DNA of 64,000 nucleotides. Source: an uncultured delta proteobacterium (lineage in GTDB: Bacteria; Desulfobacterota; Binatia; UBA9968). Where the stretch lies: positions 1 through 64,000 of the forward strand of contig CAVXEP010000032.1 in assembly GCA_963760795.1 (NCBI GenBank), given 5' to 3'. Shown in pieces: positions 1-64,000 of the stretch. The notes under the pieces were generated by a model. That model saw nothing but the letters and a program-made list of their open reading frames with translations. It was not told where the DNA came from and did no database searches. Within the stretch, counting starts at the first letter, position 1. Every line of letters begins with the position of its first letter. Made by a program: the position numbers and the translations under genes.

Positions 1-160
1 ATCGAAATGGTCTCCGCCTTGATAGAAAGGCGGCGTCGGGGCTGCGACCGTTCAGGTTCAAGGGGTTCAAAAGTTCAAGGGTCAGAACCATAGACAAGTC
101 CGACAACCTTGAACGCTTGAAACTTTGAACGTTTGAACGGATGTTGTTCCGGTGCGTCAC
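1..160 (-). CDS. 5' end of a TctC/Bug-family protein running off the window edge (indel-rich)
   Basis: Minus strand reads PFKRSKFQAFKVVGL / LTLELLNPLNL / PFYQG across shifting frames, like the leaders of the array paralogs. Confidence 0.55.
   Translation of the reverse strand, partial: MTHRNNIRSNVQSFKRSRLSDLSMVLTLELLNPLNLNGRSPDAAFLSRRRPFR
50..140. repeat. Family A hairpin (GTTCAA units / TTGAAC units)
   Basis: gttcaggttcaaggggttcaaaagttcaag ... ttgaacgcttgaaactttgaacgtttgaac. Confidence 0.85.
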
Positions 161-270
161 GGAATGACCGCGGACGTTAACGGGAGCCGACGGCGCGGTT
201 ATGAATATCGTGGAGTCGAGCCTAAGTGCAATGGATTTCTTACTCTTGCCTTTGTCTGTTGCCTTCTTCG

Positions 271-1326
271 TCACTTGATCACCTTCGTCGCTCGCATCAG
301 CACCACCGGTGGAATCGTCAGGCCGAGAGTCCTGGCGGTTTTTAGATTAATCAGCAGTTCGAACTTCGACGGCTGCTCGATGGGCAGGTCGGCGGGTTTG
401 GCGCCCTTCAATATTTTATCGACGAAATAGGCGACGCGCCGGTAGGGTTCGACGCGGTCGGGTCCGTAGGACATTAAGCCGCCGTTCTCGACAAATTCGC
501 CGCGGTCGAATATCGCCGGCAAGCGATATTTTGCCGCCAGCGCCGCGATCAGTTTTGGATTGGCAACGGCCAACGGGCTCGGCGTCACAGCGAGAGCGGC
601 GTTACCGGCCTTGGCCGCTTCTTTGAACTCGGCGTCGAGTTTGTCGACGCTGCTGACCGCCATGGAATGAAGTTGCAGACCCAGGTCTCGTGCCGCGAAA
701 AGACTTTCTTTCCACTCATGCGCCGAGCTAGGATCCTGGAAGTCCCACAGCACGGCGACGCGGGAGAGCTTGGGTATGGTTTGCTTGAGCAACTCCAGTC
801 GTTTGCCAGCCAGCTCCACCGCGACGGTGGTGACCCCGGTGATGTTTCCGCCAGGCCGCGCCAGGCTGTCGACCAGCCCATCCGCGACCGGATCGCTGGC
901 AACCATAAAAACGATCGGGGTCGTTTTGGTAGTTTTCTTCAAAGCCAGGGCTTCAGCCGTCGAGGACGCAATCAGCACGTCCACGTTGAGTCGGACCAAT
1001 TCTTCAGCGAGGGCGTGGAGCCGGTCGCGCTGATCTTCCGCGGATTGAGATTGCGCCGCGAAAGCTTTGTCCTTGCCCTCCCCAGAGCCGCGCGCATGGA
1101 GATCTCGCTGGACTCCCGGCAGCATAGAACCCGGACCGGAAGCTGAACCGGCCGATAGCCAGCCAATCTTCGGTACCTTTGCCGGCTGCTGCGCCTCGGT
1201 CATCCGCAGCCACCCCACGAGCAAGATAAGAATTGCAAGAAGCCCCGCCGATTTTGGATTTTGGATTTTAGATTTTGAATTGCTGGAAAAAGAATTCGGC
1301 CATCCTGTCCAAGATTGTTTTTTCAT
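271..1326 (-). CDS. ABC transporter substrate-binding protein (ABC_sub_bind / putative Trp-Tyr type)
   Basis: SLARPGGNITG, GGLMSYG, GAKPADLPIEQPSKFELLINLKTA motifs; ATG at 1326 preceded by GGGGAAGAG. Confidence 0.85.
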   Translation of the reverse strand: MKKQSWTGWPNSFSSNSKSKIQNPKSAGLLAILILLVGWLRMTEAQQPAKVPKIGWLSAGSASGPGSMLPGVQRDLHARGSGEGKDKAFAAQSQSAEDQRDRLHALAEELVRLNVDVLIASSTAEALALKKTTKTTPIVFMVASDPVADGLVDSLARPGGNITGVTTVAVELAGKRLELLKQTIPKLSRVAVLWDFQDPSSAHEWKESLFAARDLGLQLHSMAVSSVDKLDAEFKEAAKAGNAALAVTPSPLAVANPKLIAALAAKYRLPAIFDRGEFVENGGLMSYGPDRVEPYRRVAYFVDKILKGAKPADLPIEQPSKFELLINLKTARTLGLTIPPVVLMRATKVIK

Positions 1327-1371
1327 GCTCTCTTCCCCCAATCGAATATCCAAAATCGAAAATCTAAAATT
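1250..1371. repeat. Family B hairpin (ATTTTGG / AAAATCC heptamers) enclosing RBS and start codon
   Basis: gattttggattttggattttagattttg ... aatatccaaaatcgaaaatctaaaat. Confidence 0.85.
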
Positions 1372-2441
1372 ACTTAATCACCTTGGTCGCCCGCATGAGC
1401 ACGATCGGCGGAATCGTCAGGCCGAGTGTCTTGGCGGTTTTGAGATTGATCACCAGCTCGAACTTCATCGGCTGCTCGACGGGAATGTCGGCAGGCTTGG
1501 TTCCTTTCAGGATCTTGTCGACGAAAACAGCGGCTCGTCTGAAGGCTTCGTCCAGGTCGGTTCCGTAGGACATCAGGCCACCATTCTCGACAACAGTTTG
1601 CCGAGCGTAAATCGCCGGCAGCCGATATTTTTTCGCCAGTTCGACGGTCTATTTTGATTAGCAGAGCCCAACGGGCTCGACATCCAGACGAGAGCACCGC
1701 TACGCGCCTTAGTTGCTTCCTTGAACGCAGCCTCATATTTGTCGGCGCTGCTTACTTCCATGGAATGAAGTTGCAAGCCTAGTTCTCTTGCCGGCAGTTG
1801 GCTTTCTTTCCAACTTTGCGCGGAGCTTGGATCCTGAGGATTCCACAGCACCGCAACGCGGGAGAGTTTGGGAATGGTTTCCTTGAGCAACTCAAGTCGT
1901 TTGCCGGCCAACACCGACCCAATGGTGGTAAACCCCGTGATGTTTCCGCCGGGCCGCGCGCAGGCTATCGACCAGCCCCGCCGCAATCGGGATCAGTAAC
2001 GTCTATAAAAACGATGGGGATAGTCTTGGTAGCGTTCTTGACGGCTACGGCAGCGGGCGTATTGGGCGCGATGATCACGTCAACTTTAAGACGGACCAGC
2101 TCGTCGGCCAGAGCCGGGAGTCGGTCGAGCTTACCCTCAGCGTATCGATACTCGAAGGCTATGTTCTTCCCCTCGACATAGCCGAGTTTACTAAATTCTC
2201 GCTGGAACGACTCGATCACGAAAGCCGCGGACGCGGGACGGACTGCGAGCCAGCCAATCTTAGGTATCTTTGCTTGCTGCTGCGCATCGGCGAGGGCGCC
2301 GCACAGCACGAATGCGACACCGAGAGCGACAACCCCCAACCATTTTGGATTTTCGTCTGCGGGGCCGCTTTTGGTCCGCGGGGCCGCTTTTAGATTGTCG
2401 GAACTAGAATCCGGCTCTCGTATCCAAGATCTTTTGTTCAT
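1370..2441 (-). CDS. ABC_sub_bind substrate-binding protein, frameshifted near 1575-1640 and 1965-1985
   Basis: ORFs 1965-2441, 1573-1986 and 1370-1573 join into one family member; indels may be assembly errors. Confidence 0.8.
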
Positions 2442-2496
2442 GCTCTTTTCACCAACCGCAAATCCAAAAGCAGCCCCGCGGATGAAAATCTAAAAT
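2342..2496. repeat. Family B hairpin with GTCCGCGGGGCCGC inserts
   Basis: attttggattttcgtctgcggggccgcttttggtccgcggggccgcttttagatt ... aatccaaaagcagccccgcggatgaaaatctaaaat. Confidence 0.8.
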
Positions 2497-2499
2497 ATG

Positions 2500-3626
2500 T
2501 TAGTTCCCCAACACCCACTTCATCCGCTCGATAACTTCTTTCGGTTGGACGATCACTTCCCGCGCCAGCGATTCAAGCTCGGTACCGGTCGACGGGTCGA
2601 CGTCCCAGCCGCGTTTGGCGGCATCGGCGAGCAGGTCCGGGTCCTTCATCGTCTTGGTATAAGCGTCGCGGAGGATTTTTGTCTGCTCGGCGGACAGGCG
2701 CGGCGGGGCGGCGATGGGGCGGCCGAGGGTGGCGGCGGTGAGGATGACTTTAGCCAGCCGTCTGCCGGCGTCCGGAGTCTTGTATTGCTGCATCAATTCG
2801 TTCAGCGTCGGTGTCTCCTTCAGTCGGTCGTCGCGTTTGGCGGCGGTCTGGACGACGGCGCGGACGAAGCCGGATTTGTGCCAGCGCTTGTAGGGCTCGC
2901 GGCCGAAGTAAGTGCCGCTCAAGGGCGACCAGCAAACCACTTCGTTGCGTTCGACGGCGAGGTCGATTTCCGCGCCACCGGGATAGCCGCTGATGACGGT
3001 GGTCTTGATGCCGAGGGTTTCTTCGAGCACGCGCGGCACGTACAGACCGCTATTGCCGGTGCCGGTATTGCCGCATTTCGGCGGTTCCTTGGCATTGCGC
3101 AAGTCGTCGATGGTTTTGAACGGCGCGTCGGTCCGGATGAAGTGGATGAGGTCATTTTTTTCCGGCGAGCCGATCCAAGTGAATTTCGCCCAATCGAATT
3201 TAACTTCCGGCCGCGCCACCAATTGATCGAAATAGAGCGCCGGGTTGAAACCGCCGATGGTCAAGCCGTCGGGCTTGGCAATGCCGTATAAATAATTCGC
3301 GGCAACCACCCCGCCGGCGCCGACCATATTCTGAACTATAACCGTCGGATGGCCTGGTAGATGTTTACCGATATGCTGCGCCATCAAGCGCGCCCACTGA
3401 TCGTAACCGCCGCCGCTCGATGAACCGACGATCACCCGCAGAGTTTTACCCTGATAGGTATTTGCTTGCGCGAATACTCGTTCAAGGTTCAAAGGGTTCA
3501 AAAGTTCAAGGGCTGAAAAGAGCAGAGTCCGAGAACCTTGAGCCTTTGAACTGTTGCCTTCGATAAACTCAGGCCCTGAGTCCGCCGAGGGGAACGCTTG
3601 AGCGAATCTTGAAATCCAACGGTCAT
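2500..3626 (-). CDS. TctC/Bug-family substrate-binding protein (likely start 3626, 1-nt indel near 3525)
   Basis: GGGYDQWAR, VQNMVGAGG, KPDGLTIG motifs; ATG 3626 has GTGAGG upstream and an N-terminus like the 4962 paralog. Confidence 0.8.
3480..3613. repeat. Family A hairpin with nested 36-nt palindrome at 3556-3591
   Basis: GTTCAA and TTGAAC arms interrupted by gccttcgataaactcaggccctgagtccgccgaggg. Confidence 0.8.
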
Positions 3627-3729
3627 GAATGGCCTCACACGCAGCGTATATCAGATTAGACTTGAGATTCTTTTCATTGAAGCTTGTCAGTTTAGTGCTG
3701 TCGGTTGCAAGTTGTCTGTGTGCGGGTTC

Positions 3730-3826
3730 CGCCATTCCGGCGCAGGCCGGAATCCAGGGGCGTTTGTGGTCTTTTTGCTAGTCTGCCGAAGTCGGACATA
3801 GACACCGGCCTGCGCCGGTGTGACGG
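3730..3826. repeat. CGTC-type REP doublet
   Basis: cgccattccggcgcaggccggaatccag ... gacaccggcctgcgccggtgtgacg; relatives at 6092 and 52442. Confidence 0.85.
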
Positions 3827-3876
3827 ATTTTGCAGAGTTAATACTTGTGCGCTATCGTCCACTCGCGGCCTAGACA

Positions 3877-4959
3877 TTAGTTCCCCAACACCCACTTCAT
3901 CCGCTCGATCACTTCTTTGGGTTGGTTCATGACATCCTTCGCCAGCGCTTCAAGCTCGGCGCCGGTGTGGGGATCGACATCCCACGCGCGCTTGGCGGCT
4001 TCGCTGCGGAGCTCGGGATCTTGCATCGATTTCGCGTAGGCGTCGCGAAGAATTTTTAATTGTTCGGCCGGCAGGCGCGGTGGGCCGCCGATGGGGCGGC
4101 CGAGGTTGGCGGCGGTTAACACGACTTTGGCGAGCCGGCGGCTGGCCTCAGGCGTCTTATACTGCTGCATCAGTTCGGTGAGCGTCGGTACATCCTTCAG
4201 CCGTTCGTCGCGCTTGTTGCCGGTCTGGACGACGACGCGTACGAATCCCGCCCTGTGCCAGCGCTTGTAGGGCTCCCGGCCGAAGTAGGTGGCGATCAGC
4301 GGCGTCCAGCAGATTATTTCGTTGCGTTCGACGGCGAGGTCGATTTCTGAACCGCCCTGATAGCCGGTGACCTGGGTGGTTTTAATGCCCAGGGTGTCTT
4401 CGAGCAGCCGGGGAAAATAATGGGCGGTGGTGCCGCCGCCGGTGCTGCCGCATTTAGCCGGCTCCTTGGCGTTGCGCAGGTCGTCGATGGTTTTGTAGGG
4501 CGAGTCGGCACGGATGTAATGCAGCGCGTCGTTTTTCTCCGGCGAACCGATCCAGCTGAACTTGGTCCAATCGAACTTGCTCTCCGGCTTGCCAACCAGT
4601 TGTTCGAAATAGAGCGCTGGATTGAACGCACCGATGGTCAGGCCGTCAGGTTTGGCGAGTCCGTAGATAAAATTCCCGGCGACCAGGCCGCCGGCGCCGG
4701 GCAGATTTTGCACGATCACGGTTGGATGGCCTGGGATATGTTTGCCGATATGCAGCGCCAGCAACCGCGCCCAAAGGTCATAGCCGCCGCCGGACGCTGA
4801 GCCGACGACAATCCTAAGCGTCTTACCTTGATAATAGTTCGCTTGCGCGAACAAGAGTTCAAGGGTCAAGGGGCTCAAGAGTTCAAGGGTCAGAAAAAGC
4901 AATCCAAAGAAAATCCGATTGAACCATTGAACTTTTGAACCCTTGAACGGCCTTGGCAT
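3877..4959 (-). CDS. TctC/Bug-family substrate-binding protein
   Basis: GGGYDLWAR, QNLPGAGG, KPDGLT; leader overlaps family A repeat at 4856-4950. Confidence 0.88.
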   Translation of the reverse strand: MPRPFKGSKVQWFNRIFFGLLFLTLELLSPLTLELLFAQANYYQGKTLRIVVGSASGGGYDLWARLLALHIGKHIPGHPTVIVQNLPGAGGLVAGNFIYGLAKPDGLTIGAFNPALYFEQLVGKPESKFDWTKFSWIGSPEKNDALHYIRADSPYKTIDDLRNAKEPAKCGSTGGGTTAHYFPRLLEDTLGIKTTQVTGYQGGSEIDLAVERNEIICWTPLIATYFGREPYKRWHRAGFVRVVVQTGNKRDERLKDVPTLTELMQQYKTPEASRRLAKVVLTAANLGRPIGGPPRLPAEQLKILRDAYAKSMQDPELRSEAAKRAWDVDPHTGAELEALAKDVMNQPKEVIERMKWVLGN

Positions 4960-4961
4960 TT

Positions 4962-6041
4962 TTACTCCCGCCCAAGCACCCACTTCATGCGCTCGATGAC
5001 TTCCTTGGGCTGGGTGATGACTTCCTTCGATAACGCTTGCAGCTCTTCACCCTTGGTCGCATCGACTTCCCAACTTTGTTTAGCCGCCTCGGCGAGCAGG
5101 TCGGGATCGGCGATGGCTTTCGCATAGGCATCGCGCAGGATCTTCACGCGGTCCGGCGGAACGCCCGGGGCGGCGCCGATGGGCCGGCCTAAGGTGGCGG
5201 CGGTGAGAATCACTTTGGCGAGACGGCGGGCCGGCTCGGGGGATTTATACTGCTGCATCAATTCGTTCAACGTCGGCGAGTCTTTCAAGCGCGGGTCGCG
5301 CTTGGCGCCGGTCTGGACCATGACACGGACGTACCCGGACTTATGCCAGCGCCGGTAGGGCTCGCGGCCAAAATAGGTGGCCAAGAGCGGCGACCAGCAA
5401 AACACTTCGCCGCGCTCGATGGCGAGTTCGATATCGCCGGCGCCGGGATAACCGCTGACGATTTGGGTCTTGATGCCGAGGGTTTCTTCGAGCAGACGGG
5501 GAATGTAATGGCCGGTGCTGCCGGTGCCGGTGCTGCCGCATTTTTGCGGTTCTTTGGCATTGCGCAGATCGTCGATGGTTTTGAAGGCCGTGTCGGCGCG
5601 AATATAGTGGACGATGTCGTTTTTCTCCGGCGAACCGATCCAGTTGAATTTGGCCCAATCGAATTTAACTTCCGAGCGCCCGACCAGTTGATCGAAATAA
5701 AGCGCCGGGTTGACCGCGCCGAGGGTCAGGCCGTCGGGCTTGGCGACGCCGTAAACGTAGTTGGCGCCGATGATATTGCCCGCGCCCGGCATGTTCTGCA
5801 CGACGATGGTCGGGTTGCCGGGAATATATTTGACGAGGTAACGCGCCGTCAGCCGCGCCCACAAATCGTAGCCGCCGGCGGTGGTGGACGCGACTACCAT
5901 GGTGATGGTTTTGCCTGTATAAAAATTCGCTTGCGCGAATGCTTGTTCAAGGTTCAAGGGGTTCGAGAGTTCAATGACGGAGAAGATCAGGAGTCCGAAA
6001 ACCTTTGAGCGTTTGAACGAGTCTAGAAAATCACGGGTCAT
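4962..6041 (-). CDS. TctC/Bug-family substrate-binding protein
   Basis: Same motifs; leader overlaps family A repeat at 5945-6019. Confidence 0.88.
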   Translation of the reverse strand: MTRDFLDSFKRSKVFGLLIFSVIELSNPLNLEQAFAQANFYTGKTITMVVASTTAGGYDLWARLTARYLVKYIPGNPTIVVQNMPGAGNIIGANYVYGVAKPDGLTLGAVNPALYFDQLVGRSEVKFDWAKFNWIGSPEKNDIVHYIRADTAFKTIDDLRNAKEPQKCGSTGTGSTGHYIPRLLEETLGIKTQIVSGYPGAGDIELAIERGEVFCWSPLLATYFGREPYRRWHKSGYVRVMVQTGAKRDPRLKDSPTLNELMQQYKSPEPARRLAKVILTAATLGRPIGAAPGVPPDRVKILRDAYAKAIADPDLLAEAAKQSWEVDATKGEELQALSKEVITQPKEVIERMKWVLGRE

Positions 6042-6091
6042 AAATGTCCTCGCACTTAGCGCAAATCGGATTAAAACAACAATTTCCTATT

Positions 6092-6188
6092 CCGTCATTC
6101 CGGCGCAGGCCGGAATCCAGGTGCGGCGGGGTCTTTTCGCGGTTCTGCTGAAACCAGAGATGGACACCGGCCTTCGCCGGTGTGACGG
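6092..6188. repeat. CGTC-type REP doublet
   Basis: ccgtcattccggcgcaggccggaatccag ... tggacaccggccttcgccggtgtgacgg. Confidence 0.88.
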
Positions 6189-6224
6189 ACTTTCTCATTT
6201 TTGATGTCGCTGGCAGCCTGGTGA

Positions 6225-7298
6225 CTAGTTTCCCAGTACCCATTTCATTCTTTCGATGACTTCCTTCGGCTGGGTCATGACTTCCTTTGAAAGTTTTTCC
6301 ATCTCCTCGCCGGTGAGCGGGTCGATGTCCCAGCGTTGGCGTTTGGTCTCGGCAATGAGCTCGGGGTCTTTCAAGGTCTTTTGATAGGCGTCGCGCAGCA
6401 GTTTCAAGCGGTCGGGCGGAATTCCCGGCGTGACTGCGATGGGGCGGCCCAAGGTCGCGGCCACTAGAATCACCCGCGTCAGGCGCTTGCCGGCGTCGGG
6501 AGTTTTGTACTGATCCATCAGTTCATAAATGGTTGGCACGTCGGCCAGGCGCGGCTCGCGCTTGGTGCCGAATTGCACGACGACCCGCAGGTAGTTTTTT
6601 TTCTGCCAACTGATGTAGGGCTCGCGGCCAAAGTAGGTCGCCACCAGCGGCGACCAGCAGTGCACTTCGCCGCGTTCGACCGCCAAATCGATTTCGGAGC
6701 CGCCGGGATAGCCGGCGACGACAGTGTGTTTCGTGCCTAGGACTTCGTCGAGTAGGCGGGGAATATAAAATCCAGTCGTGCCGGTGCCGGAGCTGCCGCA
6801 ACGCGGCGGCTCTTTCGCCTTGCGGATATCGTCGATGGATTTGTAGGGCGAGTCGGCGCGCATGTAGTGGATGATGTCGTTTTGCTCCGGCGAGCCGATC
6901 CAGGGAATCTTGGCGAAATCGAACTGCACTTCTTTGCGCCCGACCAGCTGGTCGAAGTAAATCGCCGGCAGTAGCGCGCCTAGGGTCAGACCGTCGGGCT
7001 TGGCGATGTTGTATAAATAATTGGTCGCGACGATGGACGCCGCGCCGGGCATGTTCTGCACGAGAATTGTCGGATTACCCGGAATGTATTTGCCGTAGTA
7101 GCGCGCTAACACCCGCGCCCACAGATCGTAGCCGCCGCCGGTGGAGGAACCGATGACGATGCGGATCGTCTTGCCCTGATAAAAATTCGCTTGCGCGAAT
7201 GCCCGTTCAAGGTTCAAAGGGTTCAAAAGTTCAAGGGTCAGAAAGAATCCGAAAACCTTGAACGCTTGAACCTTTGAACTTTTGAACGTCATTGCCAT
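6225..7298 (-). CDS. TctC/Bug-family substrate-binding protein
   Basis: Same motifs; leader overlaps family A repeat at 7205-7288. Confidence 0.88.
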   Translation of the reverse strand: MAMTFKSSKVQAFKVFGFFLTLELLNPLNLERAFAQANFYQGKTIRIVIGSSTGGGYDLWARVLARYYGKYIPGNPTILVQNMPGAASIVATNYLYNIAKPDGLTLGALLPAIYFDQLVGRKEVQFDFAKIPWIGSPEQNDIIHYMRADSPYKSIDDIRKAKEPPRCGSSGTGTTGFYIPRLLDEVLGTKHTVVAGYPGGSEIDLAVERGEVHCWSPLVATYFGREPYISWQKKNYLRVVVQFGTKREPRLADVPTIYELMDQYKTPDAGKRLTRVILVAATLGRPIAVTPGIPPDRLKLLRDAYQKTLKDPELIAETKRQRWDIDPLTGEEMEKLSKEVMTQPKEVIERMKWVLGN

Positions 7299-7305
7299 CC
7301 CTTCG

Positions 7306-8343
7306 TTACATGCCGATCATCTTTTTTACCTTCTCGATGATGTCCGGCGTCGCGGTCATGACCTCTTTGGCCAAAGAGTCGAGCTCTTCGCCGGTTGCCG
7401 GATCGATGTCGAGTCTGCGCTTTTCCGCCTCCGCCAAAAAAGCCGGGTCACTGACAGTCTTGTTGAAAGCATCGCGAATAATCTTGACCCGGTCGGCGGG
7501 AACGCCTGGAGGGAAGACGATCGGACGGCCGAATTCGTCGGCGGCCAGCACTACTTTGGTGAGTCGCCGGACGTTTTCAGACGTCTTGTACTTGTCCATC
7601 AATTCATTGAACAGCGGCACGTCTTTCAGGCGCGGATCGCGTCTGCTGCCGGTTTGATAAAGCACGCGAACGAAATTTTTCTTGCGCCAGGTGATAAACG
7701 GTTCGCGGGCGAAGAAGGCGTTGATCGTAAAGGCCCGGCACATCACTTCGCCGCGCTCCACGGCCAAGTCAATATCCGAGCCGGCGACATAACCTGAGAC
7801 AACTTCGAACTTGGTGCCGATAGCGTCTTCTAGCAGTTTCGGCATGTAATAGGCGGATGATGTGACGCCCGTGGCGCCGCATTTCGGCGGAGTCGCTGCG
7901 GTACGGACATCTTCGATGGTTTTATACGGGGTATCGGCGCGCATATACATGTGACTGTTGGAGCTCACCGTGCTGCCGATCCAGTTGAACTTGCTCCAGT
8001 CGAATTTGGCTTCGGGCCGTTTGGCGAGCTGCTCGAAGTAAAGCGCGGGATAAATCGCGCCGAGGGTCAGGCCGTCAGGTTTGGCGACATTGTAAACCTG
8101 ATTGGTGCCGATCAGCCCCGCCGCGCCGGCGACGTTTTGAATGATGATGTTCGGGGTTCCCGGAATGTGTTTGGGCATGAATTCCGCGACCAGGCGTGGG
8201 TAAAGGTCGTAGACGTCGCCGGCCTTGGCGCCGACGATGATCTGGATCGTCTTGCCTTGATAGAATGGCGTCTGCGCGTGCAGGTCAAGCCGTGCGACGA
8301 ATAGGACGGCGAGGATCGCTAGGACGAATGCGAGTCTTTTCAT
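7306..8343 (-). CDS. TctC/Bug-family substrate-binding protein (conventional signal peptide)
   Basis: MKRLAFVLAILAV...HAQ; YDLYPR, KPDGLT. Confidence 0.88.
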   Translation of the reverse strand: MKRLAFVLAILAVLFVARLDLHAQTPFYQGKTIQIIVGAKAGDVYDLYPRLVAEFMPKHIPGTPNIIIQNVAGAAGLIGTNQVYNVAKPDGLTLGAIYPALYFEQLAKRPEAKFDWSKFNWIGSTVSSNSHMYMRADTPYKTIEDVRTAATPPKCGATGVTSSAYYMPKLLEDAIGTKFEVVSGYVAGSDIDLAVERGEVMCRAFTINAFFAREPFITWRKKNFVRVLYQTGSRRDPRLKDVPLFNELMDKYKTSENVRRLTKVVLAADEFGRPIVFPPGVPADRVKIIRDAFNKTVSDPAFLAEAEKRRLDIDPATGEELDSLAKEVMTATPDIIEKVKKMIGM

Positions 8344-8376
8344 GTGGCTTCTCCTTTGATCGTTGGCTTGGTGCTT

Positions 8377-9427
8377 TTATGTTCCCAATAATTTCTTCAT
8401 GCGTTCGATGACGTCCGGCGGTTGCGCCATGATCTCTTTGCCGAGTTTTTCCAGATCCTCGCCGGAGACTGGATCGAGATCGAGTTTTTTCTTGTTGGCG
8501 TCATCCAGGAGCTCCGGATCGCTCATGGTTTTCATGAAAGCTTCGCGAAGAAGTTTCACGCGGTCCGCCGGAATCCCGGGAGTGCCGATGATCGGCCGGC
8601 CGATCTCGTTGGCGGCCAAGATCACCGCGCGTCAGACGGCGCGCCGAGTCAGACGTCTTATGCTGGACCATGAGTTCTTCCAGAGTCGGCACATCGGGTA
8701 TTTTGCTATCGCGTTTCTTGCCGGTTTGCACGATCACCCGGACAAAGCCTTTTTTGCGCCAGGTGTGAAACGGCTCGCGGGCAAAGAAGGCGGCGATGGT
8801 GAAGGTGCGGCACTGCACTTCGCCGCGCTCCACCGCCAGGTCGACATCGGTGCCGGAGTTGTAACCGGTAACGATGGTGAATTTCGCGCCGATAGTTTCT
8901 TCCAAGAGCTTAGGAAAGTAATAGGCCGAAGACGCGGTGCCTTCGGCGCCGCATTTGGGCGGCACCGCGGCCTTGCGGATGTCTTCGATGGTTTTATACG
9001 GCGTGTCGCTGCGCATGTAGAGCAAATGGTGCGACACCGTGGTGTTGCCGATCCAGGTAAATTTTTGCCAGTCGAATTGGACTTCCTTGCGCCCGACCAG
9101 TTGATCGAAATAGAGCGCCGGTTGGATCGAGCCGATGGTCAGGCCATCGGGTTTGGCGACTGTGTAGATGTAGTTGGCCGCCACCATGGAAGCCACCCCC
9201 GGCATGTTTTGCACGATGATATTGGGATTGCCGGGAATATGCTTGGGGAGAAATTGGGCGACCATGCGGGCGTAGAGATCGTACACGCTTCCTGCCGGCG
9301 TGCCGGCGACCAGCCTGATGGTTTTGCCCTGATAGAAGGGAGTTTGGGCGTGGAGCGGAGCGCGCCACAAGAAGAGCACTGAGAGGACGGATGCGGCTAC
9401 TAAAACAGATCTCGTTTTCACGAACAT
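8377..9427 (-). CDS. TctC/Bug-family protein, frameshift near 8630
   Basis: ORFs 8501-9427 and 8377-8625 join into a full-length paralog. Confidence 0.8.
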
Positions 9428-9463
9428 GAAGTCTCCTTTGATCGATAGTTATTTGCGCTGTTG

Positions 9464-10488
9464 TCAGTCGCCCAAGAGCTTACGCATGCGCGCCACGACG
9501 TCCGGGGGCGTAGTCATGACGTCTTTTGCCAGGGTTTCCATTTCATCCCATTTCGTCGGATCGATTTCGAGACGGCGCTTTTCCGCTTCGGCAAGGAACG
9601 CCGGATCAGCGAGCGTCTTATCGAAGCCATCGCGAAGGATTTTGATCCGATCCGCCGGCACTCCCGGAGGGGCGACGATGGGGCGGCCCAAATCCCCGGA
9701 GGCCAGGATCACTTTCGCCAAGGTCCGTCCGGTCGCATTGGTTTTGTACTTATCCATCAACTCATAAATCGTCGGCGCATCCTTGACCCGAGCATCGCGT
9801 TGGCTGCCGGTTTGTATCAACACGTTGGTGAAATTCCGTTTGCGCCAGGAGATAAACGGCTCGCGGGCGTAATAGGCGGTAATCGTGAAGGCCCGGCACT
9901 GGAGCTCGCCGCGTTCCACCGCCAGATCGATATCCTGTCCGGACACGTAGCCGGACACGATGTCAAACTTGGCGCTCAACACGTCCTCCAAAAGCTTGGG
10001 TATGTAGTACCCGGCGGACGCGATACCGGTGGAGCCGCACTTCGGCGCCGTGGCCGCCTTGCGGATGTCGTCCATCGACTTGTACGGCGTGTCGGCGCGC
10101 ATGTAGAGGAGTTGGTTCGATTTAACCGGACTGCCGAGCCACTGCCATTTAGCCCAATCGTATTTCACTTCCGGTCGCTTGATCAGCTGATCGAAATAGA
10201 GCGCGGATAGATTGCCGCGAGAGCCAGGCCGTCAGGTTTAGCGGTGTTGTAGACCTGGTTGGCGGCGATCAATGAGGCCGCGCCCGGCACGTTTTGAACA
10301 ATCATGTTTGGATTGCCAGGAATATGCTTCGTCATATACTCGGCAAGTAAACGCGGATAGAGATCGTAGACATCGCCGGCTTTGGTGCCGACGGCGATGG
10401 TGATGGTTTTGCCTTGATAGAAGGGGGTTTGAGCGAGTGAAGTTGCGCTCCATCCGAGGCCTGACAATAAGACGAGAATCAGAATCAT
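9464..10488 (-). CDS. TctC/Bug-family protein, frameshift near 10205
   Basis: ORFs 10183-10653 (ATG 10488 with AAGGAG) and 9464-10168 join. Confidence 0.8.
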
Positions 10489-10573
10489 ACCGTTTCTCCT
10501 TACCGCCGAATTTTTTTTCGCAGCACATCCCCAAGGTTGATTCGTGACAACCTCGGCGATGTGTCGAAGTTGG

Positions 10574-11602
10574 CTATTTCCCGCCCAGTAGTTTCTCCAT
10601 GCGCTGCACGACGTCAGGCGTCGCGGCCATGACTTCCTTGGCCAGCGCTTCAAGCTCGCTGCCGGGAGCCGGGTCCATCTCCAAGCGCCGTTTTTCCGCG
10701 GTCGCTAGGAGCGCCGGATCGTTCACCGACTTGTCGAAAGCATCGCGCAAAATCTTCAGCCGGTCCGCCGGAACCCCGGGAGCGACGACGAGCGGACGGC
10801 CAAACTCGCCGGCGGCCAGGACGACTTTAGCCAAGCTTCTGCCGCCGGCATTGGTCTTGTACTTATCCATTAATTCATAAATCGTCGGCGCGTCTTTGAG
10901 GCGGGGATCGCGCTTGATGCCGCTCTGCATCAGACTGTTGACGAAACCGCGCTTGCGCCAGGAAATGAACGGTTCGCGCGCGAAATAAGCGGTGATCGTG
11001 AAGGCGCGGCAGACGACCTCGCCGCGTTCGACAGCGATATCGACATCTTGGCCGGACTGATAGCCCAATACGATATCGAATTTCGTGCCGAGGGTTTCTT
11101 CCATCAGTTTCGGTAAGTAATAGCCGGTCGACGTGATGCCGTTGGAGCCGCACTTCGGCGCCGCCGATGCCGAACGGATATCGTCCATGGATTTGTACGG
11201 CGCGTCCGAGCGCATGTAGAGAACATGGTTCGACGTTACCGGATTGCCAACAAAACCGAACTTGGTCCAGTCGAATTTAGCTTCGGGTTTTTTCGTCAGC
11301 TGCTCGAAATAGAGCGCCGGGTAGATGGCGCCGATGGTCAAACCGTCCGGTTTGCTGACGTTATAAACTTGATTGGCGGCGATCATCGAGGCGGCGCCGG
11401 GAACATTCTGAATGATGATATTCGGGTTGCCGGGAATATATTTGGGCATGAACTCGGCAAGCATGCGGGGATATAAATCGTAGGCGTCGCCGGCCTTGGT
11501 GCCGACGACAATGGTGATGGTTTTCCCTTGATAGAACGGGGTCTGGGCATGGGCCGCTTGGCCCAGTAAGACAACGGATAAGAGCGCCAGTAATCTCAAC
11601 AT
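10574..11602 (-). CDS. TctC/Bug-family substrate-binding protein
   Basis: Signal peptide plus family motifs; close paralog of the 9464 gene. Confidence 0.88.
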   Translation of the reverse strand: MLRLLALLSVVLLGQAAHAQTPFYQGKTITIVVGTKAGDAYDLYPRMLAEFMPKYIPGNPNIIIQNVPGAASMIAANQVYNVSKPDGLTIGAIYPALYFEQLTKKPEAKFDWTKFGFVGNPVTSNHVLYMRSDAPYKSMDDIRSASAAPKCGSNGITSTGYYLPKLMEETLGTKFDIVLGYQSGQDVDIAVERGEVVCRAFTITAYFAREPFISWRKRGFVNSLMQSGIKRDPRLKDAPTIYELMDKYKTNAGGRSLAKVVLAAGEFGRPLVVAPGVPADRLKILRDAFDKSVNDPALLATAEKRRLEMDPAPGSELEALAKEVMAATPDVVQRMEKLLGGK

Positions 11603-11664
11603 ATAATCACAACCTCCTGAAGCATTTGGTGCACTGAAATTATCATCGATAGGGTTTTATTCAA

Positions 11665-12086
11665 CTAGTTGCCGAGCACTTTCTTCACCCGGGCGATCAC
11701 TTCCGGCGTTGTTCAAGAATGCGTTTGGCGAGTTTTTCGAGATTCTCACCGCTCTCGGGGTCGACGTCCATTCTTTGTTTGTGCGCTTCAGCGAGCAATT
11801 CCGGATCTTTTAAAGATTGAAGGCGTGGCGCAATGCCCGCACATGGTCCGGCGCGACGCGACGATGGACCCGGCGCCCGGCATGTTTTGCACGACGAAGC
11901 TCGGATGGCCGGGAATGTACTTGGGCATGTAGCGCGATAGTAACCTGGCCCAACGGTCGTAAAAGCCGCCGGTGGTGAAACCAACGACGGCTTTGATCTG
12001 TTTCCCTGATAGTAAGGCGATTGCGCCGGCAGGTGGGAAGTCCACGCGCCAACCAGAAAGAGCGCCAGGATGACGGCGGCTCTCAT
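11665..12086 (-). pseudogene. Internally deleted TctC remnant
   Basis: N-terminal part (GGFYDRWAR...QNMPGAGS) is joined near 11850 to the C-terminal part (KDPELLAEA...VKKVLGN); about 600 bp missing relative to paralogs. Confidence 0.75.
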
Positions 12087-12143
12087 GGATACTCCATTTT
12101 ATTCGGCCTGCACTTGGACGGCGATGATAGGGTTGGCGATGTT

Positions 12144-13270
12144 TTATTCAAGAATTTTTTTGACGCGTTTGAGAACAGCGGGCGGTTGGTTCATGACTCG
12201 TTTGGCCAGCGCTTGCAGTTGTTCACCGGTGACCGGCTCCATATCCATACGCGCTTTCTTCGCCTCGGCGATGAGTTCGGCATTGTGCATAGATTTGACG
12301 TAAGCCTCGCGCAGCATATTCACCCGGTCGAGCGGCGTGCCCGGTCCGGCCAGCATCGGGCGGCCAAAGTCGCCGCCGCGCAAAATCACATCGGCGACCC
12401 TGCGGCTCTCATCGGCGGTGTTTTCTTTGTCGAAGATTTCGTACAGCGTCGGCACCTCGGCGACGCGGGCATCGCGCTTCTCCGAGGTTTGCACGATATG
12501 CTGATCGAAGCCCTTCTTGTGCCAACTATCGAAGGGCTCGCGGCCGAAGTGCGGCGCGATGGTCATGCCGCGGCATGCACTTCGCCCTTCTCCACGGCAA
12601 TGTCGATCTCGCTGCCGCCGGCATAACCGAGGATGGTGTTGATCTTGATCCCAAGGGTGTCTTCGAGAACTCTCGCGATCAAGTAGTCCGCGCCGGCGGT
12701 GCCGGTGGCGCCGCATTTAGCGGGCTCGGCGAGCTTTCTCATGTCCTGGACTGATTTGAAGGGCGCGTCGGCGCGGGCGTAGAGAATGATGTCGCTTTTC
12801 TCCGGCGAGCCGATGAAATAGCCCTTAGTGATGTCGAAACGAACTTCTTTACGTCCGGCCAACTGATCGAGATAGACGCCGTAATTGGGCATGACCACAG
12901 TGAGCCCGTCGGCTTTGGCGACGCCGAAGACATGGTTCATTGCGATCATCGAGCCCGCGCCCGCCATGTTCTGAACGATGAAGCTGGGATTGCCCGGCAG
13001 GTAAAGCGGCATGAAGCGGGCGAGTAGGCGCGCCCAGCGATCGTAGAAACCGCCCGGCGTGAGGCCGACGATGATGCGGATGGTTTTGCCTTGATAAAAT
13101 GGCGTCTGTGCAGACGCCCGTTCAAGGTTCAAAGGGTTCAAAAGTTCAAGGGTCAGAATCAGAAACCCGAACAGAATCCGATTGAACCCTCGAACGCTTG
13201 AACCCTTGAACGGATTTTTCAGCGCATGAACTTTTGAACCATTGAACCGGGGTTTGAATTTATCAGTCAT
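12144..13270 (-). CDS. TctC/Bug-family protein, frameshift near 12580
   Basis: ORFs 12563-13270 and 12144-12716 join; leader overlaps family A repeat at 13120-13259. Confidence 0.8.
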
Positions 13271-13277
13271 AGGCGCC

Positions 13278-14368
13278 TCATTCCGACAACACTTTTTTAA
13301 CTCTCTCGGTCACTTCACGCGGTTGATTCAACAATTCCTTCATCAGCGCCTGGAGTTCTTCGCCGGGGTGTATTCCATATCCATTTGACTCTTTTTCGCT
13401 TCCTCGACGAGCCCCGGGTCGCGCATCGCGCTGGCATAGGCGGCGCGCATGATTTTGATGCGTTCGGGCGGATTGCCGGGGCCGGCGACCATGGGCCGGC
13501 CAAAATCGCCGCTCGCCAGAATCACCCGTGCGACACCGCGCATGACTTCGGGAGTTTTGAATTGATCCATCAGTTCGAACAGGGTCGGCGCGTCGCCCAT
13601 GCGCGGATCGCGCTTCGGGCCGCTCTGTAAGATATGTCGGTCGAAGCCGCGCTTATGCCAGCCGTCGAATGGTTCGCGGCCAAAGTGCGGCGGGATGTCC
13701 ATGCCGCGGCAAACGATCTCGCCACGTTCGACGGCGATGTCGATCTCGCTGCCGCCCTGGTAGCCGGTGACGGTGTTCATTTTGGCCTTGAATGCTTCGT
13801 CCATGATCCTGGCGAGCAGGTATCCGGTGCTCGCCGTCCCGGTGGAGCCGCACTTCGGCGGTTCCTTGGCGTTGATGATGTCGCCCAGGGTTTTGAACGG
13901 ACTGTCGGCTCGGAAGTAGAGCATGGTCGGAGCTTTTTCTTGAGTGCCGATGAATTCGAATTTTCTGACGTCGAACTTTACTTCACGCCGGCCAACCACT
14001 TGATCGAGATAGAGACTATTGATCGGCACCAGCAGCGTCAGGCCGTCGGCCTTGCTCAAGTTATAGACATAGTTGGCGGCGATCACCGAGCTTGCACCCG
14101 GCATGTTTTGCACGACAAAGGTGGGGTTGCCGGGGATGTATTTGGGCATATAGCGCGATAGTAACCTGGCCCAGCGGTCATAGAAGCCGCCCGGCGTGAA
14201 ACCGACGATGATGCGCACGGACTTGTCTTGATAAAAATTCGCTTGCGCGAATGTTGGTTCAAGGTTCAAAGGGTTTAACAGCGCAACGACGGAAAAGATT
14301 AGCGGTCCAACAACCTTGAACGTTTGAACATTTGAATGTTTGAACGGGTTTGTGAATTGGAATTTCAT
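13278..14368 (-). CDS. TctC/Bug-family protein, frameshift near 13360
   Basis: 341-aa ORF; C-terminus NQPREVTERVKKVLSE* lies in another frame; leader overlaps family A repeat at 14257-14349. Confidence 0.82.
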
Positions 14369-14375
14369 AATCGCC

Positions 14376-15435
14376 TCAATCCGTCAAAACTTTCTTGACC
14401 AGGTCGATCACCTCGCGCGGCTGGCTGATGATTTCAGTGATCTGTGCTTGAAGCTCTGTGCCGGCGGTATATTCCAAGTCCATCTGGCCCTTTTTCGCTT
14501 CCTCGATCAGGCCCGGGTCGCGCATCGCTCTGCCGTAAGCTTCGCGCAGCGCGTTGATCCGCTCCGGCGCTTACCCCCGGCCCCGCCATCATTGGCCGGC
14601 CCATTTCGCCGGCGGCCAGAATCACCCGGGTCAGACTGCGCATGATCGCCGGCGACTTGTATTGGTCCAGCAGTTCGAACAGCGTCGGCACCTCGGCCAA
14701 GCGCGCATCGCGCTTCGGCCCACCTTGAAAGATATGGCGGTCGAAGTTGCGCTTGTGCCAACCGTCGAAGGGCTCGCGGCCAAAGTGCGGCGGCACGTCC
14801 ATTTGCCGGCAAACCAGTTCGCCGCGCTCGACGGCCAGGTCGATTTCGCTGCCGCCCTGATAGCCGCTTATGCTGATGGTCTTGGCCTTGAATGCTTCGT
14901 TGAGCAGCTTCGACGTGGTATAGGCTGTGCTCGTCGTCCCGCTCGAGCCGCACTTGGGCGGCTCCTTGGCTTGAATGATGTCACCGAGCGACTTGATCGG
15001 GCTGTCGGCGCGAAAATACATCATCGTCGGGGTCTTTTCTTGGCTGCCGATATAGGCAAATTTGCGCAAATCGTACTTCACTTCGGGCCGGCCGACGAGC
15101 TGATCGAGGTGCAGGCTGTTGAGCGGCATGACCATTGTTAGTCCGTCGGGTTTGGCCAAGTGGTAAACATAGTTGGCCGCCACCACGGAGCCTGCGCCCG
15201 GCATGTTTTGCACGACGAAATTGGGATTGCCGGCAATGTACTTGGGAATGTAACGCGCCAGCAGCCGCGCCCAACGGTCGTAAAAGCCGCCGGGCGTTGC
15301 ACCGACGATGATGCGCACGGTCTTGCCGTTGTAGAAGCCGTCGATCTGGGCGCGCGCGCTATGGTTGCGAAGAAATTCACAGGCTGAGTCAGGCAAGTTA
15401 AAATCGATGATGACGTGGATTGTTCGGTGGATCAT
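14376..15435 (-). CDS. TctC/Bug-family protein, frameshifts near the C-terminus, leader garbled
   Basis: GGFYDRWAR, KPDGLT, PPHFGREPF; C-terminus VKKVLTD* in another frame. Confidence 0.78.
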
Positions 15436-15570
15436 TCATGGAGTAACCTCTCCGAACCGGCGGCGGATCAATATGGTCCCTCAGAAATACCGGACAAGAA
15501 CGGCGCCAGACAAACATGTTCGGCGCCGCGGGCGCGGCTGGTGAACGGCATGAGAACGAAATTCGGCCTG

Positions 15571-16067
15571 TTACGCGATGCCAAGCATGGTCAGCAAGCC
15601 GCCATCGGGGAACGGTAAAGTCAGCAGCCTGACAAACAGGGTATAGAAAAACACCCAGGAAAGCACCGTGAGTAAAATGGTCAGCTTCCAGGACTCGCCT
15701 GACTGAAATTTGATATAGCAAAACACCAACAGTGGAATCGCGATCGGATAACCGACCAGCCAAATAGCGAAGAAGAATCCGAGCATCCAGGAGAACATGA
15801 CGATGGTTCGATGTTTGACCAGCGCCGGGTCCATTTCCTTCTGGGCGGAGAACTGAAAGTCCATCGGCGCGCCGTCCGACGATTCCTTGGCCTTGACGCC
15901 CTTTGAGATCCAAAATAAATTGGACCATGCGCGAAGATCAGCATCGGAATGCCGATGGTAAACGGATAAAGGCGCGCTTGCATGCGCCAGTCTTGGGCTC
16001 CATACACGAATACGCAGAAGAAAATCAGCACGACTAGGCTAAACAATGCGGCCGGTCTAAGTTTCAA
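15571..16067 (-). CDS. TctB-family small membrane subunit, frameshift near 15930
   Basis: Four hydrophobic segments, QARLYP and LFVRLLTLPFPDG C-terminus typical of TctB. Confidence 0.7.
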
Positions 16068-16092
16068 GTTATACTCCCTGCTTTTAATGTTC

Positions 16093-17115
16093 TTATTGCC
16101 ATCCGTAAAGCCGCGCGGCGTTGTCGCGCATGATCTTGCCTTTTTGCGGTTCGCTAATGTCGTTTCTGCCCTTGACGGTTGCCGTCATATACGGAAAACC
16201 GCCATCCCAGTGAGGATAGTCGGAAGCGAACAAAATGACGTCTTCGCCGACCTTTTCCAAACAAAACGGCACCGTGCTCTCTTCCGGTTCGGCGGCAAAA
16301 AACCAATTGCCCGCGGTGATATACTCGCTGGGTTTTTTCTTGAGCAGCGGCGCTTCGGCTTGGCGCTTCTCCCATTCTTCGTCCATGCGGTCCATCCAAT
16401 AAGGCACCCAGCCGCAGCCGCATTCGAGAAAGGCGATGCGCAGTTTAGGAAACCGTTCCGGCACGCCGCCATAAACCAGCGCTGCGCAATCTAGCAAAGT
16501 TTCGAAGGGCCGTCCAATGGTATGGCGAAATAAGAAGGTGTCGAAGCGGATTTCGCCGGCCGGACCCTGGCGCGAGTTGTGCACCAGCAGGGGCACGTTC
16601 ATTTTTTCCAGCTGTTCGTAGATCGGCCAATACATCGGTTGGCCGAGATGTTCCTTCATGCCGAAGCTGCCGACGGTAATGCCGGCGAGGCCGAGCTCGC
16701 CGATGGCCCGCTGGGTTTCTTTGGCCGCGGCATCGACATCCTGAAACGGCACTAGGCCGACGCCTTTGAGTCTTGGGCTTTCGGCGCAGACGCTGGCGAT
16801 CCAATCGTTGTAACCGCGGCAGAAGGCGGCGGCGTAGTCTTTCTCGGGCAACTGGGTGACGCCGAAACCGCCGGTGGGAAACAGCACGGAGATATCGATA
16901 TGTTCGGTATCCATGTCACGCAGACGGGTCGGCACATCGGGAGATTTTGTGATCAGCTTGCCGTACATGCTGGCGTCCCAGACATCGCTGGGCAAAAGCG
17001 ATCCTTCGCGCCGGCAGTAGGGCTCAGGGATAAATTTGCGCAGATTGGCATCGCGGTCCAGGACATGACCATCGGCGTCGATGATGTTGACGTTGGCCAG
17101 ATTGACAGCGGACAT
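16093..17115 (-). CDS. Amidohydrolase family protein (Amidohydro_2)
   Basis: IIDADGH, FLECGCGW, FASDYPHWD; GGAGG upstream of ATG 17115. Confidence 0.88.
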   Translation of the reverse strand: MSAVNLANVNIIDADGHVLDRDANLRKFIPEPYCRREGSLLPSDVWDASMYGKLITKSPDVPTRLRDMDTEHIDISVLFPTGGFGVTQLPEKDYAAAFCRGYNDWIASVCAESPRLKGVGLVPFQDVDAAAKETQRAIGELGLAGITVGSFGMKEHLGQPMYWPIYEQLEKMNVPLLVHNSRQGPAGEIRFDTFLFRHTIGRPFETLLDCAALVYGGVPERFPKLRIAFLECGCGWVPYWMDRMDEEWEKRQAEAPLLKKKPSEYITAGNWFFAAEPEESTVPFCLEKVGEDVILFASDYPHWDGGFPYMTATVKGRNDISEPQKGKIMRDNAARLYGWQ

Positions 17116-17262
17116 AGGACCTCCAGAACTTGCGGCGACCGAGTGCGACGTTTCGATAGCTGATCGGATTAGCACAGGGGTGAATCGACGGTCAATGCTT
17201 GTTTAGTGTTTTTTTGTCCGAGCAAGCTATGATAAAGGGGCGGAGGGAGATTTCGTCGAGGC

Positions 17263-18459
17263 ATGAATTTTCATTTGTCAGCTGAAGAAGAGAGTTTGCG
17301 CCAAGCGGTCGCCGAGTTCGTGCATAGCGAACTGCTGCCGCTGGAGCCCGAGTTCGCCTATGCGCCGGATATCTTCGAGGGTAGCCGGTGGAAGAGCCGG
17401 GTGAAATCGAGCAGTGATCCGGAGATCAAACGTTACCTGGAGATCATGGAAGGGTTGGAGCAGCGTGCCGAGGCCAAGGGCTTGTGGCATTTGGACGTGC
17501 CCAAAGCCTATGGCGGCCTGGCAGTCAGCAACGTCGCCATGATCGCGGTTACCGAGGAGTTGGAGAAGAGCGCGATCCCGTTCGAGTTCGGCAATCATGT
17601 CTCGAACATCTTGTTCAGTTGCCAAGGCGAACAGATCGATAAGTATCTCTGGCCGTGCATTCGCGGCGAGAAAACTTCAGCTTTCGGCCTGAGCGAGCCG
17701 GCGTCGGGCGCGGACCCATCGATGATGCAGACCACGGCGACACCGGACGGCGACTATTTCGAGATCAATGGCACCAAGATGTTTCCGACCTTCGCCGATG
17801 TCGCTGACTTCGTCCAGTTATTCGCCCGCTTGCCGGGCACCAAAGGGCGCGAGGGCGTGACCTGTTTTCTCATTGACACCGGCACGCCGGGCTACCGGGT
17901 CGTGCGCAGCATCGCGACCATCGCCGGCACCGAGCCTTGCGAGTTGGTTTTTGCCGACTGCCGGGTGCACAAGTCGCAAGTGCTGGGCGCAGTGGGCAAC
18001 GGCTGGGCGCTCAATCAGGCCTGGCTTGGCGCGCGCCGTTTCCAAGTCGGTATTCACGCCCATGGCATGGCTCAGCGCGTGCTCAACGCCGTCGCCCAGG
18101 TGCTGCGCCAGGACGCTAAAGATGCCGAGAAATACAGCGGCACCATCGGTCATTTCTTAGGTGAATTGGCAGCGCTCAAGGCGCTCACCTACTCGGCTTC
18201 CTGGCGCGCCGACCAGAAACTGGACGTGCGCGTCGACGCCGCGAAAGTCAAGCTGTTCGGTACCGAGCTGGCGCATAAAGTTATCGACTTCGCGCTCGAA
18301 GCGGTGGGACCGTCGGCGCTGCGCAAAGAGCATGTGATCGCGCGCGCCTTCCGCCACGCGCGGGCGCGGCGCATCGTCGAAGGACCGTCGGAAGTGCAGC
18401 GCCATATCATTCAGCGCGAACTGTTTCGCCAGGGCGCGGGGCTGCTGGAGTTGGAGTGA
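17263..18459 (+). CDS. Acyl-CoA dehydrogenase family protein
   Basis: FGLSEPASGAD, INGTKMF, RIVEGPSEVQR. Confidence 0.88.
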   Translation: MNFHLSAEEESLRQAVAEFVHSELLPLEPEFAYAPDIFEGSRWKSRVKSSSDPEIKRYLEIMEGLEQRAEAKGLWHLDVPKAYGGLAVSNVAMIAVTEELEKSAIPFEFGNHVSNILFSCQGEQIDKYLWPCIRGEKTSAFGLSEPASGADPSMMQTTATPDGDYFEINGTKMFPTFADVADFVQLFARLPGTKGREGVTCFLIDTGTPGYRVVRSIATIAGTEPCELVFADCRVHKSQVLGAVGNGWALNQAWLGARRFQVGIHAHGMAQRVLNAVAQVLRQDAKDAEKYSGTIGHFLGELAALKALTYSASWRADQKLDVRVDAAKVKLFGTELAHKVIDFALEAVGPSALRKEHVIARAFRHARARRIVEGPSEVQRHIIQRELFRQGAGLLELE

Positions 18460-18473
18460 GAGTAGAAGAGGAA

Positions 18474-18597
18474 TTGGCCGCAAAGAACGCAAAGGGCGCA
18501 AAAAAACAAATCGGAAATGTAGGGGCAACCCCCTGTGGTTGCCCTTCTTACAAATAGATTCGAAACCTTCGTGTCCTTCGTGCCTTCGTGGTGAAGA
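18474..18597. repeat. Composite repeat: 9-nt-period GCCGCAAAG arm, GTAG-type REP (18519-18544) and CTTCGTG arm
   Basis: ggccgcaaagaacgcaaagggcgcaaa; gtaggggcaacc..ggttgccc; cttcgtgtccttcgtgccttcgtggtgaa. Confidence 0.8.
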
Positions 18598-18606
18598 ATT
18601 AATCTT

Positions 18607-19729
18607 ATGGACCTGCAACTAACTGAAGAAGAAAAGCTGATCAAAGAGACCGCGGCGCAGTTCGTCGACAAGGAACTGATCGCTCGCGAAGGCGTCTATT
18701 TGAAACAATCCCAGCCGTTCTTGCCGCCGGGGGCGCCGGAGCGGCGTGTGTCTCGATGCCAACGTCGCCGCCGAGCTCACCAAGAAAGCGCGCGACATCG
18801 GTCTGTGGGCTTTGGAACTGCCGGAATCCATGGGCGGGCCGGGCATGGGTCATGTCGCCCAGGTGTTGATTCACCGCGAGTTTGGCCGTTCGGTGTTGCC
18901 CTTCGCGCCGGTGGCGATTCCCGGATTCATGTTCGAGACCAAATATAGCGATGGCCTCGCCGCAGGCGAGCTGGCGCTGTCGCTGGCATTCGACGAAGCG
19001 CATAAGAGCGGCAGCTTGTCCCACCTGCACACGCTCTACCGCCAAGAGCCTGAAGGGGCGATCCTGCAAGATTGCCGCCTGGATGTGTACGCGCCCCAGG
19101 CCGATCTGTTTCTTTTCCCGGCGCGGGAGCAGGGCACGCAGCGTTTGGGCTTGTTCGTCATCGAGCGCGACGCGCCGGGGCTCAACATCCTAGACGAAGC
19201 CGACCTGACAACCGACGCGACCGTGGCCAGGCTGACGTTGACCCATTGCCGCATCGCCAACGAGCAACTGCTCGGCTACGAGTATGAAGCGGGCGCGATT
19301 ATCGCCGCCGAACAGCTACGTATCGCGGCACGATCGTTGGGCATCGGCATGCGTTGTCTGGCGGCGTCCATCGAGCATGCGAAAAATCGCGTGACCTTCG
19401 GCCGGCGCTTGGCGGAGCGCCAGGCGATTCAATGGATGCTCGCCGACCTGGCGATCGAGATTCGCACGTCGACTTGGCTGACCTTGGAAGCCGCCTGGTG
19501 CGCCGATAACGATCTGCCTTACTTCGACGAGGCGGCGCTGGCCAAGAAACGCGCCGCGCGCATGGCTTTCCAAGCCGCCGATAGCGCGATTCAGATTCAC
19601 GGCGGCTACGGCGTTTGCAAAGAGTTTCCCTTCGAGGGGTTTTATCGCGAGGCGCGATTGGCGCGGCTGCTCTATGGCCGCGAGGAAGAGCTGAATCGGG
19701 CGGTGGGGGAGAATTTCGTCAGGGGTTAA
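18607..19729 (+). CDS. Acyl-CoA dehydrogenase-like protein, frameshift near 18746
   Basis: MDLQLTEEEKLI N-terminus, RVTFGRRLAERQAIQWMLAD, QIHGGYG. Confidence 0.8.
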
Positions 19730-19755
19730 GGGTAAGGCGTAAGGCGATCAAGAGA

Positions 19756-19832
19756 ATTTTGGATTTCCGTCCGCGGGGCCGCTTCCCGCTGAAACGGTTT
19801 GAACTGCTTGAACGTTTTGAACGGCTTGAACC
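19756..19832. repeat. Half copies of family B and family A repeats
   Basis: aattttggatttccgtccgcggggccgc; tttgaactgcttgaacgttttgaacggcttgaac. Confidence 0.7.
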
Positions 19833-19854
19833 AGAGCGAAGAGAGGGAGAAAGC

Positions 19855-21006
19855 ATGAGACGTAAAAAGGTTTGTTTTGTCGGCTATGGGTCGACGGAAT
19901 ACTCGCGCAAATCGGAGGAGTCGCTGCTCGGCCAGTATGCCATCGCGATTCGCGCGGCGTTGAGTCAGACCGGGCTCAAGAAGAAAGACATCAACGGCTT
20001 GTCGGTGACGACGCAGGCGAGTCCCGACACAGCGCCCCACGTCGCCGAGCAGTTGGGCTTCGAGCTCGATTGGGTGCTCAACGCCGACTACGGCGGCGCC
20101 AGCGGCGTCGGCGCGGTGAGCCGGGCGGCGGATGCCATCGAATGCGGCCATCTCGATATCGCCTTGCTGCTGGCGGGCAACTCTTTCGACCGCAGCGTCG
20201 CCCATCAACGGCAGCTGGAGTATCAGCGCGGCAATTTCGTCGATGTCTACGGCTACGGCGGGCCCAATTCGCTGATGGCGTTGATCCAACGCTTGCACAT
20301 GGAGAACTTCGGCACGACCTTGGAGCAGGTCGGCAAGATCGCCGTGGCGCAGCGCTTCAACGCGATCAACAATCCGCAGGCGCTATTCCGCGAGCCCATG
20401 TCGATGGCGGATTATCTGAACTCGCGGATGATCTCCGATCCGGTGCGCTTGTTCGACTGCGTCATGCCTTGCTCCGGCGCGGAATGCATCATCCTGGCGT
20501 CCGAGGAAAAAGCCAGGCAGCTCACCGACAAGCTGGTTTATTTAGTCACCGACGCCGAGAAGATTCATTATCAGGTCGCCAATATGCTGCCGGAGAAAAC
20601 CACCTTCGGCATGAAACTGGTGGGCGAAAAGATTTTCACTGAAGTGAAGCGCGAGGATATCGACCTGTTCGAGATCTACGACGATTATCCGATCGCGGTG
20701 ATGATTCAGATCGAAGACTTCGGTTACTGCAAGAAAGGCGACGGCGGCAAGTTCGTCGACGCCCACGATCTCACCTACAAAGGCGACTTCCCGGTCAACA
20801 CCGGCGGCGGCGAATTATCGGTGGGACAAGCCGGGCTCGCCGGTGGCTTTCTCCACGTCGTCGAGGCCCTGCGCCAACTGCGCGGCGAAGCCGACGGCCA
20901 TCAAGTGGCGAAAGCCGAGCGCGCCCTGGTCACCGGCATCGGCTGGCTCAACTACGGGCGCAACCTCGGAACTACCAGCGCGCTGGTGATGGAAAGGAGA
21001 AAGTAA
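19855..21006 (+). CDS. Thiolase-like (SCP2/Ltp-type) protein
   Basis: GGASG, RLFDC, EIYDDY, PVNTGGGELS; followed by a DUF35 partner. Confidence 0.85.
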   Translation: MRRKKVCFVGYGSTEYSRKSEESLLGQYAIAIRAALSQTGLKKKDINGLSVTTQASPDTAPHVAEQLGFELDWVLNADYGGASGVGAVSRAADAIECGHLDIALLLAGNSFDRSVAHQRQLEYQRGNFVDVYGYGGPNSLMALIQRLHMENFGTTLEQVGKIAVAQRFNAINNPQALFREPMSMADYLNSRMISDPVRLFDCVMPCSGAECIILASEEKARQLTDKLVYLVTDAEKIHYQVANMLPEKTTFGMKLVGEKIFTEVKREDIDLFEIYDDYPIAVMIQIEDFGYCKKGDGGKFVDAHDLTYKGDFPVNTGGGELSVGQAGLAGGFLHVVEALRQLRGEADGHQVAKAERALVTGIGWLNYGRNLGTTSALVMERRK

Positions 21007-21425
21007 TGGCTGAAGCAAGAGCACCGCAAAAAAGTTTACCCAAGATCAACCCCGTCGACCGGCCGTTTTGGGAAGGGGCGGCGAAAAATAAATTTCTCCT
21101 GCAAAAATGCAACAGCTGCGCCAAGGTGCAGTTCTTTCCGCGCATCGCCTGTGTCGATTGCTTCGGCGAGATGAGTTGGATCGAGGCCAAAGGCACCGGC
21201 AAGATTCACAGCTTCACGCTGGTCCGGGTGCCGCGTAACCCGGCGTTCAAAGACGAGGTGCCGATTTATTACATCAACGTGATTCTCGACGAAGGCGTGA
21301 TCATCGAAAGCCGCCTGCTCGGCGACAACAAAGAAAAGGTCAAGATGGGCGACCGGGTCAAGGTGCGCTACGAGCAGACGCATAATCCGGAGATCAAGCT
21401 GCCGTGCTTTGAGTTGGTGGGGTGA
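21006..21425 (+). CDS. Zn-ribbon/OB-fold protein (DUF35 family)
   Basis: PFWEG, CxxC...PR..CxxC, GTGKIHSFT; overlaps the thiolase stop codon. Confidence 0.88.
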   Translation: MAEARAPQKSLPKINPVDRPFWEGAAKNKFLLQKCNSCAKVQFFPRIACVDCFGEMSWIEAKGTGKIHSFTLVRVPRNPAFKDEVPIYYINVILDEGVIIESRLLGDNKEKVKMGDRVKVRYEQTHNPEIKLPCFELVG

Positions 21426-21430
21426 GGGGA

Positions 21431-21517
21431 ATGGAATAAGTGGAGTGATGGGGCGATGGAGTAATGGGTTAAGACCGATCCCCAATACTCCAATACTCCA
21501 GTACTCCAACACTCCAA
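21431..21517. repeat. Family C hairpin (GGAGTAAT / CCAATACT octamers)
   Basis: tggagtgatggggcgatggagtaatggg ... cccaatactccaatactccagtactccaacactcca. Confidence 0.85.
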
Positions 21518-21558
21518 CTCTCGGTGAGTCCATTGCGCCAGGGTGAGAAGAAAACTCC

Positions 21559-22551
21559 GTGCACAAAAAAACCACTAGCCTAGCTCTATGTGCTCTGTTC
21601 TTTGCTCATAGTTTTCCCGCCACCGCGCAGCAGCCCATGAAGGTTCCGCAGATTGGGTATCTAGTGTCGAGCGATCGAGCTACTGAGTCCAGCCGTGCCG
21701 AGGCAATTCGGCTGGCTCTGCGCGAGCTTGGCTACGTAGAAGGCCAGAACATCGCCATCGAGTATCGATATGCGGAGAGCAAGCGCGAGCGACTCGCTAA
21801 GCTTGCGGCCGAGCTGGTGCGTCTCAAGGTTGATATTATCGTGGTAGCAGGAGGTATTCCGACGGTTCGGGCGGTCAAGAATGCGACCAAAACGATTCCC
21901 ATCGTTATGACGGGAGGTGGGGCCGATCCCGTCGAGACAGGTCTAGTTGACAGCCTTGCCCGTCCTGGCGGCAACATCACCGGCCTTACAAACCTTGGCA
22001 GAGACCTGGGCGGAAAGCGGTTGGAGCTGCTCAAGGAAGCGGTTACCAAAGTAGACCGTGTCGCGGTTCTCTACGATGCGGTCGATCCAGGCAGTATAAT
22101 CGAGGTGAAAGAGGTTCTTCCAGTCGCGGCGCGTGTGCTGCGATTGACTCTCCAGCCTTGGGAGGTACGAGTTGCGGACGATTTCGACAAGGTTTTTGCT
22201 GCGATGGGCAAGCAGCGCCCGGATGGACTTTACGTGCTCAGCGATCCGCTAATATCTGCTAACCAAAAACGGATCATCGGCCTTGCGTTAAAGAGCCGGT
22301 TACCGTCGATGTATGGCAGCAAACAGTTTGTGGAGGCCGGTGGTCTCATGTCCTACGGGGCTGACCAAGCGGAGAGCTATCGGCGCGTTGCTTATTACGT
22401 GGACAGAATTCTGAAGGGAGCCAAGCCCGCCGAACTGCCGGTGGAGCAACCGATGAAGTTCGAGTTCGTGATCAATCTCAAGACCGCGAAGCAGATCGGC
22501 CTGACGATTGCGCCGGAGGTGCTGGCGCGGGCGAGTCGGCTGATCCGATGA
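21559..22551 (+). CDS. ABC_sub_bind substrate-binding protein
   Basis: LGYVEGQNI, SLARPGGNITG, EQPMKFEFVINLKTA. Confidence 0.88.
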   Translation: MHKKTTSLALCALFFAHSFPATAQQPMKVPQIGYLVSSDRATESSRAEAIRLALRELGYVEGQNIAIEYRYAESKRERLAKLAAELVRLKVDIIVVAGGIPTVRAVKNATKTIPIVMTGGGADPVETGLVDSLARPGGNITGLTNLGRDLGGKRLELLKEAVTKVDRVAVLYDAVDPGSIIEVKEVLPVAARVLRLTLQPWEVRVADDFDKVFAAMGKQRPDGLYVLSDPLISANQKRIIGLALKSRLPSMYGSKQFVEAGGLMSYGADQAESYRRVAYYVDRILKGAKPAELPVEQPMKFEFVINLKTAKQIGLTIAPEVLARASRLIR

Positions 22552-22584
22552 AGAAGGCAACACGCAATGGTGGGGGTGGATAAG

Positions 22585-22737
22585 GGAGCGCGGGTTTTCC
22601 AACCCGCGATTAACCGCGGACAAGAATGTCCGCGCTCCAATGTTCGCCCGTTCGGAGGGCCGACACGCAGGTCGGCCCCTACACGGGTAGGACAAATTGT
22701 AAACGGCCCGCAGATCAAAATCACAAATCCAAAATCG
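22585..22737. repeat. Cluster of REP-like palindromes and a family B half copy
   Basis: ggagcgcggg..cccgcg / cgcggacaagaatgtccgcgctcc; gggccgacacgcaggtcggcccctac; aaaatcacaaatccaaaatc. Confidence 0.75.
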
Positions 22738-22755
22738 TAAGATTGGAGGAATGCC

Positions 22756-23733
22756 ATGAAAACGAGAGATAGGCGTTGGTGGCTTGCCATCTTTGTGGTC
22801 GCGGCATTGTTGCTGACCGTTCGCGCACAGGCGGCGCAAAAGGAACTACAAAAACTTACGGTCGGCTACACGCCGATTTCCGGCGCGTCGATACCATTGT
22901 TCATCGCTTTGGAGGAAAGACTTTTTCAGAAGTATGGCTACGATGTCAGCGGTATTTTCATGGGCGGCTCGCCGCTGATCAATTCGGCAATTCTCGCTGG
23001 GGAATTTCCGCTCGGCTACACCGGCGGCGGCGCGATCATTTCTAGCCGTCTCGGCGGCAGCGATCTGATTGCGATCGCATCGCCGTTACAAGTCTTAACC
23101 ATCGATGGTTGGGCTCGGCCGGAAATCAAAGCGATTGCCGATCTGCGCGGCAAAAGAGTTGGCGTGACCCGTTTTGGCGCGTCGACTTATTTCGCCGCTC
23201 TTTCGATGTTGGAGTCGGCTGGAGTCAAACCGGGCGAGGTTACGTTTATCCAAAATGGCGGTGTCGGCGAGTCCTTCGCGGCACTCGCGGGCGGTCGAGT
23301 CGATGTCTGCATGATCGGCTACCCCTTTGGCTTGCGCGCCAAAAACGCCGGGTTTCAGTTGCTCTTCCGGCCGTCGACGACCGAATACGGACTATTTCCA
23401 ACGGCCGCCATCGCGGCGCGAGACTCTTGGTTGAAGGATGCCAGGAACCGCAAGGTGGCGGTGGATTTTTTGCGCGCGCTTGGCGAAGGAGTTCAATTGG
23501 CCAGAGAAAACGCCGTCGTGACCAAGAAAGCGCTCAGGAAATTCACCAGAGTCAACGACGATGCCGACCTGCAAGGCAGCTACGAGTTCTACAAAGACGC
23601 TTTCCCCCGGACGCTGAGAGTCGAGGAGCAGGCGATGGCGAACGCGCAAAAGTTTGTCGAGCATCCCAAAGCGAAAGGCGCCGATGTGAAACAGTTTTAC
23701 GACAACAGTTTGGTTGAAGAGGCGATGAAGTAA
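22756..23733 (+). CDS. ABC substrate-binding protein, NMT1/SsuA-like
   Basis: Signal peptide, DLRGKRVGVTRFGAST. Confidence 0.85.
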   Translation: MKTRDRRWWLAIFVVAALLLTVRAQAAQKELQKLTVGYTPISGASIPLFIALEERLFQKYGYDVSGIFMGGSPLINSAILAGEFPLGYTGGGAIISSRLGGSDLIAIASPLQVLTIDGWARPEIKAIADLRGKRVGVTRFGASTYFAALSMLESAGVKPGEVTFIQNGGVGESFAALAGGRVDVCMIGYPFGLRAKNAGFQLLFRPSTTEYGLFPTAAIAARDSWLKDARNRKVAVDFLRALGEGVQLARENAVVTKKALRKFTRVNDDADLQGSYEFYKDAFPRTLRVEEQAMANAQKFVEHPKAKGADVKQFYDNSLVEEAMK

Positions 23734-23767
23734 TTTTGCGCGTGCTTTGCTCTGACGCCGTTGCAAT

Positions 23768-23800
23768 CCCTTACCCTTCCCTCTCCCAAGGGGCGAGGGT
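23768..23800. repeat. CCCTC..CCCTCTCCC palindromic repeat, copy 1
   Basis: cccttacccttccctctcccaaggggcgagggt; near-direct repeat of 25762-25794. Confidence 0.8.
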
Positions 23801-23872
23801 GAAGCTAGGAAAGAGATGGAGATGAAAAGGGAAACCGGTTTTGCAGACTCTTACTTCCTCTCCCTCTGGGAG

Positions 23873-23895
23873 AGACTTTCTATGAATCTTGTCAA
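23873..23895 (-). promoter_or_regulatory. Outward-facing -35 (TTGACA) half of the IS circle-junction promoter
   Basis: In the circle TTGACA(23895-23890) is 17 nt from TATATT(25392-25387). Confidence 0.75.
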
Positions 23896-23918
23896 TACTT
23901 TTTTTCTATAAAAATATT

Positions 23919-25145
23919 TCATGCCGCCTGACGCATCTTCTGAAGCGCGATGTTGGCCAGGTGAAATTGTTCATCGTAAGGCTTATGGTCACGCCACATC
24001 ACAAAGATAATCTTGAGCCACTTGGCGCCCAAGGCGCGCAACGCCTGAGGATGGTTATGGCCTTTATCCCTCTGGCCCCGGTAGTAGAGCTTGGCCCACT
24101 CACTGTTGTTGATCGAGACAAAGGAGAACCAGTACATCGAGTAGCGCAGATGTTTATTGCAAGCGAAGCGGAAAAGGACCGCATGACTTTTGCCACTGGC
24201 CTTAGTTACGGGCACCGCTCCCGCCTCGGCTTGGAGATGGCCGGCCGATTCCCAGCGACCCGCAGCATCGCCCAGTTCAGCCCAGATAGCCGCCACCAAG
24301 GTTCCGCTTTTCCCGCCCGGCAGAGTCGTGGCCAACTGGGCCGCCGGGCTAGAAGCGAAAAAACTCTCGACCTTGTGGTGGTAGGTCTTGACCGCTTTGA
24401 TCAAAGCCCTGAGCTGATCGATGAGGACCTCGACCAGTTGGGCTTTGGCTCTGACCACATGCTCGGGCACCGCCAGTTGCGGCTTTTGAAGCTGCTCCCA
24501 CAACTCCTCGCAGCGCTGTTTATTCACAGAATGCTGTTGGGTAGCAAACCGATTGAACTCTTTACGTTTAAGCGCGCTCAGATGAGCCGGGGTGGGATAG
24601 CGCGTGAGAAAATCCAGAGCCACCTCGGTCTCGATATTCTCAAAGGCGTCCAAGGGCCTGGGATAATACTCTTTGAGCGTGGTGGTGAGCTGGTTGAGCA
24701 ATCGGGTCTTGTGGCGCACCACGCGGCGCTGATCCCGACACAGCATTTTAAGCTCTTGGGCTTTCTCCGAGCTCGGTCGCAGCACTTTCAAGTGCGCCTG
24801 ATCGGTTCTGAGAAACTCCGCCAACACGTAGGCGTCAAAGGCATCGCTCTTCGAGCCGCTCATCCGATAGCGATCCCTGACCCGGTCCACCGCCTTGGGA
24901 TTGACCGGATAAACTTCCACGCCATGATCGAGCAGAAAGTCCACGATGCGCCCCGCCGGCTTCTCAATGGCTGCCCACAGCTCAAAGCCCTCGGCTCTTT
25001 GCTCATCGAGCCAGCGCCCGATCTCGGCCAGACCTTCGACGCTCTCTGGAACTTTCATCTCTCGTACCTTCTTGCCCTCCTCGTCCCCGACATACACCTG
25101 ATGCAAGCGGTCGCCCCAATCCACCCCTATGTAATATCGTTTCAC
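23919..25145 (-). CDS. IS110-family transposase / bridge recombinase
   Basis: RuvC-like DEDD (IGVDWG, AIEKP, KSDAFDA) and Tnp domain with serine (AGAVPVTKASGKS); GGAGG RBS. Confidence 0.93.
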   Translation of the reverse strand: MKRYYIGVDWGDRLHQVYVGDEEGKKVREMKVPESVEGLAEIGRWLDEQRAEGFELWAAIEKPAGRIVDFLLDHGVEVYPVNPKAVDRVRDRYRMSGSKSDAFDAYVLAEFLRTDQAHLKVLRPSSEKAQELKMLCRDQRRVVRHKTRLLNQLTTTLKEYYPRPLDAFENIETEVALDFLTRYPTPAHLSALKRKEFNRFATQQHSVNKQRCEELWEQLQKPQLAVPEHVVRAKAQLVEVLIDQLRALIKAVKTYHHKVESFFASSPAAQLATTLPGGKSGTLVAAIWAELGDAAGRWESAGHLQAEAGAVPVTKASGKSHAVLFRFACNKHLRYSMYWFSFVSINNSEWAKLYYRGQRDKGHNHPQALRALGAKWLKIIFVMWRDHKPYDEQFHLANIALQKMRQAA

Positions 25146-25184
25146 TGTCGGTCGTTCCTCCGTTATGTAATTCCAATCCCAATA

Positions 25185-25380
25185 GCTCTGAACGGAAAGT
25201 TAGCCTTATATCGGTCCTCCAAAAGGGGACGACTTTCTATTAAACTTCAAACCCGTTCTCCTACTGGCCGGGACAGTCTCTCCCTGATTCTCCCGGGAAT
25301 TGGATAAAGGTGGTCCTCAACCAGCAAGCTCTTGTTATCGGTCTCACATAACATGATCTCCTATAATGATTTTCTGCAAC
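25185..25380 (-). ncRNA. Predicted IS110 bridge RNA (boundaries approximate)
   Basis: Two stem-enclosed internal loops carry guides matching the target (25312-25302, 25284-25278) and the donor junction (25240-25231, 25211-25205). Confidence 0.8.
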
Positions 25381-25417
25381 GGTGTTAATATAAGGACAGA
25401 GGTGAGGGCTCTTCCGA

Positions 25418-25810
25418 ATGCTGCCGTATCCACTTAATCAAAAGACTCGCGCTCGTAGGCTGCGGAGCGATATTACCGACGCGGAGAAATATCTTTGGGC
25501 GGGCTTGCGTGACCGCCAATTGTGTGGCGCTAAATTCCGGCGGCAGCATCCCATTGGTCCTTTCATAACCGACTTTTGCTGTGTTGAGCGCGGTTTGGTG
25601 GTGGAACTCGATGGCGGTCAGCATGCGGAGCAAGGGGCGGCGGATCAACGAAGGACTGGTGCCATTGAAACGCAAGGCTATCGCGTCGTGCGCTTTTGGA
25701 ACAATGACGTTTTGACGAATCTTACAGGTGTGCTGGAGAGGATCAGCGAAGAGCTTAAGAGCCCTCACCCTTCCCTCTCCCAAAGGGCGAGGGTAAAAAG
25801 AGTTCCTTGA
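25418..25810 (+). CDS. DUF559 / Vsr-like endonuclease domain protein
   Basis: ARRLR..TDAE, KFRRQHPIGPFITDF, VELDGGQH, GYRVVRFWNNDV. Confidence 0.9.
   Translation: MLPYPLNQKTRARRLRSDITDAEKYLWAGLRDRQLCGAKFRRQHPIGPFITDFCCVERGLVVELDGGQHAEQGAADQRRTGAIETQGYRVVRFWNNDVLTNLTGVLERISEELKSPHPSLSQRARVKRVP
25762..25794. repeat. CCCTCACCC..CCCTCTCCC palindromic repeat, copy 3, overlapping the DUF559 3' end
   Basis: ccctcacccttccctctcccaaagggcgagggt. Confidence 0.8.
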
Positions 25811-25845
25811 TTGTAAGTGCAGCAAGACGAGCGAAGGGAGCGGCG

Positions 25846-26841
25846 ATGAAAAGATTTTTATTCTTGGCGATGGGTTTTTTTCTCTGCGCAATCCTTGTTC
25901 ATTCACAGGAGGTAATTGCCCAAACCAAACCCTTGCGCGAACTCAAGGTCGGTTATCCGCTGGGCGGGTCGGCGAGTTATTTTTGGGTGGCGCATAAGTC
26001 CGGGTCGTTTGAGAAACATGGCATCAAAGTTGAGCCCATCTACATTCGCGGTGGGCTTATGGGCATCCAGGCGGCAATTTCCGGTGACCTGTCGTTACAA
26101 TTGCAAGGCGCGTCGACGGTAGTCGCCGCCTGGGCACAGGGCGCCAAGGAGTTGCAGTTTATCGGCGCGGTCGGTAACCGCCTCGACTACATTCTGGCGG
26201 CGCATCCATCGATCAAACGGCCGGAGGATCTGAAAGGGAAAAGAATTGGTGTCAGCCAGTTGGGGTCGAGCACCGATTTTATCGCGCGGCTGGCGGCGCG
26301 GCGTTTAGGGCTGACTGCCGACAAAGATGTGCAAATAGTCGGCGTGGGCGGTCAGGGAGACCGCTGGACTGCGCTCATGGCGGGTCAAATTCACGCTACC
26401 GTGCTGCAATCGCCGTTCACGCTGAAGGCGCGCAAAGCGAACTATCCGGTCTTCCTCGACTTCTCCAAGGAAGATTTCGAGTACACCATCGCCGGCCCGC
26501 TGACGACTAGATCGTTCATTCGTTCCGACAGGGAGACCGTCATGAACTTCATGCGCGGATTGGCCGAGGGCATGGACTTTTACCGCGACGAAAAGAATAA
26601 GGATCGCGTGCATAAGTATCTCGGCGAATACTATCGCTCCAACGTGATCGAAGAGCTGGAAGAGACTCGCCGGACCTACAGTCAAGTCACCCCGGGGCTG
26701 CCGCTGATCACCGCCAAAGCAATGGAGAACGTGATTGCCAACGACAAAAATCTGGCGGGAACGAAATTGAACGTCGGTGAGCTATTGGATTTGTCTTTTC
26801 TCGAGCAACTGGCGCAGGAGCGAAAGGCGAAGGGGCGGTAG
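25846..26841 (+). CDS. ABC substrate-binding protein, NMT1/SsuA-like
   Basis: Signal peptide, DLKGKRIGVSQLGSST. Confidence 0.85.
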   Translation: MKRFLFLAMGFFLCAILVHSQEVIAQTKPLRELKVGYPLGGSASYFWVAHKSGSFEKHGIKVEPIYIRGGLMGIQAAISGDLSLQLQGASTVVAAWAQGAKELQFIGAVGNRLDYILAAHPSIKRPEDLKGKRIGVSQLGSSTDFIARLAARRLGLTADKDVQIVGVGGQGDRWTALMAGQIHATVLQSPFTLKARKANYPVFLDFSKEDFEYTIAGPLTTRSFIRSDRETVMNFMRGLAEGMDFYRDEKNKDRVHKYLGEYYRSNVIEELEETRRTYSQVTPGLPLITAKAMENVIANDKNLAGTKLNVGELLDLSFLEQLAQERKAKGR

Positions 26842-26860
26842 TATTCGGACTCGGAGGGAT

Positions 26861-26973
26861 TGGCCGCAAAGAGCGCAAAGGCCGCAAAAAAAGAGTCGGA
26901 ATTGGTAGGGGCGACCGGCTGGTCGCCCTTCTTCGTAATCCACCGCAAGAAAACTTGCGCGAGCCGCGAAAAC
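26861..26973. repeat. GCCGCAAAG-period repeat plus GTAG-type REP (26905-26928)
   Basis: Same composite layout as 18474 and 50666. Confidence 0.75.
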
Positions 26974-27065
26974 TTTGGGTTTCATGTTGCAAAGGACGCA
27001 TAAGATAAGTCCAATACGACCTATTCGTCGATCCAATTGAACAAAAACGGAAAGGTGGGAACAAG

Positions 27066-27863
27066 ATGGCTTTTGAAACGATTCTATTCGAAGTGCGCAA
27101 TCAGATCGCTTGGGTGACGTTTAACCGGCCCGAGTCGATGAACGCGGTTAACCGGCAAATGGCGCGTGAGCTGGTCGAGGCGTGCAAACAGATCGAGGAC
27201 GATGCGGCGATTCGCCTGGCGATCTTTACGGGCGCGGGGGAGCGGGCGTTTTCGGCTGGCATGGACTTGAAAGAGCGCGCCGAGAGCGCGGTTTCGCCGA
27301 TTGAACGGCGCGCCGCGAAGCTGTCTGGGACAACCATCAACTCGCAAAGCCGCGCGGTGGCCGCGCTGACCAAGCCGACCATCGCGGCGATCCGCGGCTA
27401 CTGCGTCGGCGGCGGTCTCGAATTCGCGCTCGCCTGCGACATGCGCATCGCCGCGGAAGACGCCAAGTTGGGGCTGGCTGAAGTGAAGCGCGGGATTATT
27501 CCCGGCGCTGGCGGGACCCAGCGGCTGGCGCGCACCGTCGGCGTGGCCAAGGCGCTGGAAATCTGCCTAACCGGCGACAATGTTAGCGGCGCGGAGGCGG
27601 AGAAACTGGGACTGGTCAACCATGCGGTCCCCGCGGCCGATGTCATGAAAGCGGCGGAAGATTTGGCCGGTCGCATCCTCAAAGGCGCGCCGATGTCGGT
27701 GATGTTCATCAAAGAAGCGATCACCAAAGGGGTGCAGTTGTCCATCGACGAAGGTTTTCGCTTGGAGTCGGATCTGTCAGCCTTGGTGGGAACGACGGAA
27801 GACAGCAAAGAAGGACCAAAGGCGTTCGCCGAAAAACGCGCGCCGGTGTGGAAGGGGAAATGA
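27066..27863 (+). CDS. Enoyl-CoA hydratase/isomerase
   Basis: FSAGMDL, GGGLEFALACD, GLAEVKRGIIPGAGGTQRL (both catalytic Glu present). Confidence 0.9.
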   Translation: MAFETILFEVRNQIAWVTFNRPESMNAVNRQMARELVEACKQIEDDAAIRLAIFTGAGERAFSAGMDLKERAESAVSPIERRAAKLSGTTINSQSRAVAALTKPTIAAIRGYCVGGGLEFALACDMRIAAEDAKLGLAEVKRGIIPGAGGTQRLARTVGVAKALEICLTGDNVSGAEAEKLGLVNHAVPAADVMKAAEDLAGRILKGAPMSVMFIKEAITKGVQLSIDEGFRLESDLSALVGTTEDSKEGPKAFAEKRAPVWKGK

Positions 27864-27866
27864 AGA

Positions 27867-27997
27867 ATTTTGGATTTTCGTCAGCGGGGCAGCTTTTGGA
27901 TTTTGGATTGGGAGACTAGGACATGACAAAGAAATTTCGGACTGGAATTCCGTGGCTTCGATCCGATAATCCAAAATCCAAAATCAAAAATCAAAAT
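27867..27997. repeat. Family B hairpin enclosing RBS and ATG 27923
   Basis: attttggattttcgtcagcggggcagcttttggattttggattg ... aatccaaaatccaaaatcaaaaatcaaaat. Confidence 0.85.
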
Positions 27998-28983
27998 GGT
28001 TGGGGCTTGTCACACTCGTTATCGCATTCGTAATCTGTGGGGTGGCGGCCGAGGCGCAGCAGCCGAAGAAAGTCTCTCGGTTAGGGTATCTATCAAATAC
28101 CGATGCAGCTACTGACTCCGCCCGCGCCGAGGGAATTCGGCTAGCTCTGCGCGAGCGTGGCTACATAGAAGGACAGAACATCGCCATCGAGTACCGATAT
28201 GCGGAGGGGAAGGTCGATCGGGCCCCTGAGCTTGCGGCGGAGCTGGTGCGTCTGAAGGTTGATATCATCGTGGTAGCGTCAGGGGACCAGTGGATCCGGG
28301 CGGCCAAGAATGCAACCAAGACGATTCCCATCGTTATGACGGGCCAAGGATCCGATCCTGTTAGGGCAGGCCATGTTGAAAGTCTTGCTCGTCCCGGCGG
28401 CAATGTCACCGGCCTCACAGCTCTTAACACAGAGCTAGGCGGGAAGCGGCTGGAGCTGCTCAAAGAAGCGGTACCCAAACTTTCCCGTGTCGCGGTTCTC
28501 TACGATCCGGCCATTCCGCAGAGTTTACACGAGGTGAAAGAGCTTCTCCCAGCCCACGCGCGTGCGCTAAAGTTGACTATTCAACCTTGGGAGATACGAG
28601 CGGTGGACGACTTCGAGAAGGTCTTTGCTGCGCTAAACAAGCAGCGCCCGGATGGACTCTACGTGATCACCGCGGGCGGGGTAATGCGTCCTAACCAAAA
28701 ACGAATCGTGGGCTTTGCGTTAAAGAGCCGGTTACCGTCAGTGTACATCAGCAGAGGGAATGTAGAGGCCGGTGGGCTCATGTTCTATCGGGCGGACGAA
28801 ACGGACAATTACCGGCGCGTTGCATATTTCGTGGACAGGATTCTGAAGGGCGCCAATCCTGCCGAACTGCCGGTGGAGCAGCCGATGAAGTTTGAGCTGG
28901 TGTTCAATCTTAAAACGGCGAAGCAGATTGGTCTGACTATTCCGCAGTCGTTGCTTTATCGGGCGGATAAAGTGATTAAATAA
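27923..28983 (+). CDS. ABC_sub_bind substrate-binding protein (1-nt indel near 27990; ORF track start 28000)
   Basis: MTKKFRTGIPWLRSDNPKSKIK parallels the leaders at 1326 and 2441; family motifs downstream. Confidence 0.85.
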
Positions 28984-29111
28984 TTTTGAATTTGCGTCCG
29001 CGGGGCAGCTTTTGGATTTTGGATTGGCGGATGGGCGCCATGATCGATTGCTAAAAATGTTCGAGTTCTTGCTTTCTGATAATCCAAAATCCAAAATCTA
29101 AAATCCAAAAT
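28982..29111. repeat. Family B hairpin, near-direct repeat of 27867-27997
   Basis: aattttgaatttgcgtccgcggggcagcttttggattttggattgg ... gataatccaaaatccaaaatctaaaatccaaaatgg. Confidence 0.85.
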
Positions 29112-29120
29112 GGAGGCAAG

Positions 29121-29939
29121 ATGGCAGACGAAAAAGTTCTCTACGAAGTCAAAGACAAGATCGCGTGGATCACGCTCAATCGGCCGGAGTCGTTGAACGC
29201 GGTGAACCGCGACATGGTGAAAGCGATCGTCGGCTACTGCCGTGACGCTGAGGATGATGCCAATGTTCAGATCGTGATCTTTAAGGCCAACGGCGAGCGG
29301 GCATTTTCCGTCGGCGGCGATATCAAAGACCGGGTGCGGCAAAATGCCGCCGAGGCGGCTGGGCCGGCGCCGTCGCCGCTGGTGGCGCGCCAGGAGAAAT
29401 ACAATGCGATCCCCGGCACGCCGGCGCCGGCGATCGCGGCGATGAATAAAATCACCATCGCGTTGCTGCATGGCTACACCGTCGGCACGGGATTGCTGAT
29501 GAGCATGGCTTGCGACATTCGCATCGCCGCCGAAGGGGCGCGGCTTGGTGTCAGTGAAGTGCGCCTCGGTTTCATGGCGGGTTCCGGCGGCACCCAGCGG
29601 TTGCCGCGGCTGGTCGGGTTGCCCAAAGCGCTGGAAATTTGCCTTTCCGGCGAATTGTACGACGCCGCCGAGTGCCACCGCATCGGCCTGGTCAATCAAG
29701 TGGTGCCTTACGACCAGTTGATTCCCGCCGGCGAAAAGATGGCCCAGTCGTTTCTCAAAGGCGCGCCGCTGGCGCTGCGTTACATTAAAGAAGCGATCTA
29801 CAAGGGGCTCGACATGCCATTCGAGCAAGGCCTGCGTTACGAGTCCGACTTACAAAGCATGGTGATGCAGACCGAAGACGCCAAGGAAGGGTCCAAGGCG
29901 TTTGTCGAAAAGCGCCCGGCGAACTGGAAGGGAAGATAA
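29121..29939 (+). CDS. Enoyl-CoA hydratase/isomerase, paralog of 27066
   Basis: LNRPESLNA, GVSEVRLG, GGTQRLPRLVG. Confidence 0.9.
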   Translation: MADEKVLYEVKDKIAWITLNRPESLNAVNRDMVKAIVGYCRDAEDDANVQIVIFKANGERAFSVGGDIKDRVRQNAAEAAGPAPSPLVARQEKYNAIPGTPAPAIAAMNKITIALLHGYTVGTGLLMSMACDIRIAAEGARLGVSEVRLGFMAGSGGTQRLPRLVGLPKALEICLSGELYDAAECHRIGLVNQVVPYDQLIPAGEKMAQSFLKGAPLALRYIKEAIYKGLDMPFEQGLRYESDLQSMVMQTEDAKEGSKAFVEKRPANWKGR

Positions 29940-29942
29940 CTG

Positions 29943-30051
29943 CCGTTCAAGGTTCAAGGGTTCAAAAGTTCAACGTCGGAGTGCTTCGGTGAAAATCGCA
30001 GACGTTTGATTTTTCCGACCTTGAACCTTGAACTTTTGAACCTTTGAACGG
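29943..30051. repeat. Family A hairpin, purely intergenic copy
   Basis: ccgttcaaggttcaagggttcaaaagttcaacgtcgga ... tccgaccttgaaccttgaacttttgaacctttgaacgg. Confidence 0.88.
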
Positions 30052-30068
30052 TCAGCAAAGATTTATCT

Positions 30069-31589
30069 ATGGGCACAAGTATTCCAATGTTGATGGGCGA
30101 CGGCTTGCGCCGGAACGGCTGGAAGTTTCCACTCAAGGTCGCGGCGCGGGATAAGTTTCGCGAAACGACCTACGGCGAGCTTAATGCGCGGGTGAACCGG
30201 CTAGCCAATGGCTTGCTCGCCATCGGCGTGAAGCGCGGCGACGGTGTGGCGTTGTCGGTGGGCAATCGGATCGAGCATCTGGAGATTATTTTCGCCACCG
30301 CCAAGATCGGCGCGCTGGCGATCCCCCTCGATGTGAAATGGAAGGCGTTGGAGTTGGCGTCCGTAGTCGCCACACTGGAGCCGCGTTTTATCATTCTCCA
30401 AGAAGAGTGCGCCGGGGAGTTCGCCAAGGCTAAGGAGCTGAAAGATCTCAGTTCGATCAAAGCGATTTCGCTTTCGGCTGACTTGAGCTACAGCGGTTTG
30501 CTCGACGGCCAGAGCGCCGACGAGCCGGAAGTTCAGGTCAGCGAAGACGATCCGTTTGCAGTTTTGCTTACTTCGGGTACGACGGGTTTCCCCAAAGGTT
30601 GCCTGGCAACCCAGCGGACCTTTGTCTTTCATTGCATCAATAACGCCATCGAGAAGGGGCTCGGTGCCCACGACAGGGCGATTCTCTCTTCGCCGATTTA
30701 TTTCAACGCCGGGCGGTCGTTTACCCTGGGGATTATTTACTTCGGCGGGACGATGATTTTACATGAGCGCTTCGATGCCGAGGAAGTGCTCAGGACCATC
30801 GAGCGTGACAAGGTAACCTATGTCGGCGCGGTGCCGGTGATGTGCGAGCGCATGCTCCACGTTCTGGAGGCGACCAAATACGACACCAGCTCATTGCGCT
30901 GTTTGGCGATCACCGGCGGCAAGGTTCATCCCGCGGTGCTCGAAGCGCTGCAAAAAAATCTCACGCCGAACATTTATCGCACCTATGCGTCCACCGATTC
31001 CGGCCAGATGGCGATCTCGAAACCCGGCGATGCGCCCGCCAAGGCGAACTCGGCGGGCCGGCCGGTGTGGTGCGTCGATCTGCGCATCGTCGATGACGAT
31101 GGTAAGCCGGTCAAAGTCGGCGATGTCGGCGAGATCATCTGCCAAAGTCCGCTGGCAACCCATGGCTATTACAAAAATCCCGAGGCGACGACCGTTTCAT
31201 TTCGCGATGGCTGGTTCTACACCGGCGATCTCGGCTACTTCGATGAGGAAGGCTATCTGTTTGTTTCCGGGCGCAAGAAAGATATGGTCAAAAGCGGCGG
31301 CATCAGCATCTATCCGCTGGAGATCGAGAGCGTGATCTATAGTCACCCTGATATTCTCGAAGCCGCCGTCGTCGGCGTGCCCGATCCGCAGTGGGGCGAG
31401 GCGTTGAAAGCGGTGATCGTGCTCAAGCCCGGTGGTAAACTGGACAGTGTCGAGTTGTTGAGTTTTTGCAAAGAGCGGTTGGCGGCTTACAAAGTGCCGA
31501 AGTCGGTGGACTTCGTCGAGTCGCTGCCACATACGGAAGTGGGCAAAGTGAACAAGGTCCAGGTTCGCGAGATGATCTTGCGGCGCTAA
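30069..31589 (+). CDS. AMP-binding acyl-CoA synthetase / CoA ligase
   Basis: TSGTTGFPKG, YTGDLG, GRKKDMVKSGG, YKVPK. Confidence 0.92.
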   Translation: MGTSIPMLMGDGLRRNGWKFPLKVAARDKFRETTYGELNARVNRLANGLLAIGVKRGDGVALSVGNRIEHLEIIFATAKIGALAIPLDVKWKALELASVVATLEPRFIILQEECAGEFAKAKELKDLSSIKAISLSADLSYSGLLDGQSADEPEVQVSEDDPFAVLLTSGTTGFPKGCLATQRTFVFHCINNAIEKGLGAHDRAILSSPIYFNAGRSFTLGIIYFGGTMILHERFDAEEVLRTIERDKVTYVGAVPVMCERMLHVLEATKYDTSSLRCLAITGGKVHPAVLEALQKNLTPNIYRTYASTDSGQMAISKPGDAPAKANSAGRPVWCVDLRIVDDDGKPVKVGDVGEIICQSPLATHGYYKNPEATTVSFRDGWFYTGDLGYFDEEGYLFVSGRKKDMVKSGGISIYPLEIESVIYSHPDILEAAVVGVPDPQWGEALKAVIVLKPGGKLDSVELLSFCKERLAAYKVPKSVDFVESLPHTEVGKVNKVQVREMILRR

Positions 31590-31609
31590 TCTAATCTCAA
31601 GGTGTTTTC

Positions 31610-33479
31610 TTGAATCCGATGGTTTGGTTGCGTAGTTTCGGCACAAGGCGGCTGCTCTGGTTCGGCTTTGGCGTGCTGACATTCGTAATCGTGTCGATTA
31701 GCATCATCGTTATCGTTCGAGTCCACTCTGTCGCTTCGAATATCGAAAAACAAACAAAGATCGCTAAACCGCGCAGCGCGACAGCGCGGGAAATGGAACT
31801 TATTCTCCTCGACTATGCCTTGGGCGTGCATCAATACCTCAGAGGCGACGATCTCGCGCGCTTAAGGGGGTCCAGGTACGCAGCGGACGTGGCGCTGCAG
31901 CTCGACGGATATACGGCGCTGGCCGAGACCGCGCGGCAACGGGAATTGGCGGCGCGGCTGCAGACCGGCTGGCAGGATGTTCACGCGTTGGGCGAGGCGC
32001 TGATGGCGGCGCGCACGGCAAATCGCGAGGAGGTGGCCGCTTCACGGAAACAGGTTACACGGCTGGAGCAGTTGTCTAGTTTCCGAGTTGCGGCCGGACG
32101 CGGAAGGTCACTGAAGCGCTCAGTGTCGAAACTCATGGCAGCCTCCAGAAAACCGAGATCGTTACGTTGTCTCTGCTATTTCTTGGACTGGCGATCGCGC
32201 TGACGATCAGCATGGCGGTGGTGCGCGCGGTGCTTGCGGGCGAGGCCGTGTGCGCGAAAGCAAGGAGCGGTTGACCAGCCTCAATGCGATGTTGGAGCAG
32301 ACAGTGGACCAGCGCACGCAGGAGTTGCGCGAGATCAACGAAGATCTCGATCAGCGGGTCGTCCAAAGAACCCGAGCGCTGGGGGATTCGCAAAAGAAGC
32401 TCCGTGCTTTTGTCGAGCAATTGACGCGCGCCGAAGAGCAGGAGCGGCACCGGTTGGCGAGCGAGTTGAACGACTACCTGGGGCAATTGCTGGTTGTCAG
32501 CCAGATAAATCTCGGCCGCGCCGAAAAGTTTGCCGTGTCGGACAACGCCAAGAATGCGTTCACCGACGCCCGGCAATCGCTGGACGATTCGATCGCCTTC
32601 ACACGCACGCTGATAGCGCAGCTGAGCCCGCAGGTGCTCTACGATCTCGGCCTGCCGGCGGCGCTCGCCTGGCTCGGCGAACAGATGGAGCAGCAGCATG
32701 AGTTGCGGGTCGAGGTGGTCGGCGATTCCGCCGGCTTTGTGCTTGACGAGGCGCGCGCGATATTGGCCTTTCAGTGCGCCCGTGAACTGTTATGGAACGT
32801 GGTCAAGCATGGCGCGACCCAAGAAGCGAGGGTTTGCTATGAGTTGAAAAATGGCGAGCTGAGGGTTGAGGTCGCGGACCGAGGCCGGGGGTTCGACCTG
32901 GCCAACGTCGAAAGCCGGGCCGCCGGAAGCGAGAAGTTCGGACTGTTCGGCATGCGCCAACGTTTGGAACTTCATCAAGGTCGGCTGGTGGTCGAATCGG
33001 CGCCGGGGCAAGGAACTTCAGTGAAAGTGATCTTGCCGGTGGCGGTGGTGCCGGCGTTGCCGGCAGCTTCGATTAAGCCCCACGCGCCCGAAGAGTTTAG
33101 GGTCACGACGAACAAGCCTGTGCGCATCGCCTTGGTGGACGATCATGAGATGGTGCGCCAGGGACTGCGCTGGCTACTCGAAGACCACCAAGACATCCGG
33201 GTGGTCGGTGAAGCCAAAGGTGGCCGGGAGGCGATCGACCTGGCCCATGAGCTCAAGCCCGACGTAATCGTCATGGACGTTAACATGCCGGGGATGAATG
33301 GCATCGAGGCGACCCGGCGCATCGTTGAGGACCAGCCCGGGGTGATCGTCATCGGGCTATCGTTCGCCAGCGATCCGTCCATCCAAGCGGCGATGAAGAA
33401 TGCCGGCGCCTATGTTTGCGTGACCAAGGAGCGGGCGGCGGAGGATATCTATCGAGCGATCGTCGATGCCGTGAATTGA
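31610..33479 (+). CDS. Hybrid sensor kinase-response regulator (HisKA_3/HATPase/REC), copy 1, frameshifted at 32030-32250
   Basis: ORFs 31610-32203 and 32250-33479 align to the intact copy 2. Confidence 0.78.
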
Positions 33480-33570
33480 GAGTCGCCAGGTAAGACATGA
33501 TCGGCGCCCATGATCTAAAGAATTTTCACCGACAAAGGTCCTAGTGCGGCGTAGCCGCGACCGAGGTTGG

Positions 33571-34172
33571 CTCGGCGGCCAGAGCGCCGACGAGCCTGAA
33601 GTTCAGGTCAGCGAAGACGATCCGTTTGCAGTTTTGCTTGCTTCGAGTACGAGGGGGGTTTCCCTGAAGGTTGCCTGGCAACCCAGGCGGACCTTGGTCT
33701 TTCATTCGGCGATGTCGGCGAGATCATCTGCCAAAGTCCGCTGGCGGCTCATGGCTATTACAAAAATCCCGGCGCGACGACGGTTTCATTTGGCGCTGGC
33801 TGGTTTTACACCGGCGATCTCGGCTACTTCGATGAGGAAGGTTTTTTATTTGTTTTGGGGTCGCAAGAAAGATATGGTTAACACTGGCGGCATCAGCGTC
33901 TATCCGCTGGAGATCGAGAGCGTGATTTACAGTCACCCCGATATTCTCGAAGCCGCGTCATAGGCGTGCCCAACCCGCAGTGGGGCGAGGCATTGAAAGC
34001 GGTGATCGTGCTCAAGCCCGGTGGTAAACTGGACAGTGTCGAGTTGTTGAGTTTTTGTAAAGAGCGGTTGGCGGCGTACAAAGTGACGAAGTCGGTGGAG
34101 TTGGTCGAGTCGCTGCCACACACGGAAGTGGCAAGGTGAACAAGATCCAGTACCTAAGATGTTCTTGCGGCT
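33571..34172 (+). pseudogene. Degraded, internally deleted duplicate of the CoA ligase 3' part
   Basis: [17 protein letters not shown] and [17 protein letters not shown] with indels. Confidence 0.85.
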
Positions 34173-34190
34173 TTAATCTTGCGTGAAAGA

Positions 34191-36104
34191 ATGGCCATGA
34201 AGCTTATACCGCGGTTGCCCCCTCTCGGCGCAAGATGGCTGCTTTGGCTCGGCTGTGGCGGGCTGACAGCGATCCTGGTGTTGATTGGCATCATCGATTT
34301 TGTCAGGCTTCAAGCGATCGCGACGAGTTTCGAGAAAGATAAAAACGTCGCCAAGCCTCGCGCCTCGGCTGGGCAGGAATTGGAAATCAAAGTCCTTGGG
34401 TATTCGTTGAGCGTATGGCGATACCTGGGCGGTAGCGATGCGGCGCGCCAACGGGCGGCCAAAGAGGCAGCGGACGTGGCGCTGCAGCTCGACGGATATA
34501 CGGCGCTGGCCGAGACCGCGCGGCAACGGGAACTGGCGGCGCGGCTGCGCACCGGCTGGCAGGATGTTCACGCGTTGGGCGAGGCGCTGATGGCGGCGCG
34601 CACGGCGAATCGCGACAAGTCGGACCGCTTTTCGGAACAGGTTACTAGGCTGGAGCAGTTGTTAGATTCCGAGTTGCAGCCGGACGCGGAAATCATTTTT
34701 AGCCCGCTCAGTGCCGAAACTCATGGCAGCCTCCAGAAAACCGAGATCGTTACGTTGTCCCTGCTATTTCTTGGACTGGCGATCGCGCTGACGATCAGCA
34801 TGGCGGTGGTGCGCGCGGTGCTTGCGGGCGAAGCTCAATTGCGCGAAAGCAAGGAGCGGTTAACCAGCCTCAATGCGATGTTGGAGCAGACAGTGGACCA
34901 GCGCACGCAGGAGTTGCGCCAGATCAACGAAGATCTCGATCAGCGGGTCGTCCAAAGAACCCGAGCGCTGGGGGATTCGCAAAAGAAGCTCCGTGCTTTT
35001 GTCGAGCAATTGACGCGCGCCGAAGAGCAGGAACGGCACCGGTTGGCGAGCGAGTTGAACGACTACCTGGGGCAATTGCTGGTTGTCAGCCAGATAAATC
35101 TCGGCCGCGCCGAAAAGTTTGCCGTGTCGGACAACGCCAAGAATGCGTTCACCGACGCCCGGCAATCGCTGGACGATTCGATCGCCTTCACACGCACGCT
35201 CATAGCGCAGCTGAGCCCGCAGGTGCTCTACGATCTCGGCCTGCCGGCGGCGCTCGCCTGGCTCGGCGAACAGATGGAGCAGCAGCATGAGTTGCGGGTC
35301 GAGGTGGTCGGCGATTCCGCCGGCTTTGTGCTTGACGAGGCGCGCGCGATATTGGCCTTTCAGTGCGCCCGTGAACTGTTATGGAACGTGGTCAAGCATA
35401 GCGCGACCCAAGAAGCGAGGGTTTGCTATGAGTTGAAAAATGGCGAGCTGAGGGTTGAGGTCGCGGACCGAGGCCGGGGGTTCGACCTGGCCAACGTCGA
35501 AAGCCGGGCCGCCGGAAGCGAGAAGTTCGGACTGTTCGGCATGCGCCAACGTTTGGAACTTCATCAAGGTCGGCTGGTGGTCGAATCGGCGCCGGGGCAA
35601 GGAACTTCAGTGAAAGTGATCTTGCCGGTGGCGGTGGTGCCGGCGTTGCCGGCAGCTTCGATTAAGCCCCACGCGCCCGAAGAGTTTAGGGTCACGACGA
35701 ACAAGCCTGTGCGCATCGCCTTGGTGGACGATCATGAGATGGTGCGCCAGGGACTGCGCTGGCTACTCGAAGACCACCAAGACATCCGGGTGGTCGGTGA
35801 AGCCAAAGGTGGCCGGGAGGCGATCGACCTGGCCCATGAGCTCAAGCCCGACGTAATCGTCATGGACGTTAACATGCCGGGGATGAATGGCATCGAGGCG
35901 ACCCGGCGCATCGTTGAGGACCAGCCCGGGGTGATCGTCATCGGGCTATCGTTCGCCAGCGATCCGTCCATCCAAGCGGCGATGAAGAATGCCGGCGCCT
36001 ATGTTTGCGTGACCAAGGAGCGGGCGGCGGAGGATATCTATCGAGCGATTGTCGATGCCGTGAATCAACCGCTGCCACCTGGGCGGATCGATGACGCGCG
36101 GTAA
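34191..36104 (+). CDS. Membrane hybrid sensor kinase-response regulator, copy 2 (intact)
   Basis: Two TM segments, coiled coil, [26 protein letters not shown] domain LVDDH..MDVNMP. Confidence 0.88.
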
Positions 36105-36145
36105 AGATTTTTCGCCCACGACGGTGCGACAGACATTGATCTTAG

Positions 36146-37132
36146 TCAGATTTTATCCATGATATCGCGGGCAAAGCTTTGCAGGGTCGTCTGCTTCGAC
36201 GGGCCGCAGGGGATGATCGTCAGCTCGTCGATGCCGGCGGCGAGGAACTGTTGCACTTTGTCTTTGAGTTGATCTGCCGTGCCGGCTAAAGCAAAGCGAT
36301 CGAGCCATTGATCGCGAACCAGATAGCTGTGCGCGGCGTCCATGTGATGGTAAGTGTTGTATTCTTGGCGCATGCGCGCGATTGCACTTCGGTCTTCCGG
36401 ATCCTCTAATTGGCCGCGGTCGTACAGACGCCCCAATTGCGTCATGGCGGTGCGCGCCACCACGCCTTTAACGGCGTTCCGGGCCTGCGCCGCGTCATCG
36501 TCGATGGCGCAGGGCAAGCGGTAGATGAACTCGACTTCTCCAGGCTTTCTCCCCGCCTCTTGGGCATAGCTTTGGATCTGCTGCACCAATTCGATTAGCG
36601 AATCCGACGCGCCGGCATGGATGAATCCCGCCGTCAGACGGCAAGCCATTTTCATGACCTGCGGCGCGCGGGTGCCAATATAGATGGGAATCTCGCCGCA
36701 GGGAAATAGACATTTGGCTGCCGTGCCATTGAATTCCACCGGCTCGCCGCGCAGGAGTTGTTTTAAGCTCAGTATGTCGGCTTCGAATTCAGTCACCGTC
36801 ACCGGTTGCATGCCGACGTTGGCCGGGCCGCTGGCGCCGACGCCGAAGCCAAGAAAAACGCGCCCACCGGTCAATTCGTGCAAGGTCGCCATGGCGCTGG
36901 CGGTGACGGTCAGATGGCGCACCACTGGGTGGGTGACGCCGGGGCCGATGGCGATTTTGTTGGTCGCCATGGCGATGGCGCCGGCGAGGACGTAGAGCTC
37001 GCGCCAGATCATGTGCGAATCGCCGATCCAGAATCGGTCGTAACCGAGAGCTTCGGCGCTACGCGCCAGCGCGACAGCTTCGCGGGCGTTGTCTGTGCCA
37101 TAGATGCCGACGCCGAATTTTATTCGAGCCAT
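36146..37132 (-). CDS. LLM-class flavin/F420-dependent oxidoreductase
   Basis: GYDRFWIGDSH, IGPGVTHP..RH, GGRVFLGFGVG. Confidence 0.88.
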   Translation of the reverse strand: MARIKFGVGIYGTDNAREAVALARSAEALGYDRFWIGDSHMIWRELYVLAGAIAMATNKIAIGPGVTHPVVRHLTVTASAMATLHELTGGRVFLGFGVGASGPANVGMQPVTVTEFEADILSLKQLLRGEPVEFNGTAAKCLFPCGEIPIYIGTRAPQVMKMACRLTAGFIHAGASDSLIELVQQIQSYAQEAGRKPGEVEFIYRLPCAIDDDAAQARNAVKGVVARTAMTQLGRLYDRGQLEDPEDRSAIARMRQEYNTYHHMDAAHSYLVRDQWLDRFALAGTADQLKDKVQQFLAAGIDELTIIPCGPSKQTTLQSFARDIMDKI

Positions 37133-37254
37133 GGGTGTCCTCGCGCGCAATTGAGATATTAGCAGTGAGACCATCTTGCACCACGAAGGGCGCGAAGGCC
37201 ACGGAGGTAAGGAGAATTTCGCTGCTCGGGTGTTAAATTCGACCTGACCAGTCG

Positions 37255-37318
37255 ATATCCCTTGCTTTGCTCATGACAGCTGCAAGATCGCTGTCATTTC
37301 GAGCGCAGCGAGAAATCT
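37255..37318. repeat. GTCATT..GAGCG..GCGAG.AATCT-type REP pair
   Basis: gtcatttcgagcgcagcgagaaatct plus a degenerate inverse copy; relative at 58350-58415. Confidence 0.65.
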
Positions 37319-37340
37319 CTCCATCGTTGCTGAGCAGCCG

Positions 37341-37484
37341 ATGCCTCTTTTCCGCGCACTGGCGTTCTACGCTTTTCATTGCAACTTCTGCAAGATCCAC
37401 AAAAAGCTCCGCTGCACTCCAGCGATGGAAGCCGAAGTTACTGGGAAAGTTTGGCAGCAAGCCGATATCGTCGATTTGCTGTGA
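37341..37484 (+). pseudogene. C-terminal remnant of an IS1-family-like transposase
   Basis: Manual translation ALAFYAFHCNFCKIHKKLRCTPAMEAEVTGKVWQQADIVDLL* matches the NF.RIH..LR.TPAM.A...W tail as I recall it. Confidence 0.65.
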
Positions 37485-37515
37485 TAAATGCAATTGATAT
37501 AGATTGACGGCCACT

Positions 37516-37719
37516 ATGGCAGAGCAAATCATTAAATGCGTCTTGTGTAGTCAACTCCTTGCAGTCGTAGCCGACATTTCAACAACGCAAACTTTGAAAA
37601 TTGCCGAAACGATACGGACAAAGGAATTAGACAATGGCGGCGTTATTATTTGCCCGAAGTGTTGGGCGTTGACTCCGATAGACGAAGAGATTCTAAAGAA
37701 GCTACCGTTAGACCTTTAG
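37516..37719 (+). CDS. Small hypothetical Zn-ribbon-like protein
   Basis: CVLC and CPKC pairs, 67 aa, low-GC patch. Confidence 0.5.
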   Translation: MAEQIIKCVLCSQLLAVVADISTTQTLKIAETIRTKELDNGGVIICPKCWALTPIDEEILKKLPLDL

Positions 37720-37857
37720 ATGCGAGTCCCCTAATGTGAAAGTTCAGACTGAACCACCAGCCATTTCCAAAGTAGCTTGACGGCAAAACCGTTCCCGATG
37801 TACTCCTGAATAGACTTGGCGGATTAGGGATTTGGCGATGCGCTCGGATCGAGGGAG

Positions 37858-37928
37858 GTGGAGTAGGAAATGGAGTATTGGAGTCATGGGGTGATGGGAT
37901 TCCGATCCCAATACTCCATTACTTCCAC
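37858..37928. repeat. Family C hairpin
   Basis: tggagtattggagtcatggggtgatggga ... tcccaatactccattacttcca. Confidence 0.8.
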
Positions 37929-37941
37929 AGAGATTGGCATT

Positions 37942-38919
37942 ATGCTGAAAAGCTTTTCGATCGCGATTCTGTTGGTGTTTGTTTTACCATCGGTTGGCGC
38001 AGCTCAATCCAAGATCAAGTTTCCCTACAGCATTACCAGCAAGAGTCTGGGTTATGGGCCCATGTTGGCGTCGGCGAAGCTGGGATTCATGGAACGCGAG
38101 GATTTGGAGCCGCAGTTGGTTTATGTGCGCGGCGCTGATAAATCTCTCGCGGCTGTGCTTAGCGGTTCGGTCTTCGTCTCCGCCTCCGGTTCGGATGCGC
38201 ATATCGCCGCGGTGGAGCGTGGCGTCGATCTGTCGATGATCGGCGGCACCATCAATGGCTTGTCGCAGGTCATCATGACGACCAAACAATTCCAAACGCT
38301 CAACGACTTGCGCGGTAAGATCATCGGCGCCACCAGCGCGACTTCCGGCTTGGGCTTTGCCCTGCGCCGTTATATGAAAGGCAAAGGCTTTGAATTTGGC
38401 CGCGACTATCAGATCCTCGCCACCGGCAGCGCCGGGCCGACATTGGCGGCGCTGGCGGCTGGGCAGGTGCAGGCGGCGGCGCTGGGAGTGCCATTAAACT
38501 TTATCGCCGCCGATCAGGGTTTTCACGGTGTCGGCCGGATCGTCGACGTTATCCCGAGCTACCAGTTCGGCGCGTTCACGGTTTCCCGCCCAGTAGCGGA
38601 GAAGAATCGACCGTTGATGGTGCGCTTCATGCGCGCCATGATCTCGGTGCATCGCTGGTTTTATGCTAACAAAGAAGCGGCGGTGGCGTTTATGGCGAAG
38701 GAGTTGGACATGACGTCGGATTACGCACGGCGCGGCTGGGAGTATTACGTCGAGCATAAGATTTGGCCCATGGACGCCAGCGTGAATATCGAGGGCATGA
38801 ATGTGGCGACGCAGATTTATTGGGAGGCGTCGCAGTCAAAGGGAGCGGCGCCGAGCGGGAGCAAGTACGTCGATCAGAGTTTTCAAAAAGATGCGCTAAA
38901 GGAACTGGCCGGGCGTTGA
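37942..38919 (+). CDS. ABC substrate-binding protein, NMT1/SsuA-like
   Basis: Signal peptide, DLRGKIIGAT; in-frame upstream ATG 37870 lies within a repeat. Confidence 0.85.
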   Translation: MLKSFSIAILLVFVLPSVGAAQSKIKFPYSITSKSLGYGPMLASAKLGFMEREDLEPQLVYVRGADKSLAAVLSGSVFVSASGSDAHIAAVERGVDLSMIGGTINGLSQVIMTTKQFQTLNDLRGKIIGATSATSGLGFALRRYMKGKGFEFGRDYQILATGSAGPTLAALAAGQVQAAALGVPLNFIAADQGFHGVGRIVDVIPSYQFGAFTVSRPVAEKNRPLMVRFMRAMISVHRWFYANKEAAVAFMAKELDMTSDYARRGWEYYVEHKIWPMDASVNIEGMNVATQIYWEASQSKGAAPSGSKYVDQSFQKDALKELAGR

Positions 38920-38937
38920 CCCGAAGGAGGTAGCTAA

Positions 38938-40020
38938 ATGAAACGGATTGCAGATAGTTTTCCCCTGTTCGCGTTGGTCGCGATGCTCGTAACGTCGACA
39001 ACCCAGGCGGCGGAGCGGCCCTATTATCAGGGCAAGACGGTTACCTTCTTTATCAATTTCAGCGCCGGCGGTCCGACGGATATCGAAGGGCGCATTGTCG
39101 CGCGCCATCTGGCGCGCCATGTGCCGGGGAATCCAACCATTGTCGTGCAGAATATGTCCGGCGGCGGCGGCGTCACCGGTATCAACTTTCTCGGCGAGCG
39201 GGCCAAGCAGGATGGGTTAACCTTGGGATATTTCACCGGCCCCTATAACCATCAAATGATGAAGAGCTCGACACTGCGCGTCGATTTGATGAAAGTGCCG
39301 TTTATCGCGGCGGTGGCGGGCGTCACCGTTTGTTACATTCGCTCCGATGTCGCGCCGGGGATCAAGAAACCGACGGACATTGCCAAGGCCGAGCGGTTTC
39401 GCGCCGGCGGTCTGTCATTCGACAGCAACAAGGACCTGCGTTTTCGCTTGGCCTTCGATGTGCTCGGCGTCAAGTACGATTACGTGACGGGCTACAACAG
39501 CAGCAACGACGCGCGGCTGGCGGTGCAGCGCAACGAGATCCAATATCACGACGAAAATATTCCCGGCTACCGCGGCGTGGTCGAGCCGCAGATGGTCAAG
39601 ACCGGCATGGTCACGCCGCTCTATTATCACGATGTCATAAAGCCCGATGGGACGATGGCGAAGAGCCCGGACTATCCCGAGCTCAATTCTTTTACCGAAG
39701 TGTATACGCAGATCAATGGCAAGGCGCCGAGCGGCATGAAGTACGAAGCGCTCAAGGCCGCCAACATGGCGAGCCAAAATTTGAACCGCGTCGCTCTATT
39801 GCCGCCCAACTCTCCCAAAGAGTCGGTGCTGGCGATGCGCCAAGCGTTCAGTCAGCTCGCCAAGGACGAAGATTTCATCGCCGAAGCGAAAAAGGTCATG
39901 CGCTTCCAGCCGCGTTTCGAAGTCGGCGAAGACGGCGAGAAACTGCGCGAGCGGGTGCTGCGGGCGCCCAAGGAGATTATCGAGTTTGTTCAGAAGTATA
40001 TTGAGGACGCGAGAAAATAG
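38938..40020 (+). CDS. Divergent TctC/Bug-family protein
   Basis: YQGKTV, AGGPTD, VQNMSGGGG, QDGLTLG. Confidence 0.8.
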   Translation: MKRIADSFPLFALVAMLVTSTTQAAERPYYQGKTVTFFINFSAGGPTDIEGRIVARHLARHVPGNPTIVVQNMSGGGGVTGINFLGERAKQDGLTLGYFTGPYNHQMMKSSTLRVDLMKVPFIAAVAGVTVCYIRSDVAPGIKKPTDIAKAERFRAGGLSFDSNKDLRFRLAFDVLGVKYDYVTGYNSSNDARLAVQRNEIQYHDENIPGYRGVVEPQMVKTGMVTPLYYHDVIKPDGTMAKSPDYPELNSFTEVYTQINGKAPSGMKYEALKAANMASQNLNRVALLPPNSPKESVLAMRQAFSQLAKDEDFIAEAKKVMRFQPRFEVGEDGEKLRERVLRAPKEIIEFVQKYIEDARK

Positions 40021-40073
40021 ACCGTTCGATGTCCAAGGGTTCAAGGTTCAAGGTTTTCGCAGGGGGATTCTCA

Positions 40074-41054
40074 ATGACGAAGTTTCTGCCGCACTTTTCA
40101 TTAGTTCTGATCTTGGTTGCGGCAAATGCTTTGGCGCAGGAGAAAGTGAAATTTCCCATCAGCGCCTCGTCGAAGACCCTGGGCTACAGTCCGCTGTGGG
40201 TGGCGAGCAAGCTGGGTTTTTTCGATAAGCAGAACTTGGATGTCCAGCTGGTGCTGGTATCGGGGGCCGACAAGTCGACCATGGCGCTGGTCGGCGGCTC
40301 GGTGAACGTCTCCAGCGGCGGCGCCGATACGGTGATCGCGGCGGTGGAGCAGGGCGCGGACCTGGTGTCCATCGGCGGCGTCATCAATGGTCTGACGCAC
40401 TACATCATGGGTGGCAAGAAATTTAAGTCCTTCGAAGATCTGCGCGGCGCCAATCTCGGCTCGTCGGGGCTGACTTCCGGCACGGCGTTTGTGCTGCGCC
40501 GGGTCTTGCGGGCGAAGGGGCTGGAGTATCCGCGCGATTATAATCTGATCAACGTCGGCGGATCGGCGCAGGCGTTTCTGTCGCTGACCGCCGGGAGAAT
40601 TGATGCGGCGATCATCGCCGTACCGCTCAATTACGAAGCGGCGCAGATGGGCTATCCGGTGATCGCTAAAGTCGTCGACTACATTCCCAACTATCAGTTG
40701 ACCGAAGTCACGGTGAAACGGGCCTGGGCGGAGAAGAACCGTGGCTTGACCGTGCGCTTCATGAAAGGTTTAATTCACGCCATGCGCTGGATGCATGACA
40801 ACAAGGATCCGGCCATCGAGTTCTTATCCAAGGAAATGCAGTTAAAGCCCGAGCAGGCGCGCCGCGGCTGGGACTATTACACCGAAAACAAGATCTGGCC
40901 GCCAAACGCCGAGACCAACATCGAAGGCGTGCGCACGGTGATCCAAATTGCCGCCGAGCGCGGCCAGTTCAAAGGTGGCGCGCTGCCGCAGCCGGCGAAG
41001 TATCTCGATCACAGCTACGTTGAGGAAGCTTTAAAGGAGTTGGGAAAAAGATAG
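40074..41054 (+). CDS. ABC substrate-binding protein, NMT1/SsuA-like
   Basis: Paralog of 37942; preceded by a family A half copy at 40023-40053. Confidence 0.85.
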   Translation: MTKFLPHFSLVLILVAANALAQEKVKFPISASSKTLGYSPLWVASKLGFFDKQNLDVQLVLVSGADKSTMALVGGSVNVSSGGADTVIAAVEQGADLVSIGGVINGLTHYIMGGKKFKSFEDLRGANLGSSGLTSGTAFVLRRVLRAKGLEYPRDYNLINVGGSAQAFLSLTAGRIDAAIIAVPLNYEAAQMGYPVIAKVVDYIPNYQLTEVTVKRAWAEKNRGLTVRFMKGLIHAMRWMHDNKDPAIEFLSKEMQLKPEQARRGWDYYTENKIWPPNAETNIEGVRTVIQIAAERGQFKGGALPQPAKYLDHSYVEEALKELGKR

Positions 41055-41055
41055 G

Positions 41056-42033
41056 ATGAAAAAGAAACCGACTAAAAAGACTACGAAAAAGACTAAAAGC
41101 ACCAAAGCTAGCTCCGCGAAAATTAAAACGAGCGCCAAGCCGAAAGTTCGCGCTGCCAAAGCCCGGGCGAGTTGGCAAGCGCAGCGGCGTCACTTCGTTC
41201 ACGACGGTTTGAAAATGCATTATTGGGAATGGGGCGATCCCAAGGAGGAGACCTACGTCTTCGTCCACGGCGTGCGCGATCAAGGGCGCAGTTGGGATCA
41301 TTTTCTCGACGAGCTGATCAGCCGCGGCGTGCCGATCAAGCATGCGGTGGCGCTCGACCTGCGCGGCCATGGCGACAGCGAGTGGCCGAGCACCAGCCGG
41401 GGCTACGCCCATGAAGACTTTCTCACCGATCTCGCCGGATTGCTCAAGCACTTGGACAAAGATCCAGTGACGATCATCGGCCATTCGCTGGGCGGCAGCA
41501 TGTGTTTGCTCTACGCCGGCACGTTTCCGGAAAGGGTCAAGCGCATGGTGCTGCTCGAATCCCTCGGTCCATTCGCGCGCAGCGACGATGAAGTGCCGAG
41601 TATCATGGCCGAGCGGTTGAAGGGCCGAGACTACGTCGAGATTCCCTTCCCCCACAAAACCTTGGAGGCGGCGGCGAAGGCGATCCAGAAAACTTACCCG
41701 CTGATCCCCGATAAGGCGGCGCTGCATATGGCCCAGCATGGCACCAACACCAATGGCGGCCGCTACCGCTGGAAGCATGATCCGATCCTGCGTTACCGGA
41801 CGACCACGGCGATGTCCGAAGGTCAGATCGAAGCTTTCATTCGGCGATTGAAGTGTCCGATCCTGTTTGTCTACGGTACTGAGAGCGATTTCATGAAGTC
41901 CGTGCGCGGCCATCGCGCGCAGCTTTTTCCCAACGCCAAGATCGTCCCGATCGAAGGCGCCGGGCATCATATACCGCATGAAAAACCGGTTGAGTTGGCG
42001 GAGGTGGTAGTTCCGTTCTTGTTGCAGGATTAA
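41056..42033 (+). CDS. Alpha/beta hydrolase with Lys-rich N-terminal tail
   Basis: FVHG, DLRGHGDS, GHSLGG, GAGHHIPHE. Confidence 0.88.
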   Translation: MKKKPTKKTTKKTKSTKASSAKIKTSAKPKVRAAKARASWQAQRRHFVHDGLKMHYWEWGDPKEETYVFVHGVRDQGRSWDHFLDELISRGVPIKHAVALDLRGHGDSEWPSTSRGYAHEDFLTDLAGLLKHLDKDPVTIIGHSLGGSMCLLYAGTFPERVKRMVLLESLGPFARSDDEVPSIMAERLKGRDYVEIPFPHKTLEAAAKAIQKTYPLIPDKAALHMAQHGTNTNGGRYRWKHDPILRYRTTTAMSEGQIEAFIRRLKCPILFVYGTESDFMKSVRGHRAQLFPNAKIVPIEGAGHHIPHEKPVELAEVVVPFLLQD

Positions 42034-42177
42034 ATAACTGGTTCCAAAGGTTTTATCGGTTGCAAGTGTTCCAGTCGTTTTCAGACGGGCGCGGTGCAGC
42101 CACGCAGCCACCATCGGGTTTTGAATTCCTACTATTGTAGCGGCTGGAACTATTGGAACCCTAACAGTGAGGTAATT

Positions 42178-42630
42178 ATGTTCTTATCCGCCGAAAAGAT
42201 CGCCGCCATGGCAGGCGAGCATCGCGTTCACTTCGTCAATCCGGCAGCCAAGCGCATAAACAAGTCGCTGGGCGATGCCGCCGGCCTTAAGAATCTTGGC
42301 ATCCATATGATGACGGTGGCGCCCGGCGATCGCTCGTCGGAGTATCACAGCCATCGTTACGAGGATGAAGCGATCTATGTGATTTCCGGGCGGGGGACGG
42401 CGGTGATCGGCGAAGAATCCTTCAAGATAGGCCCGGGCGATTTCCTCGGTTTCCCCGGTGGCGGCCCGGCTCACGAGACATTCAACGACGGCAATGAACC
42501 GCTGGTCTGCCTCGTCATAGGACTGCGGCTGGCGCAAGATGTCGTCGACTACCCGCGTGCCGGCAAACGGCTGTACCGCAACAGCGGCCAGCGCGATATG
42601 GTGGACTATCCGAATATTACCAAGCGTTGA
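42178..42630 (+). CDS. Cupin domain protein
   Basis: SSEYHSHRYEDEAIYV, FPGGGPAH. Confidence 0.85.
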   Translation: MFLSAEKIAAMAGEHRVHFVNPAAKRINKSLGDAAGLKNLGIHMMTVAPGDRSSEYHSHRYEDEAIYVISGRGTAVIGEESFKIGPGDFLGFPGGGPAHETFNDGNEPLVCLVIGLRLAQDVVDYPRAGKRLYRNSGQRDMVDYPNITKR

Positions 42631-42721
42631 GCTATTTCTTTTCGCTGCACTCGCCAGTTAATTTCAAACTGTGCTATGAAAATCTTATGACTCGAAGCAC
42701 TCGTCTGTCTGGAGGTACGCA

Positions 42722-43540
42722 ATGGCTGAACTATCAACAGTTCTACAGAAACTCGATGAAGAAACCGGCGTCGCTTGGCTGACCTTTAACCGGCCGGAGA
42801 AGAAGAACGCCATGAGCCAGAAGTTCATGGCGGAGTTGATCAAGGCGCTCAAAGATATCGCCGAGAACGACAAGATCAAATGCGTCGTGACCATGGGGTC
42901 GGGTGATTCTTATTCGTCGGGGCTCGATCTTTACGATCTGCGCGAGTCGTGGAAGCGCAAGCGTCCCTGGGATCAGGCCGGTTCGACCTACGAGATCGTC
43001 CGGCTCTTGCGCGCCATGCCGCAGATCACGGTGGCGGCGGTGCGCGGCTGGTGTCTGGGCGGCGGTCTGGCGTTGATTAACGGTCATGATCTGTGCATCG
43101 CCGGGCAATCGGCGAAGTTCGGCATGCCGGAAGTGATCCGCGGCAGCTACGGCGCGGTGGCGACGTCGACGTTGTTCCACGGCGGGTTGCCGGTCAAGAA
43201 GGCTTTTTACATTCAGCTCACCGGTCGCAATTTGTCTGCGGCGGAAGCCGAGCGGGTCGGCTTGATTTCTGAAGTGGTGCCCGACGACCAATTGCTGGCT
43301 AACGTCGAGCAGCTGTCCAAGGAGCTCGGCAGCCGCAATGCGGTGACGCTGGAGAGCGCCAAGATCGCCGCGTACATGATGAAGGACATGGACTTTGCGA
43401 CCGCGCTCAGGACCGACGACTTGGTGTCGCACCGGATGCGCTACTACACCAATCCACTCAACGACGTCGAAGGTTATCTGCACTCGCAAAAGGGCGGCGG
43501 CACCGTGAAGTATGTCAAACCGGAGGATCGGAAGAAGTAA
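42722..43540 (+). CDS. Enoyl-CoA hydratase/isomerase family protein
   Basis: FNRPEKKNAMS, YSSGLDL, FGMPEV. Confidence 0.85.
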   Translation: MAELSTVLQKLDEETGVAWLTFNRPEKKNAMSQKFMAELIKALKDIAENDKIKCVVTMGSGDSYSSGLDLYDLRESWKRKRPWDQAGSTYEIVRLLRAMPQITVAAVRGWCLGGGLALINGHDLCIAGQSAKFGMPEVIRGSYGAVATSTLFHGGLPVKKAFYIQLTGRNLSAAEAERVGLISEVVPDDQLLANVEQLSKELGSRNAVTLESAKIAAYMMKDMDFATALRTDDLVSHRMRYYTNPLNDVEGYLHSQKGGGTVKYVKPEDRKK

Positions 43541-43545
43541 AGTTC

Positions 43546-43578
43546 CGTTCAAGGGTTCAAGGTTCAAAAGTTCAAGGT
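43546..43578. repeat. Family A half copy
   Basis: cgttcaagggttcaaggttcaaaagttcaagg. Confidence 0.8.
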
Positions 43579-43633
43579 TGATGCTCGGCATGCAGGAGTT
43601 TCGCGCTGATTGCAAAATTGAGGAGGGGAGCCA

Positions 43634-44764
43634 ATGTCACTACATACGCCATTATGTGATTTGTTGCATATCAAATATCCGATCATCCAGGCCGGCATGG
43701 GCTGGGACAAGGAAGGGCTGACGACGCCGCCGGCGCTGGTCGCCGCGGTATCAAATGCCGGCGGGCTAGGTTGCATCGGCGGCAGTTCGATTCGGCCTGA
43801 GGTCATTCGCGAACGCATCCGCGCGGTGCGGCAACTGACCGACAAGCCCTTCGGCGTCGATATCACCTTGCCGAAGATGGAAGATGTCAGAATTCCCGAC
43901 CCGGACGAAGTGCGCAAAGAGATCCAGGAAAAATTTCCCAAGCATGCCAAGTTCAACGACGAGCTGATTCCGCGACTGGGCTTGACGCCACAACCGCCGG
44001 ACCGCAAGAGCTGGGTGAAGACGCCGGCGGCTACGCGCGAGCAGCTGCGAGTCATTCTCGAAGAGAAGGTGCCGATTCTGATCATCGGCCTCGGTGATAC
44101 GGCCGAAGTCGTGCCGCTGGCCCATGAACGGGGTATTTTGGTCATGGCGCTGGCCGGCGCGGTGAAACATGCGCTCAGCCACGCGCGCAAGGGCGCCGAC
44201 GTGATCATCGCCCAGGGCTACGAAGCGGGCGGACACACCGGCACGATTGGCAACTTTCCTCTGATACCGCAGATCGTCGATGCGGTGCGGCCCAAGCCGG
44301 TGGTTGCCGCCGGCGGTATTTCCGACGGTCGCGGCGTTGCCGCCGCGCTCGCTCTCGGAGCTGTTGGTGTTTGGTGCGGCACGACTTTCTTGGTGACGCA
44401 GGAAGGCGGCATCAATCCGATTTATAAAAAACAAATTCTCAACGGCAGCTCGGAAGACTTCGTGCGCACCGCTTACACCAGCGGCCACTTTGCGCGTCAT
44501 TACCGCAGCGAGACCATCAAGGCCTGGATGGCGTCCGGTCTCGATGCCATGCCGACGCCCTACCAAGGTAATGCGATGGATGAAGTGCGGCGCGCCGCCG
44601 AAGCCGCCAATCGCGTCGATGTCCTGCATGTCCCTGGCGGACAGGTGGCCGGTATGTTGAGTGAAGAGCGCAACAATGTGCCCGCCAAGGAAATCGTCGA
44701 CCGCATGGTTGCCGAGGCGTCGCAGATTTTGAACGACCTGCGGGCAAAGTTTGTCGGTGCTTAA
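43634..44764 (+). CDS. Nitronate monooxygenase / FabK-like flavoprotein
   Basis: YPIIQAGMG, AVSNAGGLG, QGYEAGGH, AAGGISDGRG. Confidence 0.88.
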   Translation: MSLHTPLCDLLHIKYPIIQAGMGWDKEGLTTPPALVAAVSNAGGLGCIGGSSIRPEVIRERIRAVRQLTDKPFGVDITLPKMEDVRIPDPDEVRKEIQEKFPKHAKFNDELIPRLGLTPQPPDRKSWVKTPAATREQLRVILEEKVPILIIGLGDTAEVVPLAHERGILVMALAGAVKHALSHARKGADVIIAQGYEAGGHTGTIGNFPLIPQIVDAVRPKPVVAAGGISDGRGVAAALALGAVGVWCGTTFLVTQEGGINPIYKKQILNGSSEDFVRTAYTSGHFARHYRSETIKAWMASGLDAMPTPYQGNAMDEVRRAAEAANRVDVLHVPGGQVAGMLSEERNNVPAKEIVDRMVAEASQILNDLRAKFVGA

Positions 44765-44788
44765 ATAAGTGAAGCGACGCAGTAGAAA

Positions 44789-44875
44789 ATCCACCTTAGT
44801 TCCCTTTGTCAAAGGGGAAACGGTGAGCATCTAAAATGTTCCCCTCTTTGTAAAAGCCGGGTTAGGGGAGATTTG
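44789..44875. repeat. Degenerate CCCCTTT..AAAGGGG-type palindrome pair
   Basis: atccaccttagttccctttgtcaaagggga ... cccctctttgtaaaagccgggttaggggagattt. Confidence 0.55.
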
Positions 44876-44913
44876 GAACTTCCGTCAGCAGCAATAACTT
44901 CCTAAAAGGATAA

Positions 44914-47295
44914 ATGATGAGCGGAGAATTTCTCAAAGGTTATAGAGCGTTGGATCTTACCGGTTTGAGCGGCCAACTGTGCGGCCGCATGCTCGCTGAC
45001 TTGGGCATGGAAGTGATCAAGATCGAACCGCCTGGCGGCGACCCAGTGCGCAATCTGGCCCCTTTCATCACCGCAGCCAATGGCGCCAAGCTGAGCACGA
45101 CCTTCGCGCATTTGAACGCCGGCAAGCACAGCAAGGTCATCGATCTCGACAGTGACGCCGGTCGCGCGGCGTTGCGCAAGTTGGTCGAATCGGCCGACGT
45201 TGTCATTGAAAGTTTTCAGCCGGGTGAGTTGGCAGCCAAGGGGTTGGGCTACAAAGATCTAGCCAAGGTGAATCCCGGCATCGTCATGGCTTCGATCACT
45301 TGTTTCGGTCAAACCGGACCGAAGAAAAATCTTGTCTACAACGATCTCGTCGGCTTGGCCGAGAGCGGCATTCTTTACGTCTGCGGCGACCCGACGACGG
45401 CACCGTGCAAAGCGCCCGAGTCGCAGGCCTATTACTTCGCGAGTCTGTTCGCCACCGCCGGCGTATTGGCAGCGCTCTACCGGCGTGAAAAGACCGGCCA
45501 AGGCGACCATATCGACACGTCGATGCAGGAAACCTTGGCGACCCATGAGCACCTCATTCGGCTGTGGGCCAATGATAAACAGATTCTCAAGCGCGCCGGC
45601 AGCCAGCATGGCTCGGTGGCGCCGGCGAAAATCTTCCCGGTCAAAGACGGTTTCGTCTATCTCTACGTGACGCGCCAGCACTGGAAGCTTTTTCTTTCCA
45701 TCTGGAAGGATCATCCGGCGACTTTCGACGCCGCCGATTGGCTGAACAACGTCTACCGGCGCGATCATGCCGATGAACTCAATCCCGCAGTGGAAGCCTA
45801 TCTTGGTAAATTCACCATGGCGGAGATCACCGAATTGTTGCAGGAAAAGGGCATCCCTTGTGTGCCGGTGAATACGCCGATGGGGTTTGCCAACGACGAG
45901 CATGTGCAGGGCCGAGGTTTCATGACAGCGGTGGAGCATGCAGGGTTTGGCAGCGCAAAGCAGCCGGGCATGCCGTTTATGATCGACGGCAGCCGTCCTG
46001 CGGTTGGTAGCGTGCCGCTGCTCGACAGTTGGCGCGACGATGGGGCGAAGAGGTCGGCGCCACAGCAACCAAGGTCGACCGGGACGAGCGGCAACGGCCC
46101 GCTTGACGGTATGCGAATCGTTAGCTTCGATCACGTTCTTGCCGGCCCCTATGGCACGACGATTTTGGCGGAGCTCGGCGCCGATGTGATGAAAATCGAG
46201 TCGAGCAAAGGCGGTATGGACCCGTTTCGCTTTTTCGGCACCGGCGAAGATCCCAATCTGTCGCCGCGGTTTTTAGAATTTAACCGCAACAAGCGGTCCT
46301 TTACAGTCAATTTGAAACATCCCAAAGGCCAGGGCGTTTTGCACGATCTGGTCGCCAAGGCGGACGCGGTGCTCGATAACTACAGCGTCGATGTCGTCGA
46401 TCGCATTGGATTGGGTTATAAACAGCTCTGCGCAGTGAAGCCCGACATAATCAATCTGCGCATGCCCGGCCTCGGCACCACCGGTCCCAAGCGCCATTTC
46501 TCGACAGTCGGTGTGAACATCACCGCCTTCACAGGCTTGACCTATATGTGGAACCACCCCGGCGTCACCAATCCGCCTATCGGTGCGCAGCTGGTTTATC
46601 CAGATTATGTTTCCGGCGTCCTGTGCGCGATCATCATCATTTCCGGCGTGCTTTACCGAGACCGGCAAAAGAGAGGCGCGTTCATCGACTTGGCGCAGTC
46701 AGAGGCGACGGCATTTATGATCGGCGCCAATCTGATGGAAGCTGCGTCGACCGGCAAGAATCCCGAACCCATCGGCAATATGTCGCTCTCCGTGGCTCCC
46801 CATGGCTGCTATCCGTGCAAGGGCGAAGATCGCTGGTGCGTGATCGCTGCGGAAACCGAACAGCAATGGTCGGCCCTCGCCAACATTCTTGGCGGTGACG
46901 TCGCCGACAATTCACGCTTTGCCACCAACGCGGCGCGGCTCCAAGCACGGGAGGCGCTCGATAAAACTATTTCAGCTTGGACGCGGACGCGAGACGCCTT
47001 CGCCGTCCGCGATCAGTTGCAGAAAGCGGGGATTCCCTGCGGCGTGGCGCAAACCGGCGAGGATCTGGTCAACGACCCGCAGCTCAAGGAGCGTGGCTTC
47101 ATCGTCGAGGTGGATAATCCTAGATTGGGCAAGGTCGTATTGCCGAGTTTTCCGCTGCACTTTACCAACGCCAAGCTGACGCGCCGCTGGGAATTTCCCG
47201 TGCTCGGCAAGGATACCGAGGCGGTGCTGCGCGATGTCGTCGGCTACGATGCCGCGACCATCGCCGCGCATCGACAGGACGGGGTGTTGGAATAG
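44914..47295 (+). CDS. Family III CoA-transferase with two fused CaiB/BaiF domains
   Basis: LADLGMEVIKIEPP..LNAGK and LAELGADVMKIES..FNRNKRS. Confidence 0.9.
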   Translation: MMSGEFLKGYRALDLTGLSGQLCGRMLADLGMEVIKIEPPGGDPVRNLAPFITAANGAKLSTTFAHLNAGKHSKVIDLDSDAGRAALRKLVESADVVIESFQPGELAAKGLGYKDLAKVNPGIVMASITCFGQTGPKKNLVYNDLVGLAESGILYVCGDPTTAPCKAPESQAYYFASLFATAGVLAALYRREKTGQGDHIDTSMQETLATHEHLIRLWANDKQILKRAGSQHGSVAPAKIFPVKDGFVYLYVTRQHWKLFLSIWKDHPATFDAADWLNNVYRRDHADELNPAVEAYLGKFTMAEITELLQEKGIPCVPVNTPMGFANDEHVQGRGFMTAVEHAGFGSAKQPGMPFMIDGSRPAVGSVPLLDSWRDDGAKRSAPQQPRSTGTSGNGPLDGMRIVSFDHVLAGPYGTTILAELGADVMKIESSKGGMDPFRFFGTGEDPNLSPRFLEFNRNKRSFTVNLKHPKGQGVLHDLVAKADAVLDNYSVDVVDRIGLGYKQLCAVKPDIINLRMPGLGTTGPKRHFSTVGVNITAFTGLTYMWNHPGVTNPPIGAQLVYPDYVSGVLCAIIIISGVLYRDRQKRGAFIDLAQSEATAFMIGANLMEAASTGKNPEPIGNMSLSVAPHGCYPCKGEDRWCVIAAETEQQWSALANILGGDVADNSRFATNAARLQAREALDKTISAWTRTRDAFAVRDQLQKAGIPCGVAQTGEDLVNDPQLKERGFIVEVDNPRLGKVVLPSFPLHFTNAKLTRRWEFPVLGKDTEAVLRDVVGYDAATIAAHRQDGVLE

Positions 47296-47352
47296 CGCGG
47301 GCCCTGGAGTGATGGCGAAGTCTTGGGTTGAACAAACAGCAGGAATAGTCGA

Positions 47353-48388
47353 ATGAATACCGTGGTTCTGCTGGTCTGCTTGATAGTTTTTCCTTTGAGT
47401 CGAACTTTTCGCTCAAACCAGATCCACCGTCGATCTCGCCAACTATCGCGGCGCGGACCGCGAGGAGATGCTCAAAGCCGGCGCGAAAAAGGAAGGGAAG
47501 CTCACCTGGTACACGAGCCTGACCGCCCATCGCGATATCGCCAACGTGTTTGAAGCGAAATATCCCGGTGTCAAAGTCGAAACCTATCGCGCCGCGCCCA
47601 ACGATCTGAACCGGCGGCTGCTTTCCGAAGCGCAGTCCAAGCGCAGTATCGCCGACCTGCTCGAGACCACACCGACGACGATGATGCTCATGCGCGACAG
47701 CAAGCTGCTGATGCCATATTTCTCGCCCCATCTCGCCAACTTTCCCGATGACTCTAAAGAGGAAGCGGACAAGAGCCGGGTATTTTGGACCACCGACCGG
47801 GAATCCATCGTCGGCCTGGGCTACAACCGCAACATGATTCGCGCCGCCGAGGTGCCGAAAACCTTCGCCGATATGCTCAAGCCGGAAAACAAAGGCAAGA
47901 TCGGTGTCAGCGGCGATACCACCGGCGTGCGCTTTGTCGGCGCCATGATCGCCGCCAAGGGAGAAGAATTCGTCAAGCAGTTGCGCAACCAGGATGTCAA
48001 AATGCACATGATCTCCGGCGGCGCGATGCATGAGTTGATGGCCGCCGGCGAAATGCATATGTCGATCTCGATCTTTCGCAATCATGTCTTAGCCGGGAAA
48101 CTCAAAGGCGCGCCCACCGAATGGGTGCCTCTCGACTTGAGTCCGGCCAACGCCGGTAGCGTTGCTTTGCCGGCCGCGACTCACAGTCCCCATGCCGCCC
48201 TATTGTTCATCGATTTTCTCCTGAGCCCAGAGGGACAAAAGATCTTCGAAGAAAAGTTTCGCTTCGCGACTTCGACCAAGAATTATGGTTTCAAACGTTG
48301 GTACCCTGAAAAGGGACTGACCGTCGAGCAGTACGAGAAAGCCGAGGAGCGTTGGAAGAAACTATTGCACGATCTGGTGCGGCGATAG
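47353..48388 (+). CDS. Extracellular solute-binding protein (family 1 / Fe3+-thiamine-like), frameshift near 47400
   Basis: AKKEGKLTWYTS, PHAALLFIDFLLSPEGQ; signal peptide in the upstream frame. Confidence 0.8.
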
Positions 48389-48451
48389 AAGTCAGAAGTC
48401 CGATCTTCGCCTGCTGACCGCCGATCTCCGACTTCGGATCTCTGACCTCCG
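48387..48451. repeat. AGAAGTC / CTGACC heptamer-type repeat
   Basis: agaagtcagaagtc ... ctgaccgccgatctccgacttcggatctctgacctccg. Confidence 0.6.
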
Positions 48452-48535
48452 GTTGCCCCGCGATTGACAGTTTCAATGCTTCTAGAATATGACCTGACAT
48501 AACGACGCAGCATAAAAACAATTGGAGGAAAGACC

Positions 48536-49354
48536 ATGGCAAATTATCAAACTTTATTAGTGGACAATAAGGACGGCGTGACGACGGTCACACTCAATCG
48601 GCCGGAAAAGCGCAACGCGATGAGCCCGCAGCTGCATCGCGACATGTACGATTGCTTGACCGATCTGCGTTACGACAAAGATACCCGGGTGATCATTATC
48701 ACCGGCGCGGGTGAGAGTTTTTGCGCCGGCCAGGACTTGAAGCAATACTTTATCGAAATGGACTCCCAACCTGAGCGCGTGCGCGACGAAGTGCGAGAAA
48801 AATCGCGCCAATGGCGCAACGAGATACTGCGCAAGATGCCGCAGCCGGTGATCGCCAAGATCAACGGCTGGGTGTTTGGCGGCGGCTTCACCGTCGTGAC
48901 CGGCTGCGACATCGCCATTGCGGCGGACGATGTCCAGTTTGGTTTGTCGGAGGTTAATTTCGGCCATTTCCCCGGCGGCGAAGTGACCATCGTTCTGACC
49001 GAACATTTGCAGCCCAAGCATGGACTCTATTACGCGCTCACCGGCAAGACCATGAACGCCAAGGAAGCCGAGCGCATCGGCCTTATCACTAAAGCTGTGC
49101 CGCGCGCCGATTTGGACAAAGAGGTGATGGAGATCGCCAACAACTTGAAAGAGAAAGCTCCTTCCGCCCTCAACGCGGTCAAAGAAGCGTGGTACTACAC
49201 CTTCTACTCCAATCCGGATGTCGCCTACGAGATCTCCGGCTTGATCTCCGATAAAGCCAAGGCAGCGATCGGCGGCCGTCCCGGCTTGCAGCAGTTCGCC
49301 CGTAAGGAATATCGACCCGGGTTGGGGTCGTATAAGGTCGAGGAAAAGAAATAA
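48536..49354 (+). CDS. Hydroxycinnamoyl (feruloyl)-CoA hydratase/lyase-like crotonase
   Basis: LNRPEKRNAMSP, DLKQYF, GWVFGGGF, GLSEVNFG, C-terminal PGLGSYK resemble Ech/HCHL. Confidence 0.7.
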   Translation: MANYQTLLVDNKDGVTTVTLNRPEKRNAMSPQLHRDMYDCLTDLRYDKDTRVIIITGAGESFCAGQDLKQYFIEMDSQPERVRDEVREKSRQWRNEILRKMPQPVIAKINGWVFGGGFTVVTGCDIAIAADDVQFGLSEVNFGHFPGGEVTIVLTEHLQPKHGLYYALTGKTMNAKEAERIGLITKAVPRADLDKEVMEIANNLKEKAPSALNAVKEAWYYTFYSNPDVAYEISGLISDKAKAAIGGRPGLQQFARKEYRPGLGSYKVEEKK

Positions 49355-49361
49355 GCGCATT

Positions 49362-49493
49362 AATTTTGATTTTGCGATTTTGGATTTTGGATTGCCGGAG
49401 TTAGGGCGTGCCGGTGCAAGCGCAGCAACTTGTGCCGGCATTGTTCCGTTAATCTAAAAACCAAAAGTCGCCCCGCAGACTAAAATCCAAAAT
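49362..49493. repeat. Family B hairpin, intergenic
   Basis: aattttgattttgcgattttggattttggattg ... aatctaaaaaccaaaagtcgccccgcagactaaaatccaaaat. Confidence 0.82.
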
Positions 49494-49505
49494 GGAGATT
49501 CAAGC

Positions 49506-50660
49506 ATGGATTTTAATTTACCTGAAGAATTGCAGATGCTGAAAGACACGGTGCGCAAGTTCGTCGACAAGGAACTGATTCCGGTCGAGATGCACACCAT
49601 CGAGAACATGGAGCTGAAGCCCGACATCCGCGAAAAGTTGGAAAAAAAGACCAAAGAGATGGGGCTGTGGATGTTCGACGTGCCGGAAGAGTACGGCGGC
49701 GGCGGGCTGGGCAGTTTGGCCCAGGTATTGGTGTGGGAAGAGCTGTCGCGCACGGTGGCGTTGCCGTCGCGCGGCCAGGGTATCTTCGGCCCGGAGGTGC
49801 GGCCGATTCTCTACGCGCTCAATCCGGAACAGAAAAAGCGTTTCATGGACCCGGTGCTGGCTGGAGAGAAAAAGCTTTGCTTCATGCAAACCGAGCCTGA
49901 TGCCGGCTCCGATCCGGCGTCGATGAAAACTCGCGCGGTGCGCCAGGGCGATCACTATGTCATCAACGGCACCAAGCGTTTCATCACTGGAGCGGGAGAA
50001 GCGGATATCGGTCAATTGATGGCGGTTACCGATCCGGCCAAGGGCGCCCATGGGGGTATCTCTTGTTTCATGGTCGACATGAAGACGCCGGGGTTGACGC
50101 TGGGGACCCGTTACAAAACCATGATGGGCGAGGAGCCTTGGCATATCACCTTCGACGATATGAAGATTCCCGCGGAAAATATCGTCGGCAAGGAAGGCGA
50201 AGGGTTCAAGCTAGCGCAAAAATGGCTCGGCATCGGCCGCTTGAAACACGGCGCGCGCGCACTGGGCGTGGCCGAGCGCTGCATCGAAATGGGCGCAAGC
50301 TATTCCAAGCAGCGCATTACGTTTGGTAAGCCGCTGTCGGAGCGCCAGGGCATAACTTTTAAACTAGCCGACTCCTACGTCGAACTGCATGCGGCGCGCT
50401 TGATGGTCTACCAAGCGGCTTGGAAGAATGATCAGAAGCAGGACATTCGCAACGAGGCCTACATGGCGAAGCTATTCGCCGATGAGATGTCGTTCCGGGT
50501 GGTCGACCGCGTGCTGCAAATCCATGGCGGCATCGGTTTGACGTTAGATTTACCGCTGGCGAAATGGTTCGTCGACCAGCGCAGCCGGATGATCACCGAA
50601 GGCGCGTCCGAAGTGATGCGCATGGTAATCGCGCGGGAAGTGTTGAGGAAATATAATTAA
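49506..50660 (+). CDS. Acyl-CoA dehydrogenase
   Basis: QTEPDAGSD, INGTKRFIT, QIHGGIG, ITEGASEV. Confidence 0.92.
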   Translation: MDFNLPEELQMLKDTVRKFVDKELIPVEMHTIENMELKPDIREKLEKKTKEMGLWMFDVPEEYGGGGLGSLAQVLVWEELSRTVALPSRGQGIFGPEVRPILYALNPEQKKRFMDPVLAGEKKLCFMQTEPDAGSDPASMKTRAVRQGDHYVINGTKRFITGAGEADIGQLMAVTDPAKGAHGGISCFMVDMKTPGLTLGTRYKTMMGEEPWHITFDDMKIPAENIVGKEGEGFKLAQKWLGIGRLKHGARALGVAERCIEMGASYSKQRITFGKPLSERQGITFKLADSYVELHAARLMVYQAAWKNDQKQDIRNEAYMAKLFADEMSFRVVDRVLQIHGGIGLTLDLPLAKWFVDQRSRMITEGASEVMRMVIAREVLRKYN

Positions 50661-50665
50661 GAAGT

Positions 50666-50856
50666 TTGGCCGCAAAGAACGCAAAGGGCACAAAAAAGAG
50701 ATCGGAGAGGTAGGGGCGGGTCTCAAGACCCGTTTTTCAATTCGAACGCGATGAATCTATCTCATCACGAAGTTCACTGGGAGAGAGGGCGGGTTTAAAA
50801 CCTCGCCTCTACGAATTCCTATTCTGTTTTTGCGAACTCTGCGTTCTTTGCGGCCA
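50666..50856. repeat. GCCGCAAAG-period inverted arms enclosing a GTAG-type REP doublet
   Basis: ggccgcaaagaacgcaaag ... gtaggggcggg ... cgcctctac ... ctgcgttctttgcggcc. Confidence 0.82.
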
Positions 50857-50870
50857 TATTCTCTCTTATC

Positions 50871-51272
50871 TTACGTTTCTTTGGCGAACGATAGTTCCCA
50901 GCGATTACCGTCGGGATCGAAGACATTTATCGAATAGTTGTCGGTGCCGCGGTGGGGGCGGATTTTTTCCACCATGGCGCCGGAGTCTTGGAGCATTTTG
51001 AGCGCCTGGTCTTTTTCCTGCCACGGAATATTCAAAGTATGGTGCGGATCGGCGGCGCGCGGGCCCTTCGACGCGTCGAAGATATGCACTTCGAAGTTGC
51101 CGAGGCGAACGTCGACTTCTTTCACTTGGCCGGCTTTGAGTTGCTCCTCCGTCGGATCGACGGTTTTGACTACTTTGCCGCCGATCGTCTTGGTATAGAA
51201 TTCCACCGCCTTGTCGATATTCTTCGCGCTCATGGCGAACGTGCGGATGCTTTTGATTTCAAACATGGTCAA
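50871..51272 (-). CDS. VOC / glyoxalase family protein
   Basis: AVEFY, DPDGNRWEL. Confidence 0.82.
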   Translation of the reverse strand: MTMFEIKSIRTFAMSAKNIDKAVEFYTKTIGGKVVKTVDPTEEQLKAGQVKEVDVRLGNFEVHIFDASKGPRAADPHHTLNIPWQEKDQALKMLQDSGAMVEKIRPHRGTDNYSINVFDPDGNRWELSFAKET

Positions 51273-51401
51273 CTCCCTAGAAAAGTTTATTATGCTGTGA
51301 AGTTATGGCGCCAAGCTACGGCTTGTCAAGCATCACTCGACGGTTGTATCGCAGTCTAACTGCCTATGTTGGTTTCCGTTCGTGAAGGAGAAGGTGAAGC
51401 T

Positions 51402-52367
51402 ATGTTCATACGATGGGTTTGGGTTGTTGCGCTATGTTTCTCGATAGCATTTCCAACCAAGGGTGAGTGCAAGGACATCAATCTCGGCTGGTCCGGTATC
51501 GGCAGTTGGACGACGTTACCCTATGTGGTGGCGAACGAGCGAGGTTTCTTCGAGCGCGAGGGGTTGAAGGTTCGCCTCATTACCTTTCGCGGCACCAATC
51601 TGATGCTGACCGCACTCTTGGCGAACGAGTTGGACTACGCGACCATCTTGCCGTTTCTCACCGGCGCGGCGGGGCGCGGCCTGCCGGTGAAAATTCTCGC
51701 CGCAGTAACCAAGAGCAGCTCATATTTCATGGTCGCAAGGCCCGAGATCGAGAGCGTCAAAGCAATGCGCGGCAAAAAACTCGGAATCAATTCCTTTGGC
51801 AGCTCGGCGGACTACGCGGCTTACGCCGCGGTGAGCCGAAGCGGTATGGATCCCAACAAAGACCTCACGATACTCGCTATCGGCGGCGGCACTCCTGAGC
51901 GTCTGGCGGCGGTGGTCAGCGGCAGCGTGGATGCCACTGTCATCACCAGTCCGGCTGAATATGCCGCCGAGAAGCAGGGGTTGCGCGTGATCATGTCGGC
52001 GCGCGAATTGGGTGAGTTGGTGCGTATTCCGATCACCGGCATCGGTGCGACGCAGAAAAAAATGGAAAAAGATCCGGATGAAATCGTTCGCATATTGCGT
52101 GCGCTCCGGCTGTCGACGATGTATTTGCAGCAGAATCCCGAATACAGTCTCGGCCTGTTTCAAAGAATTATGCGCGTGGACGCCGTTGCAGCGAACACAT
52201 TGTTTAAGCTCTACCGCGATGAGTACAACCCTGAATTGACGCTCCCCGATGCTGTGGTCGAGGACTTGCTGGCCGTGGGAACTTTCCGGCTCAAGGAAAG
52301 ACCCAAAACGGGGCTGACGGTGCAAGCCGTTCGCGATTGGAGCTTCGCGGAAAAGGCCAGGCGGTAA
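51402..52367 (+). CDS. ABC substrate-binding protein, NMT1/SsuA-like
   Basis: GFFEREGL, MRGKKLGINSFGSS. Confidence 0.85.
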   Translation: MFIRWVWVVALCFSIAFPTKGECKDINLGWSGIGSWTTLPYVVANERGFFEREGLKVRLITFRGTNLMLTALLANELDYATILPFLTGAAGRGLPVKILAAVTKSSSYFMVARPEIESVKAMRGKKLGINSFGSSADYAAYAAVSRSGMDPNKDLTILAIGGGTPERLAAVVSGSVDATVITSPAEYAAEKQGLRVIMSARELGELVRIPITGIGATQKKMEKDPDEIVRILRALRLSTMYLQQNPEYSLGLFQRIMRVDAVAANTLFKLYRDEYNPELTLPDAVVEDLLAVGTFRLKERPKTGLTVQAVRDWSFAEKARR

Positions 52368-52441
52368 TCCCGCGCGACTGAACAACCCGCGGCTCTACTC
52401 TGAGAGGTCCCCAATTTGTCGACTCGAAGTCGATTTCCCTT

Positions 52442-52536
52442 CCGTCATTCCGGTGGAAACCGGAATCCAGGTTTCGTCCGCCGTAGAGAGAATATTAGCA
52501 GTCAAAGGCTGGATGCCGGCCTGCGCCGGCATGACG
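52442..52536. repeat. CGTC-type REP doublet between convergent genes
   Basis: ccgtcattccggtggaaaccggaatccag ... ctggatgccggcctgcgccggcatgacg. Confidence 0.85.
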
Positions 52537-52553
52537 TTCCCTGAGAAATTCGT

Positions 52554-53563
52554 TTATGCCGCCAGCGGCACTCCTAGAATCTTCGCCGGATTGTCGCAGC
52601 AGACGGTTTTCAGTTCCGCCTTATTCAATCCGAACGCTTCCATGTAGGCGCGCATCTGGCGCAGGGCTTCCACCGAGTTGGGGAACAGCGGCTCGCCGCA
52701 GTCGCTTGACAAGGTGACGTGCTCGACGCCGATGCTGCGAATCGCTTTGTACATGTCGAAGGGATCGACGCCGAGCAGCGGTGAAATCTCGTCGTAGGTA
52801 AAGTTGATGTTAACGCCGGCCTGGCCCAACTGGGTCATCTGGGCGATGCTCAGGTTGACGAAGGGGCTAAACGGATGATCGACGACGGCGCGGCTGTGGC
52901 CGATGCGCTGGCATTCCTCGGCGAGGGCGAAAATTTCCGGATGGGTCGCGTGACCGAAGAACAGCGGCACTTCGCGTTCCTTCAACAATCCGATGATGTC
53001 TTTGATTTCTGGCTTGAGCCGGCCCTTATCGTCGAGCGGTAGTGGCCGACTTTAAGCGCTTCATCCCAGCTCATCGCCGGCGTTAGCTCGCCGCGGCCGG
53101 CATTCGGGTCCCACCAGGATTTCCGTCCGCCGATCTTGCTTAGCGTGTTGGCGTGCATCGCCACCGGCATCCACATGGCGTTGATGCCGCCATCGAGCTG
53201 CTCGCGCACTTTTGCCACTGACGGCGGCGCGGAGCGGTTGGCGACGTTGGAGCCGGCCCAGCAGAGGATCGGTTCGACCTTTTCCTCGTCGGCCCAGCGC
53301 TGCAATCCCTCACGGACCTTTTGCACCGATTCGGCGCGGTTCTTGCCGGCGATGGATTTGTAGAGCAGGCCGCGCATGCCGTTCGTCGACGCGAGCTTGG
53401 CCACCGAAAGCGCGTCTTGGTGCGCCGCATCGGCGTGGCAGTGAATATCGATGGCGCCCTTCACGCCACTGATCGCCGGCGGATACTCCACGCCGCCTTG
53501 GTAGGCTCGGCGGATCTCGTAGGACTTGACGAATCGGGCCAGGGTCGTGGCGTTTTCGCTCAT
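52554..53563 (-). CDS. Amidohydrolase-fold protein (DUF6282-like), frameshift near 53035
   Basis: GAIDIHCH, GH, DHP, LSSDCG, NPAKILG across ORFs 52982-53752 and 52554-52988. Confidence 0.7.
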
Positions 53564-53720
53564 GGGAATCTCGCTTTCACGGCTGTTCAAAAATTTCACT
53601 GTCGAGGCGTAACACCGGCGTCGCAGCGTGTCAAATCGACGGGCGGGTTTCAAACCACGCCCCTTGTACGAGGACAGTCGCGCCCCGTCATGCGGATGTA
53701 GTGATATGGATTCGCCGTCA

Positions 53721-54743
53721 CTACTCCATGAGCGTCTTAACGCGCGCCACAACTTCAGGCGTCTGTACCATGACTTTTTTGGCTAACTCTTGGAGTTCTT
53801 CGCCTGGGGTGGGCGTGATGTCGAGGTTTTTTCGTTTCGCCTCGGCCAGCAGTTCGGAATCGGCCAGAGTCTTGAGGAATGCTTCGCGGAGGATTTTGAC
53901 TCTGGCCGGTGGCACGCCTGGGGGAGCGACCATGGGACGGCCGAAGTCGCTGGCGGCGAGGATCAACGGCAGCAAGCGCCGTTCGGACTCGGCGGTCTTA
54001 TGTTCGTTCATCAACTCGTAGATGGTCGGCGTGTCAGCGATGCGCGGGTCCCGGGTCTGGCCGGTCTGCATCAAGATGCGCGCGAAGCCGGTTTTACGCC
54101 AGGTGTGGTAGGGCTCGCGGGTATGGTACGCCTGAATTGTCAGGGCGCGGCACTGGAGCTCGCCCCGTTCCACCGCCAGATCAATTTCGGCGCCGCCCTT
54201 GTACCCGGAAATGATGATAAATTTCGTGCCGAGCAATTCTTCCATTAGTTTGGGCATATAAGTGCCGGAAGTACCGGGGCCGGTGGAGCCACATTTGGGC
54301 GGCTCCTTGGCCTTGCGCACATCCGCCATAGTTTTGTACGGCAAGTCGGCGCGCATATAGAGTAGACTTTCGGATTGGTCCGAGCTGCCGAGCCAGTTGA
54401 ACTTTGCCCAGTCGTACTTGGCCTCGGGCTGCTTGTACAGCTGGTTGAAATACATCGACGGCTGCAAGCCGCCGATCACCGTGCCGTCGCCTTTGGCCAG
54501 GCCGTAAAGATAGTTGGTGCCGATGAGCGATCCCGCGCCGGCCATGTTCTGGACGATAAAGCTGGGGTTGCCGGGAATATGCCTGCCCATGAACTGGGCC
54601 ACGAGCCGGGCGTAGATATCGTAAGCGCTACCAGTGCTCGACGTGCTGATGACGGTAATAGTTTTGCCTTGAAAGAATGGGCTCTGCGCCCAGAGTTCCG
54701 CGCTCCAAAGAATGATCGTCACCAATAGAAGAGTTCTTTTCAT
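53721..54743 (-). CDS. TctC/Bug-family substrate-binding protein
   Basis: YDIYAR, QNMAGAGS, PPKCGST, RGELQCR. Confidence 0.88.
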   Translation of the reverse strand: MKRTLLLVTIILWSAELWAQSPFFQGKTITVISTSSTGSAYDIYARLVAQFMGRHIPGNPSFIVQNMAGAGSLIGTNYLYGLAKGDGTVIGGLQPSMYFNQLYKQPEAKYDWAKFNWLGSSDQSESLLYMRADLPYKTMADVRKAKEPPKCGSTGPGTSGTYMPKLMEELLGTKFIIISGYKGGAEIDLAVERGELQCRALTIQAYHTREPYHTWRKTGFARILMQTGQTRDPRIADTPTIYELMNEHKTAESERRLLPLILAASDFGRPMVAPPGVPPARVKILREAFLKTLADSELLAEAKRKNLDITPTPGEELQELAKKVMVQTPEVVARVKTLME

Positions 54744-54832
54744 AAAGCCTCTCTTTCGATCGAATCAATCCGTAGGTTGGCTTTGCGCCGCGGATCGGCT
54801 CGACGATGACTTACCCATGGTCAAATGTCCCG

Positions 54833-55858
54833 TCATTGCTCCATCAACCGCTTTGCTCGGGCGATGAGTTCCGGTGTCTGGGTCATCACCTGCTTGGCTA
54901 AGGTAGCGAGTTCTTCGCCGCTGCTGGGGGTGATGTCGAAGTTCTTGCGTTTGGCTTCGGCCAGCAGTTCGGGATCTTTCATGGTGTTTAGGAATGCGTC
55001 ACGAAGAACTTTAAGCCGGTCGGGTGCTAGGCCGGGAGGCGCGACGATGGGGCGGCCGAAATCATTGGCAGCCAGGACCATGGGGACCAGGCGGCGATCG
55101 TTTTCGGGAGTTTTATATTCGTCCATGAGCTCGCGCAGCGTCGGTGTATCGGCTATCCGCGGATCTCTTGTCTGTCCGGTCTGCATCAGAATGCGGGCAA
55201 AGCTTTTCTTCCTCCAGGTGTGATACGGCTCCCGCGAATGGTAGGCTTGGATGGTAAAGGAGCGGCAGTGCAGTTCGCCGCGTTCGACGGCGAGGTCGAT
55301 TTCACCGCCGCCCTGGTAGCCGGCGACAATGATGAATTTCGTGCCGAGGACTTCTTCCAACAACTTTGGCATGTAACTACCTGAGGTGCCGGCGCCGGTG
55401 GAGCCGCATTTGGGCGGTTCCTTGGCCTTGCGCACATCGGCGAGCGTCTTATAGGGCAGATCGGCGCGCATGTAGAGCAGATAGTCGGATTTATCGGAGC
55501 TGCCGATCCAAGCGAACTTTGCCCAATCGTACCTCACTTCTTTCTGCTGCATCAGTTGATTGAAATAGATCGACGGCTGTATCGCGCCGATGGTCAAGCC
55601 GTCGGGCTTGGAAACGTTGTAGAGGTAGTTCGCGCCGATGATCGAGCCCGCGCCGGTCATATTCTGCACAATGAAATTAGGATTGCCGGGGATATGCTTG
55701 CCCATGAATTGCGCCATCAAGCGGGCGTAGAGATCGTAGGCGCTGCCGGCGCTGGCGGCGGCGACGACGGTGATGGTTTTGCCTTGATAGAACGGGGTCT
55801 GGGCATGGATCTCCGTGCGCGTGCCGAGAAATAGTACGATGAGTAGTATAATGATCAT
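54833..55858 (-). CDS. TctC/Bug-family substrate-binding protein, close paralog of 53721
   Basis: Same motifs. Confidence 0.88.
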   Translation of the reverse strand: MIIILLIVLFLGTRTEIHAQTPFYQGKTITVVAAASAGSAYDLYARLMAQFMGKHIPGNPNFIVQNMTGAGSIIGANYLYNVSKPDGLTIGAIQPSIYFNQLMQQKEVRYDWAKFAWIGSSDKSDYLLYMRADLPYKTLADVRKAKEPPKCGSTGAGTSGSYMPKLLEEVLGTKFIIVAGYQGGGEIDLAVERGELHCRSFTIQAYHSREPYHTWRKKSFARILMQTGQTRDPRIADTPTLRELMDEYKTPENDRRLVPMVLAANDFGRPIVAPPGLAPDRLKVLRDAFLNTMKDPELLAEAKRKNFDITPSSGEELATLAKQVMTQTPELIARAKRLMEQ

Positions 55859-55904
55859 TATCGTTCCGTGGTTTCTAGCGGTAGGGTGATATCGTTCTCG
55901 GAGT

Positions 55905-55981
55905 CCTTCGACGAGCTCAGGACGAACGGAGCAAGGTTTGCGTGAATAAAAAATCCGTTCATGCTGAGCTGGTCGAGCATG
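55905..55981. repeat. CCTTCGACxAGCTCAGG-type REP pair
   Basis: ccttcgacgagctcaggacgaacgg ... ccgttcatgctgagctggtcga; same family as the insert at 3556. Confidence 0.75.
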
Positions 55982-56001
55982 CTCTAATTTATTCGCTGGC
56001 T

Positions 56002-57117
56002 CTATGTCAATCCATAGAAGCGCCTTGGATTATCCGAGAAAATCTTCTCAACTAAACCTGGTGACAGATCTTCGCGCGATCTCATCGTCTGCACCAATGC
56101 TTTTTCTTCCGCCGGATCGTTGTGGCCGTAGTCGGAGCCGATTAGCAAATGATCTTCGCCGATAAATTCCGCCAGGTAGGGAATATCCTCGTCGGCTTCG
56201 CAGGCGACGTAGATGCGGTAGTCGCGGAAGAGTTCCTTGCATGATGAAAACTTCCAGCGCGCGTTGGGGAAGCTCGGGCGCGGCCGCGCTGAGCGCTTCA
56301 AGTGGTGATAGAGAAACGGCACCCAGCTCGCCGAGACTTCGAGGAAGCCGAACTTCAGCGCGGGAAACTTCTCGGGGATTGCGCTGGCGACCAAGTCGCG
56401 GAAGCCGATGATGGGCGGCACATGGGAAGTGGCGAAGGTGCCGTTCAATTCGAGATCGAAGAAATCGAGCAAGTGGCGGCTGCTCTGACCAGTGTGAACG
56501 CAGATCGGCAGGCCGAGTTTCTCCGCCTCGGCGTAGATCGGCATGAAGTGGGGATTGTTCAATGTCAGCGAACCGACGATGCCGCTGAAGAAGATGCCGA
56601 CGGCGCCGTTTTGCTTAGCCTCGTGCATCTGCTTGATCGATGCGTCAACCGATTTTAACGGCAGAACCGTGACCCAGCACAGCCGGTTGTTGGATTTGGC
56701 GTAAACCTCGCCAAGGAATTTGTTGTAAGCCCCACAGAGGGCGACTTGGAGCTGGGTGTCGTCGGTTACATCGATAAGAAATAGAGTTGGATAGATGACC
56801 TGGGTCTCGACGCCGGCATGGTCCATGTCGGCCAACCGGGCGGCCACGTCGGTGATCTCGCGGCAGCCGAGCGCGATGTCGGTTCGATTGGCTTCGCGTT
56901 TGGACGCGGTGGGGGTGATGATGCGAAAACCGCCTTTGCCCGAGGCTTTAGGAAAGATATTGCCGTCGATCAACCACAGAACGTTGAAGTCGCGATAGAG
57001 GGTGTCGTCCGGCGCCGATACCATGACTGGGCGGCGATGGTACATGCTCGGATCGAAATGCTTCCACATGCTCTCCGATTCGGCGATATGGGTGTCGGCG
57101 TCGATGATTCCTGGCAT
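56002..57117 (-). CDS. Amidohydrolase family protein (Amidohydro_2)
   Basis: IIDADTH, FLEVSASW, IGSDYGH. Confidence 0.88.
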   Translation of the reverse strand: MPGIIDADTHIAESESMWKHFDPSMYHRRPVMVSAPDDTLYRDFNVLWLIDGNIFPKASGKGGFRIITPTASKREANRTDIALGCREITDVAARLADMDHAGVETQVIYPTLFLIDVTDDTQLQVALCGAYNKFLGEVYAKSNNRLCWVTVLPLKSVDASIKQMHEAKQNGAVGIFFSGIVGSLTLNNPHFMPIYAEAEKLGLPICVHTGQSSRHLLDFFDLELNGTFATSHVPPIIGFRDLVASAIPEKFPALKFGFLEVSASWVPFLYHHLKRSARPRPSFPNARWKFSSCKELFRDYRIYVACEADEDIPYLAEFIGEDHLLIGSDYGHNDPAEEKALVQTMRSREDLSPGLVEKIFSDNPRRFYGLT

Positions 57118-57197
57118 GTTCAATTACCTCCGGGAAATTGTTTTTCACCATGAAGTTTCTATTACGGCATAGCTGCAACCAAGTGGGAGAGACTTTT

Positions 57198-57279
57198 TCA
57201 CCACGAAGTGCACGAAGATCACGAAGTTCGGAATATTAATTATCGGCAACCTTCGTGTCCTTCGTGCCTTCGTGGTGAA
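57198..57279. repeat. CACGAAG 9-nt-period hairpin
   Basis: ttcaccacgaagtgcacgaagatcacgaag ... cttcgtgtccttcgtgccttcgtggtgaa. Confidence 0.85.
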
Positions 57280-57293
57280 CGGGTTAGCCCCGG

Positions 57294-58257
57294 TCATTGC
57301 GCTTTCCAGCCGAGTTCGTCGGCGCTAAAACGCGAATATTTTTCGATTTCCTCTTTGACTAGTTTGTTGAGTTCCGCAGTGCCGCTGCGCAGGTCGATGT
57401 TGTAGCCGCGGCTCTTGAGGTTTTCCTGAAGCTTCGGCTCTTGCAGGGTTTTGCGGATGGCATCGGCAAGGGTTTTCACCGTCGCGTCTGGTGTTCCTTG
57501 GGGCGCGAGAAAGGCGAGATGGGCCAGGAGGTTTACCTGCGGATAACCTTGCTTGGCGAAAGTCGCGACCTCGGGCAGCGGCGCCGAGTTGACGTCGACG
57601 GCGACGCCGTGGAGCTTGCCGGATTTGATATGCGGCAGAGCCGCGACATCGGAGGCCATCGCTAAATTGACATGGCCGCCCAAAAGATTGGTGATGATTT
57701 GCGCTGAGCCGGCGAAAGGCAGCGATGTGATATCGATCTTGGCGGCGCGTTTCAAAAGTTCCACTTCCAAGGTGAGGCTGGTGCCGGTGGGACCGACGGC
57801 GACGATGATCTCGCCTGGTTTCTTTCTGTGCCGCGGCGACTACGTCCTTGATGGTTTTCAAATCGGAGTCGGCGCGGCTGAGCATGATGACCGCGGCATA
57901 GCCGTGCAAGATCGCCACCGGTTGGAAATCCCGGACCAGGTGCGCCGCGCCTTTAGCATTCGCCACGCTCATGGTGGCGATTTGGCCGAGCAGAGAGCCC
58001 AGCAGCGTGTAGCCGTCTTTGCTCGACCGGGCGACTTTCTCCGCGGCGATGGCGCCGGCGCCGGCCGGTTGATTGACGACGGTGACTTGCACCTTGGCGG
58101 TCTTGCTCAGTTCTTCGCCGATGAGGCGAAATAACAAATCGACACCGCCGCCGGGGCTCGACGGCACGACGATTTCTATCGGCTTGTTGGGAAAAGGCTG
58201 CGCGCGGGCCGCGGCGATGGGTCCGAGCATCAGTAAGGTGAAGACCAATAACTTCAT
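57294..58257 (-). CDS. tctC: Canonical TctC/Bug protein, frameshift near 57825
   Basis: FPNKPIEIVVP..PGGGVD, NQPAGAG, DGYTLL, PFAGSA..LLGGHV; downstream of tctA. Confidence 0.8.
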
Positions 58258-58349
58258 CTTCGTAATTCCTCCAAATGGCATGGCATCGCCTATCTGTGCC
58301 AGACAATCGCGGCGAATACAAAATGCTCAACAGTGATTCCATGGGGTCG

Positions 58350-58415
58350 AGATCCCTCGCTTCGTTCGGGATGGCAACTCGCGTGGCTGTCATTCCGCGC
58401 TGGGCGAGGAATCTT
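58350..58415. repeat. GTCATT..GCGAGG.ATCT-type REP pair
   Basis: agatccctcgcttcgttcgggatggc; gtcattccgcgctgggcgaggaatct. Confidence 0.65.
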
Positions 58416-58470
58416 TCTTGATTCCACAAATATCCTAAATTTTAAATCGAACCGCAGCCAAACAATCGCC

Positions 58471-59976
58471 TTAGTTCTCTTCGAGTTTCTCGATGATCTC
58501 GTGTCCGACTCGGCGGCGCGCCAGTAGCGGTGTCAGCAGCATGACGAGGGAGAGCGCCATGAAGAGCGCGGCGATGGGGCGATTGAAGAAAATCGCCGCG
58601 CTGCCGCGCGCCATGATCAGCGAGCGGCGGATCGCGGCTTCCAGGAGCGGGCCGATCACCAGGCCCAAGATCAGCGGCGCCGGCTCGTAGGCGAACTTTT
58701 TCATCAGAAATCCAACCAGGCCGAAGAGAATCACGATCACCACATCGCCGATATTTGCCGAAACCGTGTAGGCGCCGATGATGCTGAACAGAATGATCAT
58801 CGGGAACAGATAAAAATAGGGCAGGCGCAGCACTCTGATCCATAGGCCGATCAACGGTAGATTCAAGATCAGCAGCATGGCGTTGCCGATGACCATGCTG
58901 CCGAGGATACCCCAGAAAAGCTGCGGCGAATTCTGAATAAACAGCGGTCCCGGCGCCAGCCCGTGGATCATCAGCGCGCCGAAGATCAGCGAAGTTACCG
59001 AGCCAGTGGGCAGCCCCAAGCTGAGCAGTGGTATCCAGCCGCTGCAGCTCGCCGCGTTATTCGCCGTCTCCGGTCCGGCGACGCCGGCGATGGCGCCATG
59101 GCCGAACTTGTCCGGGTGCTTGGACAGCTTTTTCTCAAGAGCGTAGGAAGCGAAGGTGGCGATGACGACATTCAATCCCGGGATAGCGCCGATGAAAAAG
59201 CCCAAGAGCGAGCCGCGGGCGATGGGCGCAGCCGAGTCACGCCAATCCTGCGCGGTGGGTAGCAGACCGCGCACCTTGTTTTGAAAAATCTCGCCGGCCT
59301 TGGCATCGAGGTTGAGCAACACTTCGGATACTCCGAATAGACCGATCACCACTGGCGTCAGGCCAATACCGTCGCGCAGCACCAAGAAATTGAACGTGAA
59401 TCGCGGTGTGCCGGTAACCGGATCGAGGCCGACGCTGGCGAGCAGGGCGCCGAACAGCGCCATTAGCAAAGCCTTATCCATCGGTCCGTGGGCCAAGTAA
59501 ACCAGCGCGCTCAAGCCGAACAACATGAGCGCTGCGTACTCCGGCGGACCGAAGTGCAAGCCAAACTCCGCCAACAGCGGCGCTAGATAGGCCAGACCCA
59601 CGAGCGCGACAATGCCGCCAATGAACGAACCGAAGGCCGCCATACCGAGCGCTGGCCCTGCGCGGCCCTGGCGCGCCATGGCGTAACCGTCGAGACAGGT
59701 GATCACTGACGACGCTTCACCCGGAATGTTGACTAATATCGACGTCGTCGAGCCGCCATATTGAGCGCCGTAGGTAATGCCGAATAGCATGATCATGTAG
59801 GCGAGCGGCGGAGCGTGCAGCGCTAATGGCAGGAGCAAGGCGATGGCGCCGGCCGGACCGAGACCGGGTAGCACGCCGACCAGCGTGCCCAAGAGCACAC
59901 CGGCAAAGCCGTAGAATAGATTGAGCGGCGACGCGGCGGTGAGAACGCCTTGGATGAGCAGGCTGAGCGTATCCAA
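58471..59976 (-). CDS. tctA: Tripartite tricarboxylate transporter large permease
   Basis: GVLPGLG, YGGSTTSILVNIPGE, GPETANNA, HGLAPGP. Confidence 0.93.
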   Translation of the reverse strand: MDTLSLLIQGVLTAASPLNLFYGFAGVLLGTLVGVLPGLGPAGAIALLLPLALHAPPLAYMIMLFGITYGAQYGGSTTSILVNIPGEASSVITCLDGYAMARQGRAGPALGMAAFGSFIGGIVALVGLAYLAPLLAEFGLHFGPPEYAALMLFGLSALVYLAHGPMDKALLMALFGALLASVGLDPVTGTPRFTFNFLVLRDGIGLTPVVIGLFGVSEVLLNLDAKAGEIFQNKVRGLLPTAQDWRDSAAPIARGSLLGFFIGAIPGLNVVIATFASYALEKKLSKHPDKFGHGAIAGVAGPETANNAASCSGWIPLLSLGLPTGSVTSLIFGALMIHGLAPGPLFIQNSPQLFWGILGSMVIGNAMLLILNLPLIGLWIRVLRLPYFYLFPMIILFSIIGAYTVSANIGDVVIVILFGLVGFLMKKFAYEPAPLILGLVIGPLLEAAIRRSLIMARGSAAIFFNRPIAALFMALSLVMLLTPLLARRRVGHEIIEKLEEN

Positions 59977-59986
59977 ACGATGCCTT

Positions 59987-60439
59987 TCAGATCAGCAGAG
60001 CGAGCAGGCCGCGCGGCAGTTGCGCATGGAGCAAGACGTCGAAGAAAAGATGGGCACCCAGCGCTGCTATGACTGCGAAGCTAACGCTCAAGCGCCAGGC
60101 CTGCGCCGCGACGTATTTCAGGTAGAAAGCGAGCAACAGAAAGGTGCTGATGGCAAAGCCGAGGGAGTCGAGAAGCAAGGCGTAGGCGAGCATGCCGGCG
60201 ACGACATGGATAATTTTGCTCCATTCACTAGTGCTGGTTGTTCGCATGGTTTCTACCGCGTCGCGGTTGACGCCGATCAAACGCAAGAGGGCAATGGCAC
60301 CGATCGCCAGCGCCGCGCCGAAGGGAAAGAAACCCGCGCCCGGTTTGCCGCCACTGCCCAAGCCGAGTTGGTACGACGCATAGGCGACGTAGAAGGAGAG
60401 GAGCAGCCAGAAAAAGGCGATGATGGATTGTCTATTCAT
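59987..60439 (-). CDS. tctB: Tripartite tricarboxylate transporter small subunit
   Basis: PGAGFFP, LGF, LPRG motifs; directly upstream of tctA. Confidence 0.85.
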   Translation of the reverse strand: MNRQSIIAFFWLLLSFYVAYASYQLGLGSGGKPGAGFFPFGAALAIGAIALLRLIGVNRDAVETMRTTSTSEWSKIIHVVAGMLAYALLLDSLGFAISTFLLLAFYLKYVAAQAWRLSVSFAVIAALGAHLFFDVLLHAQLPRGLLALLI

Positions 60440-60492
60440 GCGCCAAGATGAATGTCGACTTTTATTGATATAAGGCCGGGTAGGATATTCCT

Positions 60493-60515
60493 GTAGGGGC
60501 GACCGGCGGTCGCCC
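60493..60515. repeat. GTAG-type REP
   Basis: gtaggggcgaccggcggtcgccc, nearly identical to 26905-26928. Confidence 0.8.
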
Positions 60516-60534
60516 GTTCGAAGCATCATTCACC

Positions 60535-62052
60535 TTATGACGCGGCCTTGATGAAATCGGCGGCGCGCTCGCCGATCATCATACTGGTCAAGTTCGTATT
60601 GGCGTGGGCGACTGTCGGCATGATCGAGGCATCGCCGACCCAGAGATTTTCCATGCCGTGGACCCGCAGGTGCTGATCGACCACGGCCAATGGATCGCTG
60701 GCGAGACCCATCTTGCAGGTGCCGACACCATGAAAATAGCTGGTGTAGGTCGAGCGGGCGAACTTCTCCCAGTCCTCTGTTGGACTTGGCGAAAACAGCT
60801 CGCCGCAGTATTCACTCAACGGCTCGGTAGCGGCTAACTTTTGAACGAACTTCATCGCCGCGATCATGGCTCGGAGATCTTTCGGATGTTCGAGCATGCG
60901 CGGGTCAATGACCGGCAGTTCGGCGGGATCCTTGCTCGCCAGCGTCAGTTTGCCGCGGTTGGTCTGTTCCAAGAGATGGCAAGAGAAGCCGATCATGTCG
61001 CCGATCCCCGACACTGTGGTGATCTCGCGCAAAATAATATGAAAGTCGATATAGTCGCGCGCCGGATCGCTCTTGTAATACAGCTTCAAGGTCGAGCGGC
61101 CGCGCGCTTGGGGCTTGTCGCGGTCGGTCTTGGCTTTGAGAGTCATCGTGATGACCGGATGGTCTTGATAGTTTTCACCGACGCCCTGCAGCTCGTGAAC
61201 AACTTGAATACCGTGCCGAGTCAATTCCGCCTTTGGACCGATGCCCGAGAGCATTAGGATTTGCGGCGAGTGGTAGACGCCGGAACTTAAAACGATCTTG
61301 CCGCTGGTGACGCTCAATTCGCGTCCGTCTATTCGATAGCGCACGCCCTGGGCGTTCTTGCCATCTAATATCAATGAGCAGACTTGCGCATCGCCGATGA
61401 CGGTGAGATTGCTTCTTGCCCGGGCTGGACCGAGGTAGGCGACTGCAGCGGATTGGCGTTTGCCGTCTTTGATGTTGCGCGCGGTCGGCGCGACGCCATG
61501 GGGATTTTCCACGTTCTGGTCGGCGAAGCGCGGCACGCCGAGTTTCACCAACGCATCGAGAAAAGCCTGTTCCTGGTCTCCCAGCGGCGCGTCGAAGACA
61601 TGCTTGCGCTTAACGTAAATCGGCCCGGAGTTGCCGTGAATAGGGCTGTTGGGAAAATCCTGATCCGACTCCATGCGCTTGAGCACCGGCAAAACTTTGT
61701 CCCACGACCACTCCGGATTGCCCTGTGCCGCCCAGGTATCGAGATCGGCTTTGATCGGCCGCGGGATCGACATCATGTTCACCGACGAGCCGCCGCCGGC
61801 AATTCGCCCGGCGAGTGAATAAAACTCGCTGCCGTCGAAGTTGCGCTGGGTCGGATACATTATGATGTACGGGCTTTCGAGCAAGACGTTGGTCGCCTTG
61901 TCGGCATCGGCGACGGTCTCGGGGATGGGCTGAGGGTCCGGCCCGGCTTCGAGCAGCAAAACTTTTCGCTTGGGATCCTCGGACAATCGCGCCGCGATCA
62001 CGCAGCCCGCCGAGCCGCCGCCGGCAACGATGACATCGTAAACCTCGGACAT
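60535..62052 (-). CDS. GMC family oxidoreductase (choline dehydrogenase-like)
   Basis: GGGSAG, GGGSSVN, SPQILMLSGIG, HGVGTCKMG, ANTN. Confidence 0.92.
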   Translation of the reverse strand: MSEVYDVIVAGGGSAGCVIAARLSEDPKRKVLLLEAGPDPQPIPETVADADKATNVLLESPYIIMYPTQRNFDGSEFYSLAGRIAGGGSSVNMMSIPRPIKADLDTWAAQGNPEWSWDKVLPVLKRMESDQDFPNSPIHGNSGPIYVKRKHVFDAPLGDQEQAFLDALVKLGVPRFADQNVENPHGVAPTARNIKDGKRQSAAVAYLGPARARSNLTVIGDAQVCSLILDGKNAQGVRYRIDGRELSVTSGKIVLSSGVYHSPQILMLSGIGPKAELTRHGIQVVHELQGVGENYQDHPVITMTLKAKTDRDKPQARGRSTLKLYYKSDPARDYIDFHIILREITTVSGIGDMIGFSCHLLEQTNRGKLTLASKDPAELPVIDPRMLEHPKDLRAMIAAMKFVQKLAATEPLSEYCGELFSPSPTEDWEKFARSTYTSYFHGVGTCKMGLASDPLAVVDQHLRVHGMENLWVGDASIMPTVAHANTNLTSMMIGERAADFIKAAS

Positions 62053-62067
62053 CCCATACTCCTAACT

Positions 62068-62243
62068 CGTTCAAGCCGTTTAAACGCTACGCTCAGATCA
62101 ATCGCTGCGCTCCGTTAAAACCGTCAGATTAAATTCTGTCAAATCATTCAGTCCTTCGCGCCGTGTTCAAACGATTGAAACCTCCGGCGAACAACGGCTT
62201 GAACGGAGCATAGCGGTTGAACGGCTTGAACGATTTGAACGGT
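62068..62243. repeat. Family A-related hairpin, intergenic
   Basis: cgttcaagccgtttaaacgctacgctc ... ttgaacggagcatagcggttgaacggcttgaacgatttgaacgg. Confidence 0.75.
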
Positions 62244-62253
62244 GCCGGGCTAT

Positions 62254-63210
62254 TTACTGCCATTCAACTCCCATTTGCTTCAGCCGCCGGCGGTATTCCA
62301 CCGCGGGGGTGTCGGGGCCGCGCAGATGCAACTCTTCGGCGAGGTCGAGGGGCAGTTCCCAGGGACGCTGGGACTCGACGATGGCTTTGTCTTGCGCGAA
62401 AATCTTGCGATGCTGGGCGTTCAATTGCTCGTCCGGTTTGGTATCGCGGTAATTGCGCCCGGCGAGACGGAAAAATCTGGTTTCGTTATTAGCCACCGGC
62501 GTGCACAGATAAATATTGGTATGGCGCTCGTCGCCGCCGGGCTGGCTGCGCTGGATGATGACCATGAACGGCAGGATGACCGTGTAGCGTTGCTTTGACG
62601 GGCTCTGCGCGCGCAGGCGATTGACCGGTGTGTCGATCTCATATTGAAAACCGCCGGTCACTTCCTGGAGTTCAATCACCGGGGACTCGGCTTGCTCGGG
62701 GTCGCCGAGGATGCCGGCGTGGACCCAGGGAAAATGGGAGAAGTCGGCGAGGTTCTCGATCATGCGCGCGGCGTTGGCTTTCCATTGGCCGTCGGAATTG
62801 TACGGCGCCCAGGTGAAAGCAGGATCATCGATCTCCGCCGGAAATGCCGGAATGTCCTGTAACGGTTCGTCGAGACAGACCCAGACCAGACTATGGCGTT
62901 CCTGCACATGGTAGGATTTGGCCCGTGCCTTGGTGGGTATTTCACGGTCGGGGGGCAGCGAGGGGATTTTTACGCAAGCGCCGTCCGCGCCGTAATTCCA
63001 GCCATGGTAGGGACAGACGAGCTTGTCGCCATCGATCCAGCCCAGCGACAGCGCGGCGCCGCGATGGAGGCAGAGATCATAGAACGCCGAGACTGTGCCA
63101 TTGACGCGCCAGAGCACCAACGGCTGGTCGAGGAGCCTTACCGACATGGGTTTGTCGGTCAGATCTTTCGACCACAGGACGGGATACCAAAATTGCCGGA
63201 GAACATTCAT
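62254..63210 (-). CDS. Rieske non-heme iron oxygenase alpha subunit (VanA/demethylase-like)
   Basis: CLHRG..CPYHG Rieske motif, ENLADFSHFPWVH iron site. Confidence 0.88.
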   Translation of the reverse strand: MNVLRQFWYPVLWSKDLTDKPMSVRLLDQPLVLWRVNGTVSAFYDLCLHRGAALSLGWIDGDKLVCPYHGWNYGADGACVKIPSLPPDREIPTKARAKSYHVQERHSLVWVCLDEPLQDIPAFPAEIDDPAFTWAPYNSDGQWKANAARMIENLADFSHFPWVHAGILGDPEQAESPVIELQEVTGGFQYEIDTPVNRLRAQSPSKQRYTVILPFMVIIQRSQPGGDERHTNIYLCTPVANNETRFFRLAGRNYRDTKPDEQLNAQHRKIFAQDKAIVESQRPWELPLDLAEELHLRGPDTPAVEYRRRLKQMGVEWQ

Positions 63211-63364
63211 GCGCTAGCTCCTACCGATTCGATCATCAACTGTCTTAGCAGATCATGTGCCGGTTCTGTCAAGCTAGCGGCGCGGCCAAGCTTTTTGCTA
63301 GGCAAGCGCAATCCGCCATGTTACAAGGCGGCCAGCTAACGAGAGACACCTGGAGCTCTCAATA

Positions 63365-64000
63365 ATGAGGAAAGCGATCATGATGCCAATCCTTATCGCA
63401 ATCATCCTAGTCTTTGCATTGTCAACGCCGGCAGGGGGCCAGGAGCGAATTAAATTTCCCGTCGGCGTTTCGTCCAAAGTCTTGGGTTACGGGACTCTAT
63501 GGGCGGCCTGGCGGCGCGGTTATTTCGAGCGCGAAGGGCTCGATGTCGACGTCGTGCTCATGCGCGGCACGGCGCCGGCGGTGCAAGCGTTGATCGGCAA
63601 CTCGATCTCGGCGGCGTTGCTCGCCAACGACGGGCCGATCACCGCTGTCGAGCAGGGCGCCGACCTGGTCATGGTCGCCAGCGGCAGCAAGATTACCCAC
63701 ATGCTGATGGGCGCGAAGAATTACAAAACCTACGAAGACCTGCGCGGCGCGACCATCGGTTCGTCCACGTTAACTTCCGGCACGACCTTCGTGTTGCGCC
63801 GCGCGCTCAAGCTCAAAGGGCTCGAGTATCCGCGCGATTACAAACTCCTGAGCGTCGGCGGTACTACCGAGGCGTTTCTGGCGATGAATGCCGGCCAGAC
63901 CGCCGCGTCGATGATGGCCGTGCCCTATTCATTCCGGGCACAAGAGCTGGGGTTTAATTTAATCGGCCGCATGGTCGATGTCTTTCCCAATTACCTGCTC
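63365..64000 (+). CDS. ABC substrate-binding protein, NMT1/SsuA-like (partial, runs off the window)
   Basis: Manual translation MRKAIMMPIL..QERIKFPVGVSSKVLGY; paralog of 40074; absent from the ORF track because no stop is reached. Confidence 0.82.
   Translation, partial: MRKAIMMPILIAIILVFALSTPAGGQERIKFPVGVSSKVLGYGTLWAAWRRGYFEREGLDVDVVLMRGTAPAVQALIGNSISAALLANDGPITAVEQGADLVMVASGSKITHMLMGAKNYKTYEDLRGATIGSSTLTSGTTFVLRRALKLKGLEYPRDYKLLSVGGTTEAFLAMNAGQTAASMMAVPYSFRAQELGFNLIGRMVDVFPNYLL

Follow-up and report, generated by a model that had tools for sequence, protein, structure and literature searches.

The window, by which we mean the full 64,000-nucleotide stretch analyzed, carries tandem TctC genes on its minus strand, several of which begin with an in-frame copy of a palindromic repeat (Table 1). 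All six window ORFs submitted to Pfam matched PF03401 above the gathering score (45 to 65 bits; cut-off, 27). An earlier note on this DNA had placed a GTTCAA/TTGAAC hairpin inside the 5' ends of seven TctC genes; all seven copies do precede mature domains on the minus strand, but only four leaders are fully intact (starts at 4959, 6041, 7298/7292, and 14368). In gene 2500-3735, a 1-nt frameshift in the loop places the 5' arm in a different frame, and no start codon was found near the leader remnant. The body of gene 12563-13270 continues in another frame (12144-12716). In the reference case, gene 6225-7298, the leader reads MAMTFKSSKVQAFKVFGFFLTLELLNPLNLERAFA↓QANFYQGKT (the arrow marks the predicted cleavage site) and consists of the 5' arm FKSSKVQAFK, the loop VFGFFLT, and the 3' arm LELLNPLNLE, followed by RAFA↓Q. 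The leader peptides quoted in the earlier note are exact when checked against this translation. An SD-like AAGGGA lies upstream of the ATG at 7292, and the stop of the neighboring paralog 7306-8343 falls 17 nt ahead of the hairpin.

Table 1. Positions of the repeat copies, the genes that carry them, and comparator features (window coordinates unless a contig is named)
Feature	Coordinates	Strand	Details
TctC gene copy	57-137	-	Hairpin leader; gene cut by contig start; frameshift at leader/mature junction
TctC gene (PF03401)	2500-3735	-	Leader remnant ~3469-3560; 3' arm 3480-3510
TctC gene	3877-4959	-	Leader 4846-4959, MPRPFKGSKVQWFNRIFFGLLFLTLELLSPLTLELLFA↓Q; hairpin 4881-4948
TctC gene	4962-6041	-	Leader 5934-6041, MTRDFLDSFKRSKVFGLLIFSVIELSNPLNLEQAFA↓Q; 3' arm 5945-5972 intact, 5' arm shortened
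TctC gene, reference case	6225-7298	-	Leader 7194-7298; hairpin 7205-7289
Split TctC gene, N-terminal part	12563-13270	-	Leader 13109-13270 intact; hairpin 13120-13246, extra 5' arm units
TctC gene, different subclade	13343-14368	-	Leader 14246-14368, MKFQFTNPFKHSNVQTFKVVGPLIFSVVALLNPLNLEPTFA↓Q; hairpin 14257-14344
Comparator TctC paralog, ordinary signal peptide	7306-8343	-	MKRLAFVLAILAVLFVARLDLHA↓QTPFYQGKT; neighbor of 6225-7298
Comparator TctC paralog, ordinary signal peptide	10574-11602	-	
Full intergenic hairpin	29945-30049		Between stop 29939 and ATG 30069
Single arm, 9-nt-period subfamily	19799-19832	+	ATG 19855 lies 24 nt downstream
Single GTTCAA arm	43547-43576	+	Directly after stop 43540; ATG 43634 ~55 nt downstream
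9-nt-period subfamily, intergenic copies	62068-62243		
PF01797 (Y1-transposase) matches	C9:1600-1926; C25:43983-44156; C25:48409-48738		

The repeat comprises two arms, three to four tandem GTTCAAnn units on one side and three to four nnTTGAAC units on the other, with a loop between them that is bounded by TCGGA...TC(C/T)GA. Within the window, six GTTCAA...TTGAAC pairs were observed against 0.10 expected, a number reached in 0 of 100 shuffles, and inverted-repeat arms were located at 4881-4948, 7198-7293, 13120-13207, and 29945-30049. The earlier note had listed four intergenic hairpins: that near 29945 is a full hairpin, but the copies near 19799 and 43547 are single arms, and the copy at 62068, intergenic as stated, belongs to a subfamily with a 9-nt period. 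The genome-wide scan that it had called for retrieved ~160 loci in 6.58 Mb, the majority intergenic (164 arm loci and 41 strict hairpins by tally), with numerous single arms in unrelated contexts. The same family is also read in frame, through eight TctC leaders and the arms of one other gene. Seven of these leaders lie in the window and one elsewhere, so that the repeat leader occurs in 8/119 TctC-family ORFs and the other paralogs mostly carry ordinary signal peptides, as the note had it.

Several observations support translation of the hairpin. Both arms were present in the N termini of 83 of the 120 closest database homologs (70 to 94% identity), with the called Met two to eight residues before the 5' arm in 81 of these 83. 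Hairpins upstream of TctC mature starts in relatives, located by DNA alone at 13 further loci, were in frame and open over at least 36 codons in 45/52 cases, compared with 48 of the 222 orientation-frames (~22%) of non-leader copies; the frame is thus preserved, which the earlier note had proposed to check. That note had also named a true start downstream of the repeat as evidence against a translated leader. Of 21 leaders, 18 have an ATG situated 1 to 12 codons before the 5' arm. Candidate starts farther downstream are nearly all TTG triplets belonging to the repeat units, with the few others inside the leader; no such start would retain a complete signal peptide. Frameshifts within the leader or where it joins the mature part affected 7/52 copies in relatives and 2/7 in the window; these copies are pseudogenes, or else the shifts are indel errors of assemblies with few contigs. 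Contigs from relatives' RNA libraries span 7168-7299 contiguously with coding sequence, which is weak support given possible DNA carry-over.

The encoded peptides resemble Sec signal peptides in most respects. The 5' arm specifies a positively charged n-region, FK(S/G)SK/RVQxFK/N. A hydrophobic core within the usual range (~7 to 15 residues) follows, with a best 8-residue Kyte-Doolittle mean of 2.93 (minimum, 2.39) across 24 repeat leaders and 3.11 across ordinary leaders (n = 63). Loops change fast, with a residue difference of 65% between pairs, yet keep their hydrophobicity. Loops of non-leader copies are not hydrophobic (mean, -0.55); a mean of at least 1.5 was found in only 3 of 48 open non-leader frames, one of which is the C21 TctC leader itself. 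The residue at -1 is Ala in 24/24 leaders, and that at -3 is Ala (14), Leu (3), Thr (3), Val (2), or Ser (2), in keeping with small, neutral residues at both positions. In alignments, the A-x-A↓Q junction coincides exactly with its counterpart in ordinary paralogs. The usual Sec c-region is short and polar, spanning about 3 to 7 residues. In the repeat leaders, by comparison, the hydrophobic window lies a median of 13.5 residues from the cleavage site (9 in ordinary leaders), and positions -14 to -4 contain ~2 acidic residues (0.32 in ordinary leaders); so long and acidic a c-region is atypical for SPase I substrates. Judged from these sequence features, the repeat leader would direct Sec-dependent export and be cleaved after A-x-A.

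Comparison of orthologs, suggested in the earlier note as a check on leader presence or absence, revealed both leader types within one genus. Orthologs of gene 6225-7298 carry the repeat leader in six genomes (G002, G013, G022, G017, G024, and G016) and an ordinary or decayed signal peptide in five (G006, G021, G023, G007, and G012); mature parts are 83 to 93% identical, and 83 to 91% identical where a same-genus ortholog has an ordinary signal peptide. Across orthologs, the repeat leader is thus interchangeable with ordinary signal peptides at the sequence level. On a tree of 90 mature domains, leader state must change 12 times, with at least 8 changes on well-supported branches; loss, decay, and recombination are candidate histories. 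Recipients extend beyond TctC: one ABC_sub_bind (PF04392) protein, P0154, has the same leader, and at C4:196414 the n-region of a non-TctC protein is encoded by a single repeat arm. As a separate observation, PF04392 genes have their SD and ATG enclosed by hairpins of a second family, which also encode their n-region.

Constraint on the repeat also acts on the nucleotides. Synonymous differences were lower in the arms (5' arm, 0.135; 3' arm, 0.194) than in the mature part (0.446). Within the arms, GAA was used in 45/45 cases (mature part, 241/451), GTT in 21/22 (53/519), and TCA in 21/31 (16/303), with the choice between AAA and AAG free at lysine codons (24/26), where the third base is a spacer position. 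Leader hairpins had a mean minimum free energy (MFE) of -32.5 kcal/mol, compared with -23.5 kcal/mol for synonymous recodings, which agrees with the mRNA hairpin over the first codons that the earlier note had postulated. Because the hexamers are fixed at synonymous sites and the peptide could be encoded with a weaker hairpin, constraint is indicated on the peptide and on the nucleotides alike. Compensatory changes were looked for in the hairpin arms and none was found; since the hexamers are invariant, pairing is inseparable from motif conservation. Measured from the upstream TctC stop, the median distance to the hairpin is 34 nt (no more than 100 nt in 44/51 cases), and a stem of -30 to -46 kcal/mol begins no farther than ~12 nt from the start codon. 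Because structured mRNA in this region is known to lower initiation, such a stem should impede translation of the leader genes.

These nucleotide-level features raise the alternative that the hairpin is kept only for a role in nucleic acid, be it as an intercistronic mRNA stabilizer, a processing site, or a protein-binding hexamer array. Its translation would then be accidental and the leader poor or nonfunctional, with the paralogs weakly exported or being lost. The frozen hexamers, the filling of the spacer after the upstream stop, the atypical c-region, the frameshifted copies in relatives and in the window, and the many split TctC genes of the window array would all fit such a scenario. 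However, the mature domains in the ortholog group are under strong purifying selection (amino acid differences of 0.095 versus synonymous differences of 0.415), hydrophobic loops are confined to leader copies, Ala at -1 is invariant, and relatives' copies are mostly in frame. Moreover, the leader is kept across four genera, including in a genome (G006) from which the dispersed family is nearly gone (seven pattern matches) and which retains two intact leaders. We therefore regard an exclusively nucleic acid role as unlikely.

Alternatively, the leader could be translated and membrane targeting yet remain as an uncleaved signal anchor that tethers the binding protein, or be cleaved at another site. 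The long acidic segment between the hydrophobic core and A-x-A is compatible with this, as is the conservation of ELLNPLNLE, which as a peptide (amino acid difference of 0.17) exceeds that of the remaining leader. Much of the latter is explained by nucleotide constraint on the arms, however, and the alignment of the A-x-A↓Q junction with ordinary paralogs, together with the universal Ala at -1, makes an anchor quite improbable.

The distribution of the repeat bears on its origin. The dispersed family was found in 83/90 genomes of the bacterial family, representing all 23 genera; in a same-order sample outside the family, 2/16 genomes contained it, with one match each. The leader-specific arm, which has an 8-9-7 spacing, occurred in only 23/90 genomes from four genera, always within tandem ~1.1-kb arrays. 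The host is described as a soil-type bacterium, and the repeat is dispersed in its relatives too. Leaders and dispersed hairpins are built of identical hexamers and have common loop ends, namely TC[AG]GA (14/24 leaders and 17/36 non-leader hairpins) and TC[CT]GA (15/24 and 13/36), where ~0.016 is expected by chance per end. By sequence, the leader is thus homologous to the dispersed family. Reversed polarity, with the dispersed repeats descending from the TctC leader, or convergent likeness could draw on the restriction of the 8-9-7 spacing to TctC arrays (spacings of intergenic copies vary), but either is very hard to reconcile with a dispersed family in every genus and a leader arm in four, with the common loop-end motif, and with ~160 loci that include many single arms in unrelated contexts.

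Taken together, the in-frame copies, upstream ATGs, leader-only hydrophobic loops, invariant Ala at -1, and ortholog swaps favor the exaptation proposed in the earlier note. We consider it probable that a lineage-specific intergenic palindrome was captured into the downstream TctC frame and is now translated as an N-terminal export signal. Capture would have taken place in tandem TctC arrays, with an ATG two to eight codons upstream of the 5' arm opening the frame. The 5' arm would then supply the Lys/Arg-rich n-region (FKSSKVQAFK), the loop a hydrophobic core of 8 to 13 residues, and the 3' arm (L)ELLNPLNLE, after which four or five non-repeat codons would provide the A-x-A↓Q signal-peptidase site common to ordinary paralogs. 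A retained mRNA role may keep the hexamers frozen: the hairpin fills the spacer after the upstream stop in the manner of an intercistronic REP-type hairpin and would also gate initiation of the downstream gene. More tentatively, the hairpin may be dual use, selected both as an RNA structure that protects the upstream message in tandem TctC operons and gates the next gene's initiation and as the Sec signal peptide of that next gene, with lineage repeats of this bacterial family serving as a recurrent source of binding-protein leaders.

Signal peptides are usually thought to arise via slow N-terminal drift. Here, a selfish or structural intergenic repeat seems to have provided an entire, working-looking leader at a single step, and this leader apparently went on to propagate among the many paralogs of a large family. 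Orthologs that differ only in leader type offer a natural experiment on the minimal sequence for a Sec signal, and peptide and nucleic acid structure impose overlapping constraints within the same 90 nt. In the annotation of metagenome assemblies, genes with repeat leaders could easily be called wrongly through repeat masking or start-codon heuristics, and "low-complexity" N-terminal repeats of binding proteins may be real leaders.

Among known systems, the REP/BIME elements of the E. coli mal operon are extragenic palindromes that act as intercistronic mRNA hairpins. The TctC repeat is similarly abundant and short, forms a stable stem, and closely follows a stop codon in arrays that resemble operons; unlike the single imperfect palindrome of REP/BIME, its arms are tandem hexamer units. 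To our knowledge, classical REPs are not translated. None of the three matches to PF01797 (Y1 or RAYT transposase) in the genome lies near a listed repeat locus. Rickettsia palindromic elements and other protein-coding palindromic repeats are dispersed, occurring both intergenically and in frame within ORFs, where they are translated (Ogata et al. 2000; Claverie and Ogata 2003). The TctC repeat shares this dual placement but forms an N-terminal targeting signal with coding content under selection; the hosts are unrelated, and the comparison is one of kind. PARCELs, palindromic amphipathic repeat coding elements that form intragenic tandem repeat domains in surface proteins of Mollicutes and other microbes, are likewise palindromic and protein coding but are neither dispersed intergenic hairpins nor signal peptides (PMC2996958).

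The earlier note knew of no repeat that supplies a signal peptide. There is an in silico precedent, however, in the enterobacterial intergenic repeat unit RU-2, which lies inside Yersinia pestis YPO1552, homologs of which in other genera have unrelated signal sequences (Delihas 2007, PMC2759123). As described there, the case is a prediction for a single small ORF of unknown function, presented without multi-genome conservation, a frame-preservation test, or a loop-selection test. Compared with that account, in which only part of a repeat is used, the TctC hairpin in its entirety covers the n- and h-regions plus part of the c-region; it is found on many paralogs of a well-defined protein family, across several genera, with nucleotide-level constraint retained.

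TctC/Bug solute-binding-protein genes form a minus-strand array in the first 15.5 kb of the window, and PF03401 matches confirmed the family for all six window ORFs submitted. The earlier note placed a GTTCAA/TTGAAC hairpin inside the 5' end of seven TctC genes, and this is a confirmed observation: seven window copies precede mature domains. The genome under study (6.58 Mb, 57% G+C, 35 contigs; the window covers the opening 64 kb of contig C32) has 119 TctC-family ORFs, some of them fragments, a very large expansion. Eight of these carry the repeat before the mature domain, seven in the window and one on contig C21; the remainder have ordinary leaders ending in A-x-A before Q, in keeping with the note's description of the other paralogs. 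In the reference leader gene, 6225-7298, the coding strand opens ATG GCA ATG ACG and continues with the 5' arm (FKSSKVQAFK), the loop (VFGFFLT), the 3' arm (LELLNPLNLE), and RAFA-QANFYQGKT (hyphen, cleavage site), while the adjacent paralog reads MKRLAFVLAILAVLFVARLDLHA-QTPFYQGKT. Four of the seven window leaders are fully intact, one is intact on a gene with a split body, and two are frameshifted. Many TctC genes across window 1-15500 look disrupted (see table), representing either pseudogenes or assembly indel errors. Among relatives, up to 9-10 leader-bearing paralogs stand in tandem in G017, G019, and G013.

The GTTCAA...TTGAAC pattern has 6 matches in the window versus 0.10 expected, with inverted arms of 18-33 nt. 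The element consists of 3-4 tandem GTTCAAnn units, a loop of 16-70 nt (often starting TC(A/G)GA and ending TC(C/T)GA), and 3-4 nnTTGAAC units. A strict scan found 41 full hairpins genome-wide; an arm HMM (E ≤1) found 164 arm loci (33 hairpins, 130 single arms, and 1 other), which are mostly intergenic. A true ATG lies a few codons downstream of many arms. A subfamily with a 9-nt period (TTGAACGGCTTGAACGAT...) has all units in one frame and recurs at many loci in relatives; a Shine-Dalgarno (SD) sequence and ATG often stand directly downstream of its single arms, and GTTCAAGG contains an SD-like AAGG. With regard to a RAYT link, the Y1-transposase (PF01797) genes of this genome adjoin none of the listed arm loci.

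Coordinates of repeat-associated and related features (window coordinates unless a contig of the genome is named)
Position	Strand	Feature	Observation
1-137		TctC gene	Disrupted-looking; leader at 57-137 frameshifted at junction
271-1353		ABC_sub_bind (PF04392) gene	Second hairpin family at start; SD and ATG in loop
1245-1345	-	Second hairpin family	
2500-3735		TctC gene	Disrupted-looking; leader frameshifted inside loop
6225-7298	-	TctC gene	Reference repeat leader
7306-8343	-	TctC gene	Ordinary leader
8501-9427		TctC gene	Disrupted-looking; out-of-frame tail
9464-10168, 10183-10653		TctC gene	Split
11697-12086		TctC gene	Disrupted-looking; fragment
12144-12716, 12563-13270		TctC gene	Split
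14434-15435		TctC gene	N- and C-termini odd versus relatives
19799-19832		Repeat arm	9-nt-period subfamily; ATG a few codons downstream
27894-27990	+	Second hairpin family	
27923-28983			Second hairpin family at start; SD and ATG in loop
29007-29103	+	Second hairpin family	
43547-43576		Repeat arm	ATG a few codons downstream
62068-62243		Repeat	9-nt-period subfamily
C4:196000-196520	-	Non-TctC binding-protein-like gene	Leader MFCSRFKVQSSRFAARLVVAASLFISAGTTWA-QD; n-region is a single 4-unit GTTCAA arm
C9:1600-1926		Y1-transposase (PF01797) match	
C16:185534		Non-leader copy	Hydrophobic-looking loop; treated as chance
C25:43983-44156		Y1-transposase (PF01797) match	
C25:48409-48738		Y1-transposase (PF01797) match	
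C28:86888		Non-leader copy	Hydrophobic-looking loop; treated as chance; no gene downstream
C32:462331		1-mismatch match to leader arm	Rejected as leader; intergenic degenerate arm

The 120 best homologs of 6225-7298 share 70-94% identity with it; 83 have both arms at the N terminus, 4 only the 3' arm, 1 only the 5' arm, and 28 neither, and the other 4 records are truncated. The called Met lies 2-8 residues ahead of the 5' arm in 81/83 both-arm homologs. Close homologs are labeled as metagenome-assembled Binatota/Binatia or Deltaproteobacteria, with stray other labels. A gene-caller-independent set comprised 88 TctC mature starts, located by HMM in 13 further loci; these loci come from 12 genomes in four genera. 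At the DNA level, both arms were found ≤160 nt upstream of the mature start in 52/88, and 45 of these 52 hairpins keep the mature frame open for ≥36 codons, versus 48/222 open orientation-frames in the 37 non-leader hairpins of the genome under study. Frame is thus preserved in relatives. Because one frame of TTGAAC contains TGA, an open frame needs particular spacing; an 8-9-7 spacing of the 3' arm, giving ELLNPLNLE, is common to all leaders. The seven exceptions read 'TLN...', a frameshift at the leader/mature junction, and come mainly from few-contig assemblies; these copies may be indel errors or pseudogenes.

An in-frame ATG lies 1-12 codons upstream of the 5' arm in 18 of the 21 leaders in which that arm is recognizable. 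Downstream start candidates are almost all TTG of repeat units, with the few others inside the leader, and from none of them would a complete signal peptide remain. Contigs of relatives (85-99% alike) from soil, rhizosphere, and sediment RNA libraries (four runs) cover 7168-7299, and one spans 7206-7299 plus 51 nt of unlike upstream sequence. Since contigs cannot show transcript starts or ends and DNA carry-over is possible, this coverage is weak evidence for expression.

Selection on the peptide is visible in the loop: when the 24 leader-bearing genes are compared in pairs, 65% of loop residue comparisons show a difference, yet the core remains hydrophobic. Its best 8-residue hydropathy is 2.93 in repeat leaders versus 3.11 in ordinary ones (n = 63). 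By contrast, loop hydropathy averages -0.55 over the open frames of non-leader copies, and only 3/48 reach ≥1.5, one of which is the C21 leader itself. Ala occupies position -1 in 24/24 leaders. In the ortholog group of 6225-7298, mature-part differences are 0.095 for amino acids versus 0.415 synonymous; by this measure, leader-bearing genes are not decaying. Repeat leaders are atypical in one respect, a long, acidic stretch from core to cleavage site (median of 13.5 residues versus 9 in ordinary leaders; 2.04 acidic residues versus 0.32).

The nucleotides are constrained as well. Synonymous differences, counted at codons with identical amino acids in 276 pairs, were 0.135 for the 5' arm and 0.194 for the 3' arm; the loop (0.396), c-region (0.368), and mature part (0.446) gave higher values. 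Codon choice within the hexamers is fixed (arms versus mature part: GAA for Glu, 45/45 versus 241/451; GTT for Val, 21/22 versus 53/519; CAA for Gln, 21/22 versus 126/244; TCA for Ser, 21/31 versus 16/303; CTT plus TTG for Leu, 71/87 versus 178/636), while the spacer position is free (AAA:AAG for Lys, with the third base as spacer, 24:26 versus 275:239). Homogenization by a genome-wide repeat pool might also freeze the hexamers; this explanation is weakened by G006, a relative with 7 pattern matches genome-wide and two intact leaders, in which the leader is independent of a large pool.

An mRNA hairpin over the first codons, also proposed in the earlier note, agrees with computed folding: leaders average -32.5 kcal/mol versus -23.5 for synonymous recodings, and the hairpin at window 7205 gives -43.4 (z, -4.8). 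Across leader copies, the distance from the upstream TctC stop to the hairpin has a median of 34 nt (≤100 nt in 44/51); thus, the repeat sits where an intercistronic hairpin would. In an RNAalifold analysis of a codon-based alignment of 19 leaders, every paired column falls in an invariant hexamer, with variation in a single column pair; because the stem columns lack variation for covariation, pairing and the hexamer motif itself are inseparable as the selected trait. So strong a stem so near the start codon should hinder initiation; one guess is that regulation or translational coupling may account for this tension.

Orthologs differ in leader type. Within one genus, the syntenic ortholog of 6225-7298 has the repeat leader in G002, G013, G022, G017, G024, and G016 and an ordinary or decayed leader in G006, G021, G023, G007, and G012, on mature parts that are 83-93% identical. 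Remnants in relatives (FLNLERASAQ, LELSNLGTLEHAAAQ, ELWSASLERAFAQ, and LSNPLGVERPALAQ) appear to trace intermediates of a repeat leader decaying to an ordinary-looking signal peptide. A tree of 90 mature domains requires 12 changes of leader state, and well-supported branches carry at least 8 of these; the decayed remnants show many of the 12 to be losses. Seven independent exaptations were rejected, as every leader has the same 3' arm spacing. This single spacing type, together with the 12 changes, makes one origin more likely, with later duplication, recombination of 5' ends inside arrays, and decay on repeated occasions. Searching the protein database with the leader alone retrieved 117 proteins, all TctC or frameshifted TctC except P0154 (metagenome, 338 amino acids), an ABC_sub_bind (PF04392) protein with an identical leader up to RAFAQ, followed by AKIAKIGFL. 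Its sequence suggests exchange of the leader between families of binding proteins. Taken together, the preserved frame, hydrophobic loops, invariant Ala, and ortholog swaps support the note's central proposal, exaptation of a dispersed repeat as a predicted export leader.

The tandem-hexamer pattern occurs in 83/90 genomes of the bacterial family (79/86 without four unpublished genomes) and in 23/23 genera, against 0-1 for a reversed-pattern control. Outside the family, only 2/16 genomes of a same-order sample have it, with one match each. The leader-specific arm is found in 23/90 genomes (genera g1, 17/31; g12, 3/5; g18, 2/2; g27, 1/8), always on one strand at ∼1.1-kb spacing, and thus marks tandem TctC arrays. 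The dispersed family therefore has a wider range than its leader form, which is what descent of the leader from the repeat would predict.

Another repeat also stands at gene starts. A second hairpin family (GATTTTGGATTTTGG ... CCAAAATCCAAAATC; 42 arm-regex matches genome-wide) lies at two window genes, where its 3' arm forms a Lys-rich n-region (SKSKIQNPKS, SDNPKSKIKNQ) with a hydrophobic core directly after. A TctC on contig C7 (leader ...SDNPKSKSGPADPKAVPRTKIGGIITIAV...) may also use this family.

Protein-coding palindromic repeats are established in Rickettsia and others, and PMC2996958 cites and describes them. At the level of literature listings, no report of a TctC repeat leader was found for Binatota and TTT. 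The earlier note knew of no repeat supplying a signal peptide; this did not hold, as PMC2759123 describes a predicted repeat-derived signal peptide, the only case found in the literature searched for such peptides. The kind of event is therefore already in print. New here are a hairpin that maps in full onto the n-region, h-region, and part of the c-region; its place on a defined protein family, where many paralogs across several genera carry it; numbers for frame preservation and loop selection; orthologs in which repeat and ordinary leaders are interchangeable; and simultaneous constraint on peptide and nucleotides.

Follow-up and report, generated by a model that had tools for sequence, protein, structure and literature searches.

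The interruption of a REP-like hairpin by about 1.5 kb of DNA in the window (the whole 64,000-nt stretch that was analysed) raises the question of what this inserted DNA is and how its site was selected. It was very probably an intact insertion sequence of the IS110 group, positions 23873-25394, with an IS621-type "bridge" system for RNA-guided recombination. Observed in this analysis were its anatomy and homology, the predicted fold, the conserved structure of the RNA, the covariation of guides with flanks, the exact boundaries and an allele that lacks the element.

Boundaries and empty site of the element

The element is a 1,520-bp IS110-group insertion sequence on the minus strand, one CT core being counted although a core is present at each junction. 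All sequence strings that the original prediction had read on the minus strand, in proposing an IS110 bridge recombinase at 23873..25394, were found at their positions. The main parts are as follows.

23873..25394, minus strand: complete IS110-group element with the CT core on either side, delimited by family-conserved ends and an empty-site contig
25395..25404, minus strand: left target flank CACCTCTGTC (cacctctgtc), read on the minus strand
25394-25388, minus strand: left junction, core CT at 25394-25393, then tatat at 25392-25388
25146..25394, minus strand: left non-coding end (249 nt, core included), encoding the predicted bridge RNA
23919..25145, minus strand: recombinase coding sequence, 408 aa, with a GTG start and a GGAGG ribosome-binding site upstream
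23875..23918, minus strand: right non-coding end, short at 44 nt without the core and 46 nt with it, containing the left donor ATAGAAAGT at 23883-23875
23883-23868, minus strand: right junction, atagaaagt at 23883-23875, core CT at 23874-23873, then ctccc at 23872-23868

The ends of the element are kept across the family alignment, and a 95%-similar metagenome contig from run X16 carries the empty site, joining 23872 to 25393 with 1,520 nt skipped. The two letters shared at this joint are the core, and the joint matches the element ends exactly. Consistently, a single CT is present in the empty paralogous repeats of the source genome. The lack of terminal inverted repeats, the dinucleotide core at both junctions and the scarless empty site agree with the definition of the IS110 group. 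Counted with its core, the left end (249 nt) is long vs. the right end (46 nt), and the conserved RNA structure lies in the left one. The IS1111 group shares the same DEDD recombinase superfamily, but its right end is long and encodes the seekRNA or bridge RNA, and it has long sub-terminal inverted repeats; because the right end here is 44 nt without structured RNA, the guide RNA was assigned to the left end and the element was not placed in the IS1111 group.

The recombinase has the domains and catalytic residues of IS621

The 408-aa product has the following domains and residues.

Residues about 1-118: RuvC/DEDD domain
Residues 127-160 and 228-264: coiled-coil helices
Residues 163-219: helical insert
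Residues 267-407: Tnp domain
D9, E61, D101, D104 and S317: catalytic residues

Profile searches matched the protein to PF01548 (2e-35, 122.3 bits, cut-off 29), PF02371 (1.7e-8, 35.2 bits, cut-off 21.3) and the NCBIfam model NF033542 "IS110 family RNA-guided transposase" (165.2 bits vs. a cut-off of 140). In the sequence matches to ISCro4 (9t56) and IS621 (8wt6), D9, D101, D104 and S317-G318 align with IS621 D11, D102, D105 and S241-G242; since the HMMER alignment is ambiguous around E61, this residue was assigned by its IE-x-x-G motif. D9, E61, D101, D104, S317 and G318 are all invariant in 65 unique family proteins, and among 86 sequences down to 28% identity, E61 and D101 remain invariant and the other four are at least 90% conserved. 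The best sequence match in the PDB was ISCro4 9T56 (E 1.7e-6), and IS621 was matched with E 7e-5. An AF2 model, a predicted rather than solved structure, reached a pLDDT of 95.4, and its Foldseek ranks 1-10 were all IS621 and ISCro4 chains (E 5e-13 to 4e-11; target-normalised TM 0.74-0.82).

The protein is longer than IS621 (408 vs. 326 aa), as originally noted, the extra residues being the helical insert (~163-219) between the coiled-coil helices, which is common to many relatives of ~400 aa. This length is, however, ordinary for the family: among the 150 best representatives of 50% clusters, 113 have a length of 395-520 aa, and a range of 300-460 aa is given for IS110-family recombinases in Durrant 2024 (PMC11208160).

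The left end encodes a predicted two-loop bridge RNA

Two internal loops, each with a pair of guides, were identified in the left non-coding end.

25264..25327, minus strand: target-binding loop, basal stem TTGCTGG..TGAGGAC / GTCC..CCAG, apical ATTC/GAAT (consensus ATCC/GGAT)
Minus strand: closing stem of this first loop, ctggttgaggac / gtcccggccag
25302..25312, minus strand: left target guide CACCTTTATCC = CACCUUUAUCC, same-sense with respect to the left target, with predicted pairing to the bottom strand
25278..25284, minus strand: right target guide GGGAGAG, 7/7 complement of CT-CTCCC
25275..25277, minus strand: putative target-loop handshake bases ACU, complementary to the AGT that immediately precedes the core in the donor, with no match to the target's own TC
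25190..25258, minus strand: donor-binding loop, basal GAACGG/CCGTTC, inner AAGTT/AACTT, apical GTCC/GGAC
25231..25240, minus strand: left donor guide ATAGAAAGTC = AUAGAAAGUC, 10/10 match
25205..25211, minus strand: right donor guide AUAUAAG, 7/7 complement of CT-TATAT
25203..25204, minus strand: putative donor-loop handshake bases GC, of which G is complementary to the C immediately before the core

The four guides were readable as originally predicted, with matches of 9/11 and 7/7 to the target and of 10/10 and 7/7 to the donor; the left target guide is compared here with the left target plus C, and of its two mismatches one would be a U:G wobble against the bottom strand and the other is A:C. 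The loop stems also agreed with the prediction, and a single-sequence minimum-free-energy fold regained both stem pairs (z = -2.46; 2 of 200 shuffles folded as well). Across 46 left ends, 97.7% of the cells were paired vs. 24-53% in slid registers, and compensatory changes occurred in eight pairs vs. 2.3 (sd 1.1) in shuffles. A long-range helix around both loops (GUUAUGUGA with UUACAUAAC) appeared in the single-sequence fold only, and was not counted as structure because the consensus fold of the 46 sequences does not recover it. A scan of 23500-25800 against Rfam 15 at E<=1 yielded no bridge-RNA family, although Rfam 15 may hold no such model; one chance-level lncRNA match was returned (20 bits vs. 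a gathering score of 43).

Putative handshake bases, as defined in Hiraizumi 2024 (PMC11208158), were read from the bases next to the right guides. Plus-strand positions 23868-23877 are GGGAGAGACT, the right target guide plus ACU being complementary to the inserted right junction, and the left junction, C-CT-TATAT, has its complement in AUAUAAGG. The C preceding the core is identical in guide and flank in 71/71 left flanks. AC pairs with the donor GT and not with the target TC, and both sides are nearly invariant in the family, so that no covariation signal is possible; handshake pairing is consistent with these data. As originally read, bases after the right guides extend the complementarity to the recombinant junctions in this copy, whereas in the family the right guide stops at the core plus 5 nt.

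Target guides covary with the flanks of related copies

No second copy was detected in the source genome (an 89%-complete, 35-contig assembly) by DNA, protein or PF01548 searches, so covariation was assayed on related copies from other assemblies, comprising 81 non-redundant copies for the right side and 71 left flanks. Of the 5 variable positions, right guides matched their own flanks on average at 4.67, with 59/81 perfect, compared with 3.08 (sd 0.09) in shuffled pairs; left guides matched at 7.10 of 9 vs. 5.06 positions. The target is a low-complexity C/T-rich repeat, which would favour chance complementarity in a GC-rich, repeat-rich region, but none of 10,000 shuffles reached the observed value for the right guide, nor any of 10,000 for the left, making chance an extremely improbable source of the guide matches. 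That the matches exceed chance was shown by these family-wide permutation tests on sequences, and not by this copy alone.

On the right side the covariation signal was limited to positions 3-7, and on the left to positions -1 to -8 or -9. The 81 copies fall into 20 right-guide classes, each matching its own, differing flanks, such as CTGTCCT, CTCGACG, CTCAGCT, CTCGGTC and CTGACCC, while the RNA scaffold and the donor loop are constant across the family. These data bear on a different explanation, in which the left end is merely a cis-regulatory leader, the protein picks the site, and the guide-flank matches are a by-product of one repeat family. Because 43/81 copies share the same right-guide class and sit in similar REP-like repeats, part of the guide match could reflect shared ancestry rather than RNA guiding. 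Nevertheless, the 20 classes each match their own different flanks around a constant scaffold and donor loop, the signal ends precisely at the borders of the loops, and the same architecture experimentally guides IS621, as reported in PMC11208160; a leader without guiding function is accordingly very improbable, and RNA guiding is the preferred reading. Neither insertion of related copies at unrelated sites nor a lack of guide-target covariation, which the original prediction had named as observations that would count against it, was found, with one outlier in 81, L099, whose flanks are unrelated to its guides (0/5 right positions).

Pairing of the right guide beyond the core plus 5 nt, considered on account of a 9/10 match in this copy, was rejected, as positions 8-10 matched no better than composition predicts. 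A natural target of ~15-16 bp follows from the reach of the two guides, namely the core plus 5 nt on the right and a covarying stretch of 8-9 nt on the left. The right guide is naturally long as predicted, at 7 nt (core plus 5), but that length was already reported for other orthologues in Durrant 2024 (PMC11208160), and the suggestion of a longer and perhaps more specific system is less well supported than the bridge-RNA assignment itself.

These features fit the rules published for bridge RNAs (PMC11208160; PMC11208158), namely bottom-strand pairing of the left guide (8-9 nt), top-strand pairing of the right guide (4-7 nt), handshake bases after the right guides, a CT core, a promoter across the circle junction and, in the IS110 group, a bridge RNA encoded in the left end.

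The element interrupts a REP-like hairpin

The insertion lies between two solute-binding-protein genes and adjoins a DUF559 gene.

23857..23872, minus strand: parts of the REP-like hairpin, right target CTCCC at 23872-23868, loop AGA, and GGGAGAGG at 23864-23857

The core and right target are in the 5′ arm of this hairpin, and empty paralogous hairpins of the same target repeat are present in the source genome. The idea of a hairpin at every target, the core lying in its 5′ arm, was only partly true, as this arrangement was found at 38/78 related sites, vs. 13 expected (maximum 22) in 200 tail shuffles. A link of target hairpins to DUF559 genes was likewise not retained: only 2 of 28 hairpin-like sites were within 200 nt of one of 3 DUF559 matches.

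This copy appears intact, and highly similar contigs occur in two soil runs

A further reading accepts the family assignment but takes this copy for a relic, stranded or no longer active, for example with a poorly matching guide or a missing host factor. In line with a relic, the copy is single in the source genome, 2 of the 9 non-core positions of its left guide do not match the site in which it sits, a search of that genome yielded no site with fewer than 2 mismatches to the left guide, and no right-end to left-end circle junction was observed among the contigs of four runs, although contigs drop rare forms, so that absence of the circle is not implied. However, 1-2 left-guide mismatches are common among the natural copies, and 0-2 are given for most cases in Durrant 2024 (PMC11208160). 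The ORF is full length, as in 58/65 unique relatives, the catalytic residues are intact, and so are both promoter halves (below), all stems and the four guides. Moreover, DNA contigs at least 99% alike on the stretch were found in two soil runs from separate studies, and ten studies contributed fourteen runs, from soil or mine drainage, in which at least half of the stretch's sampled words were present; contigs were compared for those two soil runs. We consider a relic improbable, and an intact element remains the favoured reading. The hosts belong to uncultured soil bacteria, and the records of the relatives carry the labels Binatia or "Deltaproteobacteria".

A putative junction promoter and the proposed cycle

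The two ends of the element carry the halves of a candidate promoter.

23890..23895, minus strand: TTGACA, -35 half of the putative circle-junction promoter, ending 17 bp before the core end
25387..25392, minus strand: TATATT, -10 half of the putative junction promoter, directly after the left core

The TTGACA spacing is kept in 68/75 distinct right ends and TATATT is present in 84/85 left ends. Judged from these motifs, circularisation would rebuild a sigma-70-type TTGACA-N17-TATATT promoter.

By analogy with the IS621 literature, from which circle formation, transcription, RNA binding and the chemistry of the element are taken, the cycle may proceed as follows. The element would be excised as a circle joined at the CT core, and the joined ends would form the TTGACA-N17-TATATT promoter, from which the left end would be transcribed into an RNA of ~190 nt with two internal loops. 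Loop 1 would pair with both strands of a ~15-16-bp target (8-9 nt, CT, 5 nt), and loop 2 with the joined ends of the element, ATAGAAAGT-CT-TATAT. A tetramer of the 408-aa DEDD/Ser recombinase would then swap strands at CT, with the bases 3′ of each right guide pairing with the incoming partner strand as the handshake. Two RNA libraries yielded contigs that overlap the element in part, with 25201-25336 covered without differences, although contigs cannot show transcription.

Comparison with known bridge systems

The proposed IS621 bridge-RNA architecture was upheld by the domains, catalytic residues, fold, end lengths, loop order, CT core, covariation and putative junction promoter. With IS621 of E. 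coli (PDB 8WT6-8WT9), as described in PMC11208160 and PMC11208158, the element shares the domain order of RuvC-DEDD, coiled coil and Tnp with the catalytic Ser, a CT core, a bridge RNA in the long left end with the target loop before the donor loop, left guides that read like the DNA top strand and right guides complementary to it, candidate handshake bases 3′ of the right guides, a promoter that would be rebuilt across the circle junction, and REP-like repeats as targets. In contrast, the two recombinases are only 16-18% identical in structural alignment, and the wild-type IS621 target is quoted as 11 bp, vs. the natural ~15-16 bp here.

ISCro4 (IS622) of Citrobacter rodentium (PDB 9T56; 10.1101/2025.05.14.653916) represents the same system and was among the top fold matches; it belongs to the IS621-like clade that was the source of 72 screened orthologues, and the present element is far outside that clade by identity. 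ISPpu10 and ISPpu9 of Pseudomonas putida (10.64898/2026.03.19.712850; PMC12288879) are also IS110-group elements and insert into repeated intergenic hairpins (REP or stem-loop). The stem-loop of ISPpu10 is reported to extend the target on its 5′ side (10.64898/2026.03.19.712850), whereas here the core and right target are in the 5′ arm and the 3′ arm lies downstream.

Implications for the IS110 family

The element is one further member of the well-described IS110 class, and the understanding of the mechanism is unchanged by it. The supplementary tables of Durrant 2024 reportedly list thousands of reconstructed IS110s, and may include the family of this element. For annotation, the result accounts for the 1.5-kb interruption of a REP-like hairpin and provides the exact element boundaries.

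Bridge recombinases are under development as programmable genome-rearrangement tools, and the studies considered here centre on IS621, ISCro4 and their relatives. The element described here is a clean natural example at 16-18% identity to IS621 and ISCro4, and its ~80 natural variants indicate which RNA positions are programmable and which belong to the scaffold, offering a ready design table for an orthogonal system. As a tentative and rather unlikely proposal, the ~400-aa recombinases, with 574 clusters (50% identity) at E<=1e-30, might form a distinct "long-form" lineage of bridge recombinases defined by the inter-helix module. Its natural systems would combine a right guide of the full 7 nt with handshake bases that are paired and a target of 15-16 bp, features that had to be engineered into IS621; the target loop would be often reprogrammed and the donor loop fixed, and the module might read the REP-like hairpin as a structural gate. 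If this were true, the long-form clade would be a source of orthogonal, more specific recombinases.

The element and its predicted guides

Reading of the minus strand across 23700-25600 placed every string listed in the original prediction at its predicted position, and the 1,520-bp element (one core counted) was bounded by a CT core at either end, as follows.

25404-25395, minus: left target flank cacctctgtc, followed by core CT (25394-25393) and then tatat
25312-25302, minus: loop 1 (target-binding) left target guide CACCTTTATCC, matching the left target and first core base at 9/11 positions
25284-25278, minus: loop 1 right target guide GGGAGAG, complementing CT-CTCCC at 7/7 positions
25240-25231, minus: loop 2 (donor-binding) left donor guide ATAGAAAGTC, a 10/10 match
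25211-25205, minus: loop 2 right donor guide ATATAAG, a 7/7 match
23883-23875, minus: element right end atagaaagt, followed by core CT (23874-23873) and then flank ctccc (23872-23868)

The 249 nt separating the left CT from the GTG start (25145) hold two stem-enclosed loops, and positions 23868-23877 on the plus strand read GGGAGAGACT, as had been predicted. The closing stems of both loops were recovered by a single-sequence fold (z = -2.46), with 2 of 200 shuffles folding equally well.

Guides covary with insertion sites among relatives

No second copy was detected by DNA, protein or PF01548 in the 35 contigs of the own genome (89% complete, 6.58 Mb), making a same-genome comparison of insertion sites impossible. 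Metagenomes held many protein relatives at 80-96% identity, chiefly on short contigs. The relatives analyzed comprised 32 loci from species-representative genomes (records labelled Binatia, 'Deltaproteobacteria' and a few other soil MAGs) and 80 metagenome loci, with identities to the query of 53%-96%. Their aligned left ends share a nearly invariant scaffold (GAGGACC, GACTGTCCC, GAACGG, ATAGAAAGT, GTCC/GGAC, ATATAAGG, CCGTTC), and both segments originally named as target guides are hypervariable.

The guides of each copy were then paired with its own flanks, and significance was assessed by permutation. On the right side, a mean of 4.67 of the 5 variable right-target positions equaled the guide reverse complement in 81 non-redundant copies (no mismatch in 59 copies, one in 20, two in 1 and five in 1), vs. 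3.08 in shuffled pairings (sd 0.09, max 3.42), none of 10,000 reaching the observed value. Twenty distinct right-guide classes each lay beside their own sequence, e.g., CTGTCCT, CTCGACG, CTCAGCT, CTCGGTC, CTGACCC, CTTCTCC and CTCTTTT. On the left side, 71 non-redundant flanks matched at 7.10 of 9 positions in the best of four registers, vs. 5.06 (sd 0.13) in shuffles given equal register freedom, again with 0/10,000 reaching it. These results indicated that guides track the flanks on both sides, so the original prediction withstood this comparison. Per position, the right-guide signal was present at 3-7 and gone at 8-10, while the left-guide signal ran from -1 to -8 and was weak at -9, suggesting that the natural target of this clade consists of about 8-9 nt before the CT and 5 nt after it.

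One clear exception, the related copy L099, has flanks unrelated to its guides (0/5 right and 4/10 left positions), and may have inserted off target or been rearranged later. Three other copies carry aberrant left junctions: L056 lacks the left end from the core through the left guide, the flank joining the target-loop interior directly; in the alignment, L079 shows no canonical left end (CTTATATTA) and has extra bases inside the loop; and in L005 a few additional bases separate the core from the expected left target. Deletion between short direct repeats is possible for them, because left guide and left target share one sense and lie about 90 bp apart. In the most distant relatives, L019, L020 and L022 (60% identity), the donor end is altered to ATAGGAGGT or ATAGGAAGT. 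The left donor guides read in L019 and L020 bear matching changes (AGAGGAGGT, GTAGGAAGT), so that the donor loop, elsewhere invariant, offers a few cases of covariation on the donor side.

RNA structure and putative handshake bases

RNAalifold predicted one basal and one apical stem per loop from 46 left ends. When this structure was combined with the inner AAGTT/AACTT stem of the original prediction, standard pairs occupied 97.7% of 1,516 cells, vs. 24-53% with the 3′ partners slid by 1-3 columns. Both sides changed in 8 of 33 pairs, vs. 2.3 (sd 1.1) in 500 shuffles, none reaching 8; these counts come from a structure derived from the same 46 sequences, in which most pairs are merely conserved.

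By the published definition, each right guide is followed on its 3′ side by a two-base handshake guide, which after strand exchange pairs with the other DNA at positions 6-7 and must be unpaired with its own (Hiraizumi et al., 2024; PMC11208158). Here, the target loop reads GGGAGAG-AC(U), whose A and C pair with the donor T and G (…AAAGT-CT), not with the C and T of the target (…TGTC-CT), and the donor loop reads AUAUAAG-G(C), whose G pairs with the flank base immediately before the core. That base is identical in guide and flank in 71/71 left flanks and is nearly always C. Such a fixed C amid variable neighbors would be expected if the handshake G were fixed as well. Both putative handshake partners are nearly invariant, which places the pattern beyond the reach of covariation.

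The recombinase

The recombinase was analyzed by profile searches and by an AlphaFold2 model built from an 86-sequence alignment (mean pLDDT 95.4, pTM 0.87), in which the following were located.

23919-25145, minus: recombinase ORF, 408 aa, with PF01548 and PF02371
About residues 1-118: RuvC domain (model)
Residues 127-160 and 228-264: two long helices (model)
Residues 163-219: five short helices between the long helices (model)
Residues 267-407: Tnp domain (model)

The ORF matched PF01548 (DEDD_Tnp_IS110) at 2e-35 and PF02371 (Transposase_20) at 1.7e-8, and passed the NCBIfam equivalog NF033542, 'IS110 family RNA-guided transposase' (165 bits vs. a cut-off of 140). ISCro4 (9t56, E 1.7e-6) and IS621 (8wt6, E 7.2e-5) were its sole matches among PDB sequences, and the ten best PDB fold matches of the model were IS621/ISCro4 chains only (target-normalized TM 0.74-0.82, 16-18% identity). 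In the sequence matches, D9, D101, D104 and S317-G318 align with IS621 D11, D102, D105 and S241-G242, reported as essential (Hiraizumi et al., 2024; PMC11208158). None of these residues varies in 65 unique relatives (translations of fetched loci), nor does E61, which was assigned by the I-E-x-x-G motif because HMMER aligns that region ambiguously.

The protein had been singled out as longer than IS621. Its length is real but unremarkable, since 113 of the best 150 50%-identity cluster representatives are 395-520 aa and the published family range is 300-460 aa (Durrant et al., 2024; PMC11208160). The 37 shorter ones mostly match the query partially; in total, 574 representatives were found at E<=1e-30, rising to 9,200 when the threshold was E<=0.001. 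As the IS621 coiled coil covers residues 123-188 (Hiraizumi et al., 2024; PMC11208158), the extra ~80 residues are essentially the helical insert 163-219.

Fold matches ranking after IS621 and ISCro4 were archaeal/eukaryotic Nop5/Nop56/58 and TIGR-Tas proteins (model m8607cb4787e4), fitting the published link of IS110 transposases to Nop5 (bioRxiv 10.1101/2024.06.21.599552).

Putative junction promoter

Putative promoter halves, absent from the original description, were found at the two ends of the element.

23895-23890, minus: TTGACA, ending exactly 17 bp before the right-core end
25392-25387, minus: TATATT, starting immediately after the left core

Given these positions, ends joined at one CT would give TTGACA-N17-TATATT. 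Of 75 distinct right ends, 68 keep the TTGACA spacing, and 84 of 85 left ends have the -10 hexamer. Durrant et al. (2024; PMC11208160) describe exactly such an arrangement, in which a promoter spanning the core is rebuilt in the circular form.

Empty site, target hairpin and locus

Contigs of four soil and rhizosphere runs were compared with 23600-25700. One contig of X16, a metatranscriptome library, covers 23768-23872 joined to 25393-25564, skipping 1,520 nt, with two letters common to both sides of the joint. It differs from the window at 15/277 flanking positions (~5%), and so represents an unoccupied site of a related strain and need not have arisen by excision; soils thus contain coexisting related strains in which this locus lacks the IS. 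Contigs at least 99% alike on 23600-25700 occurred in both DNA runs compared, from separate studies, and at least half of the sampled words of the stretch were present in 14 soil or mine-drainage runs of ten studies, with contig-level comparison for two.

The target is a REP-like hairpin (CCTCTCCC, AGA, GGGAGAGG) whose 5′ arm holds the core and right target. Empty copies of the repeat, of pattern GCCCTCACCTCNNTCCTCTCCCAGAGGGAGAGGARGTAAGA, lie at least on own-genome contigs C2, C4, C13 (two) and C14; all of them carry 2 or more mismatches to the 16-mer that the guides specify, and the occupied site likewise carries 2. Among relatives, targets with such a hairpin are over-represented (38/78 sites vs. 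~13 expected), though not universal. The short repeat segments beside the IS, 23768-23804 and 23840-23872, recur at 85-100% identity on many contigs of the own and other same-genus genomes, making the REP-like family genus-wide. Further degenerate copies lie at 23770-23800, just past the IS right flank, and at 25760-25795, the 3′ end of the gene that adjoins the IS:

25418-25810, plus: DUF559 gene (PF04480, 6e-40)

In the same-genus genome G003 (flanking gene 87% identical), ~190 bp separate the same two solute-binding-protein genes, with neither the IS nor the DUF559 gene. From this short interval, the DUF559 gene and repeats look like an earlier insertion, which the IS would have entered later.

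Relation to characterized systems

All testable membership features of the IS110 group were found, including the left-end location of the bridge RNA reported for most such elements (Durrant et al., 2024; PMC11208160), while those of the IS1111 group were absent because the right end is short. Protein, fold, loops, guides, covariation and junction halves agree in supporting the IS621-type reading originally proposed: the IS110-group element is intact, its bridge RNA can be read, and by its architecture it would function like IS621. It differs from characterized members by very low identity, a helical insert separating the two coiled-coil helices, a right guide that is naturally complete at 7 nt and adjoined by putatively paired handshake bases, and a slightly longer left guide; some orthologues with right guides longer than that of IS621 are already reported (Durrant et al., 2024; PMC11208160). 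Higher specificity is a suggestion only, and the two guide mismatches at the occupied site make tolerance evident. The 72 orthologues tested by Perry et al. (10.1101/2025.05.14.653916) came from the IS621-like clade, so the clade of this element apparently lies outside those tested in the published work compared. The element is of value as a divergent orthologue that is well documented and comes with a table of natural guide variants, but it offers no new mechanism.
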